From Nageia nagi (lineage: Eukaryota > Plantae > Pinophyta), in NCBI GenBank assembly GCA_050084985.1, contig JBITNC010000001.1, forward strand, positions 80,910,001 to 80,974,000: a DNA stretch of 64,000 nucleotides, given 5' to 3'. A program made the position numbers and the translations under genes. How positions within the stretch are numbered: position 1 is the first letter of the stretch; each line of letters opens with the position of its first letter. The notes beneath the pieces were generated by a model. That model was not told where the DNA came from. It saw only the letters and a list, made by a program, of their open reading frames with translations, and searched no databases. Shown here in pieces: positions 1 through 64,000 of this stretch.

Positions 1-194
1 AATCATTGACTCAAAAAATAAAATCAATGAACTAGGAACCTAATGCATTTTATTATTTAAATTTAATCTTATTTAGATAGTCAAATCAATGGGTTTCCTC
101 TTTGTAACTTCTAGGACATATTGTAATAATTTTTTAGTTACTTATAGTAAGTTATTAGTCTTCCATGGAGCATATTTTTATTATAGATTCATAG

Positions 195-195
<1 letters not shown>

Positions 196-246
<51 letters not shown>
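196..246. repeat. (TA)n microsatellite
   Basis: Perfect TA run. Confidence 0.95.
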
Positions 247-250
<4 letters not shown>

Positions 251-298
251 AATCTCTCTATGAATAATATATGATAATACAATTTACATTTCTGATTG

Positions 299-310
299 TG
301 GTATCAGAGC
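299..310 (+). promoter_or_regulatory. Primer-binding site (initiator tRNA-Met) of the copia element
   Basis: Exact TGGTATCAGAGC immediately upstream of gag. Confidence 0.9.
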
Positions 311-459
311 TAGGAGATTTAGTTAGGTTAGAGAGTCTTGTGGGTATTTTTTGCAAAAACTTATCAAGTTTTTCAAGAGTGATCCAAGAAGGTCTTGTTG
401 TAGGTATTGATTTTGTTGTTATATTATATTTGAGGGAAATATTGCTACTGGTAGTAATC

Positions 460-1124
460 ATCCTCCCATTCTTAATTTCAATGGGTATGATTATGAATAT
501 TGGTCCTTGAAGATGAAGATTTTTCCCATATGAAAATGAGTGTGGGATATCATAGAAGATGGCTATGTGGATCCATATTGGAGAACACTTTCGATTATAT
601 ATAGGCTAGCTAAGAGAGGCCCAAAAAAAGAACTCTTTTTCACTCTACCATCTCCAAACTTCCTTGGATAAGAGATTATTCCCAAGAATTACTATATGTA
701 CTATAATTAGTGATGCATAGAAAGCCTTGAAGGATGGGTTCCAAGGTAATGATCAAATAACAAAAGTGACAACTTCAAAATTATAAGATTGAGTTTAAAA
801 ATTTGAAGCAAAAGGAGGGTGAGAAGGTTGGAGAATATTGTGTGAAGGTCAAATTATGTGTTCAAAATATTAAAACACTTAGAGAGGAGGCCACAAATGA
901 AGTGGTAGTGAAGAAAGTGTTAAGAACACATCTTATCAAATGGAAAAATATAGTTATCATAATAAAGGAAAGAAAAAATATTGTTACCTTTGATTATGAT
1001 AATCTTATTGGTTACCTTACATCCCATGAAGAAATGCTTTCTCTACCTTCAAATGTTGGGGAGTGTAAGAGAAGGAATTTGCATCCAAATAAGGTGAATT
1101 CAATGCTAATAGACAAGGAGGAGG
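460..1124 (+). pseudogene. Copia gag, 5' part
   Basis: Gag motifs with stops and frameshifts; ORF 803-1189 reads into the CACTA TIR. Confidence 0.85.
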
Positions 1125-1507
1125 CACTACAACACAAACCTCATTTAGCATCAAGGAATGCATTAGGGATATTCAAAAATCATTCCTGACATAAAAATTA
1201 TCAGACAAAATCAATTATACATCAACATTTTTTGCATTTAGTGACACCGAGTTTGATGCATCATGATAGTATAAATGACGGTGAATTTGATATCAATTTT
1301 TATGTAAGTTTTGATGAATTTGATATCATGATTGATGTTGAGTTTAACATAATTTAACTTTCATATGATGTTAAAATTACCTTCACATGATGCCAAATAT
1401 GGACATAAATTAACACAAATTATGATGCTATACCACATTATTAAACCAATTTGGTTTGTTTTGATGCTAATGTAAAAATTTATAGTTGTTTTAGAAAAAT
1501 ATAATAG

Positions 1508-1653
1508 TTTTAGGTTTTAATGGTTTAGGATTTTAGGTTTTTAAGGGTTTAGGGATTTAGGTTTTTAAGCGTATAAGGTTTTAGGGTTTGGTATTTTAAG
1601 CTTTAAGGTTTTAGGGTTGTAAAGGTTTAAAGGTAATTTAGGAGTTTAAGGGT
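1508..1653 (+). repeat. Degenerate telomere-like array (TTTAGGG-type, G-strand on +) inside CACTA copy 1
   Basis: Repeated tttagg/gggttta variants. Confidence 0.85.
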
Positions 1654-2551
1654 CATAGTGCATAGAACCATGAAAAAAATTAAAATTTGAAACCAACTCA
1701 CAACTTGGAATACCTTGAAAATATATTTGAGTATAGGGATCACTACGCTTATAGTTAGTGCAATTACCTTCATAGCTCTCAGAGCTCTATTAAACCTCTC
1801 ATTCCCCATTACACACTAGATAAACAAAGAACCATATACTTTTACATATTCAAGAAACCACCTTTCTTCTATTGCTACTCCAATTCATAAAAATAAAACA
1901 ACTTCATGATTAGATACCTCAATGTACAAAAACCAACTAGTGTCACTTCCATAGGGCCTTTCCACATTAAATATTATTTATACCATCATTGGAATTACTT
2001 TGGGTGCATTTTTGGCTAGCACATATTCATTTCCATGAAAAGGAAAGAGGATCAATGCATGGATTTTTTTTTATCATAAAAAAATTGTTAGCATTATGTA
2101 CATTTCCTATAAATTTAGATCATGGTATGGAGCAATGTATTGTATCCTAATTTGGAAAAGCATGATCTACCCAAAATAATGTTGTAATTTATTTTATTAC
2201 AAGTTCATCTTTTTATTCTATTGAAGATGATAAGGAAAGGCTAATCATTCCCTCACATGCAATAATTAATGCATTCATTGTAATAGGTGGATGCTGATTA
2301 ATTTTCATCTTAATTTTTTTCTTTTTCAATATTTTCTTTTATTTTTAAGGAGGTATAATATAGGGCTAAGGATTTACATCAAGTATCATGAAGCAAAGTT
2401 AGATATTATTAGTAAATTAGATTTTATTAATGATATGTAATTAGAAAAATATAATTTATGGATCAATGCAAGAAGTCAAATAACATGTAAATCACATCAA
2501 ATAACATTGAGAGGAGAAAAGGGAAATTTAATAAATAAATTACTAATATTT

Positions 2552-3347
2552 TTTAGGGGTTTATGGTTTATGGTTCTAAGGGTTTAAAGGTTTAGGATTT
2601 TAAGGGTTTAGGGTTTTAGGTTTTAGGTTTTCTAGTTTAATTAGGGTTTTAAGGGTTTAGAGTTTAGGGATTAGGATTTTGGGTTTAAGGTTTAGGTTTT
2701 ATGGGTTTAGGGAGTAGGATTTTGGGTTTAGGGTTTTATGGTTTATGATTTTAAGGTTTTAGTTTTTATTGTTTATGATTTTAAGGGTTTAGGTTTTAGG
2801 GGTCTAGGATTTTAGGATTTAGGGTTTTAGGGGTTTAAGGTTAAGGGTTTTAAGGGTTTAGATTCTAGGGGTTTATGGTTTATGGTTTTAGGGGTTTAGG
2901 GTTTATGGTTTTAGGGTTTATAGTTTAGGGTTTTATGGGTTTAGGATTTTAGGAGTTTAGGGTTTAGGGATTAGGATTTTAGGTTTATGGGTTTAGGTTT
3001 TATACAAGGTTTTAGGGTTTTATGGATTGGGATTTTAGGTTTGAGGGTTAAGGTTTTAGGGTTTATAGTTTTAAGGGTTTGGGTTTTAAGTTTTTTGGGT
3101 TTTAGGGGTTTAAGGTTTAAGGTTTTAAGGGTTTAAGTTTCAAGGCTTTAGGGATTAGGATTTTAGGTTTTAGGGGTTTAAGGCTTAACATTTTAAGGGT
3201 TTAAGTTTCAAGGCTTTAGGGATTAGGAATTTAGGTTTTATGGGTTTAAGGTTTAAGGTTTTAAGGGTTTAAGTTTCAAGGCTTTAGGTATTAGGATTTT
3301 GGGTTTAAGATTTTATGGTTTAGGGGCTTAGGGTTTAGGGTTTATGG
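2552..3347 (+). repeat. Degenerate telomere-like array (about 800 bp, G-strand on +) inside CACTA copy 1
   Basis: gggtttagggtttta.. variants with higher-order units (e.g. aagggtttaagtttcaaggctttagg three times). Confidence 0.92.
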
Positions 3348-3359
3348 TCGACCAATTGC

Positions 3360-5760
3360 ATGTATTAAATCAAAAGGTAAACTCACACATCCATGAATTG
3401 CAATTGGAAAAATATTTTTAAAAAATACCATCAAAACTTTTGCACATTAACATATATTAATCACTATATTTTGAATAAAATATAATATGAATTTAAAAGT
3501 TTCTATAGACATGTAATATGAGACCATCTTTAAGATGTTGTGGTAATCATGAGATTTTAATCTTGTAATTTTACCATCGATAGTGAATGCTCTTCTTAAT
3601 AGTGATCCATACCTAATTATTGGTTTAGTGGTTCAAACAACATTATGTATCATAGTCACTTGTTTTTTCAAAATCCATGTATAGGGATCAAATACATTCA
3701 TAGATCCATCTAAATTATGAGTTATCCATAAGGAATGCTTTATATTGGAATCTTTTAAATCATTTCTCACACTAGGATTATATGAATCTTTGCTTGTTGT
3801 ATATTGATATAAAGAATATGCAACATTCTTTACAATATGCATAGGATATAATAAATGTGCCACTAATATGTTCTTCCAATATGGAAGTTTATACCATATT
3901 AATAGTCTCTTCATGCTTGAAAATAAACATAAAATTGTTCATTTAATTAATAAAATAATGAAATTGAAATATTACAAACACATATTTTTTCAAATAAATA
4001 AATATATTCATATATTTTGTTAAATTTTACCTTCAAGTAAGTCATCTTCACAAATAATAACATCATTTGGGTTTGCAATAGTACCTTCCTCAAAGGCTCT
4101 TTCCCAATATTTTTCTACACTTTCCCCAACTTTACCCACAAATACATAAGAGATGCATAAATGGGAGTGGGGGTGTAATCAACCTCACCATTAAACTGTG
4201 ATTTCAAATTTCAAAAAGGGTGTTACATTGGAAAATACTTTCTATTGCCAAGGTATTCCATCTTCTACAAGTATTTAGAATATTTTGATGAGAGATTTCC
4301 TACACATCATGGACAAGCATGATAATATTTTGTACAAAGACCTGCAATAAATTTTATTAGAGAATACATTATCATGTGGTAAAATAAAATGAAATATTTA
4401 TGATATATTAACTTTTTATACATGCAAATATAATAAAGATTTTATATATACATACTTGAATAAATAATAAGTCCTAGATAGTCATGTGTAGTCCAACATA
4501 ATATGCCATATAATGTGAATGACCCCTATTGGATAGGTATACTTCTATCAATCACACTTTGAATTCCATTCCATAATTGCATCAATTGATCAATCAACAG
4601 TTCAACGTAGACATCCATATTTTTCACTTAATATGGTCTAGGAATTAAGGTAATCAACATAAAATGTTCTTTTTTATGGACATCCATGGAGGTATGTTAT
4701 ATTGATAACAACAATATGCCATAATGAATAATTAAATGATTGTATGGATAATAAATTAACACCATCAATTGCTAAACCCAATATGATACTCCTAGGTTTA
4801 TCTTGGAATTTATCAGGCCACATATTTTCTATATATTTCATTGCTTTATAATCGACATGAATTTGTAAAAAACCATCTTCACTTCTATTTTTTGCATGCC
4901 AATCCATATATTGTACAATTTATTTACACCAAAATATTTGTAACAACCTACGAATGATTCAAAAATTTTGAATATTATTTTGAGAAATATAATTCCCTAT
5001 CATTCATAAATGGTATTTATTTACATCATGCTTTGGACATATAGTCGATTTTTCATATTGTCCTTTATACAATATACAATCATTAATACATGCATGGTAT
5101 AAATGATACTTTATCTCTACATCCTTCAAAATTTTGTGTGCCTTTTTGCATGATGGAGGGATGATATTGTCTCTTAGAAGAACCTTTTCTTTTAGTAACA
5201 TATAATACCAAACAAAGGAATAAAATTATCATTAAATAATGAAAAAAATCAAATATATAAACTAATAGAAATTAAAATATTGGGAAACAAAAAATATTAC
5301 ATACTTCAAAAGAGCAGTGAAACTTTTATCTGACCATCCATAACTGAATTTTAAATTCATGAAAATTAGGATCATTTATAACTTGGAAAAATGTGCTCCT
5401 TCATATAAAAGAGTTTTGGAAGCACTATACATACTATCATTTTAATAATCACCATCTCTTACATCATCATGTGTATGAGAAGCATCATTTGTGCCTACAT
5501 CATCATATGCATTTGGATATAATGATTGAAGTAAAACATGCATTTTACTTTATTCCTGATGAGCAATATTATTCTCTCTTTCATTGTTATTAGTATCTCA
5601 ATCTATGACTCCAAGAATAGGAGTTGTTGAATTTGGTTCTATCAAGAGTTCATATGCATTAACGCTTAATACATTATGTAGTTGCACCCTTTTTCTCCTA
5701 CTTATATTTTTTTATGGAATGGTGTATAAGATATTCTTGAATATTCATGTGCCTCCCAAA
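3360..5760 (-). pseudogene. CACTA TnpD transposase (Transposase_21-type), 3'-truncated
   Basis: YHACINDCILYKG..CPK; MDWHAKNRSEDGFLQIHVD..DKPRSIILGLAIDGVN; LVAHLLYPMHIVKNVA; intron-containing, many stops. Confidence 0.9.
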
Positions 5761-5953
5761 TTAATTAATTAGTTATTACATACAAATTAACCATTAAAAT
5801 AGTTAAAAAATAAACATCAATAATAATAATTTCATACATCCACGCAAACAAAAAATAGTAGCAATGTCCATATCAACATCAAATAGTAAAAATATCCATA
5901 TTTCATACCTCCATATAAATATTAAGCATCAAATAGTAACAATGTCCATATAT

Positions 5954-7177
5954 CTATACATCCATACAAATATTAAGCATTTTGATCTCCTGATCTAAAT
6001 ATGCCTTATGTATTGGAGTAAGTCTTATGTAATTGTATTAGATCCATAACTCATCACCAAGTAAAAGATTTCTAATAGGAACTACACCTACATAACTACA
6101 TATTTTTTTATATATCCAATCTTCTTGATCATTTTGAAATTTTACAAATTCATAATTCGGTGTGTGTGTGTGTGGTGCGTTTGGTGTTATTTTTGTATCA
6201 TGTAATATTTCTATGTATTTTTAATTGACCATCAATGTACAAAATTTTTATTTGATCTCATGCTACACTATGACCATTTTCACAAAGGTTGTATTTGAAC
6301 ATACTATGCATATATGATGATAATTAAATCCAAACATCTTATTTGTAAATTGGTCCATAAAAACACATCAATATTGGTGGTATTAAATCATGATGAATAC
6401 ACACAAAAGATAATATAAATAAATATATGCTAGCATCATGTAGATATTTTGAAGGTTTGATCATGTATGAATAATTGTAATAACTAAATTATTCAAAAGA
6501 TTTTGAAAAAGGTCTATCGATTGGCCATGCATTGTATGCCTCATGATCATATATATCTTAATATAAATATTATAGACGATTTGGCAAATAACTATCACCA
6601 ACACTCTCCAACAATAGGTCAAGTTACTCATTATTTATAATGATGTGTGTCATTGCTCTTTGAAGTCTTATTCTTTTGCATGTTCTTCCATCTTCATCTT
6701 GTTATCTCTTCATATGATGAATTTGCCTTTAATGTAATATAGTGCTTTTAATTTCATTTAGTAAAAATTATAAAATCAAATCAAATTTTTATGCTAATTA
6801 CCTCATGATCATGATTATCTTCATCAATATCCATCATGCTTCAATGGGATATTGATTCTTCATGTAACATTAATCATAATATTAAGTTAAATATTTCACA
6901 TAACATCATCAAAGTAAGAATTTAAATGATCTTACATTTCTACATATATAATTTCTTAAATGAAATTTATGTATCAATTAATTACATATACAACATATGT
7001 ACTTCTCCATTGATAATTTCATGGCATCCCCATCTCATCCTCAACTAATGAAACATGTGTCCTTAGTTGAGGAATATAAGGAGGCTCATCATCATATGAA
7101 GATACATATCTACTCTTTTGAGGAATATAAGGCATATATTTCTCATCTAAGGACACATCAATATTCTTGGTCTTCAT
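5954..7177 (-). pseudogene. SET-domain (lysine methyltransferase-like) gene carried by CACTA copy 1, decayed, about 3 coding exons
   Basis: Manual translation: YMIKPSKYLHDASIYLF..LMCFYGPIY..ILYIDGQLKIHRNIT*YKN..PNYEF..VVPIRNLLLGDELWI*YNY. SET motif order is retained and the sequence is collinear with copy 2. Confidence 0.72.
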
Positions 7178-7542
7178 AGAGATATAAGCCACTAACTCAC
7201 CTACTATCAAATTTTTAAAAATAAGAAATCATTACTCATATTATTTATAATATTTTTTAAAAAAAATAAATCATCTATACAATAACTACAAGTAAAATAG
7301 ATCCAAAAAGATAATTAAAATCAATAATATAGGAATGTTTTCATAAACCTTTGACCAATGATATTAACTACCATGCCAAGAACTAAAAATAAAATATAAA
7401 ATTCCCTCTCAGCTCAAGTATCGATCCCCCCATACAGTAACAATATTGAAAAATATGTGAGCTCATGATTATCATTAACTTTTAAATCATATAATACATT
7501 GTACATGATTCCATATCTAAATATATATATCTGTGCATGTAC

Positions 7543-8195
7543 ACTAAACCTAACCCCAAATGGTTACCCCTAACTCTTACCATTAACACTAACCCTAACC
7601 CTAACCCTAACCCCTAAATCATAACTATAATTCTAAATCCTCATCCTAACCTTTAACTGCTTAACTTAACCCTGACCCTTAATCCCTTACCATTATCATT
7701 TATCTTAACCCTATCCATAACCCCTAACCCTTAAAACCTAAACCCTAAACCTTAATCCTTAACTCTAACAAAAACTTCTAACATTTAACCCCTTACCTTA
7801 ACCCTTACCCCTAACCCTTAAACTCTAACCCTTGAAGCCTAACCCTCAACCTTAATTTCTAACCCAAACTTGTAACACCTAACCCCTAACCCTTAAACCC
7901 TATCCTAAAACCCCTAACCCTTAAACCCTAACCCTTGAACCTTAACCCCTAACCCTAACCTCTAACCCTAAACTATAACCCTAACCTTCTAACCCTAACC
8001 TCTAACCTTAACCCCTAAACCCTAAACCCTTAAACTCTAACCCCTTCTTAAAACCCTAACCCATAACCCTAACCTATAACCCAAACCCCTTGCCTTAACT
8101 CTAACCCTTATATCCTAACCCCAAATCTTAAACCCTAACCCAAACCTAAACCCCTAACACTTAAAACTTAACCCCAACACTTAAATCCTAACCTC
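7543..8195 (-). repeat. Degenerate telomere-like array (CCCTAA/CCCTAAA on +) upstream of the SET gene
   Basis: aaccctaaccctaaccctaa, taaaccctaaaccct variants. Confidence 0.92.
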
Positions 8196-9222
8196 CAATT
8201 TTATATATTTAGTTTTTTTCTAAATTATAATATTTATAATTTTTTAATATTTATATTTATAATCTTTTATTTTTTTATTATTAATTTTTTAATATTTATA
8301 TTTATACTTTTTTAATTATTAAAAATTGGTATTATAATTGTTTTGTGTTTTTTTTTATCGTTTCTAATACTACTACCTATGTGTACCTTAATGCCATAAA
8401 AGGTTGGTGTTAAGGCATCAATTACAGGATCAATGCAATGCTTGATGCAAATCTTAATGCAAAGTGCATCAAAAATTACATCAAATCAAACTAGCATAAT
8501 GAAAATTTAAAAAGACAAACCTATCACTTTCATTCTGGTCATTTTGTTTTTCAAACTTGAGTTGTATTTTTATGAGATAAGGGTTTAGGCTATTAGTATG
8601 TGTTTTCTACCAAATGGTTTGAATTTTTTAAAGATTTGAACATGATTTATTGATTTTAATCTAATTTTGTCAAATGTTTTGATAAAGTTTTGCAAGAGAA
8701 GTAGTTTTCTCATCATTTCTTCAAATTTTCTACATATTTGGGGAGGTACATACAAATCAACTATTTTCTATATAATTTTCCTAAATTTTTGTAAGTTAAA
8801 AAAAGATACTTTTCCAAAAACAACTTAGGGTTTTGTAGAAAGTAGGGTTTTTTTTCAAAAAAACCTAGGGTGTTTCTTGAAAATTTTGAGTTTTTACTAA
8901 AAAAATAGAGTTTACTAAAAAACCTAGGGTTTGAACTAAAAAAACTTAGGATTTTTACTAAAACACTAAGATTTTTGCTTCAAAAATATAGAAAAATAAA
9001 TAGAAACATAAAACAACATACTTGGATGCCCAAGCTATCCAAAATTCCATAATGCCCTAAGTTTGCACAAGAAATTTTGCTCCAATTTTGCTAAACTATG
9101 CACAAGTTTACTTTGTGAATATAGGATTTGAGAATAGAGTTAAATAACATATAAATTTTAAAATAAATAATATATAAATTTTATTATAATTTAATAAATT
9201 TTAATTAGAATTATGATTACGA

Positions 9223-9505
9223 TTTAGGGGTTATGGTCAAGGGTAAGCATTAAGGGTTAGGGGTTAGGGTTTAAGGGTTATAATTAAGGTTTAAGGGTTA
9301 AGGATTAGGTTTTGGGTTAGCAGTTAGGTTATAGGAGTTAGGTTTTAAAGGTTATAATTATGGTTTAAGGGTTAGGGGTTAGGGTTTAGGGTTAGGGTTT
9401 AAGGGTTAGGGATTAAGGTTTATAGGTTAGGGGTTAGGATTTAAGGGTTACAATTAGGGTTTAAGGGTAAGGGTTTGGGATTATGGTTATAAATTTTGGG
9501 GTTAT
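9223..9505 (+). repeat. Degenerate telomere-like array (TTAGGG/TTTAGGG on +) upstream of the TnpA-like gene
   Basis: gggttagggttagggttt variants. Confidence 0.9.
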
Positions 9506-9755
9506 AATATTTTAAATAATATAAATTTTAAATTTTAAAATAACATAAACTTTAAAATTTTATATATTATAATTTAAAATTTTAATTTTATAAATTAAAA
9601 ATTTTAGAATAATATGTTTATTTTTTCCAATTTCTGATATTAGGCTTAATTTTTATTAATTTATGACATTAAGTTTATTCTTTTTATTTATTTATGACAT
9701 GAAGTTTTATATCAATGATATTAAATTTTTGATTACCTATATTTAGTGATCATAA

Positions 9756-10281
9756 TGATATGAAAGAAAAGACCTTGAAAAGAGAAGTTACAACATGGTC
9801 CTCGAGATGATAAGAAAGTGCTTGTAAGTATCAATATGTATTAATATAATAATGATAAATTTTAATTAATGCTTTAATTTTATAAGGAAAATATTTTTTT
9901 TAGGGATAGTTACTATGAACAATGTTTAAAATTGAGAAAATAATATTTATAACCAAAGAAATGGAGGAAGATTTAGGTATTGAGGCTTTTTCTACAACTC
10001 CAGCTACCATAAGCACTAGACTACACCCTCCAAGCACTCCACATGGTAATATTTTTTAATGATTTGTTAATATATTATTTATGAATAAAGTAATATTGTT
10101 AAATTATTTATTTTTGAATTGGTAAAGGTGATGTGATTGTTGAAAGTGCAGAGTCAATTAATCAAGAGACCTCTACATTTTCAACATCAAAGGGAGCAAA
10201 GGGGATTGAGACATGTGTCAAAGGAGATGATGAAGTCATGTATGATGAAGCTAGTAAGAGTTGATTTTTGAAAAAAAAATA

Positions 10282-10313
<32 letters not shown>

Positions 10314-11330
10314 TGCAATATATTAATTTACTATTTATTTTCAAATATTGTTTCAATTTTTTTTACAATTTCCTCAACAATACTGTGTATCTGTATTTTG
10401 ATGCAATATTGGATATTGAATGGAAGAAACAAGAAAAAAAGGTATGTTTTTTTTTCATTATTATTAATAGTAATTTATAAAAATATGTTTAGTGATATTT
10501 AAAAATTTATTTTATAAAAAAGTAAAAACTAATCTCTTATTTTTTGTATTTTAAATTCAAAAGGCAATTGATTAGATCACCTTAGAAGAGATTGGGGTGA
10601 TGGGTGGAGTGTAGCAAAAGCACTCCAAACAACAAGTCGTAACTTGAATTGGAAAAGGGAACACTTGAAGCGATCCATAAAAAAGCTTCCACTAGATGAT
10701 CATATGGGTGCCAAACCACTAACATGTACCAAGAAAGTATGGAAATAAATGGTCAAAAAAAGTTAATGATGATGAAGGGCATCTCAAGTTCAAATATAAA
10801 CTATCATTGTTAGAAAAGCTTCATATATGCACACCTTTATTAAATCAAAATTAGTTGGCATTACACATCATACTCGTAGCCAAGAAAAATGTGGAGTTGA
10901 GACCACATTTGTGAGTATATTTGTAAATTATTTAATATTTTAAAAGAAATAGTTAAGTAAGATAATATTGTTTAATTAAATATATATTTTTTTATAGTAC
11001 CAAAGATTTGGAAGACTTCCAACATCAGAGGAATTGGCTTATATACTTAAAGAAGGTGTTGACAAATTGATCACATTGGTGGAGGAGGTAGGTAATTAGT
11101 AATATGTTATGAGATTTTAATTTATTTTGTTATGTAATTAAGATTTTTAATTTCTATTTATTTACTAGCATTTATTTAATTTTTTAATTACAATGGGGTT
11201 CATCATTAGTGCTAGTATAGGTTGAAGATCAAGTTGTTGAGAATGAGATTGTTGAGGATATAAGTGGTGGTGGTAATGGTTATGATCCACCTAGTGCTAG
11301 TTATAAGCTTAATGATCATGATGTTGATTG
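9756..11330 (+). pseudogene. Multi-exon second CACTA gene, probably TnpA/PTTA-like, decayed
   Basis: About seven purine-rich exon-like blocks with GT..AG boundaries. They encode LDHLRRDWGDGWSVAKALQTTSRNLNWKREHLKRSIKK and YQRFGRLPTSEELAYILKEG. The family call is inferred from position and resemblance. Confidence 0.55.
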
Positions 11331-11523
11331 ATGATACATTATGATTTTATACATTATAATTTTATAATTGACATTATGCTACATTTATGATGTGATTTGA
11401 CATTTTGATATATTTTCATATTAAATTTTAAATTTATGCCTAGAGTTGAATTTCATATTTTATATTTATTTATTTAATTCATTTCAATTTAATAAAAAAC
11501 TTAAAATACAATATTTAAAAATA

Positions 11524-11530
<7 letters not shown>

Positions 11531-11571
<41 letters not shown>
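11531..11571. repeat. (TA)n microsatellite
   Basis: Perfect TA run. Confidence 0.9.
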
Positions 11572-11572
<1 letters not shown>

Positions 11573-12101
11573 CTCCTAATGCTATTCTTGATGCTACTGA
11601 AGACACTAATACAATAAAATGTAATTATCAAGTGACACTATCTTTAACATTAGATAAACTTCTTTTGCATGTGGGAAAGATCTATAATTGACATTACATG
11701 TGATACTAGGAAATATGCTAATATAAAACAAAATGATTTTATACAAGATGTTACATGAGCGTAAATGCTTACACTAAATTTCAAACCATTGATGTAAGGA
11801 AAGAAGTAATGAAAGGCACTAAGCATGATGCTAAATTAACATAAATTGACATTACAAAAGATGCTATGTGGTTGCAAGTGGTGATGCAAAATTTAAATAA
11901 ATTAATGCTATGGAAGACACTACAAATTATATGTTAAAATATGCTCATCCTAATGTAGTTTGACATTATCATAAATCTAATATTGTATTTTTGTATGATG
12001 CAAAAAAATGAAGTTATTATTGATGTGTACGTTAGCATCGAACATGGAAAAAGGATTTTAGAAAAAACAAATTGATGCTAAATGGGTTTTGTGTTGTAGT
12101 G

Positions 12102-14020
12102 AGCCCAAGGAAGAGGAAGAGGAAGGAGTAGGACGATTTCAAGATAAAGAAGGTGCTCAAGGAAGAGGGAGAAGTGGTTCTCCAAGAGATGACAAAAGAG
12201 ATAAACAATATTACTACTATAACAAGTTTTGCCACTATGAAAAGGAGTGTATGCCAGTGAAGGCTTATCAAGAGGGATGTTAAAGCACATACTATGGTGA
12301 AGAGGATATCTCTAATTTATTTTTTAATTATGCTAACACAACTTAAAATTTTGATGAAACTTGGCTCCTTGACATGGTTGTTCCAACCATAATACCAACA
12401 AGGGGGGGTTATTTTGTGCCATGAATGACTCCTACAAGTCCAAGATAACACTTAGTAATGAAAAAGCCATTCAAGTTGAAATCATAGGAGCTATGGAGGT
12501 GCACACCAATCAAGGTAAAAATAAGGTTAATTATGCTTATTTCACTCTAAATATGAAGCATAACTTATTAATCTTGGGCCAAATAATGGAAAAGAATGTT
12601 TGAAGATAGGAAGTGTGTTATTATTGATAAGAAAAATGGTACAAACATGTCGTAATTATTCTTATGATAAGGAATATAATATTTCCTCTTAATTTTGGAG
12701 ACAAAAGTTCTAATTTTGATAATGTTACAATTGATGATAAAAGTTATCTTTGGCACTTGTGATATGGGCATCTTAAATTTGCAAGTTTGAGAATGTTGAT
12801 TTCAAATGAGATGGTGTATGGGCTACCAAAGGTCCATGAACACAAAGAAGTATGTGAAGGTTGTGCTTTGGGAAAGCAATCAAGGGAAACATTTCCAAGA
12901 TTCCAACCATGGAGAGCCTTGTATCCTCTACAACTAGTGCATAGTGATATTTGTGGTTCTATGTAAACTTCAAGTATTGGTAAAAGTTTCTATTTCCTTA
13001 CCTTTATATATGACTACTCAAGGATATGTTGGATCTATTTTATAAAAATAAGGGATGAAAATTTTACATATTTTAAGAATTTTAAGCATAATTTGGAAAA
13101 TAAAAGTGGTTATTATCTGAAATGCTTAAGAATAGATAGAGGGGGAGAGTTTTGTAGTAATGGATTTTTTGCAATATTGCAAAGATTATGTTGTAAGAAG
13201 CCAACTAATAGTTGCCTACACAGCATAAAAAAATGGTGTAGTTGAACATAATAATAGGACATTGGCTAACATTGCTAGGAGTATGCTCCAAACTAAGAAA
13301 CTACGCAATCTTTATTGGGTTGAAGCAATTAGGACTATTATTTATATATTGAATAGGAGTCCCACTTCTATTTTAGATGACATAACTCCCTTTGAATCAT
13401 AGTATGATAAAAATTCAAATGTAAATCACTTTAAGGTGTTTAGTTTCTTGGTAAATGTGGATGCTACAAAAATGCATAGAAATAAGTTAGATATAAAGAG
13501 TGAGCCATGTATATTTATTGGTTATTATGAATAAAGAAAAGCATATAGACTTTATAGTCCTAAGTCTCACAAAGTTGTTATTTCAAGGGATGTTATTTTT
13601 GATGAAGGGGGAGCATGGGATCATAAAAAACTTCTTATTGATGCTAGATAATTTGAAGAAAGTTCTCCAAATTTACAATATTTAGTTCAGCCCAACCAAG
13701 GAAATGTGTAATCCAAAGTACTAAACAATCGATAAAAGCTTATGCAAGTGCAGCCCAAAATTACTCCAAGTGATGGTGATGCTTCTCCAAATGATGTTGG
13801 TAAGGTAAAGAAAGGTAAAAATATGTTTCAAATTCATATATATTATCTAATGTTTGATACAAATTATCAAATAATATTTAAAATAAGTCAAGCACAAGAA
13901 CTAGACCATGTAGTAAAGAGGCTAGAAAATCTACATTTGTATGTTGATGAAATGGATGGTGTACCTAAGGGTGAATTGGTTGGTTTTGCTTTGATGGCTA
14001 GTGATGTGAATAGTCTCACA
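12102..14020 (+). pseudogene. Copia gag 3' part, protease, integrase
   Basis: Zinc knuckle, WLLD protease, CEGCALGKQ, LVHSDICG, LKCLRIDRGGEF, VVISRDVIFDE; ends at FALMASDVNSLT just before RT. Confidence 0.9.
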
Positions 14021-14465
14021 TAATACAAATGCAATATAATGGAAAAATATATAAAATAATATTCTTCTCAATCCATCATATAGCAATTGAAAACCAAAGA
14101 AACCCTAAAAATGTCTTTCTAAAAATAGGCCAAAAATAAAAATGAGTTGAATTGCACCCAAAATTAGCATGTACATCCCTATTAGAATAATAAAAATTAA
14201 TTTAAAATATAAAAAATTAAATTAATGTATAACAAAATATATTAAAGTTCTAACATGCAAAAAAACCCTTAAAAACTCAGGAATCTAAAGCAAAAGCTAA
14301 TTTTGGGATGCTAGATGGAGAAGTTAGGTCCTTAAAATATGATTTTTATAGGGTCAAGCCAATTGGAGATCCTCCTCATGCATAACACACACATGGAATC
14401 ACCTTTTAAATTTCAAGAAAACTAGAAAAAATAGTTAAAAGTTATGGCTCCAAAAAGGTGCATCA
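14021..14465 (-). repeat. 3' LTR of the chromovirus element (left boundary approximate)
   Basis: Bounded by the copia breakpoint and the PPT. Confidence 0.7.
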
Positions 14466-14489
14466 TTCTCCTCTAGTGAAAAAGAACTC

Positions 14490-17400
14490 AAATCCTATGA
14501 GTTCAACTGAATTGAAATCTTGAATCTTTTGGTTATTAATTTTTAGTATCTCTAACTCTAAAACCTAAGTGTTGTTTTAATATGGTAATCCTTCCCACTA
14601 AATTAGGTATTTGTTGTAGCTCCCATCTCTAGTGGTGATCACCTTCTTATCAAGCACTTGTGCAACTCTATCCTTTTCTTACTAAGCATTTGTCATAACA
14701 AATTTATTATATCCTATAATTCACCATCCTTGATAGTACCAATATACTAAAATAAATCAAAAATATTAAAAATAGGTGAAATATAAAACTCATCTGGAAG
14801 CTCTACTCTATAAGCATTATCATTTATCTTCTTCAAAATCTTGCAAGGCCCAATTTTCTTAAGTTTTAGTTTGCTATACATACCCTTAGGAAATATTTCT
14901 TTCCTAAGATGAACCATGACCATATCACCCTCTTCAAATACTTTCACCCTTCTGGGTGCATCAATAGCTTCTTTGTAGTGAGCATTACTACTATGTATTT
15001 TTTTTATCTCTAATGCTTGTACTTTCTATATATGCTCAACAAATGTGTCTACATCATCATTAAATTATTCCCCAATTGGTAACTCAACTAGATCTAATAA
15101 AACTACAAGATTATGATCATAAATAATTTGAAAAGGAGATTTACTTATTGACCTATTCACTGAGCTATTATATGCAAATTCAACTTGTGGTAAGGCTAAA
15201 TCCCATTATTTTGGTTTTTTCCCAACTATATAACGTAAGAGGTTTCCCAAGATTTTACTCACTACCTCTATTTTCCATCAATTTATGGGTGATAATTACT
15301 ACTAAACTGTAGCCTAGTAATTAACTTCTTCCACAACATCCTCCAAAATTGACCTAAGAACTTAGTATCTTGATCAAAAGAAATAGTCTTTGGAACACCA
15401 TGCAATTGCACAACCTCATCAAATAATAAGATTGCAATCCCAGTGGCATCATTAGTTTTCTAAAATCAATAGTGGCATCATCAGTAGTAGGTTTCATAAA
15501 CTAAATCCTTATCTCATTATATCTTGGGCAACCCCAACATAAAATTCATGGTCCTATAGGAACAAGTAGTGGCATATACAACTGTGTATTTTATGCATGG
15601 CCATTAACCATTTTGCACATTCTACATCTAGAGATAAACTTGATTATGTATCTCTTCATCTTTGGTAAATAACACTTCTCTACAAGAGTCATAATTTTGG
15701 CTACTCTAAAATGACTAGCTAAACCCCCACTATGTAATTCCCTCAAGATGTTCTCTCTCATAGAGACATTGGGAATGCATAATCAATTACCCTTAAATAA
15801 GTAACCATTCTAAAAAAATATTCTTCAAAAATTGTATGGGACTCACCCTCTACTGCATTATTTCATAATATTCCCAAAATCTACATCAGATTCATACATA
15901 TTTTTAATCCCCTCAAATCCTACCACTTCATTCTCCATAATGGTAAACAACAAGACTCTCCTACTCAATGCATCAACAACCTTATTTTATTTTCTCAACT
16001 TGTGTTTCAATATAAATGTATACTATTGTAAAAATAAAACCCATTTGGTATGCCTAATATTTACCTTTTTTTTTAGAGTTGACATACCTTAATGCTTCAT
16101 GATCAGTAAAAAAAATAAACTCCTTTGAGATTAAGTAGTGCCTCCAATACTGCAATGCTTACATAATTGCATAAAACTTCACATCATATGTAGGATAAAT
16201 CTCCTTCAATCATTTAGTTTATCACTAAAAAATACTATAGGTCGATCTGCCTGACTCAATACACCACCAATTCCAATAAATGAGGCATCACAATCAACCT
16301 CAAATACCTTGCTAAAATCTGGTAACACTAGAACATGAGCTTTTGATACCTTATTCTTCAAGATTTCAAAACTCTCAATTGTTGCCTTAGTCCATAAAAA
16401 ATCCTTCCCCTTTGTGCACTTAGTTATAGGGGTAGCTACACTATTGAAGTTCCTGATGAACTTTTTGTAAAAGGTAACTAGGCCATGAAAGTTCCTTACT
16501 TTTGTTATAGTTCATGGAATAGGCCATTCTAGAATCTCTTTCACTTTATCATCAACCATCCTCATGCCATATCTTGATATTAGGAATCCCAAAAACACTA
16601 AACCATCTTGAAGAAATCTACATTTCTGTAGGTTGACATATAATTTCTCCTTCCTGAGCATGTCTAACACCAATTTCAAGTGTAACAAATGCTCTTCTTC
16701 ACTTTTACTATAAATTAAATTATCATTAAAATACACAACCATAAACTTACCATTATATTCTTGTAGTACTTTTTTCATCAATTTCATAATTGTACTAGGT
16801 GCATTAGATAACCCAAATGGAATCACCATTGACTCATACAAACCATATTTTGTCTTAAAATTTATCTTCCATTCATCACCTTCTCAAATTCTAATTTGGT
16901 AGTAGCCACTCTGCAGATCAATTTTACTAAAGTATTTAGCTTCAACCAATCCATCCATTATGTTATCCACTCTTGGCATAGGATATTGATACTTTATTGT
17001 GATATTATTTATGGCTTTACTATCCACACACATCCTCCATAAACCATCTTTCTTTGGGGTTAGCAATGTTAGAGTCATGCATGGAATCATACCTCCCTAA
17101 ATAATCCCTTATTTATCAACTTTGTCACTTGCCTTCCCAACTCTGCATTCTATGTTAGGTTCAACTGATAAGCTACTTGATTTGGGAGTGTTGATCCTTG
17201 AATCAAATCCATATGATGTTGGATATCCCTCTTTGGTGGCATTGTATTTGGTAACTCCTTTGGTGTGACATATTCATATTCTCTTAGCAACTTAGCTACT
17301 ATTGTAGGCATAACCACATCCTTTGTTTCTATCTTCCTAGTTTTTAAGGCATAATAGAAGCTAGCTTTCATAATTGCTACAAGAAACTACTTCATTTTCA

Positions 17401-19030
17401 TCAAGCTCTCACTCAATCCATTCTCATTCAAATGTATAAGAACTACATTTACACCATCCCAGAATGTGTGAGTATTCTTTCTACCATTATGATTAGCATC
17501 CCTATTGTACTGCTAAGGTATCCCCAATAGAATGTGACATGCATCCATTGGGATCACATCACACCACACTTCATCCTTGTAGGTTCTCCAAATTGAGAAG
17601 TTAACTAAACACCTCTTATCAATGGTCATTGCTTTTTTTTTAATATATGAAACATGATAGGAGTTTGGATGCTTCTCACATGTTAGATTTAATTTATCAA
17701 CCACGATATTAGAAACTAAAATTTTGTAACTACCACCATCAATGACTATGTTACATACCTTTCCTTCTGAAGTACATCTTGTGTGAAAAATATTATTACA
17801 CAACCAAGAATCTTCACCATATTTTTCTTACATGTTTATCTTCTTTAGAATAATAAGGATTCTCCTTATCATGATAGTTTCACCCATGTCTCAATCTCTT
17901 CCTCTTCTTCAACTATAGCAACCCTAGCTTGTCCCCTCTATTTAGCATCATACTAAGGATATTCAGATGCTTTATGACCTTCCTCTCTACATCTATAATA
18001 GATGCATGGTTCCCATGGTTCATTCCCTATCCTACCTCCACCATTATCTCTTACTCTTGAATATCCTCTTCCTCTTTAGCAGGTATCTTGACCCTATCCT
18101 CTTTTATCCTCCTATATGGAAAATATTGAAGATTCTCCTTTGGAAAAATTATGTCCACCATGCCCTCAATTTGAATAGGGTGTTAATCCTTTATTTCCCC
18201 CTCTACTAATCCTCTTAATCTTCTCAACATTTAGGGCCATTTGGTATGCATCCTTTATAGTAAGAGTACAGTGCATAATTATCTCATATTGAATAGAAAA
18301 ACTTAGGCCATTCACATACCTTACAACTCTCTGCTCATCTATCTCATTATGCTCCATCCAAATGGATTACTTGTACAACTAATTGGTGTAATCTTTGATG
18401 CTCTATTCTTTCTATCAAAGATTTTGGAATCTATGAAATAAGGTTTGGAAATAATTTACAGCAATAAATTTCTCTTGCAACTTCTTCATCTTGGCCCAAG
18501 CCCTAATATTCTCTTTCCCCTTTCTCTATCATGAAGCACGTAGATGATCCCACTAAATCAATGCATATCCCTTCAACTTCATGCATGCAAGCTTCAACTT
18601 CTTATCTTTAGCAAGACTACTCCATTCAAAATACTTCTTCATGCTATTTACCCAATCAATCAAATCCTCTAGTTTCAACCCACCAACATACTCAGGAACC
18701 TTGATCTTGATCCCATCTTATTTTCCTTTTAATCATTCCACTTTAGCCTATTTTCAAATCATTACTCTACTATTGCAATACACTTAGTTCTTCATCTACC
18801 TCAACATTAGGTCCATATTCCCCAAACATGTTCTCACTATCAGATCCCAAATTTGATTGTGCATTGGGTATTCTCTCCCCCATGTGATTAATTGCACTAG
18901 TTAACCATGACATTTGTGTATGCATATCCTCTTTCTACCTATTCATGTAGGTATAAGCACAAGTTACACCTCTGCATGCACCTCTAGCTTATCTTCTAGT
19001 TGGAATCTTCCCTCTATTAGTGAGTTCACA
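14490..19030 (-). pseudogene. Gypsy gag-pol (gag, protease, RT, RNase H, integrase, chromodomain-like tail)
   Basis: NIFHTRCTSEGKVCNIVIDGGS (PR); [42 protein letters not shown] (RT); FEVDCDAS (RH); [21 protein letters not shown] (INT C-term); YLI*WEGLP. Confidence 0.92.
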
Positions 19031-20907
19031 CATGCTATGATACCAAATGCAGTACTACCAAAAGGTTAATTTGCATCCTTTTTTGCATTTATAATCACAA
19101 AAAATAAAAAAAATGATGTTAATTTGTATCTTCCTACATCAACATGCATCAAAACCTTTTTTCATTTTTTATTTTTTTGGACATAAAAAAGGATGCATAT
19201 TTTAATGCAAAAAGGGACTCTGTAGGATGCAAAAAATGATGCAATTTTAGATGCAAATTTTGCATCAAAATCTAAAAATATTTAGAAATGACATTATGAT
19301 ATTTTCTAAGGCAATAAGATGCAAATTCAAACACCATTTACATCAGAAAAACTTAGACAAGGAAAAAATTTGAAGTTATTTTTACTATGAGATTTGACTA
19401 CCTTGGAAATTCATAGCAACTCTATGGGCTGATATGGGCATCATGTTGATGTTAAATGCCTTATTATTCTTCTTTGTATGTAACTAGAACCAAATTGGAT
19501 CATAAGACATCTTGTAGGCATCTATTATTGGTCATGGATCCTCTTTGCACCTTCACAAGCCTAGAATCTACTCAATGATCTCTTTACTTATGAGTTATTG
19601 TCAGTCCAAGCATAAATATCTTTCATGGAACTAGTTATCACTAACTTGATGAATTAGGATTATTACATGTTAAATATTAGGATCTTGGTGAGGTTAAGAA
19701 AATTTGTCTTCTCTAATGATGTTGTCTCCTTACTTAAATATGTGAGATCAAATTGTCATTAATGATATCATTAGAGCATATCAATATTCAAATGGTATAT
19801 CTTGATATCACCTATCTAATGACATGTTAATACTCTCTTGTGCATAATTTTTCATTTTTAATTCATCATGTTGTTTGATAATATCAACAACATAAATAAT
19901 TTGTATCTTGACATTTTATATTCATAGGGGATATTGTTATGTGTTATTTAGGTGATTATACTTGTAATAAATTTAGTGGTGGAGCTTAAGGTATTAAATA
20001 TGAGGTCTCTTAATTCAAGATCTCACCCATTTTTTAAATTTGTAAAGAATATCATTTTAATTGATGCATGATTTGGCTTTTGTAAACATAAATAAATTAT
20101 TTAATGTAATACATTTTTTTTGTCTACAATATCATTAAGCATCATAGAGCTTGTGGAGTTTAAAATACCCTACTTTCATAGCATACTACTCCTAAAAATC
20201 TACTTAGGTAAAATATTTTAACTCCAAAATTCTTCAAAAATAATCATTCATTTCTACTCTATTAATCCTACAATCCATTCGAACCATAGAACGTGAACCC
20301 TTAGTTATTCAATCACCTAAAATTCCTACTCCATGATGTGATTCTCTTGGAGATGATATGAAATTTACCCCTAGATCTTATCATTATATATACATATTTA
20401 GTTCAACTATTTTTCCCATCATCATTCAGTATCCATAATCACCTATCCTTTTAGAACACATATGACCTATCCTTTCTAAAAAAAATAACATAAAATAGAA
20501 ATGATATTGATAGTACATGAAACATTGCAAGAACAATATTGATCATGTAATAGAATATAAAATATTTATTACCCATAATTCAGCCTCATGTCTCCTCTAA
20601 TATTAGATTCAAACTAAAGTAAAATTTTATAAATTATAATATCAAAGTTAACATCAAATCATGGGGAATACTATGAACCAAATTACTTATGAATTCAAAT
20701 AGGCTAGTTGAAAATATTTTATGTTTTGAACATTTTATCATTAGATTGAGACATATTTTTTTAATCATGTACCAAAACTAAGCATAACTCACAAATAATT
20801 CATAGATCATCATCATCTAAAAATTTCATAGATCATACCATAAGAAACTAGAAGGATATACATATGAAAAGTTCAACATACATATATGAATCATATCAAT
20901 TACAATA

Positions 20908-23900
20908 TTAGCATTGCAAATTGTCTTCCTCATCAATATGTACAATATGTTTTCCTCTAGGATTACATTCAATTACAAACCACTTTTTATCATCATCTAT
21001 ATCTAGGATGAAATATATTTGATTGCAATGTTGCGGTAAAATATAAGGCTCTCTATTGTCAGGTAAAATATGTGTGGAGTTGATTGCAAAGTAATCACTA
21101 GGTCTATCATGCAATATTGTTCTTCTATTGAGTGTGTCAAACCACTTACATTTAACTATCACACACTGAAATGACCTATAATATAGTTGTATAATTTTTT
21201 GAATTTTTCCAACACATTTTAATTTTCCCTATATCGATTTTGTATCTCTTGAACTTGCATGACTTTCTTGATCAAAATCATCCATCACTCCATAATCAAA
21301 TTTTATTATTCTATCATCATTATTCTCTATTATAAAGTGTTGATCGTATGCCCACATTGCTGGAAAATAAAATGCCTACATATATTTACATGAAAAATGT
21401 TATTAGTGCTTGCACATATTTACACAAAAATTGAATTCTTATAAAAATATTAATAAAAATAATCACCTCAAACTTGCATCCTATAGTGATATTTAATGCA
21501 TTTTTATCATCTTCATTTATTTTTCCTTCTACAACTTGTTGTTTCATTTCAATTTCATTCTTAATTCATGATCTTGGACATTCTTATGGCTAATTTTTCT
21601 CTCTTAGATTTTTAGGTAGACAAGATGTACCCCTTTGATTATACCTACAAAATAAGGCATGTTCTTGTTCAATTGCCCTTTTTTTAGTTTGGTACAACTC
21701 AATCCAATTTTCATAACATGCATAATGCATCATGATAAATTAGTTTATAGATTCCTGAAGTCATAATTTGTAAATTAATAATACCATAATGCATACTTGT
21801 TAGGTAGTAATTAAGCATTAACACAATTTGTAAATCCAAAATGCATGTGCATATCTTAAACATAGTTAATACCTTCAAGAGAATACAGTGTTCCACATGT
21901 TTCTAATACCTCCCCTTCTAATTTCTCACTATTTTTGTTTGCATTCCACATATTTGGAATAGAAGTAATAATTTGGTAAAGATACTTGCATAAAAAAATG
22001 ATTCCTATACAATGTATCCCTCACCAACAGATCCTTCTAGTTGTGAATGTTGTCTAATAAATCCCTTCAGCACTTTTAAAAATCTCTCCATAAAAAACAT
22101 ATTTCTATCACTCATAACACCTGCCATGTCAATATCATCTACTAGGTTGATCAATAGGTGCACTTGTATGTCCATAAAAGTAGGTGGTAATTCTTTTTCT
22201 AATTTGAAGATAATTTCAATAATTTCTCTATGCCATCGATCTATTGCAATCACATGTATCTCCTTTGAAGATAACCACTTGTTCATGAAAAATTTAATAT
22301 CATAAAAATATTACATGTCAAAATGCATAAAAAATTAGAAAATAAGAATAAACATATGTTATATTATTTTTCATAGATCCATATTATAACATGACATACC
22401 TTATAAATAATGAAAGTCAATTGATTTCATGTCTAAGATCAATGTGTAGATCCCCACATCCATGAATTGCAATTGGAAATATATGTTATAAAAAGTATGA
22501 GCATAGATATAGCAAGTATTTTTATTTCGATAGAAAATGTGAAAATTATAATATGAGATCAATACCTTCATAAAGTTTTGGTAATCATGAGTCTTGAATC
22601 CTATGATTTTACCATCAGCATTGAATGCATTTCTTAGAGATGATTCATAATTTGTTGTTGTTATGATATTTTGGATAAGTTTGTGTAACTTTTTCACTTC
22701 ATTTTTTTTCATAAGCCATGTTGTGGTATGTGCTTTTTTTCTTCCATCTTGATAGTACCTTATCCATAAATATCTCATTTTATAGAATATCTTTAAAGTT
22801 ATTTTTCATGGCATAGATATCTTCTTCTTTGGTTGTTGTATACTTATACAAAGAAGTTGCAATATTCTTTACAATGTGCATAGGATCCATTAAATATGTC
22901 ATTAACAACTCCTTCCAATATTCCAGTATATAAAATATTGATAATTTGTTCATGCCTAAAAACATGTAACCAATTCATGATAAACATTGTATATTTTCAA
23001 AATAATAAACATATTACAAATATATTGTACTATATAATATTTCACATGTTGGTAAATCATTTTCACTAAGAATAATCTCATCATCTAACCCTAAAGTAGT
23101 ACCTTCATCACAGGCTCATTTCCTAACATTTTCCACATATTATTGGTACTTTATGAACCAAATCATAGGAGTTTTGTAAATAGGAATAGGGGTTTTATAT
23201 ACTCGACCATAGGCTCCCCTTTTTCGAAAAGTATAATCCATTAGAAAATATTCCCTATGGCCAATATATTCCATATTATGCATCTAGCATGAATGTCTCG
23301 ATGGAAGATTTTCCTTACATCGTAGATAAGCATGATAACCTTTTGTATGAAGACTTGTGATAAGTTTTATTAGAGAATGCATATAATTCATATGGTTATA
23401 AAAAATCAAATATTCACATGTCTGAACTATTGTATATATGCATACCTACAAAAACAAAAATCCATGGATAATCATGTATAGTCCAACATAGTATGCCATA
23501 ACATTTGAATTACCTTTGATTGATAGGGCTATTTATATCATATATTTGAACTCAAATTGATAGGTCTATTTATATCATATATTTTAACTCATTTCCATAA
23601 GAGCTGCAACTTGTCAATTACTGGTTTAAGGTAGACATCTATGTGTTTAACTTGTTTCCTTATAGGGATTATAATAGCCAACATCAAATGCTCTTTTCTT
23701 ATGGACATCCATGGAGGTATGTTATAATTAATTATAACAATAGGCCAACATGAATAAGTGGATGATTGGTTTTAAAATGGATTGACACCATCCATTGCTA
23801 AACCTAATCTAATACTCCTAGGTTCATCTTTAAATTTCTCGAGCCACTTCTCCTCTATATATTTTATTTCTTTACTATATTCAGGTATATGCAACACATC

Positions 23901-24764
23901 TTCTTCACTTGTATTTCTTGCATGGAAATCCATTAATTCTGTGTGTGACTTACACCGAAATATTCACATTAACCTAGGAAGGATTGGCATTATGTGAGCA
24001 ACCTTATGTGGAGTTTTTTTCCCTATTTTGACTTTATATCTTGATTCTTCACATTTTGGACATTCAATATTTGTATCATATTCTTCTCCTCTATACAATA
24101 TGCAAGCATTAATACATACATGATATGAATTATACTCGACCCCTACATCTTTCATAATATCATGTACTTTATTGTACAAATTAGGGATGACATTATCACT
24201 TGGCAATAACTTTTCTTTTAGTAATCTGTAATATCAATGAAAAAAAATTATGTAGTTAATTTGATAGAAATTAAAATATTATAAAATAAAATAAAATTCA
24301 CATCTTAGAAGAGAAGTGAAACTTATATCTAACCATCCATATTTGACTTTTATTTTCATCAAAAGTAGGACCGTCGATAATATAGTCTTGTTTTTTCTTT
24401 CATATAATTTTATTTTGGAAGTACTATACATGCTATCCCTTTCTAAATCATTATCTCTTTCATCATCATCAACAAGTACATAAAGGGACTCAAGTAAACC
24501 ATCACTTTCATTTTCTTCATCAACATTATTATTGTCATCATCATGACCAACATTATCCTCTCTTAATTCATCATCATCAGTGCTTGAATCCCACATAGGT
24601 ATTTGAATAGGAACTATTGGATTTGGTTCAAACATAAACTGTGCATATTATTCATGGTTCCATGCTTTTTGTAGTATCTTCTTATCTCTCCTACTTACAT
24701 TATTTTGATGCAATGTTGGTGTAATAGTTATCATTCTTAAGTGCTCACGATGACTATTTGTTTC
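20908..24764 (-). pseudogene. CACTA TnpD transposase, full-length but decayed (Transposase_21, DUF4218- and DUF4216-like regions)
   Basis: YHVCINACILYRG..CPKCEESRY; DPMHIVKNIA; GFKTHDYQNFM; LEKELPPTFMDIQVHLLINL..MFFMERFLKVLKGF; KCKWFD..EPYILPQHCNQIYFILD. Confidence 0.93.
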
Positions 24765-26062
24765 CTGTTAAATCAGATGTTAGTTGTTACAAAATATTAA
24801 TTCAAAATTTAAAAAAATAAGTGTAACAAATGTAAAGTAATTTGATAAATCTATTTATACACATGATCAATCCATATATATATTTTGATACATCTAATCA
24901 TATAATTTGATATATTCATACATATAACCAATTGATATATACAAACATACACATGATCTATACATACAAATTGATACATCCATTCATACACATCAATAAT
25001 ATATTAAGTTTTGTTTTTTACTTTTTGGATTTGATCCTAGACAAATTATTACATTTTGATCACCTCCTAACTCCAAACTTCATGGCTTATGTCTTGGAGT
25101 AAGTTTCCTATAATTGTAGTGAACTAGTAGCTCATCACCAACATTAAGAGTTTTAATAGGAACAAAAACTATATAATTACTCATTTTTCTACCACGAAAT
25201 CTTCTTTATCATTAGTATGCTGGTGAAATTCACAATTTGGTGTCCATTCTTCACCTACATAACTATTTGTGTATCCAGCTATGTTTCCATGTATTTTTGG
25301 TTGACCATCAATGTATAAGAGTTTTGAACGCTTCAAACTTGGAATCTTGAAATTATTTGCACATAATCCATATGTGAACATATTTTACATATATGATGCT
25401 AATTATTTCTAATATGTTGTTGTGTAAATTGGCCCACAAAATGGCATCAATGGCTCTATCTTAGAACTTGGAGTAACAACCATAATTCTATGTATAAACA
25501 AACTTTATCCATAGCACTTTTTATATGGTTTGATCATGTATCTATAAACATAATAAGGAAAGATCTCATAAGCCTTTAGAAAATGCATTTTAGTTGTCCA
25601 TGCATTGTATGCTCCATGATCATATTTATGTTGATATTTAAGTTGTAGCTTTTGTGGCATGTGCATCAAACCCAAATCATGAACATCCTCCTCTATTAAA
25701 TCAATTGGATGCTCATGTGCACTAGAACATGCAACCACTGCTAATTGATGAAGCCGCTTTTGAAATCTTATTTTTGTAAGCATCTCTCTAACCTTATTTG
25801 ATGGACCTACACATTATTTTGGCTTCATCTACTGGATCTACATATTTATTTTATTTAGTTATATTTGATATAATTTAATATATAAGAGTATAAAAATCAA
25901 ATCAAATTTTGATCCTAATTAATTACCTCATGGGAATCATCATCTTTTGATGAAAAGGATAACTCATTAATCCTTTGCATATTTTGTTCCTACAATATTA
26001 GCAATAAAATAAAGTTAAATATTAAAAATAATATTATAAAAGTGATAATTTTAATGATCTTA

Positions 26063-27084
26063 GGGTGAAAGCAAGAAGTTGGGTCCACTTAAAGGGGAAG
26101 TGGGGAAAATCATCAAAGTTAAAATTCAATGTCAAAAAAATCAAGATCCTGATTTAGGTTCAAAATCCTAATAAATATCGATATCTTGATATTTAAAGCT
26201 AAAATACCTATAAATAATCTTCAATTTTACCTCATATTTAGGCTTGAAAAAGGCTTGGTGAGCCAATACTTAGCCTTAGACCTGCAAGTATATGGTAATT
26301 TTAATGGAAAATCTCAACTTCAAGCATATGTTTGATGGAGTTTTTGGTAGAATTTTTTTATGAAATTAAAGCCCACTATAGAATAAAGAGTTTAGATTTT
26401 AAATATATAATTTTTTTACAATTGGATAAGATTTTATATTTTTTAATTATTTTTTTAGTAAAAGTGGTTCATATACTTGAAATATGAGGGTCTCGTATTT
26501 TCTTAATAAGTTTTTTTTTTTTTTTGGGGGGCGGGGGGATTTATGAAAAATAAATTACATAGGGACAAAATTTATATAATTCTCTATAAGAATAAAAAAA
26601 AATTAAAAAATGATTGAGTTTCAATCAAATTATGATGGACGGCCTTGAGCACTTTTTGAAACCACAAACATGCTCAGTACAAAATTAATAAAAAATAAAT
26701 ATTGGTTCAAAAATTATGGAAAAATATCATAAAAAATATCCAATGTGTTAGGTATATTTTCCTAAAAGGATTTTAAAAAATACCTCAATTTTAGTCAAAT
26801 TATGGTCGACGAACACATGCATCATATGGTCCAAAAATGGTTTTTTTTAAAAAGTGATTTTTGTTCATCCTATTGAATTTTAAATTATATGATATGGGTA
26901 TTGGGAAAAATTATATATTTGGAAACTAGAATCTGAGAACTACATTTTCACTTTAGTGATCATTTTCATGATTCCATGTCTAAGTACTTCAAAGTTTGAG
27001 ATCAATCGTACCCAAATTTGAAAATCAAGGCAAACACTTTTAATTTTTGGCCTTAAAGTGGACCCAACTTCTTGCACCCATCCC
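26063..27084. mobile_element. Non-autonomous PIF/Harbinger-type element (1022 bp) in an intron of the SET gene
   Basis: TIRs GGG..GCAAGAAGTTGGGTCCACTT / AAGTGGACCCAACTTCTTGC..CCC; TTA TSD at 26060-62 and 27085-87; the empty site is visible in CACTA copy 1 near 6932. Confidence 0.9.
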
Positions 27085-27129
27085 TTACATTTCTACATTA
27101 TATGTAATAATATTTATCTTACCTCATCC

Positions 27130-27495
27130 TCATCTAATGAAACATCACTCCTCATAGGACATGTAGAAAATAACTCAAGCTCTGAATCAGATGACACATC
27201 ACTCCTTGGCCTCCTAATAACTGGTGCAAGAAACTCTAAATTAGATGACACATCACTCCTTGGCTTCCTAGTACCTAGTGTAGGAAAATACTCTAAATCA
27301 AACGAAACATCATTCCTTGACCTATTAGTAACTAGTGCAAGAAACTCTAAATCATATGAGACATCACTCCTCAACCTCCTAGTAATTGGTGCACTAGGAA
27401 ACTCATGAATCAAATGACACCACTCCTAAAAACTCCTTGACACTGAGGTAGTGGCATCTGAATATGTGAATCTCATGACACATCACTTCTCCCAT
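27130..27495 (-). repeat. Coding tandem repeat (54-57 bp units, RSDVS.. peptide) in the first coding exon of the SET gene
   Basis: Repeated gacacatcactcct on +; ORF 27114-27413. Confidence 0.85.
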
Positions 27496-28449
27496 GCCTT
27501 GGTGGCATGATATAAGCCAATTCACTAACCTATATTAAAATTTAAATAAAAAAAGAGATTAGTACAAGAATAGTAATAATCAGTAAATATTTCAATCTTA
27601 GATCAAATCAAAAATACAAGTAAAATTTTTACTTTTAGAATTAGAATTATTAAATAAGTAAAACTTTTTCAAATACAAATATAAAATGGTGGTATATACT
27701 CTACACAATAGAGGATAAATCATCAATCATATGCAACATGGGCCCAATTTCCCATCTAAAGTTAGAAGCCATTTCCCCTCCTTAATGATCATGCTAATGG
27801 TGATAGTGGGAATGTTTGAAAAGTCATGCTAGTTGGGCCTATCCCTCAATGTATAATTAAAATATATCCTTAAATGGGTGACCTCCCTAATCACCTTTTA
27901 GGTTTGTAGTAAAATATCAATAAACTACTCTCATTATATCATGATAGTCAAATTTATTAGGATTAGATTCATTTAAAAGTGTCTTATCTAGCCTCACTTG
28001 GTCAGGGGGCCATAAGGTTTTAAAAAGTAACTCCCCAATTTCATTAGATGAATGGAGAAATGCCCAAAATTTATTAAAAGTATCTATCATAAGGAGGTAG
28101 GAAGAGAGCCACCAATCGCCAAACTTAGGCTTATAATAACTATGAATTGGAGTGTTAGGATACCATTTCCAATCATTTGGTTATAGTTTTTAGAATAAAA
28201 TATCAATATTTTATTGTAAGTACTCATGAAGAGGGAAATGTTCTTTTAGATCCTTAAAATACTCTTTATTTATGTTGGTATCTCAAATTGTATATTAGGA
28301 TTGTATGGACCTTAGGAAGCATGATTGTATCTTAGGATCATACATATCACTCCTAGATGCCCTAATTGCATTATTTCTATCAAGGAAGGCCAACCTCCCT
28401 CTTGGGGCTCACAATAATCGTTGAAATTATTTCTATTAAGGAAGGCCAA

Positions 28450-28662
28450 CTAACCCTAACAACTAAGTACCCTAACTACTAACCCTAACTAGTAACTCTA
28501 ACCCTAACACTAACCCTAACAATAACCCTAATGTTAATTGCTAACCTTAACACTAAAACTAACCCTAACCCTAACTTTAACTGCTAATCCTAACCCAAAC
28601 CCTAGCAACAACCCTAACCCAATTGCTAATTGCTAACCCAAACCGTCATCGCTAACCCAAAC
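28450..28662 (-). repeat. Degenerate telomere-like array (CCCTAA on +) upstream of the SET gene in CACTA copy 2
   Basis: taaccctaac variants. Confidence 0.88.
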
Positions 28663-29564
28663 AATAATGATTTTAACTTAATTTTTTTCTTTGAAAAAAG
28701 GTATTTTTGGACTCAAAAAGAGATGAAATTTAGGACACAAAAAAGGACATAAAAAGGGACACAAATTGCACCCCTTTTAATGTCAAATTACATTAACGAT
28801 TCATAAAATAAAAAAAGGGCCGCTTGTCACTTTCTAGAAGGTTGTTTCTTGGCTAAAGAGTATACAAACTTGAGATTTTCATAAGAGAGAATCAAGTAAG
28901 TGGTTTCTAGCCCATTTCACTCAAATCTTACTTGTTTTTTACCTCATTTCACTTGATTTTAACCTTTTTTTCTAAATTGCTTGGCATGTTTACTCATAGG
29001 GTTTTGCATTTTATCGAAGAAGAAAGGGTTTCTAGCAAATTTCTCTTCATTATCCTACATTTGCATAAGGTATGTAAATTTTTACTTACATGTTTCAATT
29101 CCCATGAATTTACACTACAAATGCTAGGTTTTTTTGAATTTTACATGATTTGTTACTAGAAATTATCAATAATGCATCCTAAAATTAGAAAGTAATTCCA
29201 TATGCTAAGGTTTTTACAATTCACCATGAATTTTTAGTTGAATTTATCAACAAATCACCATGAAATCAGAAACTAAACCATTCCTTCTCAGCAATGGACC
29301 AAAAATATTAAAATTAAAATTATTCCTTCTCAACAACGTACCATAAAATTGAAAATGCACCAAGCAATTGAAACAAATTCTTTAAATTGCACCATAAATT
29401 GAAATGCTGGCAAAAATAGGGACATACGTATAAAATTCTCAACTTTAGAACACATCCTTATTCTCCAAAAACCTGATTTTTGCTACCAATTTCCTAAACT
29501 CCTCTTATGCTCCAAAAACTTGCTTCTTAAACTAAGAATTTCATAAAAATTGCTTTATATAAAT

Positions 29565-29750
29565 TATATTTAGTAAATTTGACATTAATTTAGTAAATTT
29601 AGTAAATGTAAATTTCATTTAATAAATTAAATATAATTTAGTAAATTTAATAATAACTCCCTTAATTCCTTAATTTTAGTAAATTTAGTAATAACTCCCT
29701 TAATTCCTTATATTTAGTAAATTTTGAAATAAATCCCTTAATTCCTTATG
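29565..29750. repeat. AT-rich short tandem repeats (ttagtaaattt / cccttaattcctta)
   Basis: Direct inspection. Confidence 0.7.
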
Positions 29751-29829
29751 TATTTCATTAGTTTGGTTGTCTTGATTAAATATACCTATTGTTTAGGAAT
29801 TAATTACTTCAATATCTCTAATTAGAATC

Positions 29830-30115
29830 ATGCACATTAAGTTCTATTTCCTTCCTTCATCTATGATTTTCATATAAAGTTTGGTAAAGTCCAAACCATG
29901 GGTCGTAGGGTTCACAACCATTGTGCTCCTAACATAACATCACATACTCTTATTCAAATAGCCATAGTGTCTAATTATGATGTATAATATCCAATAGTTA
30001 TTCTAATTTTATGAATCTTCTCATGACATTATATTTTTCATCCATTTACTGCTATGATTTCATAAGCATTGCTAGGGTAAATATAAGTATCCACCCTCTT
30101 TTCTATCCTTTAATT
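29830..30115 (-). pseudogene. Gypsy aspartic-protease fragment
   Basis: CHEKIHKIRITIG..CDVMLGAQWL*TL. Confidence 0.65.
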
Positions 30116-31321
30116 GAATGAAATTGTCATCTTCATTATTTTGTAGATTAAATTTATTGTTATATATAACATGCATTAATATTTTGGATCCTTATTTCTC
30201 CTCTTTCTCTTTTTTCTTTGCACTAGATATGGGTTCCTCTTATGGTGGTTCTATTCCATCTATTAAGCATCCAAATAGTATTCCTAAAGACAACTTCTTT
30301 AGCAGCTTTTGTCTTAGCTACTCCACTCAAGGATCTTTCCTGGGGCACCCAAGTCAAAAGGGGGGCAACACAAGGTCCCTCAACATCAACCATTCATCTT
30401 CAGTAAAAGATAGCATTAGCAAAAAGATCAAAAAAATTTCTTCTATATCTTGGCTTCATTTCTTCTTTGGACATGTAATTTCATTACTTCAATCACACAT
30501 CCAAAGAGGAGCAAATGTAGATGCCTCAAAATGAACCTTTATGTATTTAATAAATCATTTTAATCCCTTAACAATGTATTATTTGAAAAGGGATTTATAA
30601 TGTATAAAAGAGATGTAGGCTATATATTTGACCCTTGTGAATTAGAAAAGCATTATTTTTAAAAAAAATTAAACCTAATGTGTTAACCCTAATTTGTTTT
30701 GCACAAACCTAGCCCTAAATCTTTTCATGATGACATTGGTTTTCATGTTCTTTGGACTTGGTAGGAGAACATCTTTGGCCAAAACTAAGAAGGGACACCA
30801 AGTTTAAGGTAGTATAGAAATCTCCATTGTATATGCTTCTAAGGAGGATAAAGTGAAAGCTATTGGAAGATTGTAATGATTATATCAGATGTTGAGATGA
30901 TGTATATGCAACTCATCATTTCAAGATTTACAATTTTTTTGGAATAAAATAGTGGGCAAGGTTGTTGTTTTGGGTGATGGTTATTGTTGGGAGGAAGATA
31001 GAAGAATACTCATGTTGGTAAGAAGATTTAGTATTTGGTACATGAATTTCTAATGCAAGTCTTTATATTCTAAAATTTAGATTTAAAATATAGATTATTT
31101 TATGTCTATATGTTGAAATTTTTGTAAGGGTTTTGATGGATTCTCTTGTTATTTTGAGTACTAAGTTGTTTGGTTATAGCAGACATAGAGTATTGTAGAA
31201 TCTTGCATGATCGTTTGAATTTTGATTTCATAGTTTTCATTGTTACTATGCATATTTTTTCCATTTTTTAGTTTTCTTATTAGTTTTGTAAGATATTTGT
31301 CCTAAACTTAAATGTTTCAAA

Positions 31322-31743
31322 TCCTTAACCTTTAAACCCTAATTGTAACCCTTAAAACCTAACCCCTAATCCCTAACCCTTAAACCCTCACTATAATCCT
31401 TAACCCTTAAGCCCTAACCCCACACCCTAACCCAAAGCCTTAATCCCTAACCCAAACCATAACCCTAACTGTAACTATAACCCTAACCCTAATTATAACC
31501 ATAACCATAACTATAACCCCTAAATGATAACCATAACCCCAAAACCTTAACCCTTAAACCCTAACTATAACTTATAAAACTTATCTCCTAAACCCTAACA
31601 CCAAACCCTAACCCTAACCCCAAACCCTAACCTCAAATCCTAACCCCTTACCCAAATATAGACCCCTAACCCTTAACTATAACCCTTAACCCAAACCCTA
31701 ACCCTTACCCTAATCCCTTATCCAAACCCCTAACCAAAACCCT
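31322..31743 (-). repeat. Degenerate telomere-like array (CCCTAA on +)
   Basis: aaccctaaccc variants. Confidence 0.9.
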
Positions 31744-31879
31744 TATTCTTCTAAAGAGGGCGCTCATGTTGCGAGCATTTGTGGATCCCATCTGGTATGG
31801 AAGCTCGAAATTAGGAGGTGATACAACGATTCACTAGCGATTGTTGGGTGCATGTAACGATATGCTATTGTAGGAGCAT

Positions 31880-32760
31880 GTTCCCTTAATTTTCTACCAT
31901 GACTTGAAAATTATTGCTATTATAGATAATATAGTTCATCCTCTTTTATAATCCAAGGTTGATGAAGTTTTGTGATACTTATATGTAAGAGCATAAGCAC
32001 TTTGTTTCCTTTGATACAATTGATAGCCTTTATAGTTTTCAAAGGTGTGATTCCTACCAAAGCATGTACAAAAATCTCAAGGACATCCTAAGGAGGTTCT
32101 TGCTCTACTTCAAACTATATTTTTGTTTCCTCATTAGTTGGTTTACAAAACGGATGGACTTCAACATTGAGTAAATATATTTATTTTTCCTTACATTTAT
32201 GACCTAATTATATTTTTTCATAATAATTTTAATAGTCCTTTGGTCCTCCATGCTTCTATTTTTTTAAGTTATACTTGCCTTACTACTTACAGTTTAAGAG
32301 TGATTGAAAAGGGCTATGCATACTACTTGTGAAGTGTCAATTATTAATTAGATTTTTGGTCCCTAGTGAAGCCTACTACTTTCATCAAAGTTTTAGGGTT
32401 GAAAAGTTGCAGCTTGACCTTGATATCCTCTAAAATATTAGGTTCCTTATAAGATTAGCTAGCTTTTTCAAAACCATGAGGTAGTCTTTAACTATAACTA
32501 TTTGTCATAATTTTGTCAAAGCATTAGTGAAGTCCTCAAATTCACATTGTTCAAATTATGTGAGTATTTTATCTATGAATTGAGTCTAACATAATGTCAG
32601 ATGCATATTTCACAACCATTAGTACCAATGGTTAGCTTAATATTCAAAGTACAATACCACCAAATAGACATGTTGGTTATATTGAGTTTGATGGAGTTTA
32701 AAATATTATCCAACTTTGAGGGTTTATGCCATCAAATCTTGGAAATTCTATTTTAGTAAT
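31880..32760 (-). pseudogene. Gypsy gag-protease remnant
   Basis: YFKLHQTQ..ANHWY*W, ALTKL*Q..VKDY, EDIKVKLQLFNPKTL, GHKCKEK, HALVGITPLKTIK..KVLML. Confidence 0.7.
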
Positions 32761-35700
32761 TTGGTTATGTTTGTTGAGGAATTTTCATTAACATAATTAT
32801 CTTTTCCTCTATGCAATTCAACTTCTTCATATTTGGTACTCATGTTTTTCTTGAGGGTAGATCCTTAATGTGCCAAATTGTCCAAAGCAACTTGAAAGCC
32901 ACTAATTGTGTCAACTGTACAAGTTAGTTTATAATTAATGGTGGTGACTTGAGATAGTTATTCCTTGATTTGTTACAAGTAAGTTTTCTTTCTTATTTCA
33001 AGAGGCACACCCTCAATTTATTTATTTTTAATCTAAAATAAAGTTCTTAATGACGTATACTATAATTATCATCTTGTATAAAGGATTATGATGGGATAGG
33101 TATCTCATAAGGAAAATCAGATTCATTGAAAAATATTACCATTACCTTATATCAAAATGATTAATTTTTCAAGAGGATCGCAATGGGGTATGTTGTTAAT
33201 AAGTACATTTTGAACTATTATGTTATTTTTTACTCTTAGTTTTTCACATGTTTACATAAAAAGATTGATTTAAGATTATGCACTTTTTGCAATGCTTTGA
33301 TATACATAAAAATCAATAAATAGTACTTTTCCCAATATTTTAGGGTATTAGCCAAGAAGAAAAGTTCTTTCTCTTAGTAGGGGTCTATCTCAAGAGGTGG
33401 GTTGTGAATAATGTATCATCTATTGGGAGTAAGGGTGACACTTGGTATTTTGGGAGTAAGCCCAAACTTGCAATTAGTACCTAAGGGGGTCTTGTGATAA
33501 TATATCATGAGAATTGTTACCTCATTAATTTATGCTATGGAAACTTGAATCTAGATCCAAGTTGGTGGAGAGATCATGCTTCATGTGTGCAAGTAGTCAC
33601 TAGATTTTGTTCCTACGATGAAGAGTTCCAATGTGGCAAGGAAAGGAATTTAGGAGCATGTGGGAGCAATCATGGAAAGGGAAGGGAAGGTCAAATCACC
33701 TCTTTGGAAAGGTTTTTCCCTTTTTAGCATTGTACTACCTCAACAATATGTAGTCACTTTAGAAAGAAATTAAGGAGAGTGCAATTTTATTTGGGGAGTT
33801 TGCAAAATGAGGCTTCATGGACACCAATGGGTTGTAAAATGACCTTTTGGACCATAAGGACTTATGTCCAGAGCCTCTAAATATTTTAGTGAGATATGAT
33901 ATGAAGGATTACCTATAGAAGGTAGGCTATTGAGACTTCTTGAGCCTGTTTGAAGGATTCATCCTGGAGGTAAAGAACTAGTCGGCATGGAGTAGGAGGG
34001 ATGGAAAGATGACAATAGGCTCCTTTAGTTTTGAAACTACCCCAACTCTTATTATGGAGATCTTCGAGCTTGTAGATGATGGTGTTAAAATCTAAAAGGA
34101 TAAACACCATTTAGCTATGGAGTTGGATTTTTTCACAAAAGGATAGAACCAAGGTGGGAGGGTAACTCAATTCTGAGGGAATCATTGCCCCAATCATGGT
34201 TGAAGGTGGTAGGAATAATGATGAACTATTTTACTTTGGATGCCAAAACTTCCTAGCTGAGTGGATACCATCTTGTTATCCTCAACATGTGTTGGGGGAA
34301 GAGAATCAACATTCCCCATTTAAGTTCAATGAATTCGAAAGAGTTCTTGGTGGTGTGCAAACATGCAATGTGCTCATTGGGATGGTCTGGTGACCCTAAA
34401 GACTTGAAACCTTTTTAAAAAATATAAAAGAAGTGACTCCTAGAATAGTTGCACTCCATACTTACACCAATCAAGAAAGAAAATAAGAGGGCTCTGAAGG
34501 AGGATATCAAGAAGTTGAATTCAATAAGGAATAGTAAACTTTGTAAGAAGTCTACCAAAATGGTAGTGGAGGTTGAGGAAGGGTCGGAGATGATCTTGAT
34601 GACCAGTATGGAGAACTTGATGGAGGAAAGCTCCAAGAAGGACATGGACAAGAAAAAATAACTGGGGAGATTCAAGATGTTGTAGGAGCTACAATACAAG
34701 CTCTCGTGAAATTGGGCATGAGTTTTGAAAAACTCAAGAACTAGACATTCCTGAAAGCGACCAAGCAACTGGAAAAGATAAATACTATGGTCGAAGGAGG
34801 CTTGAGTGAGTAATATTTATGTGTATTTTTTTCAATTAAGTTTAAGCTATATGCAATAGTATTTTTTTGTTGAAACATGAAGTAGAAGGAAGGTAGGACC
34901 TTCCTACTTTAATATGTTGAGTACAATAGTGACATGTTTTAAACATTCAAATTTTTTGTTGATATGTAAAGGTTTTTGGATCCTTAAAATCCACTTGCCA
35001 ACTTAATAAAAAATATTTGCTCTTAGTCATATTATCCATATTTTCTCAAGTATATGAAAATCTTCTCAAGAGTTGTTCCTCATGCATGGTAAAAATGACA
35101 AGGTTGCTAGGTTTTCTATGATTGTGTTTCAAAAAAGCTTCTAATGATTCTCTCAATACATAAACAATATGGGAGCTCAATCCATTTACAATTTATATCT
35201 ACAGCCTAGATATTGATGCATATTTTTTTGTCTCACTTTAAACATAGCTCTAAAAATAAGTATAATATTTTTTTTACATAAATTCAATCCTTGACATGAG
35301 CTATGAAACCAAATATGATTGATGTGTTAACCATAAAGCCTCAAATATCTAGGGATTTTGACCATGTGATCAATGTATTTACCTTTGAAAGATTTGGTAT
35401 GGACCTACATGGACATTAGGAACCTAACTATGAAAAACTTCTAACACAAAAAGATAAAGATGATAAACAAAAATAGATGCTTCTCTTGTATATCATATGT
35501 CATTTTGAGGGGATGAATTTCCAAAATGAGTAAACTCAATGCAAATTATATACTAACTTATTAATGGCCTTATATAAGACAAATATCTAAGGTAGCATAT
35601 TTTCTTACACATTTTCCTACATGTCCCCTCTATTGCCTTACATATTATTTTATATCATATAATTATATTTCACCTAAAGTACTTTACAATATAATATGAC

Positions 35701-36351
35701 ATGTATTATATCCCTTATAATAGTGAGTTACATGTGCTCATGAGAATATTCCCTTGCAAATATTAATAACATGTGACAAAAAGAAAATCCATAATTATTC
35801 CATTATCTTGGATAAAAACAAAAGCATGCATCCCTTCATCCTCCCCACCATGTTGGAGCAAGCCTAAAGATGCTAGAGGAAGCGTAGCTAGGGCTCGCAA
35901 GCCCACCTAGAATGTAGACATGGTGATTGACACCACTCGTCATCCCACCCCACTCAATCCTCTAGTTGGAGAGCCTAAGGGTAGTCCAATAATGAGTAAA
36001 ATGACCAATTTCCTCAACTTAGTCTTACCATCTTCCCAAGGATGAATGTGGAAGACTACGTAGCAAATCCTATCAGTGAAGGTGCCAACTCTAGTTAGGA
36101 TCCTCTTTCAAATATACATAATCCACCCGTGGTTGGGATGAGCCCTTAAATTGAGACCCGCCACCTCTTTTTGGATCTATAACAAAGAGAATAATATTTA
36201 CCTTATATTTGTTGATATGATGTTGATCTTAACTTGAAAGTTGACATTTTGTTGATGCAAGGAAAATCATTGGGAAGGATTTTATAGAAATTTTTTTGGT
36301 TGGGGAACAATTTTATAGAGAAAATTGTTTCTTGAATTTGGTTTCTATTTA

Positions 36352-36969
36352 GGGAAAATTACAAAAATACCCCTATAATTTACCATAATTATGAAAATAC
36401 CTCTATTTTTTCAATAATTGCAAAAATACCCATCACCTTTTTAAAAATATTAAAATAGGAATTTCGATGAGGGTTCACTATCAATCAAAGGCATCAATTA
36501 CTCCTCTTCTTCACCCCCTTCAACGCGAGATGGCATGAGTCGTTAATAACAGATTCAAGTTTGATGATGAAGTGCATATAATCAATATCCCTAATGGTGA
36601 TTTTGTTTCAAAGCTTCCTATACAGTCTCAGAATACGACAATCGTTATAGATTTAGAGCCTAAGGATCTGAGGATTCACCAAGTGGTGAGAATCTTGGGG
36701 AAAATGTATCTGTGTATTTGAATTTGCAGCTGATTTTATCAAGATCACATTACGAAGCTAAAGCAAATTTGTTGAAAGGGGTGAAGAAAAAGCGTTGAAG
36801 GGGGTGAAGAGAAAGGAGTAACCAATGCCTTCAATCAACCATGAACCCTTGCCGAAATTCTTATTTTAATATTTTTAAAAAGGTGGCAGGGGCATTTTCG
36901 TAATTATTTAAAAAGTAGAGGTATTTTTGTAATCATGGTAAATTATAGAGGTATTTTGGTAATTTTGCC
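36352..36969. mobile_element. Mutator-like (MULE) non-autonomous element with about 175-bp TIRs
   Basis: GGGAAAATTACAAAAATACC.. / ..GGTATTTTGGTAATTTTGCC; exact 9-bp TSD TTCTATTTA at 36343-51 and 36970-78. Confidence 0.93.
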
Positions 36970-38708
36970 TTCTATTTAAGCTATCTTGTTGTTTAGGCTT
37001 TCTTGGTTTATTTTACATTGATTCCACCAATGAAATGTGCTTCTAATGGAGAAAATGGCTTACCTCCTAAACTAGATGAATTCCGTGGTTTGCACAAATG
37101 AGAGGAAGGTTTCAAAGGATTAATGATGAATTTGGATGGATTTATAGCTGACATAACAAGTTCTAACCTAGATATGCAAAATCTATGGATTATAAATCAT
37201 GAAAATAATAAGCTTTTTGCATAAGAATGGCATAAAGGAGCTTAGACATACAAAATTGCATCATGTAAAAGGCTGCTGAAGGATCTTATTTATAGGCAAC
37301 CAAAAGTGGTGATCAAGAGAGAATAAGGTGACAAAATGCCTTCAATGGCCATGAGAACTACGAGGGTTATGTAGATGGAAGCATAAGGTACAAGAATGTT
37401 CTAAGATTCAATTCTATTCTGAATTTTGTTTTTGGAGTGAGTAGTTAGTGAATTTTGTATTTAACCTCTATTGGTTAATAAGTGTAGTTAATTTAGCATG
37501 TTAATTTTTCAATTGTTAAATGTAGGTGGTCAAATACGCTATAGTGTAGACAAGGTGTCTTTAGACTTTAAAGTTTATTCAATTTTAGAATCAGCATAGA
37601 TTGTTTTTTTTACAATGGTAGCAACAATTCGAATTTGATATATCTTTAGAACAAATTATTTGGTGAGAATATTATCTCTATTTTACATCAAATTATTTGG
37701 TTTGAGATTATATTTAGGAAAACAAAATTATAATTTTAATAATAATATACTTTTAGGTAAATATTCGTTAATAAGTGTTTATAATCCAATCTCTATAGTG
37801 TGTGTATAATTAAAGTTTATATTCAAGAATTTGAAGTACAATGTTAATAATTTAGATCTTTTTGCAAATTTTCTTTAACACAAAGTTCATATTAAAAGAT
37901 GAAAATCTTTATAGAACAAAAAATAATAAATATAATATTTTTGATGTTACGTCCATTCATTTAAAAAGAAAAATCATCATAATCGTTCTTTACATATTCA
38001 CTATAGTTATAACTTATATGATATTTGTCGTAGGTTATTTTTTATAATTGTAAATTAATTTTTTTATATTGCAGATAACCAACTTTAAGCCTCTTCTTGA
38101 TAATTTTTAATTTCCATCTTTATGGAATACAAATTTTTATAGTTGCAAATTAATTTTTTATATTGCATAACAGTTCTACTGTATTCAATAATTATGGAAT
38201 ACAAATATGAAAATGGAGATTGCTTAGCATGGGATGATGAGCATCATCCCATTTAAATAAGCAGGGATGTAATAATGTAAAAATATAATCCACAAATGTC
38301 TACTTAACCCTATGACAACTTTATCTAACAATGTTTATTCTTCACAAGCTATATTCCATATAGAGGCCACACTAGAGTTCATGAAAATACCAACACTACT
38401 GAAGTGAAAATCGCTTTTAAGCTTTAACAATCACGATGCTATTGTGGCATGAGAAGCTCATAAAACTCTGCTGTGGGACTTGGATGGTTTTGGATGAGTA
38501 GAGAAAATTATTGCTGTTAGAACTCACTTCACCTGGAAAATGCTACATTTTATTTCCAAAGGAAGATGTGAGAAGCAGGTTAGGTTAATTCATTAGAGCA
38601 TAAACCAAACAATAATGCTGAACTTTGTACAATTCACTGTTTACCATGAATTGCATTAAAATGAGTAATAATTTAATAACTCATAAACTACCATATGCAT
38701 TCCAAGTT

Positions 38709-38796
38709 TTAACGTTTTGCATCCCTAATCTTCTCAAGTTCTTTCTGACTTGCTTGGATGAGAGCTTTTGCCGCATCAAATGCAGTAAGACGAATG
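38709..38796 (-). CDS. TAAC: Thylakoid/envelope ADP,ATP (PAPS) carrier, last coding exon
   Basis: (S)IRLTAFDAAKALIQASQKELEKIRDAKR*; AG acceptor at 38797-98; phase matches the previous exon. Confidence 0.9.
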
Positions 38797-38894
38797 CTGT
38801 CAAATATCAAGACAATATATTGCTGATTAGTTCAGAGCAACAATGAGCTCTCTAACATACAGAGACAAACCATAGTATTTCATTGTCACTACAC

Positions 38895-38973
38895 CTGCTA
38901 TTTGGGAGATTCTTCAGGGCATTGGGTACAAAACCTCTGTACAGACCAGTAACACCATCACGGGCAATTATAC
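38895..38973 (-). CDS. TAAC: Thylakoid/envelope ADP,ATP carrier, exon
   Basis: (G)IIARDGVTGLYRGFVPNALKNLPNS; GT/AG flanks. Confidence 0.92.
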
Positions 38974-41699
38974 CTTGTAAACATCATAAAACAGGCAAAA
39001 AGATTAAAGGTCTCCATGTCTTTTGAGCTCTACATCGAAAAACAGAACAATCCAACAAGATTAAATAAAGAACTAGATTGATTATCAGATTCAATATGTT
39101 TGTCAATTATCAACTGTGAAAAATAAAATTCCTCCAAAGAATCTGCAAGTTGAACTAGTTTTAAGGTTTAGACATCAAAATATGAGATGTTGGACAAAAG
39201 AGATGAACAAAAAATCGTTGAATTGCTTTTAGTTTTGGATATTGACGACCTCTTGGAATTATCAATAAAACCAGTTACATTGCATTGGGAGACAGTATAT
39301 TTAAAGGTATTCAAACTGGGCAGTGATGATCTATACAGTGATGACATTGGAATCAAATTGCAGCATGGAAATATGGTTAGTTTCTAAACTTTGTGGTCCC
39401 AAGATACATGAAGTTTCACCCATCCAGCAGTTAACGGGTGGTTGAGATATTTTATTACAATATTAAAGGCTTATGAAGGACATGAGCGAATAGTTCCGAC
39501 AAATAAATGTGATTAGACATCACATCGACTTTCAATACATGTTTTCAGGCCCATGGTTTTCACTTATGAAACAAATCACAATATCTTTGGTTTAGCTTTG
39601 AGCAATTGGTGCTAGAAGGAAGCAATTTCATGTGGAACTCTTTTCTGGTTAGTTGTCTTCATTTCTTCATTACACACATTGAATCGACTTCTTTTTTAAG
39701 TTCTCAGTTTGCTCTTTGCATCTATCTTGTTAGCATGTTTCTTGTCATCTATCATTCACACTAGTGATGCTTCATAGAAGTGACCTCACATGCTGTTGAT
39801 TTTAGGTCAATGTCCTCCCCAAATTTATTGGACATTTATTAGTATGTGAAAATTACTGTAAGCCACTGTTCATACTTAATCTATCACTTCACAGAGCACC
39901 ATCTGTCTATGTTCATTTTTATTATCCTCAAGCAAAAACTCCTCTACAATTTCTGACAATTGTTTTAGTGCCCTCACTGGTACTTGATGCTACAAGAGGT
40001 CAAGGTCAACATCATCCTCACTAATACAAAACCTTTATGCAAAATTATTCACTAGCAGTTCTTCATTAAATCAAAAAGTAGAGCAGTTGCTTAATACAAT
40101 GCCATCACTTTGTATGTCAGTACACTTCTCATATTGTGTTACAACCATAATTATAAGATTCAGACTCGGCCAAAACCCATTTGGCTTTTGATTCAGCAAA
40201 AAATAAAAACATGTTTTGACACAACAAAAAGAGTTCTCCAAAAAACTTGATAAAAATGGACAGAAAAAATAAAAATAGCGTAGTCAGGTGGTGGTCGCTT
40301 GTTTCAAGACACCCAACATGGGACTCATGATCATAATAAGAATAAAGTCCGTTTAATCACCATTTTCCCATTAAAAGACATTTTTCTTAACTCAACATTT
40401 TCCAATGAAACGGCATTTTTTTCTTTGGCCTACTTGGGAACCATGCTTTTTCCCCTTTTCTAGTCTTTTTCCCCACCTTTCCCCATTTAAAAATTTGTCC
40501 TGGAGCCATATTTTCATACATTGCTCATGGAGTCATGATTAACTGTCGATTTTTGCTGCTATAGTTGCAACATCCTAGTTCAACTATGAATGGCCTACCA
40601 AGTTTCAAGCAATGGGAATCTAGAAATATCGTTCAGGAATGTTTAGTATGCATGTTTCTTTTTTGTAATTTTAGATCTTGTTTTGTCAGTGCTCTCTATA
40701 AGGGGTATACCCTAATGATATAATTCTTAATTTCAGAAGGCCAACCCCTAATAATGTATGATCTCCTGGTTAAGGGATGGGACTATTTGTCAATCTCTTT
40801 GTAGATTGATTCAAAGAGTTGTTCATATAATTATGTTTTATCAAAGAATTGTCTTTTTCAGTCATCTCAGACCTCTTGATAAACGAGCAGATAAAAAGGT
40901 AATGTTAGAAAATAAGGATGTTAATATATTACTGCATAAATAGACATGCAAACTCTGTTTAAAAGATCCACTGAATAAAGGGAGGAAAGAATTAAATACA
41001 ATGATACAATATGATAAACCTTTGAAATTACTTCTTATATCAAGAATATCTTATGGTGACCCTCAAGAATGGCATTTGGATTTTGATGATACTTCTTAGA
41101 AAAGAAAGAAGATAACAGAATGATTTTCACTCTGTAGTACTCTTTTTATATTAAAAAAAAAAGACAAGATACTTGTATCAATTTCCAACAATGATTTTTT
41201 TCTTTTAGAAGGGAATGATGCAAATGTATTCTTGAGTTTAACCAATCTTTCATCACCCAAGATAATTTTATTGTTATTTGAAGGTGGATGCAATTGAGTA
41301 ACAGGTTGTAGGCAATTTTCTCAATAATAATCTAGGGTTGTGACATGCATAGTTTTGAAGTGTTTTCCCCTTGTTAAATATATCGAGCATACCTATTATA
41401 AACCATGTAAGGTGAAGCCTTTAATATTTAAATCAAAGGACTTTAGAAGGGGTAGGAAAGACTTTATAAAGGGCAGTAACATGGTGATATAGATGGCACC
41501 TACGGATTGTGGGCACTACTAGAAGGTGATTCCTCCTGAAAGAATCTATAGAAATGATGCCCCTCAATTTCATTAAGGCTGATCCCTTTAATTTAATATA
41601 AAGTCGGATAACCATAGCATGGAACAGGCCATCAATATATTAAGTCCAATTATTTTATTGAAGGGAAAAAACATAATATACATATAGTGCAAGGCTTAC

Positions 41700-44600
41700 C
41701 AACTAGGGGATGAAATGTCAATGCTGAATATAACATTTCCTGGGGTCCACCCATTACATGCCTTTTTCTTCAGTCCATTCACATTTCTAGAGATCAGTTT
41801 CCTCCTTTCAAATACTCAATGTTCCTCCATGCCTCTTACTTGGCAAGAAGGTGATCAATGAAGAAGTTAAGAGAAGATATCTATGGACAACACATTCAAG
41901 TTTCATAGATCTCACCGCCCTAAACCCTTAGCCCCAAAATGGCTTTTTGTGCCTAGCATTTCTTGCAAATTTAGGATGGGATCATCACTCATCCTAATTA
42001 TACTCAATGAAATTGAACTCAAAGCCTTTGAATCTTGTTGTGACTAACACAACACACCCCAAAATCCTGTGATTTTGGGGACCCTCAACAACTCGTGTCG
42101 ACGAAGTGTCATGTTTTTGTCTCATCCAATTCAAAAGACTTCGTATAACCTGGTTATCATGCCTTTTTATCCCAAGCCTAAGTATTATCATTCGCCTAGT
42201 CTTAGCCATGTCAAGTCAAAATCTGAAATCCCAAAAAATGGCTAATTCTAGGAAACCAAAAGTTGACCTTGGCAAATTAGGAGAACCAAGCCAAGTCGGA
42301 GCCGATTTAAGTGAAACTAGGCCACTCCTAGGCCCAGCGCATGCTTCAAAAAGACAAGTTTTTGTCTTTCTGGGATGTGCGCTCGGGTCTAGGGGCTGTC
42401 CAAACCAAAATCAAGTACAAGAAAGGCAAACTGGGCCACTCTTAGGCATCTTGTCTTTTGGAGGCATGCACTTGGATCTGGGGGCAGTCTGGATTGGAAT
42501 GGAGGATGAAGAAGGCAAGCTGAAGGCACTTCAAGTCAGACACATGCCTCAAAAAGATAATTTTGTCTTTTGGGAGCATGTGCTCAAGCTAAAAGGCCAC
42601 ACAGGTCGACACCAATTCCAGAAAAATTTGAAAATTTGGTTAAGTCCCACTTGCTAAGGCCCCAAAACAGGACAAATTGGGCAAGAGCAACCCAACACAT
42701 GCCTAAAAAAGACAAAATCTTGTCTTTCTGGAACATGTGCTTAAGTTGGCACGACTAGAGAGTTAGGAGCACCGTTTCAAAAGACAAAATCTTGTCTTTA
42801 TGTAGCATGCTCCTAAGGCAGGCAGATGCCCAATTTGATCTAATGGTGAAAATTGGCTAAGGCATGAAACTTTGAAGCTAGTATCCAACTCAAGCATGAT
42901 TGGAAAGTTGGGTGCACCGTTTCAAAAGACAAATTCTTGACCTTTTTGAAACGTGCGCTCAACTTGCCAGTTGTACCAATTGGAGCGCACCTGGTAGGAG
43001 TCCTGGATGCACCTAATGATGAAATTTGACAAGTTTGGGACCTGGAAAAGACAAATTCAAGTGATGCAAGGTCAAAGCAGACAAGTTGGAGAGCCAAGAC
43101 GATAAGAGTGCAAAGGACATGAAGCTCCAAGTTAAGCGCATGCTTTAAAAAGACAAAATCTTGTCTTTTCTAGGCATGCACCAGCCCCAGGAGCATACCC
43201 TCACCCCCACATCCAGTTTTCAGCAAGGAACTTAGAGATGGTGTGCAATTCAAAGATGATAGCCAAGTTCATCATCTTAGCTATTTTAATTTATTTTATT
43301 CTCTACAAAAATCTTTATATTCCGCAAAAGACTTTTATTATTATTATTTTATTCCCAAACTTGTGATGGATGAGGATTTGCTCCCACAAGTTTGGAAGAG
43401 ATCTTGTAATACCATGTGGCACTTTATTATTGGACCACATTTATCTTTCTTGGAACACATAATTAGAGTTTAGGCAACACTCTTGGTTGCTCAAAAAACT
43501 ATTTATAGCTCATTTGGGCTTATTGTAGGGGATTAGACATTAGATAAACTTAACTCTTATTTTCAATCAAACCAGTTGCTCCATTTGTGAATGTGGCATA
43601 ATTTCAAGCAAATGAATGGTGAATGCTATCATTTATGGAATCATGAACATGTGTTGAATGCCTTGTTGAATCCTTTGAATGAATGATATTGCTATATCTT
43701 GTTTGGCTTAAGTTTACTTGGTTCTTTTCATAAACCTTGTGAGGTGGATGAAAGAATTTGTTGAATACCATTTGAAGTGATCATTGAGTGATATATGATG
43801 TGCAGTAGTTCATGGCAGTGTTTTTCTTAATGGCTAATCATCGCTTACAAGAAAAAATTAAGATTTTAAGATTTTCAAATGGGCTAATATTTGGAGCCCT
43901 GAAAGGGTGGTCATTCGCCCTAAAATTACAAGAAAATATTAATTTTATGTATCTAATCGCCAAAACATCAACATATAGATGTATATGGTATGTATCCACT
44001 TATACCTTTTATTTTAAAGGCTATATTTTCACCCAAATTTTGAAACTAATTGGCCTTATTTTCTCCAAGTTTTTTTTGGGACCGATCCTTAGGAATAATG
44101 GTTTGCATGTTAGACTTGGGTTGTTTGGGATGACTTCTTTTGTGTCGCTTAGCACAAGAACTTCACTCCACTATTGAAGATTCACCCCCGATCTACCTTA
44201 TAGGCACCCTTGCCTATTGCTCCACGCTCCTTGCACTAATCCATTTGTGTAGTTGGTTAGTGATAAGGATAAGGAGTGCATGGAACTTGCATCAAGCTCA
44301 AAGGAAGTAGATCCCAATCCTTACACCATTCGGTGAGACCATATGCACTTGTGCCCAACTCATATACCATTGTCTAGTCTACCTTTTTCTTTTATTTTTC
44401 ACTTTTTCCCGCGACTTTCACAACCCGATTTTTACTTTTGTTTGAGAAACAACCATTTTTTGGAGACAAGGACACTTTGAGTCCTTGATTAACAAATTTC
44501 ATTTGAGTTGGAAACAGCTTTAAACATCTTAACGAGTCTCCTTAAGTCACTTCTTGCACATCCCATCACGAGACCTTTGAGGTAACCAGTCCTCATAGTG

Positions 44601-44960
44601 GGTAGGGGTCACGCCCTACGACCTAAATGTTGGTGTCTTCCATAAGCCTTGCAAACTAATTTGCCTATTTGTAGGGTTGGAAAGAAAAAGCCCCCAGCAA
44701 ATCTCACTAACCCAACTTACACTCCCACCCCTTGCAAGTGGAAACAAACCACCATATTCCCAAGAATGATAGGATTTGTCACCTTTGTTACCTTCAAGAA
44801 GTGGAACTAGAAGAACATTTCACCTTTCAATGCTCTATCTACTTGAAATTTGAGAGAGGTACTATTTCTTATTAAAAGACTAAGGAGGATCACTTTTCAT
44901 CTCCTCTCATTGCATAGCTTTACAGCTTCACGATCCAAGTACTCATAGCACCAAACCATG
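41700..44960 (+). mobile_element. LINE 3'-end remnant interrupted by a solo LTR (boundaries approximate)
   Basis: After the LTR: LHSHPLQVETNHHIPKNDRICHLCYLQEVELEEHFTFQCSIY, the CCHC-type C-terminal motif of non-LTR ORF2. Confidence 0.6.
42036..44699. mobile_element. Solo LTR (2664 bp) of a gypsy-type retrotransposon
   Basis: Ends TGTTG...CAGCA; exact 5-bp TSD AATCT at 42031-35 and 44700-04; no internal coding domains. Confidence 0.85.
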
Positions 44961-45520
44961 AAAGAGGTCTCAAACACCAATAGATTACTCACCTCCTTTC
45001 TGACCCATGTTTTTGTTTAGAAATTAGAATACACCTATGTCGCTGTAGACACTTAAAATTGATACTTTCACTTTTCTAAAATAACTTTATTTGGCTGATT
45101 TTCTTGATCAGATTTCCACAATCCACCCAAGCCCAATTAATCCTGATCACTCTCCAATTGGCTCATTTGGGACACTTGATGTTGACTGCAGGCTTCCGCC
45201 ACTCAGCATTCCTGTGTTGCTTCCTCACAAAATTTTGAATAATATCTTCTGATATCATTACTGCTGAGTGAGTTAGGGAAGTTAAATCAATCAGCGAGTT
45301 ATGGAAATTACTCAATCCAAAGTATCAGGTACCTCAAGAGCCCAGATATGAAGAACTGTACACACACCTTTTCTAGTCTCTATGACTAAATAACTTTTAA
45401 CCATATCTACTTTTCGTTAAGCAAAGAAAGAAACATAAGTGCTACAAAGGAATTTGTAGGAAACCAAAAGTTTAAGAAAGGATATTCTTCCTCGATCATT
45501 GAAAAGCAAAGTATTGATAC

Positions 45521-45690
45521 CTGGAAAAGCATCCAAAACAGTTCTGTATGGAGAGGCCCTCATTTGCATCTGTCGCCTCACAGTGTCAAGAGGGTAGCAC
45601 ATAATTGTTGCAAAAGAGGATGAAATAATGGCAGTTATAAAGGATGCCTCTGCTTTCTTCCTAAACTCCTCTGGGAAGGCCTTCTTCACT
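45521..45690 (-). CDS. TAAC: Thylakoid/envelope ADP,ATP carrier, exon
   Basis: VKKAFPEEFRKKAEASFITAIISSSFATIMCYPLDTVRRQMQM..LDAFP; carrier signature PxDxxR and RRQMQM. Confidence 0.95.
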
Positions 45691-45939
45691 CTGCCATTTG
45701 AACAAACAACTAAGTAAGACCCTATAGTTTCAACCCAAGAAGTAAAAATTTTGCGAAATTCAGCTACCTGATCAGGCCAATTTCACTCATTTAGTTCTAA
45801 TTTTTTTCATCTAGTTGAGGATCCTACTTCAATTTTGGATTATGATGGATATCTATGTTGCAGAAAACAGATTTCAGCATGAACAGTTGCTTTAAGAATG
45901 GTGAGAAAAACAAATTCAACAAACTAAATAGATACTTAC

Positions 45940-46052
45940 AAGTCAAAAACACAAAAGTTGACAGCAATGTAGGGTGCAATGCCAATAAGTGATGGTCCAA
46001 GACCTCTATAAAATGATCCAATTCCTTCCTCTCTTAACATATTCATTGCAAC
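45940..46052 (-). CDS. TAAC: Thylakoid/envelope ADP,ATP carrier, exon
   Basis: VAMNMLREEGIGSFYRGLGPSLIGIAPYIAVNFCVFD; GT/AG flanks. Confidence 0.95.
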
Positions 46053-46139
46053 CTGCAAATTAAGAAAAAGAAGGCAACTACAACTTTAGAGGCAAATAAT
46101 AACACTAGATCAACATGAAAAAAACAATACTTAGATTAG

Positions 46140-46333
46140 CAAAGTTGACTAATTCTCCAAATATTCGTGAATTTACAGGGGGGGCGAATTTTACTGAATA
46201 TTAAAAATTCTTGCCTTCTATAGTATTTTTGGCATTTTTTATCTGAATTTGCCGTACTCCTCCCGAATATTCCCCAAATTTTAAAATTTGGTCCCTAGCC
46301 GAATTTTTCCCGAATCTGAATTAATCAACTATG
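46140..46333. mobile_element. Small hAT-like MITE (194 bp)
   Basis: TIRs CAAAGTTGACTAATTC / GAATTAATCAACTATG; flanks gattag/gattaa; internal CGAAT motifs. Confidence 0.65.
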
Positions 46334-48297
46334 GATTAACATCAATATTTGGTCATCCATGAGTGTGTGTGTCTTTTTATGATGGTTCAAATTACTGGCC
46401 AAGACAAGGCAAATTATCATTAAGTTGAAGTGAAGAATGATTACAGTTACAGTAAGAATTCTTCTTCTTCTTAAACAGGCTTGTTGCATCATTTGTTATG
46501 ATCTTAGGAATCAGCAGATATGGAGAGCCACAAGGAATGCCGGCTGCAGCAGAAAGCATATGGTCTATTATGCATTTGCATTGAAAACCATAAGCATCCA
46601 TGGAAAAGTGTGACAAAATCTTCCGGATAAAGTCTTAAGGTTTTGGAAGTCTTCCACCAGTCAAATATTTGACAATGTCACAGTAGCACCAACAATAAGT
46701 GAAGACACGATGGAATTTCCCAAAGAAGGCAAGGCCCAATTTAAAGGGCAAATAGTTAAGAGATTGGAACATAGAGGGCAAATAGTTAAGAGATTGGTGC
46801 ATCAGAGGCATATAGAGCATAACACATAGAAGTATTCATTTCAAAATGCAAACCCCCATGAGCATTTTTAGATGCAAATAGGAGATAGCCAGCACACATG
46901 AATAACAGGCACAATTGTTGTTATGATAGATGTCATAGCTTTTTAAGGTTTTGGAGAGATTTAAATCTCAACAGAAGTTTTTTATTTTTGCCACACAAAG
47001 AATCAGGCAAGGATCATTTAGAAACCCCAGGACAATGTACTTTTTCTAAGCCCTGGAGAAAAGTCCAAAATTCATGTATAAAATAATCAACAACCCAGGT
47101 GGTTGGTATTTATGACAAGGATAGCTCAGAGATTCAAAATCATCAAAGGTGCAACATCTTTTGCACTTTAAGAAAAGGCAAACACAGTCATGAGATTTGA
47201 AACAAAACAAATATAGTGGTTTTTCAGCACCAAGCTTTCATGGTGCAATTTATTTAATGATAATCTAAACATTCTCAACTGGTTAACATTCTATTCCCTG
47301 GTCCAATCAAATAACATTTCTCATCTTGACCTCATCTAAGGTGCTCACTCCTTTCTTTAGGTTTTAGCTTCACAAATTCCGAGAACCATAATGAAAATAA
47401 GAAGAATGTATCTTCAAACAGTCTATTTTTTGGAGTGTGACCTGTTGTCAATGTTCTGCACAAATATCACAGATGAGCATGCTCTACAAAGCACAAACAG
47501 CATATCTGTTAAAAGTCCAGCATCATACCTTTGCCTATTAAACAATCTTTGTACTCTGTCAACTAATAGATAATAAGTTTGCTCATAGTTTAGAAAGCAC
47601 TAAATTGAAAATTCTTATAGATGAACATATCTAACAGAAATAGAAGCATAGATCTGTATCTTCACAGAATTCTGATATAAAATTAGGTTTTCTTACCATA
47701 GAGGACAAAAGAGAAACAATTTCACTAGAGGTGAAACCTTGAAGACTATGAAAATGGCAATGGCACAGGTATATCGATTACATGCCAAGCCCTTTGAAGA
47801 ACTAAATTTCTGAGTACCAAGTTGTTGAGAAGTCATGGAAGCCATTACGTAGCAATAGCAGAATTCGTGTTATCCATGGTAGCCCAATTTGTCATTGTAA
47901 CAAGAAAAATTAGTATAAACATAGCTGCCAAATGGTGAGTTGAGAGGTCACATAATGCTGTAGATGACCATGCAAGTCATGTCTATCAGCATTTGTAAAA
48001 TAATTGAGGCAAGCCAAGGTTTACTTCAATAAACATTCTGAATGTGATTGTAATTTTCTTTTAGAGTTCGATGTAGTTGGTGATTCAGATCAAATAAAAT
48101 GAAGGTTATTTAGGTCCCCAAGGGCTAGGAGAGCTACTAGATTCCTATTCATTTGCGACAGAAAAAAGTAAATAACTAACCAAGACAAACTAAAACTCTG
48201 CACTTAGTATGTCTTTTTACTTTGTACTAAAAGTTTTATTTCAAAATTTCAAAAAAATGATAAAAAGAACTATGATTTCTCTCTGATAAGTTAGTAC

Positions 48298-48366
48298 CTG
48301 GCTCATAGTTCTGCAGGCTGGATCAACAGCCAAGCGTAAACGTAGGACATCTAATGGGTACGTAGC
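48298..48366 (-). CDS. TAAC: Thylakoid/envelope ADP,ATP carrier, exon
   Basis: ATYPLDVLRLRLAVDPACRTMSQ; 69 nt, GT/AG flanks. Confidence 0.95.
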
Positions 48367-48516
48367 CTGTTGAAAGACATTGTAAAATTGTCAGAAGACA
48401 CTAATTAAGACTCAATCTATCATACCGAACCATGGAAATGAAATAAATGCCAAAGAAATAGTCTATTACTTAGTTTGATTAAGTCACAACCTAGGAATCT
48501 GAATTTTAAAACTTAC

Positions 48517-48600
48517 TAGAGTAGAAGTCATGCCCGCACAAGCTCCTGCCACTAGCCTTCCCAGAACAGAAAGCTCCATATCTTTCCCTTTGAATAATTT
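48517..48600 (-). CDS. TAAC: Thylakoid/envelope ADP,ATP carrier, most 5' exon in the window (upstream exons lie beyond 64000)
   Basis: KLFKGKDMELSVLGRLVAGACAGMTSTL; 84 nt, GT/AG flanks. Confidence 0.95.
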
Positions 48601-49751
48601 CTACACCAGAAAAACCACAAGATCATTAAGCTACAAGGAAAGCAAAAGCAAAGAATAGCATATATAAAAGCTAAATATCATCTTGTAAATATTTAAAATT
48701 AAGATGATCCCAATGATAGCTGAAATTGAGAAGTTTAACAAAATAGAGGAAGTTATTCAGAGGCAAAATGGTATAATGAATAATCCGAAAGACCCTTACT
48801 TCAAGACAGGTCTGTGTCTAGCTAGAAATAATGAACCAGAATATTATGTGGCCATGGAAGGTCTAAAAATTAGCTTTATTTAGAGGGCAGTTACTTTTGT
48901 AGATCAGAAGTGAAGTCCCTTCAATCATCAACTCCGTAAGGGAAACAAAATGAATAAAAAATTAGAACAGTTAATCAAGATACATACTTGGAGAAAGCTG
49001 GATGCATAGATTAGAATAGAAACAAAAAGTAATAATCTTGCTCCTTTTTTCTCTTTCCCACTTGCTATTTTATTTAGGAACTCTTATCTCTAAGGACAGA
49101 GTAGGATCCCAAGGTGGGTGAAATCTTTTAGGACATCATGGGTACATTTTGCTATGTTATTTAGTAACTCTTATCTCTAAGGACAGAGGGCGATGTGATG
49201 TCCCCCTTGTTCTATAGTCATTAATTGTACGATCCGGAAGGATCTACTTGTAATATACTCTTCTTATCAAGGGTCCACCAGAGCATGCTCCAGGATTTCC
49301 CGGACATGCTCTGATCGATCCAGAGTGGATTGGGAACACCCCCCTACCATCTGGAGCGTCCAGCTGCTTCGGCGGCAAAAACAAATTGCCCCAGTTTTTA
49401 AAAAAAAAAAAAAAAGCTTAAAACTTGAAATAAAATGAATGGGGGTGGGTCCCACTCATGCCCCCACTCCCCCCAAACCCTGAAAGGTGACTATAACCTC
49501 CCAATCTTAGTTTCTATTCTCCTATTTTTTGTGCAGCCCAAACAAAAAAACAGTGAGGAAGAAAAAGCACAGCAGCAAGGAAGAGAGGACTAAGAGGAGT
49601 GAAAAAGGAAAAACTACAGCAGGAAGGAGGACAACAAGGTAGATTTTCTTTCTCTCTCTTTCTTACTTGTTAGATTCTTCAAAATTTTAGATATTTTAAA
49701 GAGTTTCATTTTGATTTTAAATTTTCTTTTTGTCCAGAATCCAAAATCAAA

Positions 49752-50923
49752 ATGGATAGTGATAGTGAGAGTTTTGTTCTTGGAAATGAAAGTGGAAGTG
49801 AAGAAGAAATTGAAATCCAAAATGTAAACATAAATATACATCATGTACAAATTCAACAATCACAAACTTCTAGGGGCAGCAGTTCTGGTACAATCAGTTT
49901 TGATTGTCCTTCTATGTTGTTAAAACCATTTGCTATAGGACCATTTAATTCCAAAAAACCTCTACAGCAATTTTTTAGAAATGATCCCATGGCAAAAAAT
50001 ACTTCAAGTTCAACCGGAGGAGGGAAAAAAGTAATTTGTAATTTTTGTTCAACCGAATTTACAAGAAGCTATACTAGGCTAGATGCAAACCTCTCACATA
50101 AAACAGGGTGTGGGGTGAGAAAGTGTCCAAATGTAAACAAATTTCAGCTTGCAAAAATTATAAGGGTTACACATATGGGCACTAAACCTAATTTAAAAGA
50201 ACAAAGAAATTAAAATACTTCATCTAACCGCCCTACTCCTAGCCATCCATCTCCCACTACCGATCCATATGCATCTTCTTCCACACACCTTACTTCTTCT
50301 AGTTTACTAAACCCTACATTGCCTCCATCAAGAAAAAGAGGGAACATACATGATGCATTTAATATACAAGCAAAAGAAATTGTTAATGATGCTTTGGGTT
50401 TCTTTTTTTATGCACATGGGCTGCCCTTCCATCTTGCACAGTCACCCTATTTCAAAGATACATTTCAAAGGTAAGGGAAAGAGAGCCTTCATTTGTTCTT
50501 CTCGGAGAGACTAGAATTTATACTAGTCTTTTGGAGAAGCATTATATTAAATGTACTTTGATGATGCATACAATGAAGACATCATGTGTGCATAATGGGT
50601 GTTCCATAATGATGGATGGATGGGCTGACATTCGTCAGCATCCACTCATCAATATAATTATTACATGTCCAGATGGTCTTTTTTTTCTTCGAGCTATTGA
50701 TTGCTCTAAGAAGAAAAAGGAATTGGAGTTCCAGTTTCATCTTTTGAAACAAGCTATTGAGGATGTTGGCCCATCCAATGTTGTGCAGGTAAAATTATTT
50801 TGCTATTTTATTTTCAATTTTATAGTATTTAATAATTTAAACTTTTCATTTTATTTGTTTTACTTTTAATTTTTCAATATTTAATATTTTAATTTTAATA
50901 TTTTGATGTCTTGTAGGTCATTA
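49752..50923 (+). pseudogene. hAT transposase, 5' part (BED zinc finger plus DUF659-like region), intron 50789-50916
   Basis: VICNFCSTEFTRSYTRL..RKC; FFYAHGLPFHLAQSPYF; CSIMMDGWADIRQHPLINII..AIEDVGPSNVVQ. Confidence 0.9.
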
Positions 50924-52459
50924 TGATGAGTAAAATATTGGTATTCCAAATTCCACCAGGGCTGTCACTACCCTTCCCTTAGTGATCCTTTCACCTATTA
51001 TCGTGAAAGGACCAATTAACTCATAGAGCTGGTACTCCAACACTCACGGCAGATTTTAGTTTCCTCTCACTAGTCTTGGAAGACAATATCTGACTTCTTC
51101 ATTTAGTTAATCAATCCGAGTGGTGTTCAAGGCTATATGCTATTGAACTCTGTTCTCTCAGCTGTATCTACTTCAAGTAAACATTGCAGAAAGCAAATAT
51201 GCAAAATGGAAAGTTGCAAAATTGAAAGTACAGGAATCTTAAATGCTGAAAGAAATATACACTTGAAATCATCACACTGAATGTAAACTCACACCTGAAT
51301 TAGAAGAACAGTAAAATAAAAGTGTTTTCTACCATTTGGAGTGGGCCCTTGCTCCTCTTGGTGGAAGACTTAGAAGAACTCAGAACTGGAAACTCTTAAC
51401 AGATCACTCTATTATTGCATACAATTTGTCTTGCACAGAATGTGCTTGACGAATCTAATACAAAGTTTTATTCTTAACAGTCTACACACAATACTTCCTT
51501 AATCTTCTAACACCCCCCCCACCGTCAACAACTGAGGTATAAATATCCTCTGTTGTTTAACAATAGGCTGGCCAAGAATAACGATAATCTGAACAATATT
51601 CTGTTATAGAAAACAAAATCAGTTATTCTACCAGCTAGCTAATGCTAAAATTAACATGCTAACAGTGCCCACGTCTTATCTAAGGAGAGCTGCAATCTCT
51701 TAAGAAAAGGGTGGCTCATCTCAACAAGTCAGCAATATCCTATTTACATCATAAGTAGTTTATTATGCCTAATTTAGAGTCAAACATACTCCATAAAACA
51801 AGAAGCATATCTGACTATATCTAATGTGTTGGAGCCATGCTTCCATATACTATATCTGGAGCAGTTCACATCACGTAAATATCTGGATTATACAAGGATG
51901 GAATAGAGCTGACAATATAGTCAATAATGACAGTCAATTTTTCAAATTTGGGTCTAGAGCGAGAGCTCCAGACGAGCAGACGAGTGTGAAATAGAAGCTC
52001 CTGACGAGTGTGAAATAGAACTTCCAGAAGAGTCTGGAATAGAAGCTCCAAGCAAGTATGGAACGGAAGCTCCGGACGAGTCTGGAACGGAAGCTTCGAA
52101 CGAGTTTGGAACAGAAGCTCCAAACAATACAACTCCACTTTACCAAATGAGGCGTCCAATGTGTCCGGAGCAATGCATACAAGTGCAAAATCTGTTTAGA
52201 ATACTTTCTAACAATACTTGCAACTCATCCGAGTTATCAACCATCATTCCATGGAGCAAAGAGAAGCATTTTGGTTCAAACAAACACACAAAATAGAATC
52301 AGTATGCATAAAATACTAATATAAGGAAAGTATGCATTTAACCATATATTAAGCAACTAAATAGTCCAACAGTTACAATTAATCCGTCCCATAATGTCCA
52401 AATATACAAAATGAACCATCAAACTGTGCCAAAAACAAGGTAATTACTGAGACTCATCA
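50924..52459 (-). repeat. 3' LTR (1536 bp) with internal 24-bp tandem repeat
   Basis: Direct repeat of 62064-63571. Confidence 0.96.
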
Positions 52460-52759
52460 CTCCCTCCAGCTTAAGACATTGCTACTCCTGGAGCAATAAA
52501 GGAAAAAGACAGCCTCAATCAAAATCATTGGAACTTTCGACAACAGTAACAACTGGTGGAGCATGAACTAAATGAGCCAAATCATAAGGTCCGGTAGCGA
52601 GCTGCAATCTTTGTCAGGTCCGAATGTCAATTGTGCCCTCTTTAACCTGTGGAACACTTGTCCCCCCACCATGGTGTCGGATAAGCCGAGACTCCCATGT
52701 TCTGAATGCTGCATTTGGTTGGGGCTCATTTTCAGTCACTTCAGGAACCTGCAATAGAA

Positions 52760-54810
52760 TCAGCGGAGGACGAAACTGACTCCCACCCAATTGTCAGGAT
52801 CTATTTCTAACAAAGAGATAAGAGAGAGAGCTCGCCGTCTGCTCCAATATAAATTACCAGGTGTAAAAACTTCACGGATGCGGAGTTCATAAGGTAAACC
52901 CATCCAACATGTGTTACAACACACCACAGCCTCATCAAACATGGCGTGAAGAGTTTCGCGACATTCTTGTACACAATGTGATATTGCCGCTTGATATTGT
53001 GCTCTAATAGGGTCTTGTAAAAGAAGTACGCGCAATGCAGCCTAAAACCGTTGGGGAAAATATGCTTCAATCCTCATTGGAAAGATGTCACCCTCTTGAC
53101 TGTTCTAAAATTGAGCTATTTCCTTCCTCCATTGAATATGATTTAACAGAGCAGAAATAAATGCCCGCAACTGGACTTCTCCCACATACAAATTGACAAA
53201 GCACCCTCGATCGAACGGAACAAAGAAAGCGTGAATAAAACACTCACACATTAAGAAGCGTTGCTCATCCGAAGCAACAGAATATTCTTGAAGAAATTGT
53301 TGGGGAGTGTCTAAATGATAAAGTCACCCCTTCTTAATCTGTGACAATTGCCATCTGTAAAAGAGTTCTTTCAAATACACACTGTAAACCGATGAAGGTG
53401 AGCGTAGTCGCAGAATTTCCTCAAAGATTAAGGAAACATCCTGGACAATTTGCTTTGGAACAGAAGAGTTTTGGAAGAGTGCAACAACTAGGCTCTGAGC
53501 TTCTTCATATTTATTTTGTAAATTCTGATGCTCTACCACCAACTATTCATGCATAATGTTGAAATCAGAAAACACATACTGTTCCTGTGCCACCTGATGT
53601 CTCAGCTCTTCAATTTCATCTCGCAATCTAGCAGTGAAAGCCTTCTCCTCTGTCAAAGCAATCATCCAATCAAAATTCTACTAAATTCTCTCCTTAAGGG
53701 CTAACTGTTTAGACCGGATGTGCCTGATCATTGCATGGAGTGTCTAAGTGCCCATTTGTTGCCGCCGTAATGTATCATTAGTTGCAACCAACTCTTTATT
53801 TTTCTGTTCTATCTCATCATGTTGGGCACGCAGAATCTGATTTTCATGCTTCAGACGTTTGGTTTTCCCTTCTAGCTCTTGAACACAAGTTAATAACAGG
53901 AGTAATGGAGGAATTGGCAATCTCAAAATTCGGTTGCAAACAAGTAGAATCTTCCAGTGGTGCAGAAAAAATTGACACAGTCACAGGAACTGTGGAATCA
54001 ATGCGTGGTCTCTTCCTAGAAGGTCCAGCGGAAGACTCTGCATGTGGTTGACAAGTGGAAGACTTAATTTGGACGTGAGCTGGTGGAACTACCTCTACCA
54101 GATTTATGCCAAATGTAGGTACTATATCCGGTTCAGCAGCCTCCTCCTTGCCTTTTAAAAATGCTTGCCAGGATTCTTCTCCACCAATATGAAGAAAATA
54201 CTCCCGACAAATCAAAGTGATAAGTCCATGGTGTTTTAAAGGAGAAGTCTGGTTCGACTCGTGCCACTTAGCGGCCATGGACTGAAGACTATCAAACAAA
54301 TGCTGAGGAATATTATACTTATACTTGCCTGGATATCGTAACTGAACCAACAGCCGCATTTGATGCCCTTGCAGCATTGCATACTGGCCCTCACAGAAGA
54401 AATACTTCAGTACCCAGGTGTCAACCTCACTCCACGGCTCAGGTAAAGACGTGCGGTTAGTTCCTCGGTCTCATCCTTTGCTCTTAAATTTGGTTGCGCG
54501 AGGCTCAACAAGATGGTGGAAGGCGTCAAGAATATCATCAGGCGATTCTTTTCCAGGTGTCAACTCTTCACCTTCAACAGGAATACCAGAGATGGCGCTA
54601 ATTATCTCAGGAGAGACTAGAATGGTGTGCTCCCTAAGAGTGACAGAGTTTTCTTTTAATCGAACTGCCGCACCAACCAGAGCTCATAGCCTTGAAACTT
54701 GTCGAAAAATTGGAGCCACTGGGCGGTGGCAAATATTTCTGACACCTTGGAATCCTTCCGGAGCTCTTCCGTCGAGCTGGGTTCTTCTCGGCACTTCTGA
54801 TCCATTGCAT
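52760..54810 (-). pseudogene. Accessory ORF between pol and the 3' LTR (sense to pol), frameshifted; conserved-looking N-terminal domain plus coiled coil
   Basis: WLQFFDKFQGY..ISAISGIPVEGE..LPEPWSEV..KYFFCEGQY..NIPQHLFDSLQSM..LKHHGLITL; coiled-coil ORFs 53324-53926; ORFs 52760-53070. Confidence 0.7.
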
Positions 54811-55522
54811 TGACAACTAGTGGTCTGCAAGTTTTTGGCTGAATTTCGAGTGTGGCAAGGTGGCGAACAGCACTTATGGCACATTTGTTACTTGGACATA
54901 CAGATTCAAATAATTTATAACGGTTAAACTACTAATTACCTAACTAATGGTGAAATGACATACCATTTAATGGTGGATGGTGGCGGAGCGTAAAGATGGA
55001 CATCTGGTACATGCAGAGTTGATGGAGTGACATACCGACAATTGCGTACATGATATTCTAAAGCCGCGGATCTCTTCCTATGAATCATGCATCACGTGAG
55101 AGACACTTGACACGTGTTAGGCATTCGTTTGTGTGACGGGAAAAGGTGGCACTTCGTCTTATTCATGGCATGGAAAAGTGTGACAGCCAGCTCTTGAATC
55201 GTGTACCATGGAGTGGTGGGTGTGAACATGTGGATACGTGGACGTACCCTGTTTGTCGAGCTGTCACATGGTTCGGTTGTTATGTTGTACTCCCAACAGG
55301 TGACGTTACCTTGAAAATTGGGCCATCACGTTGTAACTGAAATCTCGTCTGGCGCATTGTACGAAGGTCATGGCAAGGAAATTGATAGCTCTTGACGTGT
55401 CCGGAGAAACGTCGTCCAAAGCTACAGTCATGACACCTGTGCAAGATTCATGCTAACTCTTGAAACTATAATAGTTCCTGCTGAAATGAAAATCCTGCAC
55501 GTGACCTTATGTTATATTTTTT

Positions 55523-55528
<6 letters not shown>

Positions 55529-55568
<40 letters not shown>
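55529..55568. repeat. (TA)n microsatellite
   Basis: Perfect TA run. Confidence 0.9.
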
Positions 55569-55570
<2 letters not shown>

Positions 55571-55710
55571 ATTTTTTTTTAAAAACTGACTATAGCTCCT
55601 TGTGTTTCCAGTGTTGGTGATTTTCACCCAACAAGTGCCAATTTCCTGGTTTTCGCTTATCAACTGCCACATTCACTGGAATCACTTATTTATAAGACTG
55701 ATCAATGGAA

Positions 55711-58700
55711 TTATTTAACCATACCCAAGGAGGAAGAGGCTTCCTCAGATGTATCAGGATCTGCTATCCTTATCTGCTGTGTGAATTGCTCCTTCGTTAC
55801 TAGTACAGTATATGGGCAAAGGCGATGTCTATTAACCAGGAGAATCCTCCGAGAGTCGTCAATCGGTTGCAACTGGACTGAACCATTAAGGAATATTTGA
55901 AAAATCTTATATGGCCCCAAGCATTGTGTTTGGAGCTTCTCTATGAAATCATTATAGCGGGAATCAAATTATAAAGCCCATTCTCCTACCCGAAACTGGT
56001 TTTGTTTTAGATTTTTGTCATGCCATATCTTTCGTTGATGTTGAATGATCTCAGTATTATGCAATGCCTCCATTCTTATTTCATCTAGCTCATTTACCTG
56101 TAGTAGTCTATTTTTCTGTATTTCTATTATGTCCATCCCAACCTCTAGGACTGTTCTCAATGTCTGGAGCTCTAATTCTATAGGCAATAAAGGATTCTTA
56201 TCAAATACTAACTCATATGGAGTAAACCCAGTGGTGGATTTCCACATAGTATTGTATGCCGAGACTGCTTCAAGAAGCCTAGATACCCAATCCCTTCTGT
56301 GTGAAGCTACTGTCTTGGTCAATATATTTTCCAACTCTCTGTTAGTAACTTCAACTTGTCCATTCATCTGTGGATGATAAGGCGAAGCCTTCTTATGTCG
56401 GATCTGGTACTGGTTCACAAAATGTTGAATTGTTTTTGACATGAACTGTGGACCTTGATCAAAAACCAGAAACTGAGGAGCTCCAAATCTTTGCATAATG
56501 TTATTATACAGAAAATCTGCCACATATTCTTCCTTGGCATGTGCCAAGGCTACTACTTCTACCCACTTAGTGGCATAATCAGTACAGACTAGTATGTGTT
56601 TCCTACCTTGAGATGGAGGATTAATAGGCCCGACAAAGTCGATGCCCCATTGCTCAAATGGTTCAAGCATCCATTGCGGTTGTAATGGCATTTGAGTAGT
56701 AGCAGTAGGCCTACCCATTCGTTGACACTGATCACACTGCCTCACATATTTTTTAATGTCTTTGTGCATAGAAGGCCAAAAATAACCAGCTCCTAGGACT
56801 TTATGGATGGTTCATTTATCAAAATAATGACCTCCTGAAGGCTCATCATGGCATGTACGGATGATATCAAATACCTCATCTGTCCGAAGACACCTTCGAA
56901 ATGCATGATCAGGTCCATATTTGAATAGCAACCCATCCAACCACTTATATGATGCACTCTGTCTAATCAATTGTTTCCTCTGATTTGGAGACAAATGCGG
57001 AGGAAGTTTCCGAGTGGCTAAATAATTGGCAATATCTGCAAACCAGGGAGACTGTGCAGATATTGCAAAAAGTTATTCATCTGGAAAGATATCTTCCAAC
57101 ATTTTATCTTCTCGGACAATATTCAATCTAGATAAGAAATCTACGACCACATTTGCCCTTCCAAGCTTATCAATGATAGTCACATTAAACTCCTGTAATA
57201 GCAGCAACCATCTCACAACTCTTCCACTTACCATAGGTTTGTTCATGAGATATTTAATGGCAACATGGTCAATATGAACAAACACTTGGTATCCTGTGAT
57301 ATAGTGTCTAAATTTATTGATGGCATACACTACTGCTAGGAATTCTTTCTCTGTAGTAGTATAATTTCTTTCATCTCCCACCAAATTTTTACTTATGTAA
57401 TAAATAGCATATCGGGGCTTACTTGGTTCTTCTTGTCCTAGGACTGCTCCAATAGCATAATTTGAGGCATCTATATGAATGTGGAATGGTAGTTCCTAAT
57501 TGGGACCTCTCAACACAGGAGTTGTGGTGAGTTTTTCCTTGATAGTCTGAAAAGCTTCTTCACAATCAGTTGTCCATTCAAATTCATTGTCCTTATGCAG
57601 CAAGGCAAATAACGGAGCTGCTGTTTTACTGAAATTTTCTACAAATCTTATGTAGTATCCGGCATGTCCCAAGAAGCTCCGGACATTTGTTTGAGTCTCA
57701 GGTTGAGGGAGTTGCTTGATGACTTCTATTTTCTTGGGATCCACCTGAATCCCTTGGGCTGAAATATGATGGCCCAAAACTATTCCCTCCTGTACAAGCA
57801 TGAAGCATTTTTCATAGCTTAAGGATAGATTATGCATTTTACATCGCACCAAGACTTTTTCTAAGTTCCTCAATGCATCTCCAAAAGTGTTGCCATACAC
57901 CATGAAGTCATTCATGTACACTTCAACGCAATCATTAGTCAAATCTGAAAAGACTGCTAGTACAACTCTTTCGAAAGTTGTTGGTGCATTGCACAAGCCA
58001 AATGGAAGAACTTTATAAGCATATGTACCCCATGCACAAGTAAACGTGGTCTTGCCTTGATCTTCCTCTGCAATTTGTATTTGGTTATAGCCACTAAATC
58101 CATCTAGGAAGGAGAAATATTGCTTACTAGACAAAGTGTCTAACACTTGGTCAATGAAAAGTAATGGGAAGTGGTCCCTGAATATAGCTTTATTGAGAGC
58201 GTTGTAGTCAACACATACCCTCCATTTACCATTTTTCTTAGGCACAATCATCAATGGTGAGACCCGTTGACTATCTGAGATAGGATAGATGAATTTAGCT
58301 TTCAATAGCTTTTCAATTTCAGTCTTGACAACTTCTTTAAGTGCAAGATTTACGCATCAGGGAGGCTGCTGGACTGGTCTGGTTTCATCCGTATATATAT
58401 GATGGGTACAAATCTCCGGATGAATAACTTTCATGTCTAAATATTCCCAGGTGAAAGCCTCAGTATGGGCTGTCAAGACATCAAAAAGCTTCTTCTTTTG
58501 ATCATCTATCAACCAACTGCTGATATTAAGAGTCTTTCCTGGTAATACTTCCACAGTCTTGATCCCAGGTTTGGTCAGATTACTTTGTTCTTGTAGCTGA
58601 ACCAAGGAATTCAAAGGACAAGAGTGTGGAAATAAAGAATGGAATACTCTTGTTCTTTCCCTGAAAGTATCCCCTTTTGGAACAATGTAAGGGGGCATTT

Positions 58701-61700
58701 GAACATTGCCAAAAATGTTGCCTGCTCTTCTGATGGAACATCGAAAATAATGTTCAGTAGTGGTTTAACCACTATATTTCCCTTCTCTTCATCACTGCCC
58801 TCTGATTCTTCTTCCTGCGGCTCCTAACAATGGTATTGTATTTGTTCCAAACTAGGATTTTCTTCTGTCTTCAACATGGTCCTTGATGATAATGGTTGCT
58901 AATGTTGCAAAAGTCTCATGTGCATCCGTGTCAGGCTCATCAACCCATATCTGGTTGTGATATTCCAACGTTGGTTGGGCAGGTGTGTACAAAGAAAGTG
59001 TCTTTGTGTTTAGGCTGTTAGAAATGGTCATATCTCCAAACCTACAGTTGATGTATGCAGCTGCAGTGGCTAACCAAGGTCTTCCTAGTATGACTGGATA
59101 TCCAGAAGGCTGTGCTCTTGTCTTTAGAAGCAGAAAATCTACTGGATAACTCCAGGCATTTACTGTTATTTGGACATCTTCCACGATTCCTTCTGGCTTG
59201 GCCATTGTTCGGTCTACCATCTGCAACATAGTTAAAATGGGCTGTATATTTGACAGGAATAGCTTTGAGACATATCCAGAGTCATGACATTTATTGCTGC
59301 TCCCAACCAAAACATTGGATACTTTAGTGACTCTTATGAAAATGGTAATAACAGGATTACCTGGATCACCATACTTAGGAATTACCAAATTTCCGGCCAA
59401 AAGATCAGCTACTTTACCATTTAATTTAATAGTCTTTGGATAGACCTTCTTTCTTCTTCCTCCCTTTTGGATGCATAGTTCTTTAACCAGCTTGTTTAGC
59501 TCAGGAACTTGTTTAATTGCTTGTAATACAAGTATCGAGATATTCAATTTCCTTATCTCTTGTAGCAGTTCTGATTCAGTTTCTTGGGGTTTTTCAATCA
59601 GTCTTTCTGGATACGGAGTAACTTCTGTCTGGAGCTTCTTGTTGTTTGCGGGTAGAATTGTTTCTGTTGGTGGCTCCTGACTGTCTTCCGTGTGTTCTCC
59701 TAGAGATTCGTCTAAGCTGTCCACCTCTACTTCTGTGATGATAGGAGGTACAGGATCTAGCAATTTCTTACAAGATCAAAGCTCAATTTCATTGCATTGG
59801 ATAGCATTTACTGATGGAGTGTCTCCTTGATCAATTTGATAGGCAAGCGCTGGAGCTTGCCTGTTTTTATTTGGGTTAAGAACAGGTTGGGCCGGAAGAG
59901 CAGGTTACTTTGGAGGTTGTTGCTGCTGATTCATTTGCTGTTGTTGATTAAATGGTGGTGGTAGCAAACCTTGCCTTCGCTTTCCTTGTACTGGATGATT
60001 ACTCCAGTTCTGTCGATTTTGTCCTCCATATTGTTGCCATTGTGGATTCCATTGTGAAGGATCCCATCCATAACCTTGCCAATCTCGAGTTACCATCCAT
60101 AGGGAATATGGTGGCATGCTCAACCAATTCTGATTCGTTGGTGTAGAAAAATAGGGATTTGGATTCCCTTGGAAATTACTATTTCCCCTAGGCCCCATTG
60201 CTCCCATATAGTTCATGTTCATGTTTGGAGCTGCTACAGACATTTGTGCTATGGTTAGATAGTCACAATCATCTGTTGGATGGTCATTATTGCATAGGCT
60301 ACATATATGGGTAATGTTCAGAGGACATTCATGTAGAGCATGTTTCTTTCAGCACCTAGGACAGTACCTTGTTGAAAACTCATCTGTGGTCTCCTTTTTC
60401 GAATTTGTAGTTTGAAGAGAATCTTGGACCTCCTTCAGTTTATTTGTTGTTCCCTTCATTTGACTTAATTCAAACAGAACATCATTCCTGAAGTTTGCAA
60501 ATTCCTCTTTAATTTCACTTGCCAATCCAGTCTCTACCCGACCATCATTCTGAAACCTGTCACTTCTCTTATGTGTTCTGGTCCATGAATAGTTTCTGCA
60601 AAGTTCCACAATTTCATCAAGAGTTAACTTATTGACATTACCCTTTCCCATCATATTGAGGACTTCCAATGTGGAATCCAAAAGCCCTCTTAAAAAGATG
60701 GTTTTGGAGAATTCGGGATCCATGGTTGTGTCAACTCTTTTCTGAACAAATAAGAATCTGTCAAGGTAATCTTCAAGGCTTTCTGATGCTTCTTGACTGA
60801 GTCGAAACAGTTCATCTTTCCTATCTTTGACTCGACAGTATTCCTGGTATTTTTCCAGACAAGCTTTACTCCATTTCATCCCAAGTGGAGATGGAATCTG
60901 GAGGAAGTCCCATGAACCACCTCATTGCATTGTCCTTTAGAGTGGATGGAAAAAGTTTTAATTTTTGTTCATCCATCTCATAGTCATAAGTTCTGCACAA
61001 TATCTTGAATTCAAACAGAAATTGATTTGGACCCTCACTGGAAAGACCTCGAAAGGTAGGTAAGACTGATGGTGAAATGTTCTTCATAGGAGCCTGAGTC
61101 CCTGCGACGAGCCTTATGGGATAAGTGAATGTTTGAGTAGAGGGATTAGTACCTCCCACTCCAGAACCACCACTTCCTCTAGACATATTGACAAGTGGAT
61201 TAGTATATATCTTCTTTATTTGCTCAAACTTTGGTAATCTCCATTGCTGTAATAAATATGGAAGGGTATCTTGGCTGCTTCTTTTTCTGCTTCAGAATCA
61301 CTTTCACTAGAAAGAGGATGAATATGAGTAACAGGTAAGGGTAAAGATGTATTGGAGAAATGAATGAATGGATGAAGAGTAGTAGTGACTGTATCCGGAG
61401 CAAGCTCAACTGTCTTTGTTTGGAGAGTTAAATCTGCAAACCGAATAGGAAATGGAGGGGATTTATCAATAAATCTTCTATATTGCTTAGATGGATCTGA
61501 GAATCTCAGAAATGGTGGTGATGATGGACTAATGAAAGTTGTCTCTTCTGCAAAGACAAGGTGCTCAGATTCTGGAGTATGGTTTGCCTCCTCTTCCAAA
61601 ATTGTTGGATCAATTTCTTCCAATTCTTCCACAGGTCTAGGCTTTGGCCTAGTTTCTTTTGGTTGCTCCACCTAATGTTTTTCGACAACTATACTGCTTC

Positions 61701-61851
61701 CCTTTTCTTCCACAACCTTTTTTGAACTCAACTTTTTAGTTTTGGGGGGTTTTTGTTGTGTTTTCTGGACTGATTTTCTTACAGCTACTTTCTTACTACC
61801 ATCTCCTTTACTACTGACAAATCTTCCTTTATTATGTCTTGATCTATTCAT
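55711..61851 (-). pseudogene. Athila-like gag-pol with stops and frameshifts
   Basis: Gag KLKLFPSTLKDNAMRWF; PR VILGRPWLATA; RT WRVCVDY, LDGFSGYNQI, YMNDF; RH NYTTTEKEFLAVVYA; INT FEQWGIDFVGP, YHPQMNGQVE. Confidence 0.95.
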
Positions 61852-62063
61852 ACATTCTCAAGAAAATAAGCACACCAATTTATCACAACTTAGACAACAG
61901 TTCGCTACAATTTCTTAATATAGGTTATTGGGGCCACTTATTCTGTGAAGAATTGAGGAACCAGGATGGCACCCGATTGCAAATTGACTCTATCAAGTCC
62001 CCTATCCTTAAGAAGTGCAGGGATAGTTCAATTAACACCGTTCCCCAGCAACAGCATCAAAAA

Positions 62064-63571
62064 TGATGAGTAAAATAATGGTATTCCAAATTCCATCAAA
62101 GCTATCACTACCCTTCCCCTAGTGATCCTTTCACCTGTTATCGTGAAGGGGCCAGTTAACTCGTAGAGCTGGTACTCCAACACTCACAGCAGATTTTAGT
62201 TTCCTCTCACTAGTCTTGGAAGACAATATCTGACTCCTTCATTTAGTTAATCAATCCGGGCGGTGTTCAAGGCTATATGCTATTGAACTCTGTTCTCTCA
62301 GCTGTATCTACTTCAAATAAACATTGTAGAAAGCAAATATGCAGAATGGAAAGTTGCAAAATTGAAAATACAGGAATCTTAAATGCTGAAAGAAATATAC
62401 ACTTGAAATCATCACACTGAGTGTAAACTCACACCTAAATTAAAAGAACAATAAAATAAAAGTGTCTTCTACCATTTGGAGTGGGCCCTTGCTTCTCTTG
62501 GTGGAAGACTTAGAACAACTCAGAACTGGAAACTCTTAACAGATCACTCTATTATTGCGTACAATTTGTCTTGCACAGAATGTGCTTGACGAATATAATA
62601 CAAAGTTTTATTCTCAACAATCTACACACAATACTTCCTTAATTTTCTAACCCCTTCCCCCCCCCCACCGTCAACAACTGAGGTATAAATATCCTCTGTT
62701 GTTTAACAATAGGCTGGCCAAGAATAACAATAATTTGAACAATATTCTGTTATAGAAAACAGAATCAGTTATTCCACCAGCTAGCTAATGCTAAAATTAA
62801 CATGCTAACAGTGCCCACGTCTTATCTAAGGAGAGCTGCAATCTCTTAAGAAAAGGGTGGCTCATCTCAACAAGTCAACACTATCCTATTTACATCATAA
62901 GTAGTTTATTATGCCTAATTTAGAGTCAAAAATACTCCATAAAACGAATCATATCTGACTATATCTAATGTGTTGGAGCCATGCTTCTATATACTATATC
63001 TAGAGCAGCTCACATCACATAAATATCTAGATTATACAAGGCTAGAATAGAGCTGACAATATAGTCAATACTGACAGTCAATTTCTCAAATTTGGGTTTG
63101 GAGCAGGAGCTCCGGACAAGTCTGGAATAGAAGCTTCGGACGAGTCTAAAATAGAAGCTCCAAATGAGTCTAGAATAGGAGCTCCGAGCAAGTATGGAAC
63201 AGAAGCTTCGGACGAGTCTGGAACAGAAGCTCCAGACAATACAACTCTACTTTACCAAATGAGGCGTCCAATGTGTCCGGAGCAATGTATACAAGTGCAG
63301 AATCTATTTAGAATACTTCCTAACAATACTTGCAACTCATCTGAGTTATCAACCATCATTCCGTGGAGCAAAGACAAGCATTTTGGTTCAAACAAACACA
63401 CAAAATAGAATCAGTATTAACAAAATACTAATATAAGGAAAGTATGCATTTAACCATATATGAAGCAACTAAATAGTCCAACAGTTACAATTAATTCATC
63501 CCATAATGTCCAAATATACAAAATGAACCATCAAACAGTACCAAAAACCAGGTAATTACTGAGACTCATCA
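62064..63571 (-). repeat. 5' LTR (1508 bp)
   Basis: Direct repeat of 50924-52459, adjacent to the PBS. Confidence 0.96.
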
Positions 63572-63988
63572 CATTACAGATGCAAGCCCTGTTTGTAAGA
63601 GAGAAGGTAAATTGGTAGAGTCCACTTTTAATCATATTTATTGGACTCCATGTTGTATGCATGCTTTGAACAATACTTTGAAAGATATTGGAAAGATAGA
63701 ATGTGTGAAGGATATAGTTCAAGAGGCTAGAAAGATGCAAATGTTTATTTGTAACCATCACACATCAATGGCCTTGTTTCGGTGTTTCTCAAAGAAGAAG
63801 TTCATCAAACCTGCTGAAACAAGATATGCCACATATTACTTTCTCTTGGAGAGGATGCTTGAGTTACAGCAGCCACTCCAATCCATGGTAGTGTCATCAG
63901 AATGGAAGAAGTGGAAGGAATCTAAGTCAGATAACGGAAAAGCACATAAATTGAAAATCTTAAATGATAGTTGGTGGGATGAAATTAG
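63572..63988 (+). pseudogene. hAT transposase, continuation after the LTR insertion
   Basis: (V)ITDASPVCKREGKLVESTFNHIYWTPCCMHALN..KPAETRYATYY..SWWDEIR. Confidence 0.92.
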
Positions 63989-64000
63989 GTAAATGAAGTT

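Follow-up and report, generated by a model that had tools for sequence, protein, structure and literature searches.

A Decayed SET-Like Module Upstream of TnpD in a High-Copy CACTA Family of Nageia nagi

Introduction

Genes for SET proteins are known on Helitrons. In primates, the domesticated single-copy host gene SETMAR joins a SET domain to the Hsmar1 transposase, the transposon having landed beside a SET gene. The VANC protein of VANDAL Mutator elements, which is intact and is not a SET protein, experimentally causes hypomethylation. In plant CACTA elements, extra sequence in the 5′ part has usually been gained by the capture of host genes.

Among other DNA transposons, HarbingerS and oomycete MuDR elements encode a SET histone methyltransferase, according to the account of Kojima and Jurka (2014, Repbase Reports) cited in PMC12730594. 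Closer to the elements studied here, Plavaka of the red alga Bostrychia, a member of the EnSpm/CACTA superfamily, has an accessory gene, PAG2, with a SET domain matching PF00856 (bioRxiv 10.1101/2025.02.11.637652). Plant CACTAs have themselves acquired domains and, in their 5′ part, captured fragments of genes, in Chenopodium Jozin and others; the additions described include Transposase_24, Peptidase_C48, and AP2 fragments, and SET or methyltransferase is not mentioned among them (PMC8978399). Given these additions, the view that CACTA elements encode TnpD and TnpA only, from which an initial annotation of the present locus had started, is too strict (PMC8978399). Pack-CACTA transduplication has been documented as well (PMC13317346). 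Both transposon-borne SET genes and extra domains in plant CACTAs are already known; of a SET gene in a land-plant CACTA, we found no report in the literature.

The window analyzed here is the whole stretch of 64,000 nucleotides from a contig of Nageia nagi. It holds two copies of a CACTA family, in which the initial annotation had described a SET-domain gene next to the transposase.

Results

Two CACTA Copies in the Window

The main features of the two copies are the following.

1125–12101, minus strand: copy 1, a complete CACTA element of 10,977 bp bounded by terminal inverted repeats (TIR CACTACAACACAAA)
5957–6698, minus strand: copy 1 counterpart of the SET-like ORF, broken at 10 places, with about 67% DNA identity to copy 2
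3354–5515, minus strand: TnpD remnant of copy 1, its C-terminal half deleted
20911–24638, minus strand: TnpD transposase of copy 2, fragmented, identified with Pfam

The TIRs of copy 1, at 1125 (plus strand) and 12101 (minus strand), match at 15 of 16 bases. The flanks (AGG and AGC) agree at two of the three bases that a target-site duplication would share, and the insertion site is a copia-type gag. The SET-like ORF of this copy lies within the TIR-bounded element, upstream of the TnpD remnant. For copy 2 no CACTA TIRs were found in the window, and the copy is truncated or interrupted; the homology between it and a contig described below, L001, begins at a non-TIR boundary near 28280. Pfam analysis of the pieces of copy 2 TnpD identified Transposase_21 (tnp2, PF02992; E = 7e-7, at 23775–23933), DUF4218 (PF13960; E = 6.5e-21, at 22008–22286), and DUF4216 (PF13952; E = 1.6e-9, at 20911–21162), and found no N-terminal Transposase-associated domain. 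The long TnpD ORF of this copy starts at 24638/24635. Telomere-like arrays are also present.

The SET-Like Gene of Copy 2

Upstream of TnpD and on the same strand, copy 2 has the following features, given in the order of transcription.

27123–27508, minus strand: putative exon 1, with an ATG at 27508 and a donor GAG/GTAAGA at 27123/27122
26063–27079, minus strand: nested nonautonomous TIR element, MITE-like, 1,017 bp, in intron 1
25927–25989, minus strand: exon 2, 21 codons (EQNMQRINELSFSSKDDDSHE), from splice signals compared among copies
25083–25837, minus strand: exon 3, the SET-like ORF, translated through four in-frame stops and one frameshift
24765–25082, minus strand: C-terminal tail and repeats, separating the SET-like ORF from the micro-exon
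24699–24764, minus strand: micro-exon of 66 nt (ETNSHREHLRMITITPTLHQNN), flanked by canonical splice sites (acceptor AG, donor GTAAGT)

Translation of 24900–27600 on the minus strand recovers in order the peptides quoted in the initial annotation, and its reading through in-frame stops and one frameshift is reproduced exactly. The distance of about 230 bp that it gave between this gene and TnpD agrees with the start of the micro-exon at 24764 (24993 − 24764 = 229). Exon 3 reads YRYMIKPYKKCYG, stop, SLFIHRIMVVTPSSKIEPLMPFCGPIYTTTY, stop, K, stop, LASYM, stop, NMFTYGLC, continues to LLYIDGQPKIHGNIAGYTNSYVGEEWTPNCEFHQHTNDKEDF, and after the frameshift, near 25196, ends with NYIVFVPIKTLNVGDELLVHYNYRKLTPRHKP and a stop. 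The in-frame stops are at 25507–25505, 25411–25409, 25405–25403, and about 25387–25385. Introns were considered as the cause of these stops and rejected, since the available GT-AG stretches are 39–58 nt long and their flanks keep one frame. The SET-like core spans 25546–25110, with significant alignment to SET profiles over about 25270–25110 (KIHGN...PNCEF...VGDELLVHY). GC content by codon position in the SET-like frame is 0.42/0.31/0.23, as is typical of a frame that once coded for protein.

Exon 1 contains a 54-bp tandem repeat in 4.5 units (27180–27427), which gives 18-aa repeats of the type RSDVSxxLEFLA; its frame is broken upstream of 27413, and it has homologues in L001 (1765–2279) and in a second contig, L003 (3510–3897). 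The acceptor of exon 2 (TGTAG/) is found in copy 2 and L001, and its phase-0 donor (GAG/GTAATTA) is invariant in all four copies compared. By the same comparison, the introns of the SET-like gene are in phase 0. Downstream of exon 3, the conserved tail (SLELGGDQNVII..PK.KNKN) is followed by 22-bp tandem repeats (24873–24927), which offer several phase-0 GT donors. The micro-exon is open in frame in four of four copies, and a phase-0 intron of 60 nt (24698–24639) directly follows it. The nested element in intron 1 has TIRs of about 30 bp, starting GGGTGCAAGAAGTTGGGTCCAC. Since L001, L003, and copy 1 have no insertion at this position, the nested element lies outside the family module.

Recurrence of the Module

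Four copies were compared: the two of the window and those of L001 and L003 (L001/L002 and L003 are two independent plant contigs from metagenomes). Self-comparison of the window aligns 5966–6564 with 25041–25637 and 3514–5470 with 22549–24469, each block being about 67% identical. The stretch from exon 1 into TnpD, the SET-like exon included, is collinear between copy 2 and both L001 and L003, at 82–87% identity. In all four copies the SET-like ORF occupies the same slot on the same strand and is followed by TnpD each time. The claim that copy 1 has the same gene in the same slot is thus borne out (6698–5957, upstream of the TnpD remnant at 5515–3354), and so is the wider claim that the gene belongs to the family: these CACTA elements carry the SET-like ORF as a stable module. 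The protein sequence of the exon 3 frame is conserved between copies whose DNA identity is only about 67%. Together with the recurrence in L001/L002 and L003 and the GC content by codon position, this places the SET-like ORF beyond chance. The family is highly repeated, as indicated by 28,617 contigs of one run (X1) that have at least 80% likeness on 24000–27600. In a search of sequencing runs, none contained more than 27% of the words.

Decay and Selection

Each of the four copies has 4–10 breaks in the SET-like ORF (four stops and one frameshift in copy 2, 10 breaks in copy 1). One in-frame TAA is common to all four, and it could reflect two independent changes of CAA by C>T decay. Protein collections (1.84 billion representative and 5.8 billion clustered sequences) hold only fragments of the family of at most 133 aa. 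About ten such database fragments are all interrupted, and a search of the representative library with the 92-aa N-terminal piece returned only 62–108-aa fragments of the same family. A 1,665-aa repeat protein from this search (E = 2.8e-4) was dismissed as unrelated, and a cluster look-up of seven fragments gave neither names nor accessions. No intact SET-like ORF was found in the four genomic copies and the roughly ten fragments, which represent only a small part of what is a very large family.

Ratios of nonsynonymous to synonymous change were computed from a frame-defined alignment of the copies. Between copy 2 and L001, dN/dS is 1.69 (CI 0.89–3.75) in the SET-like frame, against 0.52 (0.37–0.75) in TnpD (P = 0.0005). 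Between copy 2 and L003, the values are 1.05 (0.60–2.04) and 0.52 (0.35–0.80) (P = 0.027), and between copies 2 and 1 they are 0.71 (0.45–1.14) and 0.53 (0.40–0.69) (P = 0.14). All the SET-like intervals include 1 and all the TnpD intervals exclude it. The SET-like frame shows no purifying selection, unlike TnpD in the same copies. Neutral evolution agrees with these values, the SET-like ratio being compatible with 1 in every comparison while TnpD stays at about 0.5. In the deep comparison, the interval around 0.71 spans both 0.5 and 1, so that early constraint, i.e., a once-functional gene of the element, is possible. Estimates for the close copies based on tblastx were rejected, because tblastx selects the frame that minimizes protein change, and a rerun restricted to HSPs was set aside because one HSP was in the wrong frame. 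Contigs of runs that were guessed to be RNA, and are possibly DNA, include a few on 25044–25945, with 80–90% likeness and no canonical splice joint.

These data bear on whether the module is a working accessory gene. Intact masters elsewhere could encode a SET-domain protein, or a SET-derived pseudo-enzyme, that acts on chromatin at the element (in anti-silencing or targeting), alone or fused in frame to TnpD, and the copies seen here would be their dead descendants. Such a gene would fit the retention of the module in one slot across subfamilies about 33% diverged, the coding-type GC by codon position, the deep dN/dS below 1, and the occurrence of SET genes in transposons of other superfamilies. 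The conserved phase-0 splice signals and the micro-exon with its AG acceptor and GTAAGT donor make an in-frame fusion to TnpD structurally possible, and copy 2 TnpD lacks the usual N-terminal domain. Moreover, four genomic copies were sampled from a family of thousands, in which intact masters could exist. Yet neither these copies nor the ten or so fragments contain an intact ORF, dN/dS among the younger copies is about 1 or higher against 0.52 for TnpD, the TAA is common to the four copies, the catalytic histidine is missing in all of them (see below), and the contigs guessed to be RNA show no canonical splice joint. We therefore regard a working gene as unlikely. A specific form of it, in which intact members express a SET-derived protein, maybe spliced through the 66-nt micro-exon to TnpD in the manner of SETMAR, and thereby steer integration or escape silencing, seems improbable. 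The proposal in the initial annotation of a chromatin modifier or anti-silencing factor at work is not upheld: all copies are interrupted and share the TAA, purifying selection is absent, and the histidine of the NHS motif is missing.

SET Identity of Exon 3

Curated models are silent on this exon. Stop-free pieces of the four copies and of six database fragments, compared in sets of four and eight, have no match to PF00856 or any other Pfam family at E ≤ 10. Eight pieces have no NCBIfam match, and no SET chain of the PDB was hit at E ≤ 10, either by phmmer with three pieces or by hmmsearch with tiled profiles (A2 and A5). In the ESM Atlas, the 66-aa middle piece has no usable match, and AF2 modelling of the longest C-terminal piece (77 aa) from an alignment of eight rows gave an unusable structure (pLDDT 48).

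More sensitive comparisons point to SET. With an HMM built from 120 PF00856 proteins, exon 3 read-throughs in which each break is written as X reach 8.4 and 7.7 bits (E = 9e-5 and 1.5e-4; Z = 1). When all 64 kb are divided into 2,112 six-frame windows, this HMM ranks the candidate first (7.3–7.4 bits, versus 3.7 for the next). In local hhalign, the family core scores 21.7 against a PF00856-derived profile (P = 7.5e-3; shuffles 11.9 ± 2.4, with 0 of 100 reaching it), and 30.1 against an independent profile of giant-virus SMYD-like SET proteins (P = 8.9e-4; shuffles 12.8 ± 2.1, maximum 20.5, again 0 of 100). The latter alignment puts PNCEF and IVFVPIKTLNVGDELLVHY on PNvxF and the GEELxxxY strand. 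Both profiles select one and the same stretch, in which register and order are correct and z relative to the shuffles is about 4 and 8; both alignments are confined to the C-terminal half (PNxEF ... VGDELLVHY; about 36–54 columns). In the reverse test, the family HMM gives 84% of real SET proteins a score higher than the 95th percentile for shuffled proteins. In the ESM Atlas, a search blind to the hypothesis gave SET or PR/SET for all ten best family-bearing hits; the clusters nearest to L003:4650–4952 comprise PR/SET families and plant fragments labelled "putative SET domain", with a score of 0.89, below the tool's lead threshold of 0.9. Since the score of global hhalign against the SET profile is reached by 20 of 100 shuffles, the N-terminal half can be called SET-like only from its motifs.

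The motifs themselves are unevenly kept. The end of the domain, of ELxF/YDY type with the catalytic tyrosine and a hydrophobic strand before it, is represented by IVFVPIKTLNVGDELLVHYNY, which aligns to ..GEELxxxY in the two SET profiles and is conserved in copy 1, L001, L003, and two further sequences (P0010 and P0011). The N and H of the RFINHSCxPN motif bind AdoMet. In this region the copies read GN(I)xGY(I/T)N(N/S)Y...PN(C/Y)EF; the PN and one N are retained, and the histidine is absent in all copies in either possible register. At the GxG position the four sequenced copies read CYG-stop-SLF, SRYSLF, SEYG-F, and DASIYLF; GxG is absent from these four, and the profile alignments do not reach this part confidently. 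In most copies of run X1 the codons at 25507–25502 are TAT-GGT (Y-G) instead of the TAA-AGT of copy 2, which gives ..YGLF at the SET-N position.

Overall, exon 3 is probably SET-derived as judged from these alignments, although the signal is weak. The part of the initial reading that stands is the C-terminal half, which aligns to two SET profiles; the blank curated models and PDB and the missing NHS histidine speak against the domain as a whole. That the exon instead encodes, or once encoded, a protein peculiar to this family, with a different or novel fold, its motif order being a chance GDEL..Y strand plus PN in an AT-rich translation, would agree with the blank Pfam, NCBIfam, and PDB searches of pieces and tiled profiles, the nonsignificant global score, the 36–54 aligned columns, the unconserved GxG and NH, and the subthreshold Atlas score, but is quite improbable given that two independent SET subfamily profiles choose the same stretch, that the SET HMM puts this locus first in the window, and that the hypothesis-blind search led to SET and PR/SET in each of its ten best family-bearing hits.

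Discussion

We favor, as reasonably likely, the reading of this module as a fossil passenger of an old high-copy CACTA family, with a last exon derived from SET, and not as a working chromatin enzyme. Under this reading, an old CACTA/En-Spm family of an AT-rich plant genome would have carried, on the strand of TnpD and between TnpD and the 5′ region, a gene of three exons, the last of them derived from the SET (lysine methyltransferase) domain. The module would have been gained before the split of the two subfamilies of the window, now diverged by about 33% in DNA, and copied with the element since. It is a pseudogene in every copy examined, having drifted without constraint at the protein level while TnpD was still maintained by selection. 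Such decay and drift in the sampled lineages are what suggest a passenger relic rather than a working chromatin modifier. The whole of exon 3 may once have been a complete SET domain, and the module was presumably once translated. It may have entered by capture of a piece of a host gene with its introns, rather than being an original gene of the element; no host donor gene was identified.

Transposons with chromatin enzymes are rare, and they matter for understanding how mobile DNA resists host silencing or turns it to its own use. If fixed in a high-copy land-plant CACTA, a module of SET type would lengthen a short list made up of HarbingerS, oomycete MuDR, Helitrons, and the Plavaka of red algae, and would be a natural case of a SET module directly 5′ of the transposase inside an element. 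As a fossil, it marks an old event of capture or gain and may point to an intact, expressed version in this genome or in relatives.

The likeness to VANC is one of concept only, that of a transposon-borne accessory gene acting on its own epigenetic state, whereas the evidence here points to decay. SETMAR shares with this locus a SET module 5′ of the transposase, on the same strand, with an intron able to join both; here, however, the arrangement lies inside a mobile multicopy element and the fusion is putative. HarbingerS and the oomycete MuDR elements are, like this family, DNA transposons with a SET-type ORF beside the transposase family-wide. They are PIF/Harbinger and Mutator elements of animals and oomycetes with ORFs reported intact, whereas here the element is a land-plant CACTA and all copies are degenerate. 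Plavaka PAG2 is likewise a SET-bearing accessory gene of the EnSpm/CACTA superfamily, but it combines a DNA methylase with SET and is one of three accessory genes of giant 17–19-kb elements in a red alga (bioRxiv 10.1101/2025.02.11.637652), in contrast to the single SET-like exon here, which is accompanied by an N-terminal repeat region but by no methylase and has no match in Pfam. The captures of plant CACTAs also place host-like coding sequence upstream of TnpD, spread with the family, and often decay; captured satellite arrays occur among them, as telomere-like arrays do here. Unlike the additions reported in plant CACTAs, this module has kept a multi-exon structure and was gained, on the reading preferred here, before the subfamilies split.

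Organization of the Module

Minus-strand translation of 24900-27600, in a window of AT-rich plant DNA (GC ~30%), reproduced exactly the peptides quoted in the initial annotation. The SET-like ORF of this CACTA copy (copy 2) is the last of three exons, whose junctions are all phase 0 and keep a single reading frame. This ORF is followed, on the same strand, by a fragmented TnpD, the CACTA transposase, in which no N-terminal Transposase-associated domain (PF13963) was found.

Features of the module in copy 2 and copy 1
27508-27123, minus: exon 1, ending at GAG/GTAAGA and containing a 54-bp tandem repeat
25989-25927, minus: exon 2, with donor GAG/GTAATTA invariant in 4/4 copies
From 25837, minus: exon 3 (SET-like)
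25837 to ~25196, minus: SET-like ORF, first frame, with 4 stop codons within
After the frameshift to the stop at 25082-25080, minus: SET-like ORF, second frame (translation)
24764-24699, minus: 66-nt micro-exon with AG/ and /GTAAGT boundaries, lying after the SET-like tail and before the long TnpD ORF
23775-23933, minus: Transposase_21 of TnpD (Pfam)
22008-22286, minus: DUF4218 of TnpD (Pfam)
20911-21162, minus: DUF4216 of TnpD (Pfam)
6698-5957, minus: SET-like ORF of copy 1, upstream of a TnpD remnant

The tandem repeat of exon 1 (27180-27427, 54 bp x4.5) encodes 18-aa RSDVSxxLEFLA units; it has a related stretch in copy 1 (7019-7210) and many length variants among contigs of other runs. In all copies the micro-exon is open; a 60-nt phase-0 intron comes next, and 22-bp repeats in the SET-like tail supply phase-0 GT donors. 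Given these donors, the micro-exon boundaries, and the phase-0 intron, a putative in-frame SET-TnpD fusion is structurally possible. Among contigs from presumed RNA runs, none had a canonical splice joint. Intron 1 of copy 2 carries a private insertion of 1,017 bp (27079-26063), its site being empty in copy 1 and in two metagenomic plant contigs, L001 and L003. This insertion is non-autonomous, with terminal inverted repeats of ~30 bp (GGGTGCAAGAAGTTGGGTCCAC...) and TAAG at both flanks.

Recurrence in the Family

Copy 1 is bounded by inverted repeats (CACTACAACACAAA) at 1125 and 12101 that match at 15/16 bases, and is inserted inside a copia-type gag. Its left flank (806-1189) holds a Retrotran_gag_2 gag, its right flank (12089-12283) a zinc-knuckle-like ORF. 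DNA identity between copies 1 and 2 is only ~67%. Further copies were sought in metagenome contigs by scanning for a degenerate pattern of the middle piece of the SET-like ORF. Three plant contigs were retrieved, the near-identical L001 and L002 and the distinct L003. The order of copy 2, from exon 1 across the SET-like exon to TnpD, is preserved in L001 and L003 at 82-87% identity; in L001/L002 an insertion of 5.3 kb (L001 3211-8542) splits the SET-like exon within its GDEL motif. Since the same ORF recurs upstream of TnpD in copy 1 and in the collinear L001 and L003, the proposal of a stable family module holds. At least one related genome also contains the family in high copy number, as 28,617 contigs of a DNA run (X1) match 24000-27600 at ≥80% likeness.

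Both CACTA copies contain degenerate telomere-like (TTTAGGG)n arrays (2551-3348, 7568-8198, 9216-9476, 28449-28620, and 31320-31743), in opposite orientations either side of the coding core and alignable between copies (7568-7986 with 31337-31735). Downstream of copy 2 TnpD lie LTR retrotransposon pol remains (~14700-18400, minus strand), with RVT_1 at 16515-16841 and adjoining integrase- and protease-like ORFs. Two direct repeats of 1.5 kb (50923-52460 and 62063-63572), 91.7% identical and ~11 kb apart, are probably the LTRs of one retrotransposon.

Relationship to SET Domains

Judged from sequence, the SET-like exon very probably descends from a SET domain. This part of the initial annotation stands for the C-terminal half, which aligns with two SET profiles, but curated models gave no match and none of the copies examined has the NHS His. 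No SET match at E ≤ 10 was obtained by Pfam or NCBIfam on all stop-free pieces, nor in PDB searches using pieces and tiled profiles. The whole exon was tested in scripts as a read-through with X at each break. For the first SET profile, viral contigs were scanned with a back-translated NHSCxPN...GEEL pattern, PF00856 was confirmed on the matches, and one match was expanded to 120 PF00856 proteins. In single-sequence tests, the resulting HMM scored copy 2 at 8.4 bits (E 9e-5) and L003 at 7.7 bits (E 1.5e-4). Across all 64 kb (2,112 six-frame windows), the three highest scores belonged to the SET-like candidate (7.3-7.4 bits, the next being 3.7).

With hhalign, the four-copy alignment matched this profile at P 0.0075 (2/159 column shuffles reached the score); core-trimmed, its local score was 21.7 versus 11.9±2.4 for shuffles (0/100 reached it), and the global score was not significant. 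In the reverse test against the family HMM, 84% of real SET proteins exceeded the 95th percentile of their own shuffles. A second, independent profile (giant-virus SMYD-like SET) gave 30.1 (P 8.9e-4; shuffles 12.8±2.1, 0/100 reaching it), pairing PNCEF and IVFVPIKTLNVGDELLVHY with the PN and GEELxxxY elements. In the ESM Atlas, a 101-aa C-terminal piece fell closest to PR/SET clusters and to plant fragments labelled "putative SET domain" (score 0.89, rated by the tool as a lead only). The N-terminal half aligns to SET by eye only; in the majority of family copies in X1, Y-G stands in place of the stop and Ser of copy 2, restoring ..YGLF at the SET-N position.

Decay and Selection

The SET-like ORF carries 4-10 breaks in each of the four copies. 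Among 1.84 billion representative and 5.8 billion clustered proteins, nothing was recovered beyond fragments of ≤133 aa, which come from other broken copies. The representative-protein query was the N-terminal piece, and the word-indexed search covers proteins of similar length. A TAA at 25405-25403 is common to all four copies, and is either ancestral or the result of parallel C>T decay of CAA. The GC content of the three codon positions (0.42/0.31/0.23) is consistent with a frame that once coded for protein.

dN/dS in defined coding frames (95% CI), with bootstrap P
Copy 2 vs L001: SET-like 1.69 (0.89-3.75); TnpD 0.52 (0.37-0.75); P 0.0005
Copy 2 vs L003: SET-like 1.05 (0.60-2.04); TnpD 0.52 (0.35-0.80); P 0.027
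Copy 2 vs copy 1: SET-like 0.71 (0.45-1.14); TnpD 0.53 (0.40-0.69); P 0.14

Overall, constraint is evident on TnpD and none is shown for the SET-like frame. Hence, constraint persisted on the transposase but, in the younger subfamily at least, did not extend to the SET-like exon; an early functional period would be compatible with the deep comparison (copy 2 vs copy 1). The breaks in all copies, the recovery of fragments only from the protein collections, the shared TAA, and the lack of constraint speak against a working chromatin modifier, and we argue that the module is non-functional, at least in the sampled lineages. It is quite improbable that master copies encode an intact, expressed SET-transposase. 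In conclusion, the initial observation is confirmed and its interpretation partly supported: a CACTA family carries, as a passenger, a SET-like module that is conserved yet decayed.

Comparison with Known Systems

Transposon-borne SET genes are described for HarbingerS, oomycete MuDR, and Helitrons (PMC12730594). In plant CACTAs, acquisition of additional domains, satellite arrays, and 5' gene fragments is documented (PMC8978399), and Pack-CACTA capture has been reviewed (PMC13317346). In the literature found on transposon-borne SET genes and plant CACTAs, there was no mention of a land-plant CACTA with a SET module. The precedent within the EnSpm/CACTA superfamily is Plavaka PAG2, with a DNA methylase and SET (bioRxiv 10.1101/2025.02.11.637652); its host is a red alga, whereas the SET-like module of the same superfamily described here resides in a land plant.
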